Shown in pieces: positions 1-64,000 of a DNA stretch of 64,000 nucleotides (position 1 is the stretch's first letter; each line of letters starts with the position of its first letter). The notes below the pieces were generated by a model, which was given only the letters and a program-made list of their open reading frames with translations, ran no database searches and was not told where the DNA came from. The stretch covers positions 186,001 through 250,000 of the forward strand of contig NIVC01000884.1 in the NCBI GenBank assembly GCA_002269645.1. Direction: 5' to 3'. This DNA comes from Macrostomum lignano (lineage: Eukaryota). The position numbers and the translations under genes are program-made.

Positions 1-429
1 AATTATGAAACAACAGAATTTATTTCTAGGCGCGACATAACTATAATATTATATAATTTTATCATTTATTAAGAGATAGTTATACGATGAACAAGGTCAT
101 TTCAGCAAAAGCGCTCATGCACATTATTTTAAGTCCCTAAGTTAAAAATTTGCTAACTGTACTTGTGTCAAAAAGAAAAAACGTTTCTGTTTAACAATAT
201 AATCTGTGTATATTTATATTACTTAATAACAAACCAAAAGTTTACCTTAATCATATATTACCTATATTCATTGGATATTTTGTTTACAATCAGATATTCT
301 TCGGATTTAGGCTTGTCACTTGTCAAGTTATCGCGGCATGCAATCGAAACAGTCACTCATATCTTTATCTTTTATAGTTAAATCTACAGGAATAATCCCC
401 ATAACTTTTTCATAAAAATTTATGAAATT

Positions 430-2404
430 TCAACCTGCCAAGCTTAAAGGACGAATATAGTCTGACGCGGATAAGATTTTGGAAGCTCTGAAGGCTTTAT
501 AGTCGCTGAGATCAACGAACTTTATGAGAGAAGATAATTCTGGCTAAGAAGCCAACGCCCAGATGAGTGTTTCTCAGACTGGTTCGTCTGCCTGAAAGAA
601 TTGGCCACCAAGTGCAACTTGGGCAGATGTTGCGACAACTGCGCGAAATTCATGCTTCGGACAGGATCGTCACTGGCACGCGCGACACCAGCGTCGTCGA
701 GAAGCTTCTTGAATGAATGAATGCCCTGAGAGGCAAATCGGCGTTCAGGGACGAGGTCCGCGACGAGAGCAGCGCAGCAAATCAACTCAACGAGTGACAC
801 AATGCTCATTTTGCGGGAAGCAGCACGCTCCCACCAGACAGAATTGCCCAGCGTTCGGCAAAGAGTGTAAGAAGTGCGGGAGGAAGAATCACTTCGCGCA
901 AGTTTGCAAGTCAACGACAGAAAGGACGAGCAAGCCGAAGAACTTCTCACAAGCACAAGGCAACACAATCGCCTCAGTGATCTCAACGGTTAACGATGCG
1001 CTTGAGAAGATTGAAGTGACAGTGATAACAGGAAAGGGCACATGTCGAATGCCGATGCGACCGGACACTGGTCCAGTATAGACGCGATCCCAGCAGCCGA
1101 GTTGCCAAAGCTGAAGATCAAAGCAAAAGAGCTGGCAATGTCTATGGTAGTACCCACATGAGTCGATGGAAGACCAATTGAGAACTTGGGAACTACAAAA
1201 GTACTTCTGAAACTGGGCGACAAAGTGCTAGAGAAGGAGATTCTTGTACTGCAGAAGAATATCTCTGGAGCAATTCTATCCCGACAGACCTGCAAGCAGT
1301 TCGCGCTGATCCCACAAGAATTCCCTCACTATATGCACATGCACCAGATAACCGGAAACAGCACACCAAGTCACGGTACCGATGCCGAGCAACTAATGTC
1401 CGAATACCCAGAGCTGTTCAAAGGTCAAGAGATGCACATGCCCTGAGAGGAATTCAAAATTAAACTAAAGACAATGACGAACCATTTGCCATCTCATGTC
1501 CAAGAAAGATCGCTGAACCCCTGAAGGACAAGCTGAAGGCCGAGTTGAACGAACTGGAGGAACAGGGCATTATTGAACGCATCACCGAGCCGACAGAGTG
1601 GTGCGCCCCAATTACAGTTTAAAATAAGAAGGAATACGGAAAGATCCGACTCATGCGTCGATTTGAGGAACCTCAACAAATACGTGGTGCGTGAACGCTA
1701 CATGAGCAGTATACCACTTGAAATCGTCTCGAGATTACCACCAGGAGCAAGATTATTTACGAAGGTTGACGCTCTCAAAGGCTACCATCAAATCCCACTC
1801 GCAAAAGAATCACAGAACCTGACTACATTCATAACACCCTTCGGAAATATAGGTACAAGCGCGCCCCATTCGGAATCAGCTCGATCTGCGAACACTACAA
1901 CAGAAGAATCGATGAAGCTCTCGAAGGTATGGAAAACGCCTACCATGTAGTGGACGACATTTTAATTGCTCACTCGGACAAAGGGAAGCACATGGAAGCT
2001 GTCAGACAGTTCTTAGACAGATGCAAGAAGTTCAGAATTGCACTGAACCCCAAAAAAATTTATCGTTGCGCAGCCTACAATCACATTCGCTGGATTCCGG
2101 CTCGATCACGATGGCTACTCTATCGATCCTGAGATATCAAATGCGATCCGAGAGTTCCCGACGCCAAGAAACTTAACAGATCTGCGATCCTGGTTTGGAT
2201 TGATCAACCAGATCGGATCATTCAGCAAAGCGGTTGCTGAGCAGTCACAACCGTTGCGCGACCTACTCAAGGGCAAAGAATTAGCTTCTGTTCCTACACT
2301 GGCGTATTATGATTCAAGCAGACCTACGGCGCTACACACAGATGCGTCAAGACTCAAAGGTCTTGGTTTCCTGCAAAAACAGAGGCAGCGCGATGGCGCA
2401 TGGA
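430..2404 (+). mobile_element. Ty3/gypsy LTR retrotransposon, 5' part (gag, protease, RT, start of RNase H); frameshifted
   Basis: Gag-like text and CCHC-type knuckles (CSFCGKQH..NCPAFGKECKKCGRKNHFAQVC, 713-1081); protease DTG near 1065; RT motifs CVDLRNLNK, KVDALKGYHQIPL, TTFITPFG, VDDILI; RNase H start ALHTDAS..GLG. Several frameshifts. No 5' LTR seen in 1-430; the left boundary is approximate. Confidence 0.9.
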
Positions 2405-2504
2405 CTTTGACTTACTTTGACTTAGCTGCAGGGCTGTCCCGGAGGGGACACAGCGGGAAGGCGCGGGCGCCCATTCCGCTAGTCCCTGAACGGCCGACAC
2501 GTCG

Positions 2505-5500
2505 CTATGGACGGAGGGTTGGCGCCGCCCAGGGAGGTCCCCCAGTGTCGCCAGCAGCTATAGTGCTCTCTGGAAAGGAGAGTTCAGCCCTGCGGGTGGC
2601 CCGAAGGTAGCGCATGAGCTGATTAAAGTTTTCGGGTTTGCACGCTTCAGTAATAGATGTGTGTGGCCCGAGGTAAGTGAGTCTGGCCCGCGTGAAGGCG
2701 GGACAGATGCTGACGAAATGCTCAGCGGTTTCGTCACCTGAGTTGCAGAAACTACAGGCGGCGTTGATGGCGTTGCCCTGCAGGTACTGGTGCCTGGAGA
2801 AGCAGCCGTGACCAGAGAGGGTCATGATGGCAGCCCGGATGTCTCTGCGCGAGAGGCGCAAGAGGAGCTTCCGGAGCTGGTGAGAGGGCTGAGGGACAGC
2901 GCCTCTGGATTGCCTGCAGTTCGTGCGGTTCGCCCAAGTCGAGCGGTGCTGAGTCCTGATCCACGCTTTAATGCGCGAGTCGATGACACAGCCAGGAATC
3001 GGGACAAGAGGTTCGGGGCCGAGAGAGGAGCCGGAGGCACCAACTTTTGCAAGGGTGTCAGCCAGCTCATTTCCTCGGATCCCCACGTGCCCCGGAACCC
3101 ACTTAAGGGTAATTTTGTTGGCGGAACCCAACACGTTGAGAAGTTTGATACAGTCGAGGACTGTAGCAGAGTTGGTGCTGCAGCCACTGATGGCGTGCAA
3201 GGCAGCTTGGCTGTCCGAATGGAAAATGATGTTCTTACCAGTAACGCCAGTGGCGAGAAGCTCTGCAGTGCAGGAGCTGATGGCCAGACTTCATTTTGGA
3301 AAACACTGGAGTTGACCCCAGTGTATTGAGCGTGGGTAGCGATGACCCTCCCGTTCAGAAAGATTCCAACACCAAAGCCGGTGTTGGCTGACTGCTTAGA
3401 ACCGTCGGTGTAGCAATGAAGCTCACCAAGGTTCCATTGGTCATTGATGTTATCGCGCGAGTCGATAGCTACGGAGTAGCGCTGTCTCAGGTTGAGCGTT
3501 GAGGCAATGCGATCGGTGAAGACGCGATTGGCCTGACACTCGTTGAGAAAGTTGAGGCACAGGTCGCTATGCGGGACAAGGTTCCGCTTAGCAGGTGCTC
3601 TCATGTAAATAAATTTGACGCCGGCATCAATTAGACGCCGCGTCGTTCTAGCCGCCTCACCCCTGACGAAGAGGTCAAGAGGCGGTAGATTAAGGAAGGC
3701 CCCCATGCCAGCAAAGGGCGTGGACCTGGTGGCGTTGCAGATGAGCCTACACGCTCTGCCTTGGATCGTGTTGAGCAGGTCTGCATGGCTTTTGACCTGG
3801 GTAGCGCTAACCCAGACAACAGAGGCGTACGTAATGGCAGGTCTAACTACGGAAGTATAGATCCACCAAAGCCGCTTTGGGGATAGACCCCAAGAAGTGC
3901 CAAGTGCTCGTCGGAGCTGGGCCAGGATAGCTGAGGCACGCTTGGCTTTTGCTTTCACGTGGAAGGACCAGTTGAGCCGGTGGTCAAGTGTGACCCCGAG
4001 ACATCTGGTCTGGTGCGCGAAGGCAATATCTCTGCCGTAGAGCTGCAGAGGACGCATGTTCCAGCGTAGTCTGCTGGTAAACATAATGGCAACGGTTTTG
4101 GGCTCAGAGAGTTCCAGACCATTGTCATTGGCCCAGGATTCTGCTTTGCGGATAAAGCTCTGCATCAGATCCCTGAGCGTGCTGGGAGACGGTCCTGCCA
4201 CAATGGCCGTGACGTCATCAGCATACCCGACTTTGAAGACGGGGTCGGGTCGGGAGTCACTCAGAAGAGCGTCCATGACCAGGTTCCAGAGCGTCGGGGT
4301 GAGGACTCCGCCTTGGGGTCCACCCTTACAGACTCTGGTGGAGGCAGTTTGCCCAAGAAGTTGGGCAGTGACCGTACGGTTGGAGATCATGTACATGATC
4401 CACCGTATGAGGGTAGCATGAGCTTTGCGATTTTGAAGGGCCCTCTGAAACGCTTCAAAGATAACGTTGTCGAAGGCGCCAACAATGTCAAGAAAAGAGC
4501 CAGGGCGTAACCGTCACCCAGTACCGCCCGTTCAATCTTCTCGACAATCGCATGCAGGGCGCTGTCAGTCGACCTCCCGGTACGGAAGGCGTGCTGATTA
4601 TTGCTGAGGGGCATCGCTGTCAGCTCGCAGGAGAGCAGCCGCCAGAGAATAAGCCTCTCAGTGAGCTTAAGCATTGCTGACGTTAAGCTAATTGGCCGGA
4701 AGGCCTTGACGCTTTGGTAGTCACCCTTCCCAGGTTTGGGAATAAAGACTACCCGAGCTTCAGTCCAGCATTTGGGAACGTATCCCAGCTGGATAGAGGC
4801 CCGCATAAGATTGCGGGTGAGTCTCAGGAACGAGGGTATCTTGGCTGCTTCACAAAGGAGAACAGGGTAGATACCATCAGGTCCATGAGATTTGAAGGGT
4901 TTGAAGGTTCTGACCGCACGAGCGATTAGGTCTTCAGTGACAATGCCCGCCGCTAGGGTGGCTCCATCCATCGAATGGTTGGGCTCCGGTCTAGCAGTAG
5001 GTACCCTCGGGAAGAATGTGCTGAGCATATGCTGAACCACTTCTTCAGGGTCTTTAGTAAGAGAGCCATCATCTTTTTTGATCATGGCTAATTTGGACAT
5101 TTTGTCCATTGTAAGGGCCTTGACAAGCCTAGAAGTAGGTCTGTCTTGATCCAATTCATTGCAGAATTGGCGCCACTTACATTCCTTGGCCTTGCGCACT
5201 TCAGATTTGAAATTGCGGGAGGCTTGCCGGAAAAGCTCCATGTCCTCCGGGTTTCCGGTCTTCATGGCACGGCGATGAAGGCTTTTGGCCTTCCGCCTGA
5301 GTTTCCCCAGCTCCGGGTTCCACCACGGCGCCGAGGTCTTGCCTTTGTAGGCGCGAGCAGGACAAGCCGCTTCGTAGGCTTCAATAATGCAACCTGCAGC
5401 GTCTCAGCCATATGATCCACATCCTCGCAGGTCTCAATCGGACGTAAGTCCGTGAGTTCCTGCAGGTGCAGATCAAGGGCAGCCTTGTAGGCCGCCCAAT

Positions 5501-6240
5501 CAGTGTTGCGGATATTGCGCCTCCAAGTGATCGGAGACTGGGTTTTAGTGTCCGCGAGGTTAAAGGCGATAAAGCAGTGGTCAGACATGGAGGGCTCCTA
5601 AGACCAGACTCTCCACTCCTCAACTCTGTCAAAGAGTCTTGGGGTAACGAGTGTGGCGTCGAGGACCTCGGTCCATCTGCCATTATTAAAGGTAGGAGTG
5701 CTGCCGCGGTTGCAGAGCATGAGGTTTGTGTTAGAGATGAGGGCCAGAAGCTCCTCTCCTCTAGTGTTGGTATCTTTGCTGCCCCAGTGCTTGTGATGCG
5801 CGTTGAGGTCGCCCCCTAAGCACAGCTCAGCGTTCTGGGACTCGCAGTACTGCGCAAGGCGCAGTAAACTCTCGGGAGCAGGATCTGTCGCCTGGGATAT
5901 AAACCGAGGCAACAAGACACGTACGCTGAGAGAAATGATTAGATTGGATGACGCAAAGGTCTCCATCAGAGAGATCAGTCCTCAGCCAAGCCTGGAGATG
6001 GCTAGCAGCGAGGATAGCCGCTCTAGGGCGGCTGTTCCTCGGGCCACACACATAAAAATCAGAGTAGCCAGAGGGAATGTTGGGCAACTTACCGTTGCGC
6101 ATCCAGGGTTCCTGGATCAGGATGAGGCCTGGCCTGTACAGCTCAGCAATCTTCATCAGATTTACTGACGCAGATACGCAATGCTGTAAATTAATTTGCA
6201 GACAGAATGTCGCTCCTTTGGCAGCGTGGAGCTTAGTCAT
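2505..6240 (-). pseudogene. LINE ORF2 (APE endonuclease, RT, RNase H, C-terminal CCHC), disrupted
   Basis: APE motifs LQINLQH, IQEPW, GDLNAHH, SDH; RT motifs GPDGI, FRPISL, PQGGVL, YADD; RNase H YTDGSK, WVPGHVGIRGNELAD; CSFC..ETAEHFVSIC. Four frameshifts (about 5890, 5385, 4495, 3290) and one in-frame TAG (5598-5600). Confidence 0.9.
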
Positions 6241-6263
6241 ACTGTATTAAATGCAGTGTCTGG

Positions 6264-7961
6264 CTAGAGCCCAGGGCCATCAAGGAGACTTGGACAACAG
6301 ATCGTCCTTGTCCCAGGCCGCTGGGGCTTGACTGGGAGATGGGAGTTGGTCGACGTCCATGGCCTCCTCACCCCCACCGGCCCCCCAGCAGAATCCTCAG
6401 GCTCCGACGACACGATGGAGGAAGCTTCCTCATCTGCATCTTTGCCTTCAGACCCCACCAGGGTGGCCGAGGAGAGCTCGGATTCCGAAGACCCGGCCTC
6501 GTCCTCAACTCCTTCTCCGACTGGCAGATTTGGTTCCCGGGGCTTGGCCGGAGCCGTTACCGCGGTCGCCGAACTGCTGCTAGCAGAGGGGCGAGACACA
6601 GCTTTGGCTTTGGGATCGGCTTGCGCCTTTCCTTGGGCCTTAGACTGCGCCCCGCTCTTGCCGGAGATGCCGGGGTTGGCAGTAGCCTTCCCTTTGGCAG
6701 ACTTTCCTCGGCGCATCTTGAGCTTGAGAGCACCCAGCTGGAAAGAGGATCCATTAGGGTACCGACTCGCCCAAGTGCTGGAAAGGCCGAGGACAATTGA
6801 GTTGCCCGTCTCCCCCCTGCGGACTTTACGGTGATACACCAGTCCACTAGCAGGGAGGTCGGGGTTCAGACGCAGTAGGACCCGGCGAATAACGTCTGGT
6901 CCAGCTGCGGTGCTCTTAGCAGGGACGAAAACCACATAGGGTATCGTCTTTGGACGCTGGCCCTCGCGAAGAAAAAGAGCTCCGCCAAGGTCAGCATCCA
7001 AGGAGACCGTCGGTAGCCGCTGGAGCAGCTGCCGAGCGTCCTCCTCGCTGCTAGGAGCAATAAGAACGAATGTGCTTCGCAGCACCATCCGCTCAATGCC
7101 GATGGAGATTCCCTCCTCGACAGTCAGCTCAATCAGATAGGAGTCAACAGCACTCCACACTTTTTGAAGCTGATCAGTGGTCCAGTCCTGGTCGCGACCT
7201 TGGATGATCACTCCCGGGATTTTGGCCTTGGCCTTCGCCGCAAAGGTAGCTCCCGAAGGAACCTCCTTGTTGGCAGTGGCCATTTGTTGCGCCGTGGTTT
7301 CGGCCTCAGCAGCCGCGGCAGCAGCTCCAGGGAGCGCCGCCGCTGAACTACTGGAGCTTCCACCGGCCGGCCCGCCTGGTTGCCTTGGGACTCCAGTCGC
7401 TTCAGCATCCATGGTGGACGCCGCCGCTTTGGCCCCCGCAGCTCCCTTCTTGGCCTGCCTTTTGGCGCGTTGTTTAGCGCGTTTGCGCTCAAGCCGAGCC
7501 CGCTGAGCTTCATCGGATCTGCCAGATTTGGCCGGTCCTTTAGGCTCAGAGCTCGCGGTTCCCTTAGATCCACCAGCGGAGCTGGCAGGTCTTTGGGTAT
7601 TTTGAGTTTGGTAGCTCTGGTCGGATCTGCCAGCAGAGCCAGCCGGTCCTTCCTTTGCCACAGTTGAATCAGTCGGTTGGGATCTGCCAGCAGGGCCGGC
7701 CGGTCCTTCGGACTGAGGTTGGAGTTTAGAAGGGTCCCCGTCCCAAGAATAAGCTTGATTATCCATAGACGGCTCGAAGGCCATGATAAAAGGTTGGTGG
7801 GCTACCCTCAAAGGGGCGCGGTACCCACCCGGCCGCTCCACCTGACCGGGCAGTAGGCCAATAGAACCCTCAAGGCTGGCCCGACACCAGGAGGGGGACC
7901 GCTTGCGACCGGACAACTCCCCGGCCTTCCAGCCCATCGGCACGGTCAACACCTTAGGCAT
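6264..7961 (-). CDS. LINE ORF1 (gag-like, up to 565 aa), intact
   Basis: Uninterrupted ORF with low-complexity termini and a central domain (YVVFVP...LLRLNPDLP...IVLGL...FQLG) resembling LOA/R1 ORF1; no CCHC knuckle seen. The true start Met is uncertain. Confidence 0.8.
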   Translation of the reverse strand: MPKVLTVPMGWKAGELSGRKRSPSWCRASLEGSIGLLPGQVERPGGYRAPLRVAHQPFIMAFEPSMDNQAYSWDGDPSKLQPQSEGPAGPAGRSQPTDSTVAKEGPAGSAGRSDQSYQTQNTQRPASSAGGSKGTASSEPKGPAKSGRSDEAQRARLERKRAKQRAKRQAKKGAAGAKAAASTMDAEATGVPRQPGGPAGGSSSSSAAALPGAAAAAAEAETTAQQMATANKEVPSGATFAAKAKAKIPGVIIQGRDQDWTTDQLQKVWSAVDSYLIELTVEEGISIGIERMVLRSTFVLIAPSSEEDARQLLQRLPTVSLDADLGGALFLREGQRPKTIPYVVFVPAKSTAAGPDVIRRVLLRLNPDLPASGLVYHRKVRRGETGNSIVLGLSSTWASRYPNGSSFQLGALKLKMRRGKSAKGKATANPGISGKSGAQSKAQGKAQADPKAKAVSRPSASSSSATAVTAPAKPREPNLPVGEGVEDEAGSSESELSSATLVGSEGKDADEEASSIVSSEPEDSAGGPVGVRRPWTSTNSHLPVKPQRPGTRTICCPSLLDGPGL

Positions 7962-8062
7962 TAGAGAGTACGTTGAGCAGTACCATGGCCTGCAGGTTGG
8001 CGAGCCAGACCCGCATACCCAAATTCGGCCGAAGCCACTGGATAGGGTCGTCAGCGCCGGAG

Positions 8063-8302
8063 CCCAGTCTGTCCAGCAGCCCTAGGGTCTGCCTTGAACA
8101 CACGCGGGGACGAGTACCCTGGGTCGACTTGCGAGACAGCGTGGGGGGGGGTCTGCGGCTGCCGGAGGCAAATAGAGGGTGCAGACCTCCCACCAGCCTT
8201 GACCTGCCAAAGATAGGGGCAGGCGTGAAGCATCGCAGACCTTAGCCCAAAGGCCTGGTCTGTCTCATACTTCACTGGCATGCTGAATACGCCTTCGCGT
8301 GC
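8063..8302 (-). ncRNA. Putative HDV-like self-cleaving ribozyme at the LINE 5' end
   Basis: P1 GCACGCG (8302-8296) / CGCGUGU (8106-8100) with G1-U wobble; P3 GGG/CCC around L3 UACUCGU; J1/4 GU complementary to L3 AC (P1.1); P4 hairpin; short P2 CCCA/UGGG; long hairpin-rich J1/2. Confidence 0.7.
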
Positions 8303-10055
8303 TGGCGCATGGAAGCCTGTACAAGCTGGATAAAGATTTCTCTCTGCTGCAGAAAGCAGGTACGCGATGATCGAATTGGAATTATTAGCTGTTGCCTGGG
8401 CCGCTAAGAAGTGCCACCTCTTCCTGGAAGGACTGCATCACTTTGAAATAGTGATCGACCACAAGCCATTGGAGCCCATTTTAAACGATTACACCCTGGA
8501 CCAAGTCGACAACCCGAGAATTCAGCGGCTGCGGCAAAAGCTCGACCGATTCTGCTTCACAGCTCGGTGGATCAAGGGCAAGCTAAATGAATACGCCGAC
8601 GCACTGTCCAGAGCGCCGGTGGAGGAGCCTAAAGCGAGCGATCAGATCCTGGAATTCGACAACAGGGAGCAGGCTATCAGCTCAGTGCACGCTCTAGATG
8701 GTTTTCCAAACTGCAAGGCGAACCTCCAAGAGAACATCCGTGCGTACTGGCACCTATGGCAACAACTCTGCGTCTGCGTCGAAGACGACCTCGTCCTGGG
8801 TACTGATCCCGGCTACTGATCCCTAGGAAGCTAAGGAGAAGCGTCCTCGAAAATCTACTGAAGATGCATCAAGGATGCCACAAAATGCCAAACCATGCCA
8901 AGAAAATCTTCCTAGCCTGGCGAAGGAACCCATGGTCGTTCGAGAGCCACCGGAATGAGTCTTCCAAGAGATCTACGCGGATCTATTTGAATATGCAAGG
9001 AAGAACTTCCTTGTCATCGTCGATGGCCTATCCGGTTGGGCAGCTCTCAACTACCTTGGCGATGATAAACCCGCAACCATAGTCGTCAGTGCTATCCGAC
9101 AGAGATTCGTCGAGAAATCGGTCCCCGATATTTTCTGGTCAGACGGCGGTCCACAATTCAGCGCAAAAATTTTCTAGGATTTCCTAGCAGCTGGAACGTC
9201 GAACACCGAGTATTGTCTCCACATTATCCACAGAGCAACGGACGTGCCAAAACAGGGCCGTGAAAGAAATGAAGAAGATCGACAGAGGATCTTGGAACCA
9301 TCAGACTGGCACGCTGGACTGGGAGAAACAGTCACAAGGTCTCTTGGTCTATCTCAACACTCCAAGATACGACGGCAAGTCCCCAGCTCAAACAGTGTTC
9401 GGCCACCCAATTCGTGACACAATTCCGGCACACAGAAGAGCGTTCGCACCTGAATGGCAAAAATCTGCAGATGAGATCGAGGAGAAGCAGACTAGAGTCA
9501 AGGCGACTACGGAGAAATACTACAACCAAGACGCTCAGCCCCTGCCGGACATCAAAGTACATGACAGAGTGGTGGTTCAGGACTGTCGCACCGGAAGGTG
9601 GGACAAGTACGGCGTGATCGTGGAAGCCGGACGGAACCGAGATTTCATGATTCGACTGGCGAGCGGGAGATGTCTACGGCGGAACTGCAAGTTCATCAGG
9701 AAGCGGATCCCAGTCAGCCCATTCAAGGCCAAGGAGACCGCCGCGGACGGTGCTACTGAGCAAGGCATGCCTGGAGCATCCAGAGGGTCGGCTGAGCCAA
9801 GGAGGACCCGATTCGGTCGAGAGAATAAGAAACCTCAGAGGCTACAGCTTGACGCTAGGAGGAAAACCTTCAAACCTTGAAAACCTTGATAGTTGAACTT
9901 TGAAAGGGGAGATGGTGTATCTCCAGCCTTAGTTGTGTGGCTTTGGCCATAGACAATTATACGCGTGACTGTAACCGTATGCAAATATACTGAAGATGGC
10001 CACCGCGACTGAGCGGATTATTCAGCTAAACCGATTATCTATTAGAGATACAACA
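8303..10055 (+). mobile_element. Ty3/gypsy LTR retrotransposon, 3' part (rest of RNase H, integrase, PPT, 3' LTR)
   Basis: Resumes the RNase H broken at 2404: AESRYAMIELELLAVAW, DHKPL, NEYADALSR; integrase motifs SDGGPQF and SPHYPQSNG (about 9130-9240); frameshifts and stops. Confidence 0.9.
9913..10055 (+). repeat. 3' LTR (143 bp) of the gypsy element
   Basis: Preceded by polypurine tract GAAAGGGGAGA (9902-9912); starts TGGTGTATCTC and ends GAGATACAACA, an 11-bp terminal inverted repeat with 1 mismatch and TG...CA ends. Confidence 0.75.
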
Positions 10056-10331
10056 TACATAATGCAAGTATTGTTAAGCAGTTAATTAAATTTACACTTG
10101 GTGGTACTGCGTCGACAGCAGCAAGAAACAAGTGGTCCCGATAATTTGCTATGTAAATTTTCTGTATATGAAGTACGTTTATCAAATCGTCAATTAAAGT
10201 TCAGGAAAGAAATGTGCACACTACGCATGCATCCCGTCCATGCGCATGCGCACGTCCATACGCATGCATCGTCCATTTATTTTAAACAGTGTACATGCAT
10301 GTACAATTTACACGTAAATTTCAAGAACAAG

Positions 10332-11135
10332 TACGATACGTTTCTTAGAAAAAATTAGGGGACAGGTTTTACAGAAAGGTATATTAAGGAGAATTGGGAT
10401 TTCTTTTTTTAGCACAAAAATTGTTATTGCTTTTGACAGGAGTATGTACCGTACATGCATGTATTATTTTGCCTTTCTTACAGCTTTATTGATTTTCATA
10501 GAGTTTTTGGTTTAGAAAATTAGGATTCTAGCATGCTAATTTTATAATACAGTGGGCATTTGTAGCTGTGTAACATGTATTGGATTTTGAAGCTTGCGCT
10601 TCCACTGTCTGTTCTTTTTTGAAAACATTGGAGAGCATACAGGTGGGGCCGAAAATCTGTTACGCCTTGCGCCTAGGCTAAGTAGAACAAATATGGGCAG
10701 CCAGATTACACACAGGTTTTGGCTGCCCAGTCCCAGTCCTTGGACTCAACAGCCGTACGCAGCCTTCAGATGCGCCGCGCAACGACTGAGCTGTTATTGC
10801 GGTTGCACATCTGCCCTATTAGTATCGGCCAAAAGTCCCTGGACCTCAGCCCATGCGACCTCTTCCTCTTCCCCGCATCAAAAAGTCCTTGTTGCAAGCT
10901 GGTGCCAGCACTTCAGCATGGAGGAGGAGGTGAACTGGGTCCTTATAAGGCGGGAATGATGGCTGTGACGAGCTGTGATTAGCTCCGTTTCCGTGGTGGC
11001 CTTCCCTCCGATCCACGTAGCCTTCCTTCGTGTCGCTTCTCCCGCAAGCGTCCGTTTGCACTTTTCTACAAATGCGTGAATCTTCTGAAATTTTTCAGAA
11101 ATAGCGTAATTCTTCTGCAACGTATAAAGTTCGTA
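10332..11135 (+). mobile_element. Degenerate Tc1/mariner-like remnant
   Basis: Translation near 10770-10880 gives ATTELLLRLHI...SLDLSPCDLFLFP, resembling the mariner SPDLAPCDFFLFP motif; weak TACGA.../...TCGTA terminal similarity. Confidence 0.45.
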
Positions 11136-11400
11136 CTACAGGTAAGTGTAAATGTAGTAATTGAGGACGACTAAAGTAATAAGAGGCGACACTAGTCTTT
11201 TATTTACTGGAAATTTTATATAAACCCGTTTAGGACTAAAAATACACTACACTGTATATTGAAGAAAGAATATCTGCCAGCTCCATATGGCGTGACTTAA
11301 GTTTCGCCAGTTTAATTTTATCAAAGAAACGTTTCAAGCAAATAATAATTGCATGAAGTATTAGTGTACCTAGCCAGCAGTAACGCACTACGTTAACGTG

Positions 11401-12115
11401 ATAAGTCAGTGCCAGTCACTCCAATCTCAATCTACAGTCGATGAAAGTCACTCCAATCTCAATCTACAGTCAGTGCCAGTCACTCTGATCTCAATCTTCA
11501 GTCAGTGTCAGTCACTCCAATCTCAATCTACAGTCAGTGCCAGTCACTCCAATCTCAATCTACAGTCGATGAAAGTCACTCCAATCTCAATCTACAGTCA
11601 GTGCCAGTCACTCTGATCTCAATCTTCAGTCAGTGTCAGTCACTCCAATCTCAATCTACAGTCAGTGCCAGTCACTCCAATCTCAATCTATAGTCAGTTC
11701 CAGTCACTCCGATCTCAATCTATAGTCAGTGCCAGTCACTCCGATCTCAATCTATAGTCAGTGCCAGTCACTCCAATCTCAATCTATAGTCAGTGCCAGT
11801 CACTCTGATCTCAATCTTCAGTCAGTAAAAGTCACTCCGATCTCAATCTACAGTCAGTGCCAGTCACTATAATCTCAATCTACAGTCAGTGCCAGTCACT
11901 CCAATCTCAATCTATAGTCAGTGAAACTCACTCCAATCTCAATCTATAGTCAGTGCCAGTCACTCTGATCTCAATCTTCAGTCAGTGTCAGTCACTCCAA
12001 TCTCAATCTACAGTCGATGAAAGCCACTCCAATCTCAATCTACAGTCAGTAAAAGTCACTCCGATCTCAATCTACAGTCAGTGCCAGTCACTCTAATCTC
12101 AATCTACAGTCAGTG
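11401..12115. repeat. 32-bp satellite array, left part
   Basis: Unit CAGTCAGTGCCAGTCACTCCAATCTCAATCTA with GAAA variants; continues at 18517 after the P-element. Confidence 0.97.
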
Positions 12116-13859
12116 CAAGGACCACTAGAAGTTACCGTTGTATCAGGACGCAACACTCGTAAATATTGCAAAATTATTTGAAGGCCCGCTTGTTTGCATT
12201 GCAGCTTAACTTTAAATGCTCATAACTCCGGACTGGTTGCACTTTGAAAGATAATTTTTTCGCCAGGTTGCTCGAAATTTTGTTCTCTTAAACATATAAC
12301 AAACTTTAGCGCTATATCTACATGTAGGAGCGGCGGGCGTACAGTAAAGTAACGGCAATACACAATATTTCATTGCATACAAAATGAATAAAGTTTCAGT
12401 TACTTCAATTATTGCCTCCTAGTCTCGATAAAGTAGCAGACCATACAACATACTCTGTAGTTGGAAGCTTTATAAAGCGGATAATCTGTACAGAGTTCAG
12501 TGGGCTGCAAAGGCGTCACTTCACTATCAAAAACCAGTATTATAAAAATCAGAAAGGCGCAGTATTTTTGAAATCTTGGCACACCTGCCCAACAAGAACT
12601 CCAACATTCATAATCTTTCTTTTGCTGTTCAAATGAACAGTAGGAGTCAAATAAAACTTGTACAGTAGCACAACTTTATTTGTATTTAAGTTCAATTTCG
12701 ATATAAAAACCTCTAATTTCATAAAGAATACATGCGAAATAAGAAAACAAAGTCAAAAAGCAACAATAAGCCAATGTATTTTAAACTTAAACTTTCATAC
12801 CAATCAAGTCATTCTGTCTAAAAAATCTCTTAAAATCACAAAGCATAATGAATCACAGTACTTCACCATGTTAGCTCAGCAGACATTGATGGATGAACAT
12901 CTAGATTGGATGATTTGGCACACCTGAAATGAAACCAATTTGGGATTAATAAATACCTGCTTTGCAATGAACAACAAAACAAGCCTTGTTTTGAGTAAAT
13001 GAATACATTTTCTCTATAACCTAATATGTATGAAACAAAGCTTAAACCATCAAATCACAGCTGGTTTAACTAACATGAAACTGACAAACTAACAAATTAA
13101 AGTACATTGAATATGGATATAAAGGTAATGATAATAAGAAACTGTAGTTAAACTAAACAAACATCTCAACCGTCAATCTGCAACATTTGTAAACAATATG
13201 GTTCATAAAATAATTGTCAATGACAAGACTAACAACCTACTTATTGCACTGATGAAAAACAAGATAAGGTTTACAATCTTGTATAAAGATAGTTTGAACA
13301 ATAGCTTTAGATAAGTCTATAAATGGTATACATCCGGCTATACAGAATTGTCTTAGGCCTAATAAATAAGGAAAGAGAATTATACACATTTAGACTTCAA
13401 AGTATATTCAATTGTGAATTTATATACTCTAATATATTGCTGTATTGACAACAAAAAACTATAACAAACTATAAGCCATGTTGCTAGGAATGCTAGTTAA
13501 ACAAACAAATAAATCTTACACATTGTTTACACATTGTCTATAACACTGTGTAAAACTATATTTGTCTTTAGACTAAAATGTTTTTTTCCTATTTGTCATT
13601 CTAATGTATAGTAAAAAATAGTACTCCTTTACCCTTGACTTCAGTTTTGAACATATAACTTCAGCTTAGTGAAATGATATAATTAATCTAATCCAAATCA
13701 AATCTAATCTAATTCTATAATTCTATTCAGTATAGCAAAAATGAGTGTCTTGTTCTAAAGTGGTATTGGTAAATGATTTACTTAAACAGCATAGCTCAAC
13801 CAATTTTGAAGCATTTAACTTCACTTAGCTATAAAATCAACAATCAGGTAACTAGAATA

Positions 13860-14165
13860 CAAAAAAATAATCAACAGACTTATTAATGACTTTTAAAAAC
13901 AATTTTTGCATGTAAAGGGTAATAGATGCCTACAAAATTATAAACAAAACTGTACATTTGACAAAACTGTCAACAATTTTCTAACAAACAGTAGAATGTT
14001 AGCCTGTAAGTAATTAAATAGATGCCTACAAAAATATGAACAAAACTGTACATTTGACAAAACTGTCAACAACTTTCTAACAAACAGTAGAATGTTATCC
14101 TGTAAGTAATTAAATAGATGCCTCCAAAAATATGAACAAAACTGTTCAAACTTTTTAATAGACTC
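13860..14165. repeat. About 3 copies of a roughly 104-bp tandem duplication downstream of the transposase stop
   Basis: Repeated AATAGATGCCTACAAAA...AACAAAACTGTACATTTGACAAAACTGTCAAC blocks. Confidence 0.8.
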
Positions 14166-14320
14166 AACTAACTTAAGCAAACTTAAATTGATACAAAAGC
14201 TTGCAATAAATTATAGCTATCCCCAAAGTATATAAAAAATTCATGGGCTTCAAGAAATACATCTGAGTATGCCAGCAATTGGTCAACTAGCCAGAGTGTG
14301 ATAATAAAGAATGTAGCAAA

Positions 14321-17248
14321 TCATTCATGTTGTAGTTTACGTAGTCTACGTCCATTGGCATTGAAAGTATGCCGAGGTATCTCTGATGACTTACGCACTA
14401 GGCCTTTGAAAAAAGTATTTGCAAGCCGGCGAGCAATAGATGATAGTTGATCCTTTTGAATATCAAAGTCAACAAGTGACTCAAAAGTATATAGAAAAAG
14501 GCGAATTGTATGGCTGGCACACTTCAGTGACATCATACCAAAGAGTGAGTAGCACATTGATGCATAGACAATTAGCCATTCAGGAGGATGTTGCAATTTT
14601 CCTCTAGATAAAAGGTTAGTAAACTCACTATCTGGTGCCTGTACAGTTTGAGCAGGAAATACTTCAGGCACTTCTAAGGACTCCTTCATTGAAATATAGC
14701 CGCAGATATAATACAGAGTTACTCTTTCATCCAGTGATACCTCTTCAATTTGGCCTGGCAAATTATCAATTAACTCAATCTCTTCAAATGACATTGTGCC
14801 AGTACAACAGCTGTCTTGTGCTTGGCAGTTCATAGATGGTGCATCAATTTGCAGGTCTGCATACAGTTGCATTCTTTGTAGGCGGGCTGAGAGCATTATC
14901 TGCTCAACTGATATATAATAGCAGCCCCCATGTCCTTGTCTGTAAATAGAAAATTCTCCTTCAAGTCTGTCTGATTGAAGCTCACCTAGAGAATGTGTAT
15001 AAATAAAAATTAAATGACTCACTTACTTTGAAAAGGTACTTTTATCTAAATCAACTTTCACTACTTACTGGTATACACTTATTCTTACCTAATAACACAT
15101 AGGAAAATTTACAGTCTTTTAGTAAATATCTGCTCAGTTCAACCAGCCCTTTTGATGTCTGTATAGCAGCCTTGCGAGTTTCCGAAGTAAGCGATCGTAA
15201 ACGTCCAGGTCCTCGACCTCCAGGCATCCGTTCTAATACTTCGGCAAACATACTTAGTAACTTAAGATTGCTTGACTCTTCAGAGAAAATTGGACTACGT
15301 GTATCATCATGCAGCTGCATATGAGATGTTGTTGATTTTACATTAACCACTTTCCAAAACTTAAGGATAAAATCTATAAAAGTGGCTGTACCATAAAACC
15401 CATGAAGTTGAAGAGCAGCAATTGTCTTTTCATTAAAAACTTGAAGAACTAAAAATACCTTCTGACGTTCCAATGGAGATGGATGGCATGATTGTGGACT
15501 AAGTGTTGTAGGTCGAACAACATGAAGCTGTGATTTCTGCTCAATATCTATAATATCATTCCAATTAGCTTGACAAATAGGCCCTTCTGGTAAAAGTTGA
15601 AAGTCAATAATCTTTGAGCCTTGAGTATACCAATTATTGCGAATGTTTTTCAATAGATGAACTGTGTCATATAATAGAAACAAAGGTAGGCTTTGATCTA
15701 CTGGGTTAATTGCCTTCCAGGGTGCATCCATGTTGTCAAACTGAAACTTCTGGTAGCAGATACGGTTGATGAAATGATTGTCACAAATAAGACTTACAAC
15801 CTGCCCATTGCATTGATGAATAACCCTAATTAGTTTTACAATTTGTTGGAACAAGAAGTTGGGTTTTAAACTATAAACAGGAATCAGCCTAGCCACAAAT
15901 GATTGGGCTCCCATGAATGGTTTTATCATTAAGGCTAGGATAGTACGAGCCAATTGTGTTGGTACATCCTCAGCATAGCCAACTGTATGTCCACCTCGGA
16001 AACGAGCTGATGGTAAAACGTATACTTCATCAAAAATAACAGTACACAACTTCTGTGACGGAGTCAGTTGGCCAAAATGTGTGCTCACAATGGTCTTACA
16101 ATCTAAGTCTGTTCCAACATTACCAAGACCACCAAGATGACGCTTTAGAGTTGTAGCATGCGGTAGAGTCATAAGGTGCCTTGCTGACCGATAAGCATTA
16201 GTGCCAGATAGGAAGATCTTCATGGCTGTTAAAATGTCTGATGAATTATAATAGTGCCCATTTGATGATAAGGACAATTCCAGTTGACGAAGAAGAAACA
16301 GTTGCTTGGAGCTACATGGTAACTTTCGAATGGTTGCCACACTAGACTTGATCTCATCACTAATTGTCAATGGGGCCTGTTTGACCCTATTGACAATAGC
16401 TTCAAGTTGACTAAAGCGTTCTAGTTTCCATTGAAATCCTAGGAGGTCAGTTACCTTGACAACACTGTTCTGTCGATAGGCTTCAACAGTGAAGTCACTA
16501 TTAACACAGATATAGAATTCAACTGCACGTTCAAATATGGTCAAGAACAAAACATTCGAATCCGAAACTTGCACAAGCCAGCCAACTAAGAAGGGAAGAG
16601 CTAAAGCAGCAACTTGGAAAGCATTCCACGAACAGATTCGATCGGCTTTGTTAAATGCAGGCATTTGATCTGGTTCTTGACCACGCTGTGACAGGGAAAT
16701 GCCTCTTTTAACAGCCTGCCTTGACTTCTCTAAAAATATTTTTGAATTACAAACAACAACACATTATAAAAGGCAATCCAACTTTACCTGAGCTATAGGT
16801 TATATAACATGCTATATGATAGGGCATATTGTTAACTTACTTGGATATGTTTGGCGCATATCACTTTTCTTAGCAAATTGAAAAATAGAAGGTGGGTCCC
16901 TAGGTCTTGTGAACTGTTTGACTTTTACCATGGGGGCATCATCTTCCCAATGCTTTCGGCAAATGCCCATGAACTTAGAGACATTCTACAATTTATATAT
17001 AAACTTTAGAAAGTTAATTATTTTTACTATACATTTTAATTATTCAAAAATTATATTGATCTCAATTATTTACTTTTAAAGAATAAAGTAACTCATTAAA
17101 AGGTCATTTTATTCACCTTAATAGACGATGGCAATGCATTAATCCATCGGCAATGCTCAGCCTCATCTTTAGGAAAGCCAAATATAGCTACCTTCTCTTC
17201 ATTGCGATAGTTACTTCTACAAGATGGTATGCAACATTTCATGGGCAT
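14321..17248 (-). CDS. THAP-domain P-element (THAP9-like) transposase, 4 exons, about 860 aa
   Basis: Exons 17248-17117, 16985-16841, 16729-15089, 14985-14321 join in frame through GT-AG introns (2583 nt). THAP motifs CCIPSC...FGFP...W...CRKHW...PSIF; catalytic-region motifs FDEVY, CDNH, YDTVHLLKNIRNN, QSDRLE; no stops. Confidence 0.9.
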
Positions 17249-18516
17249 GGTTTGATAATTTTTTGTGAGTACACTGAAATTGTTAGATTTATAAACCAAA
17301 AAATTGAAACATTTCAGTTATCTCACTTTACATTTTAAAATATTAGACCCAAAACATAAACTATGAAAAAACAAATGAAAGCCAAAAAGGGTTTTAATAA
17401 GTGAATAACTGTGTATTATATTAATGCACAGATTTGAAAGTGAACACAAACTGGTAATAAAAGAAAAACAAATAAAAAAGTAGCAGAAATATTTTTTCTT
17501 CTAAAAAAACACCAATATTAATAAATAAAGGCCTTTTAAAAAATTGTACCTAACACAATTGAAAAGCTGCTATTTGACATTAAAAATAGGTGCTGCAAAT
17601 GTCTTCAAGACAGTAATACATTACAATATTATTACACTGATAAAAATTGGAAAAAATAGTGTTTTCAACACAAAAATAAATAGGCCTAAAGAAATTGAAA
17701 AGCCAGTATAATAAACTTTAGCCTTGTTGTTTCTAGTGGGAAACCAACTTTTAATATGCTAAAATATGTCTGCTACAAAAGGACAAAAGAATAAAAAGCA
17801 TAGGTTAGTTAGCTAAAGCAACATCTTATTGGTTGGATACATTAAAAACAAATAAACTATCATTTAACTTGTCTGATACTAACATCAAGCATGAGTACAT
17901 GAATTAGTCCTAGTCTTCAGTAATAATAATAATAGGCCTAATAATAATATTAATAATAATAATAACTAGGCCTAATAATCATGGTAGGCCTAGGCATAGG
18001 CCTAGTAGCTGTTGGAGTTTCAGTATGATAGGCCTAATGTCATATGATAGCCTGTCATAGCTAGCTAAAGTGTAAAGGCTAAGCTTATAAGTTATAAAAT
18101 AATATAGACCTACTGGTTAAATTACTTTCTGGTTGATAGTAAGTTAGTTAGAAGCCCTTCTGATCCTTTGACCTTTTCTCAAGCTTTGTTGAATTCTCAG
18201 TACTATGACTAGCAGTATCTGCTGTCTGCATAAAACCTTAGGGGCCTAGGAAATATTAAAACGAGTTGCATTTAATGATATAATTACTCAAAATATCTAG
18301 ATTACAGCCTAAATAAACTATAAATACACATATTATATGAAGCTTCTGAGGCTCAAATGTAGTGTATGCTTCTTTAAAACAGTCGACTTAAGTCGAGTAG
18401 ATGCTTTTTTGAAGGCAAGTACCGATAAATACACGTAAACAAGCGGGCCTTCAAATAATTTTACAATATTTACGAGTGTTGCGTCCTGATACAACGGTAA
18501 CTTCTAGTGGTCCTTG

Positions 18517-19451
18517 AGTCAGTGCCAGTCACTCCAATCTCAATCTATAGTCAGTGAAACTCACTCCAATCTCAATCTATAGTCAGTGCCAGTCACTCCA
18601 ATCTGAATCTACAGTCGGTGAAAGTCACTCCAATCTCAATCTAGAGTCAGTGCCAGTCACTCTGATCTCAATCTTCAGTCAGTGTCAGTCACTCCGATCT
18701 CAATCTACAGTCAGTGCCAGTCACTCCAATCTCAATCTATAGTCAGTGAAACCCACTCAAATCTCAATCTATAGTCAGTGCCAGTCACTCCAATCTCAAT
18801 CTATAGTCAGTGCCAGTCACTCCGATCTCAATCTACAGTCAGTGAAAGTCACTCTGATCTCAATTTATAGTCAGTGCCAGTCACTCCGATCTAAATCTAT
18901 AGTCAGTGCCAGTCACTCCGATCTCAATCTACAGTCAGTGAAAGTCACTCCAATCTCAATCTATAGTCAGTGCCAGTCACTCCGATCTCACAGTCAGTGA
19001 AACTCACTCCAATCTCAATCTACAGTCAGTGTCAGTCACTCCAATCTCAATCTACAGTCAGTGAAAGTCACTCCAATCTCAATCTATAGTCAGTGCCAGT
19101 CACTCCGATCTAAATCTATAGTCAGTGCCAGTCACTCCGATCTCAATCTACAGTCAGTGAAAGTCACTCCAATCTCAATCTATAGTCAGTGCCAGTCACT
19201 CCGATCTCACAGTCAGTGAAACTCACTCCAATCTCAATCTACAGTCAGTGTCAGTCACTCCAATCTCAATCTACAGTCAGTGAAAGTCACTCCAATCTCA
19301 ATCTATAGTCAGTGCCAGTCACTCTTATCTCAATCTACAGTCGGTGAAAGTCACTCCAGTCTCCATCTATAGTCAGTGCCAGTCACTCCAATCTCAATCT
19401 ATAGTCAGTGCCAGTCACTCCAATCTCAATCTACAGTCAGCGCCAGTCACT
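18517..19451. repeat. 32-bp satellite array, right part
   Basis: Same unit as 11401-12115. Confidence 0.97.
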
Positions 19452-19771
19452 TTGCCAATTATTTTTTCACCACAAGCTAAAACTATTAGAAAGTATTTTA
19501 GAATAATGGACTTGTTGCCAAGAAAGCAAAAAAAAGAAATTATTGACGTATTGAAAATCCAATACTGCAATAAAAGCAATGTTACTCAGGCCAAGGAATT
19601 TATTGTTCATACATTTTATAAGCAGAGATGAGTCCGAGTCTGTACAGAGCAGTGCTCAGCTCGAGCAGAGAAAGCATTTATTTGACTCAATGCGTTTCCA
19701 TTGTAAGCTATTGTCATTTGAAATCTATGCACAAAAAGGCATGACATCATATAAGGGATGTCCTCCGGCGC

Positions 19772-20094
19772 TCAGCCGCTCGACCTGACGTTGCCCTTCT
19801 GGTCAGACTCTGCAAGTCAGCGGTGTGAAATTGTCTCAGTCAGGTGCAGCCAAAAACAGGAAATCTAAAAGCAGAAATGCTCAAAGCAGCAGTGAGTCAC
19901 TCACCTCTGACCCGCTCCATCAGGTCCGGATTGGTGATGACGCAGCTGATGCTGGGCTGCACGAGAACCCTGGCTGAGGCGCCGACCATTCGGCGTAGCA
20001 TCGCCTTCGACTCTTCGCTCTCGCCCTTGTAGTAGAAGAACCTGAACGGGTCCTTGGCGACTGGCCTGGCGGATCTGGCTTGCTGGCTGGACAT
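19772..20094 (-). CDS. Unknown 75-aa protein family, copy G0 (inverted)
   Basis: Exons 20094-19905 and 19809-19772; 95-nt GTGAGT...TTGCAG phase-1 intron; protein MSSQQARSARPVAKDPFRFFYYKGESEESKAMLRRMVGASARVLVQPSISCVITNPDLMERVRESDQKGNVRSSG. Confidence 0.75.
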
Positions 20095-20449
20095 TGCTAG
20101 TGATTTGAGTTGCTGCAACAATTGCTGCTTCTTGAAGAAGATGATTCTTCAGTTTTCTGATGAGAGTTCAAAGTCTCGAACAGAATTTATTTATGCTGAA
20201 GCGATGGCGAGTCTTCGGCTGCACCTCGGAAAAACCAGCGCACTTTGCAATGTGTGAGCGCGGGAATTCCGTGGGTTATAAAGTACGCTCGTAGCTACGT
20301 AAAAATAGAAACAGCTGTAATGACTGACTGTGGTAAGTATTTTGCTCTTCAATTTTCCCTTTTGTTTCTTTTAAGCACTGTCAACTGGAGACAATTAGTG
20401 GTAGATGACTTTGGAATCATTCGGAAAGACCAAGAGATTTGCAGGGTGA

Positions 20450-20650
20450 CAGACAGACACTCTCCCATTCTCAGGGACGGACACTCTCCCATTCTCAGGG
20501 ACAGACACCCAAGCTCCCATTCTCAAGGACAGACACCCTAGCTCCCATTCTCAGGGACAGACACCCTAGCTCCCATTCTCAGGGACAGACACCCAAGCTC
20601 CCATTATCAAGGACAGACACCCTAGCTCCCATTCTCAGGGACAGACACCC
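20450..20650. repeat. 28-bp minisatellite
   Basis: CTCCCATTCTCAGGGACAGACACCCAAG, about 7 copies. Confidence 0.9.
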
Positions 20651-20873
20651 TATGATTCTTAGATTCACAGAGGTGCTTGTTGGCCCCTTAATCACAAATA
20701 ATTCCTTTTTGCTTTGTCTGTCAAATTGGAAACATTCTAAAGCAGATTTGCACAGTTTGTATTCGGTGAAAATTGCATGCAAAATTTGGTCGCTAATTAA
20801 GAAAAAGCACAAAAAATTATCTGGACTTCTTGAATTCACCAAATTGAATTAAATGGTAGATCAAATATTATTC

Positions 20874-21462
20874 AGCAAAGGATGTGAGCCATAAGGCTTG
20901 ATGTCAGTATTTGTGGACCGCTCGAATCATCAATCTGTTTTGCCAGAGGAGCTCCCACTACTTCCGGTTGAGTCTTTTGGCTTAGTCTGCTCCTGCTGTT
21001 GCTTCTCTTGCTCTGCTTTCTCCTTCTTTGCTGAAATAAGTTTGATTGTTTCTTGGTACGTCGATCTGTGCAAAAATGAACGGATTATATCAGGACAAGA
21101 CAGGACAGGAGAGGACAGGACAGGAGAGGACAGGAGAGGACAGGACAGGACAGGACAGGAGAGGACAGGACAGGACAGGACAGGACAGGACAGGACAGGA
21201 CAGGACAGGACAGGACAGGACAGGACAGGACAGGACAGGACAGGACAGGACAGGACAGGACAGGACAGAATGGAAACCAACGCATTCTACCTGCATCAAT
21301 CTTGGCAATGAGCTCAGGATTAGTAAAAATTGCAGACGGCGTAGGCTGAACCAGTTGAGTAGCAGTTGCTGCAGTATTTCTCCTGAGCTCCTCCTTGGAC
21401 TCCTCGCTTTCACCTGGCATATAGAAATCTTTGAACGGATCGCGTGGTTGCATACCAGCCAT
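20874..21462 (-). CDS. Diverged paralog F of the 75-aa family
   Basis: Exon 21462-21291 (MAGMQPRDPFKDFYMPGESEESKEELRRNTAATATQLVQPTPSAIFTNPELIAKIDA) aligns without gaps to family exon 1 and ends at a phase-1 GT; the intron holds a (CCTGT)n array; acceptor TTTTTGCACAG at 21066. Exon-2 frame and end are uncertain. Confidence 0.6.
21090..21268. repeat. (GGACA)n microsatellite in the paralog F intron
   Basis: Direct reading. Confidence 0.97.
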
Positions 21463-21751
21463 TCTGCTGTCCTTCGTCAGGGCGTGAACAGCGAACTAAC
21501 GAACGACTGTCTAAGCTTCTTGGCCCAGGCAGCTGCAGTGCGTATTGAACCCACTTGAAACTGGGCACTACCTCGTATTCTGGTCCCACTGTGCGCTATC
21601 TGAGACCTCATTTCGGTGAGTGACGCCGGTGCCGTGTTGGGGCGAACACAATTCACTCGGCTTGGGGAGAAACAGGGCACTGCCTTGTAGAGTCTGGCCT
21701 TGCAGTCTTGCTGTTGCATTGAGATAATAAAGTGTCTTTATAAATTCATAT

Positions 21752-21968
<217 letters not shown>

Positions 21969-22504
21969 CATAGGCAGCACCCTGTGTATATTACTAGGTA
22001 ATACCCTGTTCTATTTTTAGCACACCGTGGATCATTGCAATGCTCGTATCTACAGCCTTATGGTACAAGGTAGTACTTAGTCCTTATTTTATTTTTGGCT
22101 ATGATCCAATCCAGAAATGGCTACTGCCTTGTAGGAATGCTATCAGCTTAGCGGCTTCTCGTTAAGGCCATTGAAGTGCACTATAGGCTTTATATGTTTC
22201 TAATAACTGAGATGCCGAGGCTCAAAGACGATGCTGACATTTTAAGTCAGATAGAACTTGTGCTTTGAGGGCTCGTGCTTTTTGCTGTAAACGGACCAGT
22301 AGTTTTTCTTTAAGAAACAAACTATAACAACTTTTAAAGCAATTTTTTCAAAGCCAAGTACTCTATGAGCTGGCTGTGTTAGTTATGACATCATTTTATA
22401 AATTCGAAATTCTTGGTAAGTGTGGGCTAAAGCACTTCCAACCCAGACTTTAGGATTCACAGATAGCCCTTCAGGAATTTCCTGAGGTGAACTCAGACCA
22501 TTCG

Positions 22505-23405
22505 GACCAGGAGACTTTCAAACCCTTCATCATGAAACTTTCAAATCCTTCATCATGAAACCTTCAAGCCCTTCATCATGAAACCTTCAAGCCCTTCATC
22601 ATGAAACCTTCAAGCCCTTCATAATGAAACCTTCAAATCCTTCATCATGAAACCTTCAAGCCCTTCATCATGAAACCTTCAAGCCCTTCATCATGAAACC
22701 TTCAAGCCATTCATCATGAAACCTTCAAATCCTTCATCATGAAACCCTCAAGCCCTTCATCATGAAACCTTCAAACCCTTCATCATGAAACCTTCAAATC
22801 CTTCATCATGAAACCTTCAAACCCTTCATCATGAAACCTTCAAATCCTTCATCATGAAACCTTCAAATCCTTCATCATGAAACCTTCAAATCCTTCATAA
22901 TGAAACTTTCAAGCCCTTCATCAGGAGACCTTCAAAGCCTTTATCATGAAACCTTCAAACCCTTCATCAGGAGACTTTCAAACCCTTCATCATTAAACCT
23001 TCAAGCCCTTCATCGGGAGACCTTCAAACCCTTCATCATGAAACCTTCAAACCCTTCATCAGGAGACCTTCAAACCCTTCATCAGGAGACATTCAAACCC
23101 TTTATCATGAAACCTTCAAACCCTTCACCAGGAGACATTCAAACCCTTTATCATGAAACCTTCAAACCCTTTATCATGAAACCTTCAAACCCTTCATCAT
23201 GAAACCTTCAAACCCTTCATCAGGAGACTTTCAAACCCTTCATCATGAAACCTTCAAACCCTTCATCAGGAGACCTTCAAATCCTTTATCAGGAGACGTT
23301 CAAACCCTTTATCAGGAGACCTTCAAACCATTCATAATGAAACCTTCAAACCCTTCATCAGGAGACCTTCAAACCCTTTATCAGGAGACCTTCAAACCCT
23401 TCAGC
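22505..23405. repeat. 23-bp minisatellite
   Basis: AAACCTTCAAACCCTTCATCATG with AGGAGAC variants. Confidence 0.95.
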
Positions 23406-23667
23406 AGATAACCAAGGCTATTTAAAACACAAGAATTTGGTGTAGAACTGTCGCCAGCTGCTACTGACCTCACAGGGTACTTCCTGGTTCTATTTTTAGA
23501 CCTTACGCTTTCCAGACGTGGGTTTACCAGTGCACTATAACACTAACGCAGTAGTACCACTTATTCGCGCTTCTGACGAAGGTACTACCGCGTTTTGTAT
23601 AGAAATATTGATTAGTAAATATGAAAATGCACCATCATTATCCCATGAGTCGATCCCACGAAACACA

Positions 23668-24350
23668 GAGAGTGACCTCAGAGACTATCCAATGAAACAC
23701 AGAGAGTGACCTCAGAGATTATCCCATGAAACAAAGAGAGTGAACTCAGAGTCTACCCCATGAAACACAGAGAGTGACCTCAGAGTCTACCCCATGAAAC
23801 ACAGAGAGTGACCTCAGAGTCTACCCCATGAAACACAGAGTGACCTCAGAGTCTACCCCATGAAACACAGAGAGTGACCTCAGAATCTACCCCATGAAAC
23901 AAAGAGAGTGACCTCAGAGTCTACCCCATGAAACACAGAGTGACCTCAGAGTCTACCCCATGAAACACAGAGTGACCTCAGAGTCTACCCCATGAAACAC
24001 AGAGTGAACTCAGAGTCTACCCCATGAAACACAGAGTGACCTCAGAGTCTACCCTATGAAGCACAGAGAGTGACCTCAGAGTCTACCCCATGAAAAACAG
24101 AGTGACCTCAGAGACCATCCCATGAAACACAGAGAGTGACCTCAGAGTCTATCCCATGAAACAAAGAGAGTGACCTTAGAATCTATCCCATGAAATACAG
24201 AGAGTGACCTCAGAGTCTATCCCATGAAACAAAGAGAGTGACCTTAGAGTCTATCCCATGAAACAAAGAGAGTGACCTTAGAGTCTATCCCATGAAACAC
24301 AGAGAGTGACCTCAGAGTCTACCCCATGAAAAACAGAGTGACCTCAGAGA
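23668..24350. repeat. 32-34-bp minisatellite
   Basis: GAGTGACCTCAGAGTCTACCCCATGAAACACA(GA). Confidence 0.95.
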
Positions 24351-24765
24351 CTATTCAACAAAATGCAGCGCGTGAACTTCGTGCAAGAATTGGTTAATCA
24401 AGGAGAAAGCACTCATAAGCTATATAAAATACTGAATATTGCAAAAACATTCTCGTTACTATTGCAACAGCCTAAATGTTTACTAAAAAATCGTACCCAG
24501 TCAGAAAAGTCGCTACCCAGTCAATTAATGCATAAAAATAAATTTTTCGCCATAGCTATATCTACTACAAGGTAGTACACGATAGTTTTCAGTAGGTCGT
24601 ACCCTGTAACCCAGCTCTGAGGGCGGAGTGTACATTCTATGCAGTGTACACCGGGGAACCCTTAGGATGCTATTTTTAGCAATTACGAGTCGTAATTGCT
24701 AAAATTACTCTGCTCTTGCAGAACATGCAGGCTTTTACGCGGTAGAACCTAATAAGGGAAATGCT

Positions 24766-24773
24766 TATAAATA
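24766..24773 (+). promoter_or_regulatory. TATA box of family copy A
   Basis: TATAAATA about 105 nt upstream of the ATG at 24874. Confidence 0.55.
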
Positions 24774-24873
24774 CGAGATCTCCCACCGACTGTAAATCCA
24801 TGAACCAGCTCCAGAAGACTCAGAAGCTTCAATTCAAAGCCACCGCAAATTAATTTACAAGCCACCGTCAACA

Positions 24874-25196
24874 ATGTCCAGCCAGCAAGCCAGATCCGCC
24901 AGGCCAGTCGCCAAGGACCCGTTCAGGTTCTTCTACTACAAGGGCGAGAGCGAAGAGTCGAAGGCGATGCTACGCCGAATGGTCGGCGCCTCAGCCAGGG
25001 TTCTCGTGCAGCCCAGCATCAGCTGCGTCATCACCAATCCGGACCTGATGGAGCGGGTCAGAGGTGAGTGACTCACTGCTGCTTTGAGCATTTCTGCTTT
25101 TAGATTTCCTGTTTTTGGCTGCACCTGACTGAGACAATTTCACACCGCTGACTTGCAGAGTCTGACCAGAAGGGCAACGTCAGGTCGAGCGGCTGA
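24874..25196 (+). CDS. 75-aa family copy A
   Basis: Exons 24874-25063 and 25159-25196; AATAAA at 25364; same protein as G0. Confidence 0.78.
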
Positions 25197-25519
25197 GCGC
25201 CGGAGGACATCCCGGATATGACGTCATGCCTGTTTGTGCATAGATTTCAAATGACAATAGCTTACAATTGAAACGCATTGAGTCAAATAAATGCTTTCTC
25301 TGCTCGAGCTGAGCACTGCTCTGTACAGACTCGGACTCATCTCTGCTTATAAAATGTATGAACAATAAATTCCTTGGCCTGGGTAACATTGCTTTTATTG
25401 CAGTATTGGATTTTCAATACGTCAATAATTTCTTCTTTTCGCTTTCTTGGCAACAAGTCCGTTATTCTAAAATACTTTCTAAAAGTTTTAGCTTGTAGTG
25501 AAAAAAAATAATTGGCGAA

Positions 25520-25917
25520 GTCACTGGCACTTACTGTAGATTGAGATCCGAGTGACTGGCACTGACTGTAGATTGAGATTGGAGTGACTGGCACTGACTC
25601 TAGATTGAGATTGGAGTGACTGGCACTGACTGTAGATTGAGATCGGAGTGGCTCGCACTGACTATAGATTGAGATTGGAGTGACTGGCACTGACTATAGA
25701 TTGAGATCGGAGTGACTGGAACTGACTATAGATTGAGATTGGAGTGACTGGCACTGACTGTAGATTGAGATCAGAGTGACTGGCACTGACTGTAGATTGA
25801 GATCGGAGTGGCTCGCAATGACTTTAGAATGAGATTGGAGTGACTGGCACTGACTGTAGATTGAGATCGGAGTCACTTTCACTGACTGTAGATTGAGATC
25901 GGAGTGACTGGCACTGG
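25520..25917. repeat. 32-bp satellite, reverse orientation, in the 3' flank of copy A
   Basis: Reverse complement of the 11401/18517 unit. Confidence 0.95.
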
Positions 25918-26329
25918 TTCAGTCCCTACTAGCAGCATTCAAGCGAGTCAGCTACAGAATTTCTTATCACCAGACAACACCTTGCTAGCTGCTTGCAATC
26001 TCTGAGATGCGCGTATCAATAAATGTTTCGATTATCCACATGCTTACTGTGCCTATAATAAATGGCTACATGCTCTGTTGAAACGTTGCTAAGATCTCTT
26101 TGCTGCATAATTGCTCAAATTAGCTACGTAGTTCGACTTGTTGTATCGAGAGACATCTGGAAATGTAGCATTGGAAACTTTCGTCTGACTCATTGCAACG
26201 CATCAGCTTGGATTTTAAGTTGGGGCACCCCAAACCCCTGCTCCATGCACAGAGCTCGTATTCACCCACAGGAAGGCTGTAAGGAAGTGCGCATTTAGTT
26301 AACTGCGCTCGTGTGAAGGTAAGTCTCCC

Positions 26330-26685
<356 letters not shown>

Positions 26686-26985
26686 CGAACCTTGCATATC
26701 TCTTGGTTTATTCATGAGTTTCGCTGAATGAAAGCGAAAATTGCAGAGCGAAAAATTTGCCACGGTTAGTCATTACAGCTGTTTCTATTTTTAGCTACTT
26801 CGCGCCCACGGAATTCCCTCGCCCACACATTGCGAAATTCGCGGGTTTTGCCGAGGTGCGGCCCAAGACTCGCCATCGCTTCAGCATAAATAAACTGAGT
26901 TCACGACTTTGAACTCTCATCAGAAAACTGAAGAATCATACTCTTCAAGAAGCAGCAAGTGTTGCAGCAACTCAAATCGCTAACA

Positions 26986-27308
26986 ATGTCCAGCCAGCAA
27001 GCCAGATCCGCCAGGCCAGTCGCCAAGGACCCGTTCAGGTTCTTCTACTACAAGGGCGAGAGCGAAGAGTCGAAGGCGATGCTACGCCGAATGGTCGGCG
27101 CCTCAGCCAGGGTTCTCGTGCAGCCCAGCATCAGCTGCGTCATCACCAATCCGGACCTGATGGAGCGGGTCAGAGGTGAGTGACTCACTGCTGCTTTGAG
27201 CATTTCTGCTTTTAGATTTCCTGTTTTTGGCTGCACCTGACTGAGACAATTTCACACCGCTGACTTGCAGAGTCTGACCAGAAGGGCAACGTCAGGTCGA
27301 GCGGCTGA
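26986..27308 (+). CDS. 75-aa family copy B
   Basis: Exons 26986-27175 and 27271-27308; appears identical to A. Confidence 0.78.
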
Positions 27309-27631
27309 GCGCCGGAGGACATCCCGGATATGACGTCATGCCTGTTTGTGCATAGATTTCAAATGACAATAGCTTACAATTGAAACGCATTGAGTCAAAT
27401 AAATGCTTTCTCTGCTCGAGCTGAGCACTGCTCTGTACAGACTCGGACTCATCTCTGCTTATAAAATGTATGAACAATAAATTCCTTGGCCTGGGTAACA
27501 TTGCTTTTATTGCAGTATTGGATTTTCAATACGTCAATAATTTCTTCTTTTCGCTTTCTTGGCAACAAGTCCGTTATTCTAAAATACTTTCTAAAAGTTT
27601 TAGCTTGTAGTGAAAAAAAATAATTGGCGAA

Positions 27632-28029
27632 GTCACTGGCACTTACTGTAGATTGAGATCCGAGTGACTGGCACTGACTGTAGATTGAGATTGGAGTGAC
27701 TGGCACTGACTCTAGATTGAGATTGGAGTGACTGGCACTGACTGTAGATTGAGATCGGAGTGGCTCGCACTGACTATAGATTGAGATTGGAGTGACTGGC
27801 ACTGACTATAGATTGAGATCGGAGTGACTGGAACTGACTATAGATTGAGATTGGAGTGACTGGCACTGACTGTAGATTGAGATCAGAGTGACTGGCACTG
27901 ACTGTAGATTGAGATCGGAGTGGCTCGCAATGACTTTAGAATGAGATTGGAGTGACTGGCACTGACTGTAGATTGAGATCGGAGTCACTTTCACTGACTG
28001 TAGATTGAGATCGGAGTGACTGGCACTGG
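27632..28029. repeat. 32-bp satellite, reverse orientation, in the 3' flank of copy B
   Basis: Duplicate of 25520-25917. Confidence 0.95.
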
Positions 28030-28441
28030 TTCAGTCCCTACTAGCAGCATTCAAGCGAGTCAGCTACAGAATTTCTTATCACCAGACAACACCTTGCTAG
28101 CTGCTTGCAATCTCTGAGATGCGCGTATCAATAAATGTTTCGATTATCCACATGCTTACTGTGCCTATAATAAATGGCTACATGCTCTGTTGAAACGTTG
28201 CTAAGATCTCTTTGCTGCATAATTGCTCAAATTAGCTACGTAGTTCGACTTGTTGTATCGAGAGACATCTGGAAATGTAGCATTGGAAACTTTCGTCTGA
28301 CTCATTGCAACGCATCAGCTTGGATTTTAAGTTGGGGCACCCCAAACCCCTGCTCCATGCACAGAGCTCGTATTCACCCACAGGAAGGCTGTAAGGAAGT
28401 GCGCATTTAGTTAACTGCGCTCGTGTGAAGGTAAGTCTCCC

Positions 28442-28813
<372 letters not shown>

Positions 28814-29113
28814 CGAACCTTGCATATCTCTTGGTTTATTCATGAGTTTCGCTGAATGAAAGCGAAAATTGCAGAGCGAAAAATTTGCCACGGTTAGTCA
28901 TTACAGCTGTTTCTATTTTTAGCTACTTCGCGCCCACGGAATTCCCTCGCCCACACATTGCGAAATTCGCGGGTTTTGCCGAGGTGCGGCCCAAGACTCG
29001 CCATCGCTTCAGCATAAATAAACTGAGTTCACGACTTTGAACTCTCATCAGAAAACTGAAGAATCATACTCTTCAAGAAGCAGCAAGTGTTGCAGCAACT
29101 CAAATCGCTAACA

Positions 29114-29526
29114 ATGTCCAGCCAGCAAGCCAGATCCGCCAGGCCAGTCGCCAAGGACCCGTTCAGGTTCTTCTACTACAAGGGCGAGAGCGAAGAGTCG
29201 AAGGCGATGCTACGCCGAATGGTCGGCGCCTCAGCCAGGGTTCTCGTGCAGCCCAGCATCAGCTGCGTCATCACCAATCCGGACCTGATGGAGCGGGTCA
29301 GAGGTGAGTGACTCACTGCTGCTTTGAGCATTTCTGCTTTCAGATTTCCTTTTTGGGTTGCAACCTTACTGAGGCAATTTCACACCGCTGACTTGCAGAG
29401 TCTGACAGAAGGGCAACAGCAGGTCGAGCGGCTGAGCGACTGGAGTGTCAGGATAGCTCGAGATATTACGCATGTCTATTTATGAGTGACAGCTTCGGAT
29501 TGAGGAACCAAGTGTTCAGCTTTTAG
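29114..29526 (+). CDS. 75-aa family copy C with a 1-nt deletion in exon 2 (extended C-terminus, pseudogene or sequence error)
   Basis: Exon 1 29114-29303 intact; exon 2 from 29399 reads ESDRRATAGRAAERLECQ...FSF to TAG at 29526. Confidence 0.6.
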
Positions 29527-30239
29527 ACCAGTGTTCATTGCTTGTCTGCTCAGGCAAATTTTGAGCAAATTCAACATCTCACTACACACTATGATTGCTT
29601 TCTGTGTTGTATAGATATTTTATGCTTGCATATGTGTATAATTTATGATTCTTTCGAACTAATATTAAGCATTAGAAAATGAAAGAAAAATATAAATAAA
29701 AAAGCTATTAAATCAAAGAGTTTTGTTAGAATTTTCATTACGTCTTCACGAGTACAATACTTTATTCTCTTTGATCTGTTCGAGTTTATCACGGGGAGTT
29801 CCAATTACACTTGAGCAGGAAGTGAACTTCACTTTCTACTCCCAAATGGCACTTTGAGCTGGCCCTGTTCAAGTAAGGATCCTTATGGTCTCGCAGTCCT
29901 TATTGTTTCACGGGTCAGTTTATTACTTGTTAATTTAAACTGCAACACAGGTTAAATTGAATTAAATTCATCGACTAAGGCTGCGAAAAATGGTAGAGTG
30001 TATTTTCCAGATTGATAGTTCTACTTTAAATAAGCATTCGCAGTTAGCAAGCTTTTTATCGCTTACTAACACGTTCATCGATTAAATGTTCTGATAAGAA
30101 AAGCGTAAGTGAACACCCAAAACCCATATGGTCAAGTTTTCTCAGAGTTTCAAAGAGGGAGTTTAGCTGTTGATGTTAAGTTTAATCGACTGTCATATGC
30201 TAATAGCATAAAATGAGGGTTTAATTAGTCTGGTATTGA

Positions 30240-31127
30240 GTTTGTTGGCTGTGATTGGATACTCGTGCTAGCATGGCTTTGGATGTCACAGTGACATATT
30301 CTATGGGTCAAACCCTGGCTTTTGTATTAGCGATGGTTGTCTAATTGGATGCTCGTAGCTGGCTTTGGATGTCAGAGTGAAATAGTCTATGGGCCAAACC
30401 CCGGCTTTTATAGCAGCGATGGTTGGCTGTGATTAGATACTCGTGCTAGTATGGCTTTGGATTTCACAGTGACATATTCTATGGGTCAAACCCTGGCTTT
30501 TGTATTAGAGATGGTTGTCTGTGATTGGATACTCGTGCTAGCATGGCTTTGGATGTCACAGTGACATAGTCTATGGGCCGAACCCAGGCTTTTATAGCAG
30601 CGATGGTTGGCTGTGATTGGATACTCGTGCTAGCATGGCTTTGGATGTCACAGTGACATAGTCTATGGGCCGAACCCAGGCTTTTATAGCAGCGATGGTT
30701 GGCTGTGATTGGATACTCGTGCTAGCGTGGCTTTGGATGTCACAGTGACATAGTCTATGGGCCGAACCCAGGCTTTTATAGCAGCGATGGTTGGCTGTGA
30801 TTGGATCCTCGTGCTAGCAGGGCTTTGGATGTCACAGTGACATAGTCTATGGGCCGAACCCAGGCTTTTATAGCAGCGATGGTTGGCTGTGATTGGATAC
30901 TCGTGGCTGCATGGCTTTGGATTTCACAGTGACATATTCTATGGGTGAAACCCCGGCTTTTGTATTAGCGATGGTTGTCTGTAATTGGATATTCGTAGCT
31001 GACTTTGGATGTCACGGTGACATAGTCTATGGGCCGAACTCAGGCTTTTATAACAGCGATGGTTGGCTGTGATTGGATACTCGTGCTAGCATGGCTTTGG
31101 ATGTCACAGTGACATAGTCTATGGGCC
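30240..31127. repeat. 92-bp minisatellite, about 9.5 copies
   Basis: Period measured as 92 (30605 to 30697); contains the palindrome ATGTCAC-A-GTGACAT. Confidence 0.95.
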
Positions 31128-31726
31128 AAGCTTTAGTCAGGAGTTCATTTCTGTGAGTATGATAATATTCATTTAACTGCAGAAATGGTTAGGGTTAGTT
31201 TTCATAAACCGAAAAAGGCTGCTGGTATTATTGCAGCATTTTGACAGGAACTTCATGGGGCAGGGGCACTCGCCAGGAGCTTCTATGAGATGACGCTGTA
31301 TTGGTTTGAATTCTCCCTGTGTGACTAATCACACAGTCCACAGCTTAACCCAATTGGTCACAACAGCCGTCACACATTAGCTACTACCAAATTTAGAAAT
31401 AAAAAAGCAAGCAAGTATTCCATGCAAGTCCAGAGAGATTCCAAGCAAGGCTTGATGGGGTTTTTTGCATTGTCAAAAGTGCCCAATCAGCTGCGTACAC
31501 TGATAAGTTGCACATTATTGCTTAAAAACAGCACACTAACCCGCATACCTGCGCGCTATGCTAAGATCTAAAAATAGCATATGAGGGTATCCCATGGAAT
31601 TCTACGGTTTATCAACTGGGCCCCTATATGTTATAGGTTATAGCATGGAAGATTCTGCTGCCAAAAGCAAGCTAAAGCAGGACGCACTGTTTTAAGCACT
31701 AATTATCTTCAGTTCAACCGCCAGCA

Positions 31727-32061
31727 ATGTCCAGCCAGCAAGCCGGATCCGCCAGGCCAGTCGCCAAGGACCCGTTCAGGTTCTTCTACTACAAGGGCGA
31801 GAGCGAAGAGTCGAAGGCGATGCTACGCCGAATGGTCGGCGCCTCAGCCAGGGTTCTCGTGCAGCCCAGCATCAGCTGCGTCATCACCAATCCGGACCTG
31901 ATGGAGCGGGTCAGAGGTGAGTGACTCACTGCTGTTGCTTTGAGCATTTCTGCTTTCACATTTCCTGTTTTGGTTGCACGTGACTGAGAAAATTTCACAG
32001 AGTCCTTTGACTTTGACTTTCAGAGTCCAATCAGAAAGGCAACGACAGGTCGAGCGGCTGA
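31727..32061 (+). CDS. 75-aa family copy D
   Basis: Exons 31727-31916 and 32024-32061; R7G substitution; exon 2 ESNQKGNDRSSG*. Confidence 0.75.
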
Positions 32062-33282
32062 GCGGCCGGAGTGTCAGGATAGCTCGAGATTTGATGACGT
32101 CATGCCTGTTTATATAAGTGACAGCTTCGGATGGAGGAGCCAAGTTAAGCTTAAAAGCTTAAAAAAGCGTTTTTGTCTGTCTGCTAAGAGAAATCTTGAG
32201 CGAATTCAGTACCAGACTACACTAGAATTTCTTTTGGTGCTGTTTAGATAAAATTATATATTTGATATTTTTAATGAAAGAAAAACACTTCGTATAAATG
32301 CAGGAAGTCTAATAAATAAAAAATATAAATCTTGCGCTAATTTATGAAGCCAATATGAAGCTCTTGAGACCAGTTGCATTTATGTCTCTGATGAATTTTG
32401 CTAGAAATTCCATTGCTCGTATGTCTCTATCGTCTTCTCCTTGAGTGACGGTAAGTGTTTTAAAATTCAACTTAGAATTTATCTCTGTATACCCTGCACA
32501 TGGCACTTTCAAGAGGTCCTGTTCTCGTTAGGTATCTTTGATCTCGCAGTCCTCGTTTCTCAGGCCGCTTGATGGTTGCTAATATAAACTGGGACTGTGC
32601 TGGATTCTTGATAGGAAATTTCTGGGACATTTTTGGTTGAGTACCGTTTGAAGCTGTAGTAAAAGTGATCAATGCCTTGATGAAGCATTGCTTTTGCTAG
32701 TAAGAACAAAAAGCAATGAACGGACTACGACTGATATACGACACTGATTTCTACGATACCAACTTCAGGATCGCACTGCATAACATGTCCCCTTTTCGAT
32801 AAGAGAGGAGTTGTGCATGTAAGAAGAAATTATCAAGTGAAGGTCATGGAATGCGAATAAACAAAGCCATCAAAGTGCCTTGTCAGTTAGAACTCCAATA
32901 CAATTAATTGAACACTAACAGATCATGGCGCAAAACAATCAGGTGCACGCCGCTCTCCAGCGCGGTGCAAGCCCAGCTTCCTGTTGGTCATTCATAGGCT
33001 GCTCATTCCCGTCCGGAACCTACATAGCGGCTTCCTCCTTCTCACTGCCAGGTGTAGCGTGGCGATTTGGTTGTTGCTCGCCAAGTCGCAATTTGTCCTC
33101 AGCCAACAGCCAGCAGGAAGTATTGTGTCCTCGCGACATCAGGAACTTTGCTTGGGAGGAAGAAGTACCAGCATTGGACTTTCCCGCCGGCCTCTTACCG
33201 CGCTACAGAGAGGAGTTGCGGTGATGCAGAAGCACTGTAGGAAAGGCTGTCACAGTGAGTCAGTCGCTGAGTCTCAAGCAAT

Positions 33283-33790
33283 CTCTGACCAGACGGTCTC
33301 AAGCAATCTCTGAGCAGACGGTCTCAAGCAATCTCTGAGCAGACGGTCTCAAGCAATCTCTGACCAGACGGTCTCAAGCAATCTCTGAGCAGATGGTCTC
33401 ACGCAATCTCTGAGCAGACGGTCTCAAGCAATCTGTGAGCAGATGGTCTCAAGCAATCTCTGAGCAGACGGTCTCAAGCAATCTCTGACCAGACGGTCTC
33501 AAGCAATCTCTGAGCAGACGGTCTCAAGCAATCTCTGAGCAGACGGTCTCAAGCAATCTCTGACCAGACGGTCTCAAGCAATCTCTGAGCAGATGGTCTC
33601 ACGCAATCTCTGAGCAGACGGTCTCAAGCAATCTCTGAGCAGATGGTCTCAAGCAATCTCTGAGCAGACGGTCTCAAGCAATCTCTGAGCAGATGGTCTC
33701 AAGCAATCTCTGAGCAGACGGTCTCAAGCAATCTCTGACCAGACGGTCTCAAGCAATCTCTGAGCAGATGGTCTCAAGCAATCTCTGAGC
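33283..33790. repeat. 25-bp minisatellite
   Basis: GAGCAGACGGTCTCAAGCAATCTCT, about 20 copies. Confidence 0.96.
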
Positions 33791-34296
33791 GAACAAACTT
33801 TAGTCAGGAAGTTCATTTCTGTGTGCGGAAGAATAAGTTCAAGGGTTAATTTCATAAATCGAAGCTCGAACCAGTAGCCGATATTTTTGTCGAACTATTC
33901 AAGTCTGCTGGAAGTCTTGCAGAATTTTATTGCAGCCAAACTCATGGGGGCGGGAAGATTACCCCTGTTCACAATAGCCGAGCTACCAAAATTAGAAAGT
34001 AAAATTTAGAACGAGCAGCGAGCAGTATGCTCCGAGAAATTCCATACAAAGCTCGATGGGGTAGACTGCTAAGACTGCACATTATGCTTAAAAACAGAAC
34101 ACTAACCTTGAATATGACTCATAATAGCATATAAGAGGGTATCCCAAAGAATTCTGCCTGGTTTCATCAACTGGGCTCTACTGTACACATGTATATATAT
34201 GTATATATATATATATAGAAGATTCTGCTGCCAAAAGCAAGTCTAAGCAGAGCGCACTGTTTTAAGCACTAATTATCCTCAGTTCAACCGCTAGCA

Positions 34297-34619
34297 ATGT
34301 CCAGCCAGCAAGCCGGATCCGCCAGGCCAGTCGCCAAGGACCCGTTCAGATTCTTCTATTACAAGGGCGAGAGCGAAGAGTCGAAGGCGATGCTACGCCG
34401 AATGGTCGGCGCCTCAGCCAGGGTTCTCGTGCAGCCCAGCATCAGCTGCGTCATCACCAATCCGGACCTGATAGAGCGGGTCAGAGGTGAGTGACTCACA
34501 AATGCTTTGAGCATTTCTGCTTTTAGATTTCCTGCTTTTGGCTGCACCTGACTGAGACAATTTCACACCGCTGACTTGCAGAGGCCGGTCAGGAGGGCAA
34601 CGTCAGATCGAACGGATAA
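34297..34619 (+). CDS. 75-aa family copy E
   Basis: Exons 34297-34486 and 34582-34619; exon 2 EAGQEGNVRSNG*; stop changed TGA to TAA at the same position; several synonymous changes. Confidence 0.78.
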
Positions 34620-36047
34620 GATGCAGCTTTGCATAACTCTTGACATCCATCAGCTGATGACTCACAATTCTAAGAAAGTGCTTTTGTTGCCTGTCAGTTT
34701 AATCTATTTGGCACAAATATTTCTGGGCCATTCCTTTAAAATTTATCAAATAAATCTTGCAAACCACGCGTGGGTATTTGCGTGACTCGTGTCAACGGTC
34801 TAAACACGTAAACTAATTTGTGTAAACATTTGTGTGATCACCATCGTCTTGTATATCTATATAAATTTTTGTTAATTTTCACAGCGGCTATTTTAGTGAC
34901 CTACTGTTTCACTTAAGAGCGTATTAATCACGATACTTTCCTAACTAGCCTACTGTCACTTATCGTTTAGTAGTCTGGCAGAGACTTTTCTACGCAAGTA
35001 CGCAAGTAGATTTTCCGTTGGGAATGTTGCTAAAAATAGAACTTACAATACCTAATAAAATGTACTTTCAATCTTGTAAAAACCCGCTGCTTATTGCAGC
35101 TTATGTGGAGCAGGTGTACACAAGGGTAAGTGAGAAATTACATGTACATTTACTGTAACGGCAAGAAGGATTGTGATTCCAGTGATTGGGATTTGATGAA
35201 ATGTCTAAAGGAGGATTAAAGGTGAGCTTGTGGGTCGATTTAATATTGTGGGTAAACTTATTATGATTGTTCAGGGTGGGTGAGTCCGAGTTCACGACCC
35301 AGAAGAGAGTCCGAGCAAGAGACAGTGGGGTGGGTGAGTGAACCGGCTACTTAAATGGCGGGAAAACGAGCTGCTTATGTAGAGCTGGTATCACGTCCCA
35401 TGCGCGTGACTCGTGATGCACACGACCTTGAACTGCCCTTGACAGGCGTCGCTAAGCAACCGAGTGACGTCACCTGCCTAGCCGCGTACCCATACCGTGA
35501 TTGGTTAATACGAGAGTAAGGGAATGGGGAAGATTGGGAAAGGGGTTCATTTGGTGCGTTTCCATTCATTGATTGCTAAAAAAGGAAGTGGAGGTTGAGT
35601 TTGGGGGAAGGAGTGGGGTGGACGCAGGGATGAGTCATCCGATGAGTCATAGGGATAAAGCGCCTGAATATACAGGGTTAGGATAGCGTTTAATGAACTT
35701 CGGGAAAATTACATGCAACATAGAATAGAAGTTGGCTCTGTTACATCATTGGCATGCCGTGCTTCTTGTCGTACCAAATTCAAATAAAGCAAGCAGACGT
35801 TTTGTAATAAAGCCAGTATAACAAAATGGAACAGTTTGAATTAAAACAAACGTTTAGTGCAGTTCTTTGGCTAAGAAATTTATTCATTTTTCTGAATATT
35901 TATAAAAAAACTGGATTAAATATGTGAAAATACTTACTGAAAAATAACTTTGATAATATAATATATTTCTGACACGAGAGAAGAGACTACAAAAGCATCA
36001 AGGATGGCATGCACTCTTAGTGGAATTGACAAAGACAGTCCGCCATG

Positions 36048-36126
36048 CGAGGGTCATCCCGAAAGTTCTGTGTATTTGTTAAGATTGCTGAGAAATATTC
36101 ATTTCAGTCGTTTGTGATGACCCTCG
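36048..36126. mobile_element. Tiny mariner-type MITE or internal deletion derivative
   Basis: 11-bp inverted repeat CGAGGGTCATC / GATGACCCTCG followed by TA on the right. Confidence 0.45.
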
Positions 36127-36680
36127 TAAAAGTTACAGTCATGGACAGCTAAAACTTGGGTTTTGTGGGGGGGGTTTAGCTCTCCCTGTAGTTAATAAAA
36201 AGTGACTTCTATAAATTTTGTTAAAAATTTAAATTGGCGTCAAAATGAATCTAAAAATTATATCGAAATTTATAATAGAATTTAGTTGTAGTCGTCTGAT
36301 TCGTTATTATCACGTAATTTTTGGCGCCAATTTAAATATCCCGAAAAGATTCCAATTAAATAAGCTGTGCAGACGCGGAGGAATTGACTAAACAATACGG
36401 CTGACAAAAAGTTGCACAGCAGGTAAAAGAAATGCTTCATTTGTCAGGAAATGTAAGCAAAAATATTATAACTTCTCGAGCTAGATTAACACGGTGACAA
36501 TGTTAATTAAAACATTTAAAATACAACGTTTACTTCATACAAGCTTAGAAGTTATTCAGCGGAATAGGCATGCCTTGAATGCAGGTGGTATTCAAGTTAA
36601 TTAGAAACTTAGACTGAAACAAAAATTAGTTGAAGATTTCTGTTTGTCACACCGGAACGTGATAAACACTTTTGTTCTAA

Positions 36681-37478
36681 TTAATCAAACTGATAATTGC
36701 GCAGAAGTTCAATAAGACTGCGCAATCCAACCAGATAATTGTTGTCAAGGCAACCGTTGCCAGGCACCGCGTGCGTAAAATCGATCATAGCCGCTAGCGC
36801 AATTGGCGCCCTGCCGCAATTATTAGCGTTTGAGTAGCGCGAGGTGGACTCGGAGTTTAGCGACGGGTCTATGGAAGACTGCGACTGAGGGGAAGATGCA
36901 AACTGGACCTTTGGCGGCGCTTCCGGTGCCTCATCCGCTGACAGTTCATCAATGTCATGCCTTTGTGCATGAGCCGATAACTGCGGGTCTTTGTTACCTG
37001 CAGCACCATCAGACTCTTGGATTCCTGACGAACATGAGTCTTTGTTACCTGCAGCACTTTCACACTCTTGGATTCCTGACGAACATGAGTCTTTGTTACC
37101 GGCTGCAGGCGACGCTGAAGGGTCCGTGGCATTGGTCTCTCCGTACAGTTGCGGTTGCGGCGACGCTGGAATCTCTGGCGAGCCGCTATCGTCAAGAGAC
37201 GAAGCCTCGGACGACACATCGTCCAGAGCAGCCGGGCAGGACTCCACCGCCAGCAGCACGGAGCTGGCGTAGAAATGGTACAGGGTCTGGCGCTCGAACC
37301 ACGCCTGCAGGCGCTCCAGCTGGTTGAGCAGCTGGCGAACTGCTCGGCGACGGTGGACGCCACGAGGCACCGATGACAGAAAGGGAGGCATCACGTCGGA
37401 TTGCAGGCGGTCGGGCGTCACCTGAGGCAGGTAAGTTTTAGTTAGAAATAGATTAGATCGATAGATAGATAGATAGAC

Positions 37479-37549
<71 letters not shown>

Positions 37550-37981
37550 GCAGGACTCGCACCTTGGCCCAGTGCCGCTTTCCCAGCTGCTCGTAGGACT
37601 GCCGTTCCTGTCGCCAAGCCCGCAGCCCGGTGACCAGGAAGCCGACCCTGGCCCGGTGCTCGTACTTCGCCAGCTCCACCGAACGCTTCCTCTCAGACGC
37701 GTCCGGTTCGTAGCTCTGCGCGCCCATCTTCAGATCCATCACCGACGGCTGCACAAAGTCGGCCAGCAGGTCGTCCAAGCGAAGGTAGCGCCGGCCAGTG
37801 GCGGCGTCGATGTGCACCCCGCGGAAGGTTGGCAGAAGGCAGCGCAGCTCGGCAAGATCGGGATCGCGACAGGTAGCAACTTTTTCATTGAACACTTCAC
37901 GGTAGAATTGGATTTCGCGATCTCCTTTAGGCGCCCCCTGGACCGGCTTGTAGATGCAGCGCTCGTCGTGGGAATGCAGCA
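36681..37981 (-). CDS. IPMK: Inositol polyphosphate multikinase-like kinase (N-terminal exons unresolved)
   Basis: IPK motifs PSVMDLKMG (PxxxDxKxG), SSVLL, MIDFTH, DNNYLVGL; G.REIQFY. Exons 37981-37563 and 37421-36681 around a 141-nt GT-AG intron. A probable 58-nt intron (38039-37982) restores VGILLHSH, matching the VGIL motif recalled from human IPMK. Confidence 0.85.
37447..37550. repeat. (GATA)/(GACA)n microsatellite in the IPMK intron
   Basis: Direct reading. Confidence 0.95.
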
Positions 37982-39599
37982 CTAAAGGTGTCATGGGGAG
38001 TACGGAATTCCCACAATGATTTCACACAAATGAACTCACAAATGCCAACAATGAGCGCTGTGGGCGCAATGCTTCAGGCATCTCAATAATGGCACAACAT
38101 AAACTGGCGCTACACTGAGGGTGCCTTACTAGGACAGTTATGAGAGTAAGTACGAGAATTAAGTAAAGTAAGGCATTTGCTGTCGCGCATTTTTTTGGAT
38201 CCGCTACTGCGGTTGAGAATTCCCAGAGGAAATAAATACATTACGAGACAATGTCTAAGAACCATGCAGCTAGTAATGAGTGACCTGTTAATGGACAGAC
38301 AATCCTTTTAGATAATTTTAGAAAAAAAATCGTAGGAAACAAGCGAATTGAAAGAATTCTTGAATAATTATTGCTTCACTCAAAATTTCAGGCATGAAAA
38401 TCGATTAGGAAGTCTATCTGCATACACTAATAAATAATAATTGAAAATTAAAAATACACAAAACTGTATGCAAAACTGCACACAAAACTGTATGCAGATG
38501 ATAAATTATTCATAAATGGATATATGCCTTTACATCGAATTTATCAAATAAAAATAACTTACATTGTGGCTTTGTCTTGACAGGATTTTGCTCTAAAATG
38601 TTGAACATTATTTATTAAATTTATATAGTTTATGCTTGGATTGGAAATGTAATAAGGAGTATGTTTTAATTGAAATGGACTTACCACATCTTTGTGAATA
38701 CCCGTGACCCGCAACTTGATGCTCATAAATGGACAAATCTTTTGGAAGTAGATGCAGTTCTGGCTCCATGAAGAATTTCATAAAGCAGAAATCTAACAGA
38801 ATTATATAAATTATTTAGTGATTCTCATTCTCACTAACCAGCCTGGGCTAAGAGTAGGAACTTGTCTTTACTAAAACCCATAAGAAATATTCAATAAAAT
38901 AAAGCTTACACACTACTTCACTTATAATAAAGTATTTTCTAAAACTCCGATGATAACAATGATATAAAAATAACTAAAACGATATTTATACCAGTACAGT
39001 AGTGATTGTTACAGAAAAATTTAATTATCACCTCATTCGAGCGCGAGACAAAGAAAAAATGTACTGTATTTAGAATTAACTTTAAGCTCTATGCGTTTTA
39101 AATTATATTATTTGTTCGTGTTTTCCGCAAGAAACTTTTGTAGTCTAGTCATTAGCCATTCTCCCTCAGCCGGATGCCGGATCTCATATTTTAATTTTTG
39201 TCAGATAATTAGACATCAAATTCGTGCGAACAATGTTTAAACACACATAAAAATATCTGAATTTTAGGTTGTAGCTAATAATAATGTTTTAATTTTCTTT
39301 GTCCACAGAAAAGTGGCAGTAAATTAGGTATAAATCTGAACAAAGGCTAAAAATCCCTAACTTAGTTTTACTCAGTGCAATTATAAAAAATTATTTGCAT
39401 ATTTTAGTTTCCGTTTCGAGGAAACAGTTCCGCCCATTCATTTATTAATTTATTTTAGTTTCATTCAATTTTTTCATTTTTTTTTCAATTTTTGTTACTG
39501 TGTAAAGTACCTTTCAGTTCCTCAGTTTGTAGGCATCTTAGTTTTTTAATCGTTTGAAACTTTAATTTCATGCCTACCTTAGCTTTTCTTAGCTGTAAA

Positions 39600-39776
39600 C
39601 AGTGGCGGATCCAGGATTTTTAAAGTGGAGTGGAGGGGGGCGAATTGGCCTAAATGTTTGAGTTAGCCCAAAATAAGCACCAAAAAAGCCCAAAAATACA
39701 ATAATCCTCCTTCATATTCAAGTCCAGCCACAGCAAAAGAGGGGGGCGGCGGCCCCCCCCCCTGGACCCGCCACTG
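39600..39776. mobile_element. hAT-type MITE (177 bp)
   Basis: TIR CAGTGGCGGATCCAGG / CCTGGACCCGCCACTG; 8-bp TSD GCTGTAAA / ACTGTAAA (1 mismatch). Confidence 0.8.
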
Positions 39777-39929
39777 ACTGTAAACAGTTGTCTTAATTTA
39801 ATACAAGTGAAAAATATTTCTCAATAAGAATAAAGATAAGCTACAACCCCTACCCACCATGAAATTTACATACTAGGCTGTATTTAATTATTCTAAATAG
39901 AGGTAAAATGTTTGTGTAAATTGTGTGAT

Positions 39930-40375
39930 AATAATTGCATAGGCAGTTGTTATTTTTATGGTGACCATTTAAATAGCAAGACAGTTATATTTATTTATGG
40001 TTAACACAAACAAATACCATCTAAATGAAGTGACGAACTTGTTGTGCAAATACTATGATGGTTAAATTAAAAAAAAGAAATGTGTAATTAATAAATACAA
40101 TAGTAGTTCTTGTCATGGTAGCTTACTTAAGGTAATTGCTAACTATTACTAATACATTTTAATTTAACTGAAATTTCTTCCATATGACCATAAAAATAGC
40201 CATTCTGCTTCCTACCTATGGCTATGGTCACCATAAAAATAAAAGTTTTGCTATTCATACAGTTACATTAAGTAAAGACCATAGGCCCAGATAGTGTCTT
40301 ATGCGTTAACTATAAGAATAACCATTTTGTTATTTATATAGTCACTATAACAATAACAACTGCCAATTGCATAAT
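39930..40375. repeat. Degenerate palindromic MITE-like segment
   Basis: TTTTTATGGTGACCAT vs ATGGTCACCATAAAAA and GGCAGTTGTTATT vs AATAACAACTGCC inverted pairs. Confidence 0.35.
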
Positions 40376-40764
40376 GCCTTTATTTAGTTTAGGACTATCT
40401 ATGATTATGCAAAAATAATATCATTTGCATTGGTTTTAAGTTTTAGCAGCTTTAGCGTATTAAATATTGATATCTAGCTAGAGTAGGGCCTAAGCCTTGT
40501 TTTGTGATAGCTAAGACAGTTGAGTCTGTTGACTAAGTGGATTAGTAGATTTGCTATTGGTTTAACTGCATAGGAAGGTGCCATTATCTTTGAAATTAAG
40601 TGAGAATTAGCTCTGAGTTTATTGCCTTAGTCAGCCTTGTCTATGGCTTTTCTATTCTCCCCTAGCATCATTTTTTGCCATCAACAACCTGCCATTGAGG
40701 ATTTTAATTTAATGAATAAAACTATCTAATATACTAAAAATGAAATGCTTGGTTGCTTGCTTGT

Positions 40765-40960
40765 AATTGATTTTCTCCCGAACGGCTCAACCGATTTTCT
40801 TCAAACTTGCACCATTCGATCAGAAATTTTCCCGGGACGGTACATGCATATTGGCTAAGAAATTGCTCAATATTAAAGGGATTAAATATTCGAAAAACAT
40901 GCTTTTTTGCAAAGGTCAAGCATTGAAATGCATTGTAAGAATGCTAGCAGAAAAACTGAC
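40765..40960. mobile_element. Interspersed-repeat fragment, possibly Helitron/Helentron-associated
   Basis: Motif TTCTCCCGAACGGCTCAACCGATTTTCTTCAAACTT resembles a widespread invertebrate repeat as recalled; no termini verified. Confidence 0.3.
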
Positions 40961-41360
40961 TGGTTGAATTCTGATTCTAAAATAGATTGCATCACAATAC
41001 ACAAGACACTCAATTGAATTGCCTCACAGCGTTGAGTGTGAAAGCATAGCACAGTACTCAATTTATATTGCGTAACCATATTGTTAACTTTTATAGAGAC
41101 TGGTACTGACTTGCCTAAGAAATTGATTATGACATAACTCATAACTGCTTCGTGACTTTTTACTCTACCTGACTTTGTGTGAGTGTTGAACTATTTAAGT
41201 GGTACAAATTCACTGATAACTTCGATGAGAGCTAGCCTAGAGCTGAACAGACCAGACTGCTAATGCAGCAACCTGGGTTCGAATCTAAGTGTATGATTAG
41301 TAGATTAGTGTCTGAAAAGTAGTAGTGTAAATTTTTTTATTAAAAGCTAAATAAAAACAC

Positions 41361-43440
41361 TTAGATTACTGCACTCCATAAGCCAAGGATTATTGCTATT
41401 AATAAACCAAGGATTACTGCACTCAATAAGCCAAGGATTATTGCTATTAATAAACCAAGGATTACTGCACTCAATAAGCCAAGGATTATTGCTATTAATA
41501 AACCAAGGATTATTGCACTCGATAAGCCAAGGATTATTGCTATTAATAAACCAAGGATTACTGCACTCAATAAGCCAAGGATTATTGCTATTAATAAACC
41601 AAGGATTAATGCACTTGATTAATCAAGGATTATTGCTATTAATAAACCAACGATTACTGCACTCGATAAACCAAGGACTATTGCTCTTGGCAAACCAAGG
41701 ATTACTGCACTCAAGAAGTCAAGGATTATTGCTATTAATAAAACAAGGATTAATGCACTTGATTAATCAAGGATTATTGCTATTAATAAACCAAGGATTA
41801 CTGCACTCGATAAACCAAGGACTATTGCTCCTGGCAAACCAAGGATTACTGCACTCAATAAGCCAAGGATTATTGCTATTAATAAACCAAGGATTACTGC
41901 ACTCGATAAGCCAAGGATTATTGCTATTAATAAACCAAGGATTACTGCACTCAATAAACCAAGGATTATTGCTATTAATAAACCAAGGATTACTGCACTC
42001 GATAAGCCAAGAATTATTGCTATTAATAAACCGAGGATTACTGCACTTGGCAAACCAAGGATTACTGCACTCGATAAGCCAAGGATTATTGCTAATAATA
42101 AACCAAGGATTACTGCACTCGATAAGAAAAGGATTATTGCTATTAATAAACCAAGGATTACTGCACTTGGCAAACCAAGGATTACTGCACTCGATAAGCC
42201 AAGGATTATTGCTATTATTAAACCAAGGATTACTGCACTCGATAAGGCAAGGATTATTGCTATTAATAAACCAAGGATTACTGCACTTGGCAAACCAAGG
42301 ATTACTGCACTCGATAAGCCAAGGACTATTGCTATTAATAAACCAAGGATTACTGCACTTGATTAATCAAGGATTATTGCTATTAATAAACCAAGGATTA
42401 CTGCACTTGATTTATCAAGGATTATTGCTATTAATAAACCAAGGATTACTGCACTCGATAAGCCAAGGATTATTGCTATTAATAAACCAAGGATTACTGC
42501 ACTTGGCAAACCAAGGATTACTGCACTCGATAAGCCAAGGATTATTGCTATTAATAAACCAAGGATTACTGCACTCGATAAGCCAAGGATTATTGCTATT
42601 AATAAACCAAGGATTACTGCACTTGGCAAACCAAGGATTACTGCACTCGATAAGCCAAGGATTATTGCTATTAATAAACCAAGGATTACTTCACTCGATA
42701 AGCCAAGGATTATTGCTATTAATAAACCAAGGATTACTGCACTTGGCAAACCAAGGATTACTGCACTCGATAAGCCAAGGACTATTGCTATTAATAAACC
42801 AAGGATTACTGCACTTGGCAAACCAAGGATTACTGCACTCGATAAGCCAAGGATTATTGCTATTAATAAACCAAGGATTACTGCACTTGGCAAACCAAGG
42901 ATTACTGCACTCGATAAGCCAAGGATTATTGCTATTAATAAACCAAGGATTACTTCACTCGATAAGCCAAGGATTATTGCTATTAATAAACCAAGGATTA
43001 CTGCACTTGGCAAACCAAGGATTACTGCACTCGATAAGCCAAGGACTATTGCTATTAATAAACCAAGGATTACTGCACTTGATTTATCAAGGATTATTGC
43101 TATTAATAAACCAAGGATTACTGCACTTGATTTATCAAGGATTATTGCTATTAATAAACCAAGGATTACTGCACTCGATAAGCCAAGGACTATTGCTATT
43201 AATAAACCAAGGATTAATGCACTCGATAAGCCAAGGACTATTGCTATTAATAAACCAAGGATTAATGCAACACGAACCAAGGATTACTGCACTCGATAAG
43301 CCAAGGATTATTGCTATTAATAAACCAAGGATTACTGCACTCGATAAGCCATGGATTATTGCTATTAATAAACCAAGGATTACTTACTGCACTTGGCAAA
43401 CCAAGAATTACTGCACTCGATAGCCAAGGATTACTGCGCT
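41361..43440. repeat. 24-bp satellite with three unit variants forming 48- and 72-bp higher-order patterns
   Basis: Core (A/G)CCAAGGATTA with variants TTGCTATTAATA, CTGCACTCGATA and CTGCACTTGGCA. Confidence 0.96.
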
Positions 43441-43469
43441 TGATAAGCTTGGCTACATGTATAGGATTA

Positions 43470-43750
43470 TTTCTATCCAGGGATGCTTGCTATTTAGGGA
43501 TTCTTGCTATGTGCAGGATGCTTGCTATCTGGAAGGATGCTTGCTATCTGGAAGGATGCTTCTACATTATTTGGGGGATGCTTGCTATCTGGAAGGATGC
43601 TTCTAAATTATTTGGGGTATGCTTGCTATCTGCAAGATGCTTGCTATCTGCAGATGCTTGCTATCTGCAGATGCTTGCTATCTGGGTAGATGCTTGCTAG
43701 GAGTATTAGGGGATGCTTGCTACTGGGGGGATGCTTGCTGTCTTGGGAAT
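43470..43750. repeat. Short GGATGCTTGCTATCT repeats
   Basis: Direct reading. Confidence 0.85.
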
Positions 43751-43879
43751 ATTTTCTATTTAGGGGTAATGACTAAAATTTATGAGAGCTAGCCTAGAGG
43801 TAAATGCAGGGACGATGGTTCGAATTTTTAGAGAGTAGAGTTTTTTTTAATTAAAGCTTTTTAACGCCAAGACAAAAAA

Positions 43880-45150
43880 ATTATGGAAGCGTAATGTAAA
43901 AAATCATAGAATCGTTATGTAAAAAATCATAGAAGCGTCATGCAAGCAATCATAGAAGCGTAATGTAAACAATCATAGAAGCGTCATGTTAAAATCATAA
44001 AAGCGTCATGTAAACAATCATACAAGTGTCATGTAAACAATCATAGAAGCGTCATGTAAAAAAATCATAGAAGCGTCATGTTAAAATCATAAAAGCGTCA
44101 TAAAAAATCATAGAAGCGTCATGCAAGCAATCATAGAAGCGTAATGTAAACAATCATAGAAGCGTCATGTTAAAATCATACAAGCGTCATGTAAACAATC
44201 ATACAAGCGTCATGTAAACAATCATAGAAGCGTCATGTAAAAAAATCATAGAATCGTCATGTTAAAATCATAAAAGCGTCATAAAAAATCATAGAAGCGT
44301 CATGTAAACAATCATACAAGCGTCATGTAAACAATCATACAAGCGTCATGTAAACAATCATAGAAGCGTCATGTAAAAATCATAGAAGCGTCATGTAAAC
44401 AATCATAAAAGCGTCATGTAAACAATCATACAAGCGTCATGTAAAAAATCATAGAAGCGTCATGTAAAAATCATAGAAGCGTCATGTAAAAATCATAGAA
44501 GCGTCATGTAAACAATCATACAAGCGTCATGTAAACAATCATAAAAGCGTCATAAAAAATCATAGAAGCGTCATGTAAACAATCATAGAAGCGTCATGTA
44601 AACAATCATAGAAGCGTCATGTAAACAATCATAGAAGCGTCATGTAATGAATCATAGAAGCGTCATGTAAACAATCATAAAAGCGTCATAAAAAATCATA
44701 GAAGCGTCATGTAAACAATCATAGAAGCGTCATGTAAACAATCATACAAGCGTTATAAAAATCATGGAAGCGTCATGTAAACAATCATAGAAGCGTCATG
44801 TAAAAATCATAGAAGCGTCATGAAAAAATCATAGAAGTGTCATGTAAAAATCATAGAAGCGTCATGTAAAAATCATAGAAGCGTCATGTAAAAAATCATA
44901 GAAGCGTCATGTAAACAATCATACAAGCGTCATGTAAACAATCATAGAAGCGTCATGTAAACAATCATAAAAGCGTCATGTAAACAAGCATAGAAGAGTC
45001 ATGTTAACATAGAAGCGTCATGAAAAAATCATAGAAGCCTCATATAAAAACTAATGAAAGTGTCATTTAAAAAATTAAGAAGCATCATGGAAGAATAAAA
45101 GAATCGTCATGTAAAAATCAAAAAAAGCGTCATGTCAGACATGAAAGAAG
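43880..45150. repeat. 23-bp satellite
   Basis: AATCATAGAAGCGTCATGTAAAC. Confidence 0.95.
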
Positions 45151-45859
45151 TGTCATATAAAAATTAAATGAAGCTATAGTGCTGTGTTGGGGAGAATTAC
45201 TGAGACGTCAAGGCTCACAGAGAATAACTGAGATTACAGGGGGGTTTCTGAGATGTTAAAGCAAAAGTCAGAAGCTACTTCAAAGTACATGTACTTTACT
45301 TAAGTTTTTTTATTGTATTCTTTGTTGGCTTGCCACGGTGGGGGGGGGCGCTGATAGAAGAAGAGTCATGTAAAAATAAAAGGAGCACTATGTATACATA
45401 AAATAAAAGTCATGTCAAAGTTAAAAGATTCATTTGGGAATTGCTACGATGTCAAAGCTTGGAGGGAATCGTTATAGTGCTGTGATTCTTAAAGAAGAAA
45501 TCATTTAAATGCCAAGGCTTAGGGGAGAAGAATTGCTGTGATTTCAAGGCTTTAGGTTGGGTGAAAGTTAGGTTTACGTCAGGTTTGGGTTGAGGGTTAG
45601 ATTTTAGCGGGTTTCAAGGTTAACAGGGGATTTTTTAGATTTCAAGGTTTATGGGGGCATCGCTGACATGTCAAGGCTTACGAGGGGAATCTATCTATCT
45701 ATCTATCTATAGCTGAGATGTCAAGGCTCACGGGGGAATAAATGAGATGTCAAGGCTAATGTCAGAAGCTACATGTAGTTTATTGGAAAAAAGTTATTAC
45801 ATTATTTGTTGGCTCCTCACGGGAGGGATCGCTGATAGAAAAGGCGTAATGTAAAAAAA

Positions 45860-45965
45860 TCCTCAGTTGCTAGGCCAGCCTCCCAGATCCTCAGTTGCTA
45901 GGCCAGCCTCCCAGATCCTCAGTTGCTAGGCCAGCCTCCCAGATCCTCAGTTTCTGGGCTAGCCT
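45860..45965. repeat. Short tandem repeat, about 3.5 copies
   Basis: CCTCAGTTGCTAGGCCAGCCTCCCAGAT. Confidence 0.85.
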
Positions 45966-46140
45966 CCTTATGTACTAAAAGTATGTAATAAAAGAAGCCT
46001 TATGTAATAAAAGAAGCTTCATGTCGAAGTTAAGAGATTCATTTGGGAATCCCTACGATGTTGAGGCTTGCAGGGAATCGCTATAATGCTGTAGTAGTGC
46101 TATAATGACTCTTAGAGAGAATTACTGAAATTTCAATGCT

Positions 46141-46186
46141 TTAGGGTTAGGGTTAGGGTTAGGGTTAGGGTTAGGGTTAGGGTTAG
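46141..46186 (+). repeat. Interstitial (TTAGGG)7 telomere-like repeat
   Basis: Seven perfect units plus TTAG. Confidence 0.9.
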
Positions 46187-46945
46187 AAAGTAGACAGATT
46201 TTTTAAGATTTCAAGGCTTATGGGAGCATCGCTGAGATGTCAAGGGGGGAGTTGATATGTTAAGGCTTGTGGGGGGGATTGCTGACATGTCAAGGCTTAC
46301 AAGGGTACTGGTAGCGTACTGAAGCATACTGGTAGAAGTAGCTCTGAAAGAAGGCAAGTATGGTTGAATTTCAATGTCTGTTATAAAATTCTGCACAAGC
46401 ATGTTTTATTGGTACATAAGCCTGGAATTAAAATGAGAATTCGATTCCTAGCCCCCCTCCCTAAGAATTTTTTTTCATTTTAAAGGATTCGTCCCTTGCT
46501 TATTGGCCACCCCGAAGGGGGGCGCTAGATTGCTAGTACTTATACTATTGTTGGTATATTATATTTATAACAAAGATATACCTTCTCCTCATGTTAACTT
46601 GACATGGCATTTCTTCTATGAAAGGAAAGAAATATTAGAATCTATAGCTATGGCAGAAATCTGTTATATATCCAAGTTATATTATTATAATATGCTTAAT
46701 TGTTCTAAATGTTTCTGGTTTAGTAATTTAAATAAATGGCAAAATATAAAAACTTAATAAATTAGAATACTAGTATTCCAAAAATGTTAATATTGTCCAA
46801 CCTTTTTTTAAAAGATAAAAACTTCTTACTTTTTGTTTTTGTTGCAATCAGCTTAGTAATAATAGTTTGAACTTTAAATGATTTCTCTTATATATCATAA
46901 TATTCTTAGCCTAAGTTCTTTATGCTAATAAATTATAGACCTAGG

Positions 46946-47250
46946 CACACGTGCGCAACAGTCGGCCGAGTCGGCCAATCCAGCTGACCAATTTGGCGGC
47001 CAACCAAGGAAGTTGCAAAAATTCCCACCCAAAAAATACCCAAGTAGTAGCACTAAGTAGCTGATGAGGCATTTTGACTTAATAAGGCTGTTACAGTTAC
47101 TTCTGCTGTTTACCCAAAGTTGCATTAATTTTGCTATAGGGTTTTTTTACATGTAAGTTGCATTTTTGGCCAAAAAACTATGTTGCATTTTTGTTAAAAC
47201 TAAGTCGCATGGCCGATCAAATTTTGGAGGTTGCGCATGTATGGCCCTAA
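46946..47250. mobile_element. Degenerate MITE
   Basis: TAGGCACACGTGCGCAAC vs reverse complement of GTTGCGCATGTATGGCCCTA. Confidence 0.35.
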
Positions 47251-48039
47251 GGCCAGGCATTCATTTGATACTTTGTAATATATTTGCATATCTAATTTAA
47301 AAGTACACAATTTTGTATTTACTTTATATCTGCTATATTTGTATTATAGTATTTGTATTGTATTTATATTTTACTGTACTTTCTACTGTATATATTTGTT
47401 ATTTGCATAATGATTTTATAATTTAGCTTGTTTTAATCACCAATATTAACAAATATATAATAAATTGGCAAATAATCACTTGCAAATAATAATGCTATAT
47501 TTATCTTTGGTTCTTTGTCACACCTTAAGCTTATGTTTATATATATCTTTTTAATGTATAAATAATACTTTATAAAATTATTAGTGCCTACATAAATATT
47601 TCCATTATAATTACTTTATTAGTTTCCTTTATTTAATAAATCAAGAACTCTTAATATATGTTTTTATCAATTTAAATAGCAATCTTATGTCCCATTGGGG
47701 AAGCAGAAAAAAATAATTGAAAAAAGGAGACTTTAAGTAAATAACATTTTATTATTACTATTTTTAGTTTCTTAGAAGATATTATAGTATTTTAATTAGA
47801 AAAAGAATGAATCAGAAATCTAGTTTTTTAGCCCAAGATATCAGCATATCCTTTTGATCTTTGGTATCTCAGCAATTCCCCTTCCCTATTAGACTTCGCA
47901 TCTCAGAATGTTAATTTCTCAATTTATTTTTTGGTAGAACTATAATTATTTTTTATCAATTAGACATTTAATTATTATAGTATTTCTCATATATATTTTT
48001 AATTTGCTTGCATTGATATGTATTGAGGTTGTAGGTTGT

Positions 48040-48841
48040 AAGCCTAGGGAGAGGGTTGTAAGCCTAGGGAGAGGGTTGTAAGCCTAGGGAGAGGGTTGTA
48101 GCCTAGGGAGAGGGTTGTAGCCTAGTGAGGGTTGTAGCCTAGTGATGATTGTAGCCTAGGGAGAGGGTTGTAGCCTAGGTAGATGGTTGTAGCCTAGGGA
48201 GAGGGTTGTAAGCCTAGGGAGAGGGTTGTAGCCTAGGGAGAGGGTTGTAGCCTAGGGAGAGGGTTGTAAGCCTAGGGAGAGGGTTGTAGCCTAGGTAGAT
48301 GGTTGTAGCCTAGGGAGAGGGTTGTAGCCTAGGGAGAGGGTTGTAGCCTAGGGAGAGGGTTGTAGCCTAGGGAGAGGGTTGTAAGCCTAGGGAGAGGGTT
48401 GTAGCCTAGGGAGAGGGTTGTAGCCTAGGGAGAGGGTTGTAGCCTAGTGAGGGTTGTAGCCTAGTGAGGATTGTAGCCTAGGGAGAGGGTTGTAGCCTAG
48501 GGAGAGGGTTTTAGCCTAGGGAGAGGGTTGTAAGCCTAGGGAGAGGGTTTTAGCCTAGGGAGAGGGTTGTAGCCTAGGGAGAGGGTTGTAGCCTAGTGAG
48601 GGTTGTAGCCTAGTGAGGATTTTAGCCTAGGGAGAGGGTTGTAGCCTAGGTAGATGGTTGTAGCCTAGGGAGAGGGTTGTAAGCCTAGGGAGAGGGTTGT
48701 AGCCTAGGGAGAGGGTTGTAGCCTAGGGAGAGGGTTGTAAGCCTAGGGAGAGGACTTTAGCCTAGGGAGAGGGTTGTAGCCTAGGGAGAGGGTTTTAGCC
48801 TAGGGAGAGGGTTGTAGCCTAGGGAGAGGGTTTTAGCCTAG
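48040..48841. repeat. 19-20-bp satellite
   Basis: AGCCTAGGGAGAGGGTTGT(A). Confidence 0.96.
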
Positions 48842-48849
48842 TGTTTTGA

Positions 48850-49035
48850 GTGTTTGACTCACGACTTGAGGGTCGGGGGTTCGATCCCGGTCCTACTGCA
48901 AAAGTTTGTGTCCTTGAGCAGACACTCAACTCTGCATTGCTTCAGTTCACCCAGCTGTAAAATGGGTGCCAGCATTAGCTGGGGTAATTGAGGGTGGGTG
49001 TGGCGATCCCCCAGTCCTTGGGCTGTACAGCTACT
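48850..49035 (+). mobile_element. tRNA-derived SINE fragment
   Basis: B-box GGTTCGATCCC followed by the typical SINE body GTGTCCTTGAGC...CACCCAGCTGTAAAATGGGT; no A-box or cloverleaf. Confidence 0.7.
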
Positions 49036-50086
49036 AACCAAGAGTTTGTGTCCGAATAATTTTTCTTTCAATTCGATAAACTGCGCATGTGTCAATAATG
49101 TTCATTTCTTATCTTGATCGAAGGTATTTTAATACACCACGAGTATAGCGATTCTACTCGACTCTGTTAACTAATGTTAGTGTAGCTGTACCAGTCAGGT
49201 TTCCGATTAAGATTGCACATTCGTCAACTGCGTGCGTCACTGCTCTGCCGCACCGAGATTGGAGTTCCCGCCCGACCCCACCCACAGCGCCAATTTTTTC
49301 CGTGTCTGCTTTCTTTCTCTTTCTTTAAATACAAATCTCTTGCGCGCAGTTGGCTCTCTATGCGTAAATTAAAGGAAATAAATGCCCGACAGCTGAGCAA
49401 ACATGGGGACAGGGAAACTATAATTTGCAAATCAGACCACTTTGCCCACCACCAAAGCTGAGCTGACCCGCGTCTTGTCAAGCCGAGTCGGACGACAATT
49501 GTACTTTTATTATATAGCTGCTGCTGTTCTGTCTCTTCTTTTGATCTTAGGATTAAATTCAGCTGAGCCGGTTGGTAGAGGATTAACAGACGTCTGGGTA
49601 GATGTTTACTTACGTATATTGTTATTATTTTATTGAGGATTAGGTAGCTCGATCTATTCTATTCTCAGCAGAGCAGCTCACTCTGACTCTTGGGAAAGTC
49701 AGAACCGCTGTGTGAGCGTGTGTATGAATGCGACATACCTATTTTTGGGTAAACGGCAAGAGTAACTATAAATGTAATATTCAGGCTAAATGCCTTGTCA
49801 TCTAATTATTTTTATGTCTATTTTTCGGGTCGGCTTTTTGCGACTTGGCCAGACCTCTCGCCATGGATGTTGGACATGTATATGCCTAAAGACCTCAAAT
49901 CTGAATTGCGTGTTGTTAATAAAATGTTTAGGTAACTAAAACAAAATAAATAATGCACTAAATTTGTTCATGGCTACAAAAATTGTCCATAAACTACTAC
50001 TAGTCTGGCCTCTAGTTAGTAGCCTGTTGGCATAGATATAATCAATTGTTTAAAAAGATCGTTTCAAGAACCAGTCGACAGTCGTC

Positions 50087-53000
50087 ATGGGTTGCTTTGA
50101 GAAGCTGCTTACATTTGCGGGCCTCAAGCGGCCCGTCGTGAGTGAGTTTCGAACCATCTACGTGAATCACAAGCCGCTGGGCTCGTCTAGAGATCAACCG
50201 TTGATTGAGGAGAAATATCCCTCAAATCGAATTATCACGTCGCGCTATACAATACTGTCGTTTCCCGTGAAGAATCTATTAGAACAGTTCACTCGAGTGG
50301 CAAATTTCTATTTTTTGATTGTAGCAGTTCTGCAGTTAGTTATTGATACGCCGGTGAGTACTCTCAGTATCTCACCTGTACTCTCAGTATCTCATCTGTA
50401 ATCTCAGTATCTCACCTGTACTCTTAGTATCTCACATGTACTCTTAGTGTCTCACCTGTACTCTAAGTATCTCATCTGTACCCTCAGTATCTCACCTGTA
50501 CTCTTAGTACCTCACCTGTACTCTTAGTGTCTCACCTGTACTCTTAGTATCTCATCTGTACTCTCAGTATCTCATCTGTACTCTTAGTATTTCACTTGTA
50601 TTCTCATTATCTCACCTGTACTCTTAGTGTCTCACCTGTACTTTCAGTATGTCATCTGTACTCTCAGTATCTCACCTGTACTCTCAGTATCTCACCTGCA
50701 ATCTCAGTATCTCACCTGTACTCTCAGTATCTCATCTGTACCCTCAGTATCTCACCTGTACTCTCAGTATCTCATCTGTACTCTCAGTATCTCATCTGTA
50801 CTCTTAGTATTTCACTTGTATTCTCAGTATCTCACCTGTACTCTCAGTATCTCATATGTACTCTCAGTATCTCACCTGTACTCTCAGTATCTCATCTGTA
50901 CTCTCAGTATCTCACCTTTACTCTTAGTATTTCACTTGTATTCTCATTATCTAGTATCTCACCTGTACTCTCAGTATCTCATCTGTATTCTCAGTATCTC
51001 ACCTGTACTCTCAGTATCTCACCTGCAATCTCAGTATCTCACCTGTACTCTCAGTATCTCACCTGTACTCTCAGCATATAACCTGTACTCTCAGTATATC
51101 GTTTGCACTTTAAGTATCTAAATTAATGTACTCTTAGTTTTCATGGCGTATCTAATTTTTCCCGGCATTTCTCATCCCTGTTGTCTGCAGGTGAGCCCGG
51201 CCACGTCCATCATTCCACTGGTATTCGTGCTGGGCGTCACCGCGGTCAAGCAGGCCTACGAGGACTTTCTAAGGCACCGAGCCGACGATCGGGTCAACAA
51301 TACGCCGGTACACGTCATTTCCGGCGACTCGATGGCCCGGATTAAGGCGCACGAGATTCGAGTTGGTGACGTTGTTCGGGTGCACAAGAACGAGAGCTTC
51401 CCCTGCGATCTCATCCTGCTGGCGTCCAGCGAAGAGTCGGGCGAGTGCAGCATCACCACGGCTAATCTGGACGGCGAGACCAACTTGAAGACGGTGATAA
51501 TCCTTCGTTCTAACCCTTCTAAATTCGGGAAAGAAGGATTGGGGATTATCTGAAGGATTATAGATTATCTAACCTAAAGGATTAGGAATTATCTAACGGA
51601 TTGGGAGTTATCAAACCTAAAGGATTAAGGAATATCTAACTGATTAGGAATTATCTAAACTAAAGGATTAAGGATTATCTAACGGATTAGGAATTATCTA
51701 AACTAAAGGATAAGGATTATCTAACTGATTGGGAATTATCTAAACTTAAGGATTAAGGATTATCTAACTGACTTGGAATTATCTAAACTTAAGGATTAAG
51801 GATTATCTAACGGATTAGGAATTATCTAAACTTAAGGATAATGATTATCTAACTGATTGGGAATTATCTAGAAGCTGGAACTATTTAAAGCTGGAACTAG
51901 CTTCTGTCTTGAATTATCTTTTCCACAACCTGAGATCCCAACCCAATTAATAACCCATTTAATCTTATTTCACTCTGGCCAGGTCTACTCAGTGGAAGAG
52001 ACCAAACGCTTGCAAACAGTAGAAGCCGTCTGTCGCCAGTTGCGGGCCAAGATCAGCTGCGAGCACCCCACCTCGGATCTGTACAAGTTCAAGGGCAACA
52101 TGCTGTTGCGTCGTCAACGACGCAGCGAGAAGCCGGAGAAGGTGCCGCTTAGCGCTAAAAACATGCTGCTCAGAGGAGCCGTGCTGCGAAATACTGAATT
52201 TGTGCAGGGTGTGGCCATCTATACGGGACAGGTGAGAGCGCTTTTGAGACTTCTTGCTGTGCGACGTGTTGTGCGTGAAGGCACAGAAGGTGCACACTGG
52301 CTGATGATGAGAGGTCTGGGCCGCGGAGGGGAGCCGGAACGGAGCAACGCAGGCACACGAAAACTTCAAGAACACTGGCTGAATTTTTGTTGCGTTCCTT
52401 CTTAAACAAGAATCAAGTTGCCAGCCATCGCCAGTCATCTGTTGAAGGTGCCGACGGCGTCGGGGTGATGACTGAATGCTTGAGAGACTAGCCGAGGATG
52501 TCCAGCAGTTGATTCTTGCCCACTGTCGAGGCTTGATCAGCGAAACTAGAGACATTCGCATCAGGGTGTCCATAGTCACCTGGTGCAATCTGTTGAAGGT
52601 CCAGAAGCTCCGCCTGGGTGAAGGCCAGTTACCAACGAAGTCAAGAGTCTAAGAATCTCACACTCAGCTGTTTATTAGAGTCTAAGAATCTCACCCTCAA
52701 ATGTTAATTAGAGTCTAAGAATCTCACCCTCAGCTATTAATTAGAGTCTAAGAATCTCACCCTCAAATGTTAATTAGAGTCTAAGAATCTCACCCTCAAA
52801 TGTTAATTAGAGTCTAAGAATCTCACCCTCAAATGTTAATTAGAGTCTAAGAATCTCACCCTCAAATGTTAATTAGAGTCTAAGAATCTCACCCTCAGCT
52901 ATTAATTAGAGTCTAAGAATCTCACACTCAGCTGTTTAACCTGTCACCCGCAGGAGACAAAGATGCAGTTGAATTCACAGCGCGGCCGCTCTAAGAAGTC

Positions 53001-55144
53001 GGTAGTGGAGAAACGGCTGGACCGGTTCCTGCTCTGCTTCATGGTGTTCCTGCTGGTTGAGTCGGCCTTCTGTACGGTGATGAAGTGGGTGTACGTCAGC
53101 GTGGACGCTGGCATCTCGGGTGCCTGGTACCTGCCGTCAGAGAGCGCGCAGCCTTGGCGAGTGGTCCAAGACTTTCTAGGCTTTGTAGTTCTATTCAACT
53201 ATTTAATTCCGATATCGCTGTACGTGACTATTGAGCTGCAAAAATTTCTCGGTTCAATATTTTTCGAGTTCGATCTAGAAATGTACTTTGAAGATCCGGA
53301 GACTGGGGAGAAATTCCGGGCAAAGGCCAACACGTCCGATTTGAATGAAGAACTCGGCCAGGTGCAATACCTGTTCTCCGATAAGACTGGCACCCTCACT
53401 GAGAACCGCATGACATTTCGAATGTGCTCAATTAACGGCAACACTTACTGCGACGTTGATGGACAGCTCTGGCTAACCGAAGAGGGCGCAGCCACTCACC
53501 AGTGCCAGCAGTTAAACGAGGTCGAGCTCAAGTTCTTCACCGTGCTGGCGCTGTGCCACACTGTCCGAGTTGAGCGCCAGAAATCCTTTGATAGGCAGCC
53601 GCAACAGCAGGTGTTCTCTGTGGAAACTGCTGCTGATTACGTCTACCAGGTGCGTTATTTGCGTAGCAACTATATAGCCTAGCAATCACAGCCTAGCATC
53701 CACAGCTTAGAAATCACATATCCCAGCAACCACATTGCCTAGCAACTAACTAGTCTAGCAACTACATAGCCCGGCAACTAACTAGCCTAGCAACCACATA
53801 CGAGTAGCCTAGCAACTAACTAGTCTAGCAACCACATAGCCCAGCAACTAACTAGCCTAGCAACCACATAGCAACCACATAGCCTAGCAACTACATAGCC
53901 AAGCAACCACATAGTCTAGCAACCACATAGGAACCACATTGCCTAGCAACCATTTAGCCTAGCAACCATATAGCCTAGCAACCACATAGCCTAGCAACCA
54001 CATAGAAACCACATAGCCTAGCAACCATTTAGCCTAGCAACCACATAGCCTAGCAACCACATAGCCTAGCAACCACATAGCCTAGCAACCACATAGCCTA
54101 GCAACCACATAGCCTAGCAACCACATAGCCTAGCAACCACATAGCCTAGCAACCACATAGCCTAGCAACCACATAGCCTAGCAACCACATAGCCTAGCAA
54201 CTACATAGCCTAGCAACTACATTGCCTAGCAACCACATAGTCTAGCAATCACACAGCCTAGCAACCATTATCTATTCGCGCAATGTTTCCATTTCAACTC
54301 TCAGGCGAGCTCGCCAGACGAGAAAGCCTTCGTTGAAGCGGCAAGAAACTACGGGGTGACATTTCATGGCACAGAGAACGGCGTCAGCAGCGTCACTGTG
54401 CCGGACGGCCATGGCGGATTCGTTTTGCAGCAGTACCGTGTGCTTCAGGTAGGCATTTTGAGTCTGTGTGCACTTTTGGATGAGGCTTTGAGTCGGTGTG
54501 CACTTTTGGGCTGTGATTGCAGTTGGTGTGCACCTTTGGGTTGGGATTTGGGTCGGTGTGCACTTTTATGTTGGGCTTTGAGTCTGTGTGCACTTTTAGG
54601 TCGGGCTTTGAGTCTGTACTTTTGGGGTGGGCTTTGAGTCTGTGTGCTCTTTTGGGTTCCAAAGTTAAACCCTCTGTTGATTTATTCGCCATTAAACAGG
54701 TACTCGAGTTTGACTCGGACCGCAAGTGCATGTCGGTGATCCTCCAGCGCTGCACCGATGGCTCCTACTGGCTGCTCACAAAGGGCGCCGAGACCTCGAT
54801 GCTGGAAAAGTGCTCCCACGGCGATCGGGACGCCGTAGTCAAACACTCCGGCGACTTCGCCGTTGAAGGTCTTCGCGTACTGGTGATCGCTTGCAAGGAG
54901 CTGTCGCCGGCTCTGTACCAACAGATGGCCGCCCAGCTGCTGGCAGCCAACCAGGACGTGGCCAACAGGGAGGCCCTCACCGTTGAAGCCTACAGGGTTG
55001 TGGAGCGGGACTTGGAGGCCTTGGGACTTACCGCTATTGAGGACGAGCTGCAGACTGGCGTCAGGGAGACCATCACTGACCTGCGGGCTGCTGGGATTCA
55101 GGTCTGTCTGTGTGTCTGTCTGTCTGTCTGTCTGTCTGTCTGCC

Positions 55145-55177
<33 letters not shown>

Positions 55178-55180
55178 TAG

Positions 55181-55212
<32 letters not shown>

Positions 55213-57972
55213 CGCCTGTCTGTCTGCCATTATCACGCAGCCCCTGTCCCCCAATCAGGTGTGGATCCTGACCGGAGACAAGCGCGAGACAGCCGAGAAC
55301 ATCAGCCTGTCTGCCGGGCACTTCGACGACACCATGCAGCGCATCCGTATAGTGGAGCAGCAGTCCCAGGCCGGCTGCCTGGCGGAGGTCCGCCGAGGAC
55401 GGGAGGAAATTTCCGCAGGCGACGGCGGCTACCAGCAGGCGGGCCGCCGCTACTGCCTGGTTGTCGACGGCCAGTCGCTGCAATTCCTGGTAGCGGAGAA
55501 CAGCGCCGAATTGAAGGCGGAATTTTTGGCGCTGTGCCAGCTGACCTCCGCGGTGCTGTGCTGCCGGTGCACGCCGTTGCAGAAGGCCCGCGTGGTTGCT
55601 ATGGTGAGCTGGATGATTGCTTTCCATGTAATGCTGCTGTAAGAGTACAGATTTTTATTGCTCAAGGCCTTAAGCGCATTACCGTGTGTAACCATGGAAA
55701 CATATAGTGTCTATTTATTTATTTAAAGCAACTAATTCTATCACTATCAACAAATAGACTAAATGTGACCGTTTTGTGACCTTTAAACAACGGTATAGCA
55801 TGTGACCTACAATGTGACCGTCAAATCAACGGTCACTCGTTTATTTAACGGTCACACGGTCACATCGAAGAGTCACATAGTTAACTGACGGTCACACGGT
55901 CACATCGGAGAGTCACATAGTTAACTGACGGTCACACGGTCACATCGGAGAGTCATATAGTTAACTGACGGTCACACGGTCACATCGGAGAGTCACATAG
56001 TTAACTGACGGTCACACGGTCACATCGGAGAGTCACATAGTTAACTGACGGTCACAAGGTCACATCGGAGAGTCACATAGTTAACTGACGGTCACAAGGT
56101 CACATCGGAAAGTCACATAGTTAACTGACGGTCACAAGGTCACATCGGAGAGTCACATAGTTAACTGACGGTCACAAGGTCACATCGGAGAGTCACATAG
56201 TTAACTGACGGTCACATCACGGTCCCACTTGATGGTCACAAGCATGACAGAAGCTGTGTCACAATTTTTGCGGTCACAAAAAAATTGTGACCGGCCCATT
56301 TTTATTCGGCAAAAATGAAAATATTGTTGCTATGATAAAATAGATACTACTTTGGTTGCCATGGTAACATCTAATTAAAGATTTTTTGCAGAGTTTTCGG
56401 TTTCATCTTAATATGAAACTGGCAATTTTATATAGTTTCCTGGTTGTCATGGTAACCATTGATCGAAGCCTCCTCCTTGGCAACCAGGTGCGCAACGGTG
56501 TCGAGCCCAAGCCGGTCACCTGCGCCATCGGTGACGGCGCAAACGACGTGTCGATGATCCGCGAGGCGCACGTCGGCGTCGGCCTCTACGGCAAGGAGGG
56601 CCGCGCAGCCGCGCTCAACTCCGACTACGCCTTCGCCAGATTCCAGTTTCTTAGAAAGGCGCTGCTTTTCCACGGCCACCTGTACTATGTCCGCCTGGCA
56701 ACCTTGGTGCAGTATTTCTTCTATAAGAATGTCGCCTTCATCACGGCCGAACTGTTCTACGCTTTCCATTCGGGCTTCAGCGCCCAGTCTCTCTATGATA
56801 CAATCTACTTGACCATTTATAACATGACTATGACCTCGCTGCCTATTCTGCTCTTTGGCATCTTTGAGCAGCATGTGCATCGGTACCGGCTGTATCAGGA
56901 GCCGGAGCTGTACATTACTATTGCCTCTAACAGGCTGCTCTGGTGGCGAGATCTGTTAATCTGGTGCGCCCTGGGACTCTGGCATTCCGTGTGCTGTCAC
57001 TACGGTGTTGTGGCCGTGTTGGCCGTTAATGACCAGGTAGGTTCTATCTGTTAGACCCTGCTAGTTTATGTGGTCTCTGGGCATTAGGGGATTTAGGAAC
57101 GACTTTTTAAATAGGCACAGTGGGATCTAGACACAATGGGATCTAGACACAATGGGATCTAGACACAGTGGGATCTAGACACAATGGGATCTAGACACAG
57201 TGGGATCTAGACACAATGGGATCTGGACACAATGGGATCTAGACACAATGGGATCTAGACACAATGGGATCTAGACACAATGGGATCTAGACACAATGGG
57301 ATCTAGACACAATGGGATCTAGACACAATGGGATCTAGACACAATGGGATCTAGACACAATGGGATCTAGACACAATGGGATCTAGACACAATGGGATCT
57401 AGACACAATGGGATCTAGACACAATGGGATCTAGACACAATGGGATCTAGACACAATGGGATCTAGACACAATGGGATCTAGACACAATGGGATCTAGAC
57501 ACAATGGGATCTAGACACAATGGGATCTAGACACAATGGGATCTAGACACAATGGGATTTAGACTCTCCGCAACCCTACCCAATTTACTCACAGATGGGC
57601 ATCAACGCCACCTTCAACTACGGCGTGTTCGAGTTCGGCGCCCTAGTAGTCCAGTGCGTGATGATCTGCGTCACGCTCCGCCTCGTGCTGGTGACGTACA
57701 GCATCAATGTGCCGACCCTTATTGGCCTGGTGGTCACCGTGGTCGGCTTTATCCTAGTCATGTCCGTGTACAACATCATCGGAGTGAATTTTTTCGCTTT
57801 CAATAATTTTCTGTGGGTGTATTTCGATATTAACAAGCAGCCAGTCAGCTGGTTGATTATGCTGGTACTGACTGCCGTGTCGCTGACACCCGACCTGCTG
57901 TTGAAGTGTCTGCAAGACTCGCGCAACAAGGCCAGCATGAAGGAGCTGCAGGTGCCCGAGGCTGACATGCCG
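50087..57972 (+). CDS. ATP11: P4-type phospholipid-transporting ATPase, ATP11-like; exons 1-9, 1111 codons
   Basis: Exons 50087-50353, 51191-51493, 51983-52231, 52954-53649, 54305-54448, 54700-55101, 55259-55603, 56488-57036, 57595-57972, all GT-AG and in frame. Motifs DGETNLK, PISLYVTIE, DKTGTLT, SSPDEKA, EFDSDRK, LTGDK, GDGANDVSM; YTGQETKMQLN...SVVEK resembles ATP11. Confidence 0.93.
50358..51110. repeat. 20-bp minisatellite, ATP11 intron 1
   Basis: CTCAGTATCTCACCTGTACT. Confidence 0.95.
51535..51870. repeat. GGATTAAGGATTATCTAAC-type minisatellite, intron 2
   Basis: Direct reading. Confidence 0.9.
52644..52935. repeat. 33-bp minisatellite, intron 3
   Basis: AGAGTCTAAGAATCTCACCCTCAAATGTTAATT. 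Confidence 0.95.
53675..54268. repeat. 16-bp minisatellite, intron 4
   Basis: AGCCTAGCAACCACAT. Confidence 0.95.
54455..54657. repeat. About 30-bp degenerate minisatellite, intron 5
   Basis: GGGCTTTGAGTCTGTGTGCACTTTT. Confidence 0.85.
55102..55226. repeat. (GTCT)n microsatellite, intron 6
   Basis: Begins at the donor GT itself. Confidence 0.95.
55850..56220. repeat. 40-bp minisatellite, intron 7
   Basis: GTCACACGGTCACATCGGAGAGTCACATAGTTAACTGACG. Confidence 0.95.
57115..57558. repeat. 16-bp minisatellite, intron 8
   Basis: GGGATCTAGACACAAT, about 27 copies. Confidence 0.97.
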
Positions 57973-58145
57973 GTAAGCTTTTTAGCGCATGGGTGGCAAT
58001 GCTGGGCTGATGGGATTCTTCATGTGGGAATGCTGGTTCCCTAGTGACTCACTAGTGGCTCTAGCGACTCTTGTGACTTTTTAATGACTCAAACGACTGT
58101 AAATGCGACGGAGTCATTTTGTTGTGTCCACAGACACTTGAATAA

Positions 58146-58491
58146 CTAGATGGGCCACTCAGCACATTTGCGTGTAAGCTACTTTCAGTTCAGTAGTAAG
58201 TTAAACTGAAGCATTTTAATGTATTTTTTATTTATTGGCTCTTACCCCCTCCCAAGCTTAAACCCTCAAACTTCACATCCACACAGAACCTCTACCACCG
58301 CCTTGCCGCCCTAACTATTATTAACTTCCTCGGTTGTTTCCATCCTACTGTTAAGCTTGGGCTTCTAAACTTATCAAAGTCATCTCAGCTGCCTTTATTA
58401 TCTTAAAATAGCTTATGTATTCTTCATTGCTACTGAACTGAAAGTAGAAGAAAGCTGTTTTACTAGGTATGTGCCTGAGTGGCCCATCTAG
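58146..58491. mobile_element. MITE-like inverted-repeat element
   Basis: CTAGATGGGCCACTCAG and CTACTTTCAGTTCAGTAG recur as reverse complements at 58430-58491. Confidence 0.5.
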
Positions 58492-58637
58492 CAGACAATA
58501 AAACGTCTCAAAAATGCTCTTTGACAACTTTTTGGTGACTTGTACAGTGACATCTCGTCATTTTAGAGTCGTATAGATTAACTTCTATCCTATTTTACCT
58601 GTGTTACCTGCACAACCACTCTAAAACGACTCTGGGG

Positions 58638-61600
58638 CGTCTCTCGTGTCTAGATCCCCCTGGTGTCTATCGTGTCTAGATCCCCCTGGTGTCTATCGTG
58701 TCTAGATACCCCTGGTGTCTCTCGTGTCTAGATCCCCCTGGTGTCTCTCGTGTCTAGATCCCCCTGGTGTCTCTCGTGTCTAGACCCCCCTGGTGTCTCT
58801 CGTGTCTAGATCCCCCTGGTGTCTCTCGTGTCTAGATCCCCCTGGTGTCTCTCGTGTCTAGATCCCCCTGGTGTCTCCCGTGTCTAGATCCCCCTGGTGT
58901 CTCTCGTGTCTAGATCCCCCTGGTGTCTCTCGTGTCTAGATCCCCCTGGTGTCTATAGTGTCTAGATCCGCCTGGTGTCTCTCGTGTCTAGATCCCCCTG
59001 GTGTCTCTCGTGTCTAGATCCCCCTGGTGTCTCTCGTGTCTAGATCCCCCTGGTGTCTCCCGTGTCTAGATCCCCCTGGTGTCTCTCGTGTCTAGATCCC
59101 CCTGGTGTCTCTCGTGTCTAGATCCCCCTGGTGTCTATCGTGTCTAGATACCCCTGGTGTCTCTCGTGTCTAGATACCCCTGGTGTCTCTCGTGTCTAGA
59201 TCCCCCTGGTGTCTCCCGTGTCTAGATCCCCCTGGTGTCTCTCGTGTCTAGATCCCCCTGGTGTCTATCGTGTCTAGATACCCCTGGTGTCTCTCGTGTC
59301 TAGATACCCCTGGTGTCTCTCGTGTCTAGATCCCCCTGGTGTCTCTCGTGCCTAGATCCCCCTGGTGTCTCTCGTGTCTAGATCCCCCTGGTGTCTCTCG
59401 TGTCTAGATCCCCCTGGTGTCTATCGTGTCTAGATCCCCCTGGTGTCTCTCGTATCTAGATTCCTGTGTCTCTCGTGTCTAGATCCCCCTGGTGTCTCTC
59501 GTATCTAGATTCCTCTGTGTCTATAGTGTCTAGATCCGCCTGGTGTCTCTCGTGTCTAGATCCCCCTGGTGTCTCTCGTGTCTAGATCCGCCTGGTGTCT
59601 ATCGTGTCTAGATCCCCCTGGTGTCTATCGTGTCTAGATACCCCGGGTGTCTATAGTGTCTAGATCCCCCTGGTGTCTATAGTGTCTAGATCCGCCTGGT
59701 GTCTATCGTGTCTAGATCCCCCTGGTGTCTATCGTGTCTAGATCCGCCTGGTGTCTATCGTGTCTAGATCCCCCTGGTGTCTCTCGTATCTAGATTCCTC
59801 TGTGTCTATAGTGTCTAGATCCGCCTGGTGTCTCTCGTGTCTAGATCCGCCTGGTGTCTCTCGTGTCTAGATCCGCCTGGTGTCTATCGTGTCTAGATCC
59901 CCCTGGTGTCTATCGTGTCTAGATACCCCGGGTGTCTATAGTGTCTAGATCCCCCTGGTGTCTATCGTGTCTAGATCCGCCTGGTGTCTATCGTGTCTAG
60001 ATCCCCCTGGTGTCTCTCGTATCTAGATTCCTCTGTGTCTCTCGTGTCTAGATCCCCCTGGTGTCTCTCGTGTCTAGATCCCCCTGGTTTCTATAGTGTC
60101 TAGATCCGCCTGGTGTCTCTCGTGTCTAGATCCGCCTGGTGTCTATCGTGTCTAGATCCCCCTGGTGTCTCTCGTATCTAGATTCCTCTGTGTCTTTCGT
60201 GTCTAGATCCCCCTGGTGTCTCTCGTGTCTAGATCCCCCTGGTGTCTATAGTGTCTAGATCCGCCTGGTGTCTCTCGTGTCTAGATCCCCCTGGTGTCTA
60301 TCGTGTCTAGATCCCCCTGGTGTCTATAGTGTCTAGATCCCCTTGGTGTCTATAGTGTCTAGATCCGCCTGGTGTCTATCGTGTCTAGATCCCCCTGGTG
60401 TCTATCGTGTCTAGATACCCCTGGTGTCTCTCGTGTCTAGATACCCCTGGTGTCTCTCGTGTCTAGATCCCCCTGGTGTCTCTCGTGTCTAGATCCCCCT
60501 GGTGTCTCTCGTGTCTAGATCCCCCTGGTGTCTCTCGTGTCTAGATCCCCCTGGTGTCTATCGTGTCTAGATACCCCTGGTGTCTCTCGTGTCTAGATAC
60601 CCCTGGTGTCTCTCGTGTCTAGATCCCCCTGGTGTCTCGTGCCTAGATCCCCCTGGTGTCTCTCGTGTCTAGATCCCCCTGGTGTCTCTCGTGTCTAGAT
60701 CCCCCTGGTGTCTATCGTGTCTAAATCCCCCTGGTGTCTCTCGTATCTAGATTCCTGTGTCTATAGTGTCTAGATCCCCCTGGTGTCTCTCGTATCTAGA
60801 TTCCTCTGTGTCTATAGTGTCTAGATCCGCCTGGTGTCTCTCGTGTCTAGATCCCTCTGGTGTCTCTCGTGTCTAGATCCGCCTGGTGTCTATCGTGTCT
60901 AGATCCCCCTGGTGTCTCTCGTGTCTAGATACCCCTGGTGTCTCTCGTGTCTAGATCCCCCTGGTGTCTCTCGTGCCTAGATCCCCCTGGTGTCTCTCGT
61001 GTCTAGATCCGCCTGGTGTCTATCGTGTCTAGATCCCCCTGGTGTCTATCGTGTCTAGATCCCCCTGGTGTCTCTCGTATCTAGATTCCTGTGTCTATAG
61101 TGTCTAGATCCGCCTGGTGTCTCTCGTGTCTAGATCCGCCTGGTGTCTCTCGTGTCTAGATCCGCCTGGTGTCTATCGTGTCTAGATCCCCCTGGTGTCT
61201 ATCGTGTCTAGATACCCCGGGTGTCTATAGTGTCTAGATCCCCCTGGTGTCTATAGTGTCTAGATCCGCCTGGTGTCTCTCGTGTCTAGATCCCCCTGGT
61301 GTCTATCGTGTCTAGATCCGCCTGGTGTCTATCGTGTCTAGATCCCCCTGGTGTCTCTCGTATCTAGATTCCTCTGTGTCTCTCGTGTCTAGATCCCCCT
61401 GGTGTCTCTCGTGTCTAGATCCCCCTGGTTTCTATAGTGTCTAGATCCCCCTGGTGTCTCTCGTGTCTCGATCCGCCTGGTGTCTATCGTGTCTAGATCC
61501 CCCTGGTGTCTCTCGTATCTAGATCCCCCTGGTTTCTATAGTGTCTAGATCCCCCTGGTGTCTCTCGTGTCTAGATCCCCCTGGTGTCTATAGTGTCTAG

Positions 61601-63222
61601 ATCCGCCTGGTGTCTCTCGTGTCTGGATCCCCCTGGTGTCTATCGTGTCTAGATCCCCCTGGTGTCTATAGTGTCTAGATCCCCCTGGTGTCTATAGTGT
61701 CTAGATCCGCCTGGTGTCTATCGTGTCTAGATCCCCCTGGTGTCTCTCGTATCTAGATTCCTCTGTGTCTCTCGTGTCTAGATCCCCCTGGTGTCTCTCG
61801 TGTCTAGATCCCCCTGGTGTCTATAGTGTCTAGATCCGCCTGGTGTCTCTCGTGTCTAGATCCCCCCTGGTGTCTATCGTGTCTAGATCCCCCTGGTGTC
61901 TATAGTGTCTAGATCCCCCTGGTGTCTATAGTGTCTGGATCCGCCTGGTGTCTATCGTGTCTAGATCCCCCTGGTGTCTATCGTGTCTAGATCCGCCTGG
62001 TGTCTCTCGTGTCTAGATCCCCCTGGTGTCTATCGTGTCTAGATCCCCCTGGTGTCTCTCGTATCTAGATTCCTCTGTGTCTCTCGTGTCTAGATCCCCC
62101 TGGTGTCTCTCGTGTCTAGATCCCCCTGGTGTCTATAGTGTCTAGATCCGCCTGGTGTCTCTCGTGTCTAGATCCCCCTGGTGTCTATCGTGTCTAGATC
62201 CCCCTGGTGTCTATAGTGTCTAGATCCGCCTGGTGTCTCTCGTGTCTAGATCCCCCTGGTGTCTCTCGTGTCTAGATACCCCTGGTGTCTCTCGTGTCTA
62301 GATCCCCCTGGTGTCTCTCGTGTCTAGATCCCCCTGGTGTCTCTCGTGTCTAGATCCCCTGGTGTCTCTCGTGTCTAGATCCCCCTGGTGTCTCTCGTGT
62401 CTAGATCCCCCTGGTGTCTCTCGTGTCTAGATCCCCCTGGTGTCTATCGTGTCTAAATCCCCCTGGTGTCTATAGTGTCTAGATCCGCCTGGTGTCTCTC
62501 GTGTCTAGATCCCCCTGGTGTCTCTCGTGTCTAGATACCCCTGGTGTCTCTCGTGTCTAGATCCCCTGGTGTCTCTCGTGTCTAGATCCCCCTGGTGTCT
62601 CTCGTGTCTAGATCCCCCTGGTGTCTCTCGTGTCTAGATCCCCCTGGTGTCTCTCGTGTCTAGATCCCCCTGGTGTCTCTCGTGTCTAGATCCCCCTGGT
62701 GTCTATCGTGTCTAAATCCCCCTGGTGTCTATAGTGTCTAGATCCGCCTGGTGTCTCTCGTGTCTAGATCCCCCTGGTGTCTCTCGTGTCTAGATACCCC
62801 TGGTGTCTCTCGTGTCTAGATCCCCCTGGTGTCTCTCGTGTCTAGATCCCCCTGGTGTCTCTCGTGTCTAGATCCCCCTGGTGTCTCTCGTGTCTAGATC
62901 CCCCTGGTGTCTCTCGTGTCTAGATCCCCCTGGTGTCTCTCGTGTCTAGATCCCCCTGGTGTCTCTCGTGTCTAGATCCCCCTGGTGTCTATCGTGTCTA
63001 AATCCCCCTGGTGTCTATAGTGTCTAGATCCGCCTGGTGTCTCTCGTGTCTAGATCCCCCTGGTGTCTCTCGTGTCTAGATACCCCTGGTGTCTCTCGTG
63101 TCTAGATCCCCCTGGTGTCTCTCGTGTCTAGATCCCCCTGGTGTCTCTCGTGTCTAGATCCCCCTGGTGTCTCTCGTGTCTAGATCCCCCTGGTGTCTCT
63201 CGTGTCTAGATCCCTCTGTCTC
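58638..63222. repeat. 4.6-kb 26-bp satellite downstream of ATP11 exon 9
   Basis: GTGTCTAGATCCCCCTGGTGTCTCTC with ATC, ATA and CCGCC variants. Confidence 0.98.
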
Positions 63223-63672
63223 TCATACCCACTAGCACTAACTAGCGCCACTCTTACCTGTTAATTGTCTGCACTATTAACCAACGCGCTTTCAGCATAG
63301 CAACGCTGGCCACCCTGACCTCGGCGTTAGTCGCTTTGCTATTCATTCCGAAGGTATACTGGCGTTAAAGTACACCTGTATGCCATTTTTAATACACTAA
63401 ACTCTTGCTGCTACTTAAGTTTTTTAACAGCCCACTAATCCTTTACTAAATTTTACTGAATGTCTTTTTTAACATCCTAAAAAGGCTTCTAACTCAAATT
63501 GTCGGGCACAGTGCCAAAGTTTTGTGAGTATATTTAATACCATTATGATAATTAATAATTTAAAGATTTTCTAAGATATTAATGGAGTAGTTCTGTGGTA
63601 TTAAAAAACTGATTGTATTCCTAATTATGTTAACACTAATAATTTTATTACTATGCAAATTCAATGCATCAG

Positions 63673-63795
63673 CAGAGTCACTCGCAGCGGCAACAGAAAA
63701 GCTGGGATATTGATGAAGCTGCCAGTTCAGAGTCTGGCATAATTTATGGCCGAGGCAACTCTATTGACGAGGAGCCCGTGCTGTTGCACTGTTAA
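63673..63795 (+). CDS. Candidate terminal exon of the ATP11-like gene
   Basis: CATCAG acceptor; phase-0 frame QSHSQRQQKSWDIDEAASSESGIIYGRGNSIDEEPVLLHC* gives 1151 aa in total. A possible extra exon at 63296-63353 would change the frame. Confidence 0.4.
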   Translation, partial: QSHSQRQQKSWDIDEAASSESGIIYGRGNSIDEEPVLLHC

Positions 63796-64000
63796 GAAAG
63801 CATAAATTAGTGCGACTATTTGCATTTCACCTACTAACAGTAGTTTGCATCAGTAAGGCGCGTTTAGCGAAAAATTTCCCGAATTGCTAATTTATAATCT
63901 CAATGCATTTGTTGATGAATTTAGAATTTTTCTTAGCAGAAATTCGGCAGTTTAAATTGCACAGATTGGGCCAAAGTTTGCGGTTGCGTGAAAAGTACAA

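Follow-up and report, generated by a model that had tools for sequence, protein, structure and literature searches.

The window, a 64,000-nt stretch of a Macrostomum lignano contig, contains seven small spliced genes, which we confirm to be genuine protein-coding genes. Six are near-identical two-exon copies, one on the minus strand (G0) and five on the plus strand (A–E); the first-pass annotation had counted seven genes without naming the last, which is the divergent paralogue F (Table 1). In all six copies a 190-nt first exon ends at a GTGAGT donor and a phase-1 intron, which measures 95 nt with the acceptor TTGCAG (107 nt and TTTCAG in D), leads to a 38-nt second exon, yielding a 75-aa product (P0004 for copy A). 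Exon 2 of copy C is one C short (GACCAG to GACAG), so that its frame continues to position 29526 and a 105-aa product; the lesion also occurs in one collinear locus (L002) and is absent from another (L001). Copy C is possibly a pseudogene, or else a variant. Successive starts from A to E lie 2112, 2128, 2613 and 2570 nt apart. Every copy has a purine (A or G) at −3, an in-frame stop 5′ of the start codon with no ATG between them, and AATAAA or ATTAAA 89–250 nt past the stop, and TATAAAT precedes A at −108. Left unspliced, the ORF terminates in ...RVRGE*, as had been noted before. Because tblastn E-values were ~1e-39 per copy, the copies are not chance matches.

Table 1. Genes, exons and repeats of the array (window coordinates).
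Feature	Coordinates	Strand	Remarks
G0, 75-aa gene	20094-19905 / 19809-19772; intron 19904-19810	-	absent from GenBank annotation
Paralogue F, 90 aa	21462-21291 / 21030-20930; intron 21290-21031	-	GenBank BOX15_Mlig003009g2 (P0008)
Upstream 5′ exon of 107-aa A model	22385-22415	+	ATGACATCATTTTATAAATTCGAAATTCTTG, then GTAAGT donor
A, 75 aa	exon region 24809-25196; CDS 24874-25063 / 25159-25196	+	GenBank 107-aa PAA75435
Perfect tandem duplication	24874-29113	+	A-to-B unit 2112 nt, B-to-C unit 2128 nt
Mini- and microsatellites (much of the intergenic spacers)	25519-33790		repeat listing
32-mer repeat	25519-25916 and 27631-28028
(CTGT)n repeat	26329-26682 and 28441-28810
B	26986-27175 / 27271-27308	+	GenBank partial 49-aa model only, PAA75437
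C	29114-29303 / 29399-29526	+	not annotated; exon 1 intact
92-mer repeat	30244-31127
D	31727-31916 / 32024-32061	+	tail ESNQKGNDRSSG; GenBank PAA75438
25-mer repeat	33271-33790
E	34297-34486 / 34582-34619	+	tail EAGQEGNVRSNG, TAA stop; GenBank PAA75439

Over the 22.8 kb compared, the window is identical to Mlig_3_7 contig NIVC01000884.1. When spliced, D, E and F translate to exactly the deposited GenBank proteins, and the 107-aa model of A was reproduced by using the upstream GTAAGT...CAG intron. The deposited Mlig_3_7 annotation took RNA-seq and transcriptome assemblies as its sole inputs, plus TransDecoder (PMC5730564), and the prediction of genuine spliced coding genes is borne out in that the predicted junctions yield exactly the proteins of this RNA-seq-derived annotation. 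The splice motifs also agree with the M. lignano consensus GT[G/A]AG and CAG (PMC8629364). The family is not undescribed, as the first-pass annotation had proposed: GenBank already has array-family models in PAA75435, PAA75437-PAA75439 and PAA71356, besides the one for paralogue F, and UniProt has entries such as A0A267FC64. All have carried the label 'hypothetical protein' from the Mlig_3_7 release onwards (Wudarski et al. 2017), and no mention of the family's gene IDs was found in the searchable literature.

Paralogue F, located by tblastn at 53 % identity, shares the layout of the 75-aa copies, with a phase-1 intron that contains (TCCTG)n; between A and F the intron phase is kept and the intron position is one codon apart. 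Over 51 aligned codons, identity at positions 1, 2 and 3 was 63, 63 and 24 % (Fisher p = 6e-6), 18 of the 26 identical residues were encoded by different codons, pN was 0.37 and pS 0.95, and both other frames held stops. Third positions that are saturated while amino acids are conserved, in comparison with so old a paralogue, require long-term selection on the protein. This comparison, absent from the earlier work, is convincing and provides the strongest evidence of coding. The first-pass annotation had pointed to synonymous changes and a TGA-to-TAA stop swap in copy E; these are present, but they are weak as the sole evidence of coding constraint. The 13 intact copies of three loci carry 7 synonymous and 13 non-synonymous changes in the CDS (2 and 4, respectively, in exon 1), and dN/dS among the recent 75-aa copies, which had been suggested as a check, gave an omega of about 0.3–0.55 from tiny counts, with non-synonymous changes exceeding synonymous ones.

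Members of the family occur on three collinear contigs only, which are homeologous or redundant, with 6 copies of the 75-aa type on one, 5 on another, and 5 and a truncated one on the third; dispersed copies resembling transposable elements, which would have spoken against a gene family, were not found. Exon 1 is near-invariant among these copies, in contrast to a divergent intron, second exon and flanks: across 15 copies in the three loci, 6 of 190 exon 1 sites were variable versus 25 of 95 intron sites (p = 1e-8), and about 2 of 45 exon 1 synonymous sites (p = 0.002 versus the intron). Both the 5′ and the 3′ flanks are unalignable between copy types. The substitution A19G (R7G) is common to the neighbours D and E but missing from the orthologues of both at the other loci. 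GC3 is 0.84 in exon 1 of the amplified type and 0.42 in F, with flanks of ~42 % GC. The near-identity of exon 1 despite long-diverged flanks is best explained by gene conversion together with purifying selection, which would jointly homogenise this exon; the conservation of its synonymous sites could instead reflect selection on codon usage or a function at the RNA level. Within a perfect 2.1-kb duplication lies B, which is a hybrid: from its ATG on it is identical to A and its 3′ flank is A-type, while its 5′ flank is of the type found in C and G0. The two units of this duplication differ solely by a 16-nt (TGTC)4 indel at 26557, and it reflects either an unequal crossover that took place very recently inside the gene body, or an error of assembly. 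Copy number in the array appears to change through unequal crossing-over, for which the gene bodies serve as substrate of recombination.

Members of the family share a core of ~45 residues with the motifs [KR]DPFxxFY, GESEESK, LRR, LVQP and TNP[DE]L, followed by a C-terminal tail that varies between members. The amplified type (75 aa, 8.4 kDa) has a pI of 10, and the single-copy F has a pI of 5.2 and a tail rich in K, E and Q. Modelling suggests that the core probably holds one amphipathic helix at about residues 27–44 (AlphaFold2 pLDDT about 77–84), although two AlphaFold2 models differ, one being beta-alpha-beta-alpha and the other all-helical, with mean pLDDT of 59 and 64. Since the highest 15-residue hydropathy is 1.3, neither a signal peptide nor a membrane segment is expected in either type. 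The first-pass annotation had recognised no domain and no transposon hallmark, and we likewise obtained no match in Pfam, PDB, Foldseek or hhalign; outside M. lignano, no member of the family turned up when 1.84 billion cluster representatives were searched exhaustively with HMMER, nor in a profile search. Such an orphan is ordinary in this species, in which 35–44.5 % of genes are Macrostomum-specific (PMC5816591). Like the array family, the Mlig-sperm1 and Mlig-stylet genes are without homologues outside Macrostomum or free-living flatworms and are known only through the transcriptome-derived Mlig_3_7 annotation; they have no sequence kinship with the array family, which is much smaller and tandemly amplified, and Mlig-sperm1 has expression and RNAi data where the array family is known here from its sequence (PMC5816591). 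Taken as a whole, the observations seem to us best explained, with somewhat better than even confidence, by an M. lignano-restricted coding family that forms a tandem array under concerted evolution and encodes a soluble binding protein. We infer that the product would be intracellular, that it may bind a partner through the aromatic motif and the helix without an enzymatic role, and that the multiple gene copies may serve dosage.

We consider it improbable that the array is instead a transcribed but functionless repeat, an ORF carried on a satellite-rich segmental repeat whose uniformity reflects recent duplication and gene conversion. The excess of non-synonymous changes within the 75-aa type, the frameshift of C in two loci, the low confidence of the structure predictions, the lack of homologues outside the species and the embedding among minisatellites are all consistent with it. 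It does not account for the constraint seen against F, for the fact that 13 of the 15 full-length copies preserve the start codon, the reading frame, the phase of the intron and the site of the stop, or for an exon 1 ~8 times less variable than the adjoining intron. Specific origins for the protein fare worse. The UniRef entries A0A1I8HSH8 and A0A1I8H8P9 are labelled 'TIR domain-containing protein', a label that could not be reproduced by sequence, profile or fold tests. On this reading the protein would be a truncated TIR microprotein reduced to the N-terminal half (beta-A/alpha-A/beta-B/BB-loop), which would regulate TIR signalling proteins or act on them as a decoy, without catalysis. Its length is half that of a TIR domain, and the likeness consists of two short motifs matched by eye (FRFFYYKGES to the plant TIR start DVFLSFRGED, and ITNPDLMERVRES to IPGELCKAIEES) and a possible beta-alpha-beta-alpha start in the one low-confidence AlphaFold2 model. 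No TIR family was found at E <= 10 in Pfam, PADLOC or NCBIfam, nor any TIR chain among PDB sequence matches at E <= 10 with a single sequence or a profile, whereas a genuine TIR query, used as a control, matched 27 different sequences of PDB at E <= 0.001. An hhalign comparison with a plant TIR alignment gave a probability of 0.6 % over 14 columns, BLASTP returned no matches and Foldseek results included no TIR; the plant TIR HMM scored ~-2.2 bits on the members it reported, under the median of composition-matched shuffles, and left two members unreported. The region of the would-be catalytic Glu is missing, and we regard a TIR origin as highly unlikely. Derivation of the core from a fragment of the Hsp70 nucleotide-binding domain (the ...YKGE...PEEISAMVL...AVITVP... 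segment) deserves equally little credence: the top PDB profile matches were Ssz1-type Hsp70s of Chaetomium (SEIATRYLRRLVGAASEYLGKKVTSAVITIPT, ~45 % identity over 32 residues), but with E-values of 0.6–1 in a database of merely 177,635 sequences, while the numerous further Hsp70 chains of PDB went unmatched and neither Pfam HSP70 nor the exhaustive HMMER search supplied a hit. Fast-evolving tandem orphan genes often encode secreted peptides, and these genes are lineage-restricted and tandemly amplified, with a fast-evolving C-terminal tail. A secreted product (seminal-fluid, adhesive, antimicrobial or toxin-like) is nevertheless very hard to reconcile with the low maximal hydropathy and lack of a hydrophobic N-terminal segment, with a polar, basic N-terminus in the 75-aa type and only 6 residues ahead of the core in F, and with a single cysteine.

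How the array is expressed bears on a further alternative. Splicing of the upstream exon of A to the acceptor AACCAG places the start of the next exon at 24809. Some 920 nt separate this upstream exon from the start codon of F, a gene that is oppositely oriented, so that one divergent promoter region may serve both F and A. A–E could be a single polycistronic unit driven from that region and resolved by spliced-leader (SL) trans-splicing at a CAG 14–18 nt before the ATGs, a possibility that we hold tentatively and think rather less likely than separate transcription. The five genes are all on one strand, as are neighbours in M. lignano SL trans-spliced operons, which also have repeat-rich spacers, and homology between copy types starts exactly at an acceptor resembling [T/C]TNCAG, the M. 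lignano trans-splice acceptor motif (PMC8629364). As in those operons, this motif stands just 5′ of the ATG in 5 of the 6 75-aa copies: TTGCAG at −18 in B, C and also G0, where it ends 18 nt 5′ of the ATG, CTTCAG at −14 in D, and CCTCAG in E; A is without it and has the annotated far-upstream 5′ exon. Repeats are reported to lengthen the intergenic distances of operons in M. lignano, but the repeat-adjusted spacers of about 1.04, 1.04, 1.4 and 1.7 kb exceed the 1-kb criterion (PMC8629364). Unlike such operons, moreover, the array has an A/T-rich TATA-like element ~90–108 nt before the ATG in every copy type and a poly(A) signal for every copy, and splicing at −14 in D and E would put the ATG that ends the SL out of frame.

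The tandem coding family that we favour has well-known counterparts in histone and polyubiquitin arrays, the classical tandem multigene families under concerted evolution. Like them, this array has head-to-tail copies whose number appears to change via unequal crossing-over, homogenised coding sequence between divergent spacers, and an elevated GC3, which GC-biased gene conversion would be expected to produce; unlike them, it is tiny (5–6 copies), species-restricted and homogenised over only the ~200 nt of exon 1.

A small two-exon gene is present in the window six times in nearly the same form, with five copies on the plus strand (A–E) and one on the minus strand (G0). Each combines a 190-nt first coding exon, a phase-1 GTGAGT...CAG intron and a 38-nt second exon, as the first-pass annotation had proposed from its reading of the DNA. 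The donor is GTGAGT in all six copies, the intron is 95 nt long (107 nt in D), and the acceptor is TTGCAG or TTTCAG. Other elements of that description also proved accurate, including a purine at -3 of the ATG, a TATA box before A (TATAAAT at -108), a poly(A) signal downstream (AATAAA or ATTAAA, 89–250 nt past the stop) and an unspliced open frame that ends in VRGE and a stop codon; closed upstream frames, which had been claimed for B, are a property of every copy. The 75-aa product is MSSQQARSARPVAKDPFRFFYYKGESEESKAMLRRMVGASARVLVQPSISCVITNPDLMERVRESDQKGNVRSSG, and peptides expected from the family protein include DPFRFFYYK and VLVQPSISCVITNPDLMER. In copy C one C is lost from exon 2, and the frame would continue to a 105-aa product ending at 29526. 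The first-pass annotation announced seven genes in its title and named only six in its text, but a seventh does exist: a divergent 90-aa paralogue, F, whose intron is also phase 1, lies one codon downstream of the intron site of the 75-aa genes and is occupied by a (TCCTG)n microsatellite.

Positions of the small genes and of other features in the window (nt)
Feature	Position	Strand	Description
Copy A	ATG 24874	+	two-exon 75-aa gene
Copy B	ATG 26986	+	two-exon 75-aa gene
Copy C	ATG 29114	+	exon 2 minus one C
Copy D	ATG 31727	+	two-exon 75-aa gene, 107-nt intron
Copy E	ATG 34297	+	two-exon 75-aa gene
Copy G0	ATG 20094	-	two-exon 75-aa gene
Paralogue F	exon 1 21462-21291, exon 2 21030-20930	-	90 aa; found by tblastn of the window
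Inositol polyphosphate kinase	36681-37994	-	Pfam IPK, E = 2e-32; directly downstream of array
676-codon open frame	41393-43423	+	~33 % GC stretch, no Pfam match
P4-type phospholipid-translocating ATPase (flippase) exons	52963-57054	+	Cation_ATPase 54517-55707; PhoLip_ATPase_C 56386-57054, E = 1e-43
TE remnants outside array	2822-5265, 8367-8819, 15051-16664	-, +, -	RVT_1 ORFs, RT-associated RNase H fragment, TNP-like (P-element/THAP9-type) transposase RNase H-N domain

We compared these models with the deposited annotation of the locus (GenBank contig NIVC01000884.1, assembly GCA_002269645.1, Mlig_3_7), whose sequence matches window 12385-35196 exactly and so places the window on this contig from about position 186001. 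Of the seven genes, A, B, D, E and F are annotated there and G0 and C are not. The entries for D (PAA75438) and E (PAA75439) match our spliced translations exactly, and F, deposited as BOX15_Mlig003009g2 (90 aa), is the same as the model derived here. B is represented by a partial 49-aa model and A by a 107-aa protein, whose 32 extra residues come from an upstream exon (22385-22415) with a GTAAGT donor, the next exon starting at 24809. The Mlig_3_7 annotation rests wholly on transcript evidence, namely RNA-seq together with de novo transcriptome assemblies placed on the genome, and TransDecoder supplied the ORFs (Wudarski et al. 2017, PMC5730564); the splice junctions predicted in the first-pass annotation are therefore transcript-supported indirectly, through this deposited annotation. 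Donor and acceptor of the 75-aa genes also agree with the M. lignano consensus (donor GT[G/A]AG, acceptor CAG; PMC8629364). Transcript contigs encoding the exact proteins were not found in the assemblies index, the gene IDs Mlig001698, Mlig011580, Mlig006971, Mlig032648 and Mlig003009 were absent from the full texts searched, and a search of supplements to M. lignano papers, in possibly incomplete copies, did not turn up the first four of these IDs. The first-pass view that these are genuine spliced coding genes, lacking both a recognisable domain and transposon character, stands, but its view of them as the best candidate for an undescribed gene family does not: the gene models have been public in GenBank as hypothetical proteins since 2017, and we found no paper that names them.

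Coding constraint had been argued from the nucleotide changes in copy E. Those changes are real, but the coding evidence inside the 75-aa type alone is thin. When 15 copies of the three loci are compared, exon 1 varies at six sites, of which two are synonymous and four non-synonymous; over the complete CDS, the 13 intact copies show 7 synonymous changes and 13 non-synonymous ones, and pairwise omega within the type is ~0.3–0.45, a value that derives from three to six changes of each kind. The decisive comparison is that of A with F over 51 aligned codons, in which identity at codon positions 1, 2 and 3 is 63 %, 63 % and 24 % (Fisher p = 6e-6). The two genes share 26 identical residues, 18 of them encoded by different codons; pN is 0.37 and pS 0.95, which is saturated, and both alternative frames contain stops. 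Such a pattern demands that selection has acted over the long term on the encoded amino acids. The residues common to A and F define a conserved core of [KR]DPFxxFY, GESEESK, LRR, AxA, LVQP and TNP[DE]L.

A clear match to a known family would have refuted the first-pass annotation; domain, sequence and fold searches gave only noise. Pfam (hmmscan of five members), NCBIfam and PADLOC at E <= 10 yielded nothing above noise, and neither did PDB sequence searches with a single sequence and with the family profile. We treated as chance the matches to designed helical-repeat proteins (E = 0.003, PDB sequence search) and to Tla3_C (E = 0.05–0.16), and likewise a segment of the Hsp70 NBD (45 % identity over 32 residues) because its E value was 0.6–1. 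An exhaustive HMMER search of 1.84 billion cluster representatives recovered nothing beyond the family itself and F, as did a profile search of 5.8 billion clusters, and word-indexed phmmer gave matches in Macrostomum lignano only. Two AlphaFold2 models were of low confidence (pLDDT 59 and 64) and disagreed with each other, with only a helix at about residues 27–44 attaining a pLDDT of ~80, and Foldseek searches of the PDB with both models returned nothing below E = 0.4. The microproteins thus fall into no described protein family and count among the Macrostomum-specific genes of M. lignano, where uncharacterised hypothetical proteins of this type are very common (35–44.5 % of genes are classed as Macrostomum-specific; PMC5816591).

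Other identities were also considered and rejected. UniRef names two 75-aa members (A0A1I8HSH8 and A0A1I8H8P9) 'TIR domain-containing protein', whereas near-identical siblings are called 'Uncharacterized protein'; that only two of such similar members carry the name suggests a borderline automatic call, the source of which may be the PROSITE profile PS50104. The name could not be reproduced by HMM, PDB, hhalign, BLASTP or Foldseek comparisons. The TIR families PF01582 and PF13676 were absent at E <= 10 from the Pfam hmmscan of five members, and TIR was absent also from the PADLOC and NCBIfam results; a plant TIR HMM run with --max scored the reported members at about -2.2 bits versus a shuffle median of about -1.8. 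Neither phmmer nor hmmsearch against the PDB at E <= 10 found a TIR chain, and a genuine TIR query, used as a positive control, matched 27 distinct PDB sequences at E <= 0.001 where the microprotein matched none. The hhalign probability against a plant TIR alignment was 0.6 %, BLASTP for TIR similarity produced no alignment, and no TIR structure was among the Foldseek matches in the PDB. The TIR domain is a flavodoxin-like, five-stranded alpha/beta fold of ~130–150 residues with a BB loop, and in TIR NADases a catalytic Glu follows beta-C; a 75-aa protein with a conserved core of ~45 aa falls short of this fold. A transposable element was set aside in agreement with the first-pass annotation, which had seen no transposon hallmark: the family occurs on three collinear contigs only, its copies are not dispersed, no TE ORF lies inside the 2.1–2.6-kb units, and the reverse transcriptase and transposase ORFs lie outside them (2.8–9 kb and 15–16.7 kb). 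A mitochondrial presequence in the N-terminus of the 75-aa type was considered and set aside, as it is not conserved in F.

Two further loci of the same assembly, L001 on NIVC01001170.1 and L002 on NIVC01000418.1, are collinear with that of the window, and in each of the three the array is bordered by the same inositol polyphosphate kinase gene, which anchors them as collinear copies. The assembly is redundant because the large chromosome of the DV1 line is duplicated (PMC5730564). The 75-aa type numbers six copies in the window, five in L001 and five plus one 5'-truncated copy in L002, with one F per locus. The truncated copy, at about 15553-15720 of L002 and present on NIVC01000418.1 only, begins at residue 8, and the sequence before it is unrelated. 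By their flanks the copies fall into types with orthologues in each locus (A; those with a B/C/G0-type 5' flank; D; E); no alignment is possible between types for the 3' UTR or for the 5' flank upstream of about -14/-18.

Within the genes, variation is distributed very unevenly: 6 of 190 sites vary in exon 1 versus 25 of ~95 in the intron (p = 1e-8) and 13 of 38 in exon 2. Even the synonymous sites of exon 1 are nearly invariant (~2 of 45 variable, p = 0.002 versus the intron), so the constancy of this exon exceeds what protein-level selection alone would produce. The change A19G (R7G; window 31745 and 34315) is common to the neighbours D and E, and the copies that their flanks identify as orthologous in L001 and L002 lack it; this points to gene conversion, as a direct footprint of exchange between adjacent paralogues. 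The amplified type has a GC3 of 0.84 and single-copy F one of 0.42, with flanks of ~42 % GC; this, too, points to gene conversion, since a GC-biased form of it would produce such an elevation. The units from A to B (2112 nt) and from B to C (2128 nt) differ only by a 16-nt (TGTC)4 indel at 26557 (window 24874-29113), and the extra copy created by this duplication is missing from the other two homeologous or redundant contigs. B is a hybrid with a C-type 5' flank and an A-type 3' flank. Either these observations record a very recent unequal crossover within the gene body, of which such a hybrid and a near-perfect duplication are the expected product, or the identity of the two units is an assembly duplication artefact. 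Overall the array evolves in the manner of a small tandem multigene family subject to concerted evolution. The locus is a compact natural case of unequal crossing-over and of short-tract, apparently GC-biased, gene conversion, and it spans three homeologous or redundant copies in a neopolyploid genome.

How the array is expressed can be read in two ways. The acceptor motif reported for SL trans-splicing in M. lignano is [T/C]TNCAG, and repeats are reported to enlarge its operon spacers (PMC8629364). Homology between copy types starts exactly at a CAG 14–18 nt upstream of the ATG, where G0, B and C have a TTGCAG ending at -18, D a CTTCAG ending at -14 and E a CCTCAG at the same place as D, although so short a motif is by its presence not evidence of use. 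Acceptor-like motifs in a species with repeat-inflated spacers therefore make it conceivable that A–E, which share the plus strand throughout (the minus strand carries F and G0), form one polycistronic unit driven from the ~0.9 kb that separate F from the upstream exon of A. Copy A has no acceptor-like motif before its ATG. The length of the spacers speaks against a single unit: they measure ~1789, 1805, 2291 and 2235 nt, and subtraction of the tandem arrays annotated by TRF, with transposable elements still counted, leaves ~1037, 1037, 1407 and 1715 nt, above the repeat-adjusted intergenic distance of <1 kb used to define operons (PMC8629364). An A/T-rich, TATA-like element ~90–108 nt upstream in each copy type and a poly(A) signal belonging to every copy likewise speak against it. 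Scans of the window found no SL-RNA gene, Rfam family or tRNA (tRNA scan), and the output of a sigma-70 promoter/terminator scan was disregarded as irrelevant to a eukaryote. Among the spacer repeats, a 32-nt minisatellite follows G0, A and B (18517-19451, 25519-25916 and 27631-28028) and recurs at ~11404-12119, ~7 kb upstream of the array; the remaining spacers hold unrelated 23-, 34-, 92- and 25-mer arrays and (CTGT)n.

The family proteins contain no hydrophobic segment; the 75-aa type is basic (pI 10), and a K/E/Q-rich tail makes F acidic (pI 5.2). Our working inference is a soluble intracellular protein, amplified for dosage, whose aromatic [KR]DPFxxFY motif would together with the helix following it bind a partner. 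The PIP box, which binds PCNA, has the consensus Qxx[ILMV]xx[FY][FY]. The motif [KR]DPFxxFY is kept in both paralogues and would fit only a degenerate version, with no Q and with F at the aliphatic position. On a bolder view, which we consider improbable, the ~45-residue core ([KR]DPFxxFY-GESEESK-LRR-LVQP-TNPxL) would be a new interaction module born in Macrostomum whose dosage matters while stem or germline cells proliferate; it might, for instance, bind PCNA or a different hub protein in the manner of a PIP box, and homogenisation restricted to exon 1 would then reflect selection for many identical copies. If functional, the family would show cleanly how a young microprotein restricted to one species was retained, split by duplication into two subtypes and afterwards amplified. 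Its host is a model flatworm in which RNAi and transgenesis are available, and because exon 1 is invariant, a single dsRNA directed at it would silence all copies. The importance of the family would grow if expression or RNAi data linked it to stem-cell or germline biology. Elsewhere in the window, the 676-codon open frame may be a TE or a low-complexity artefact.
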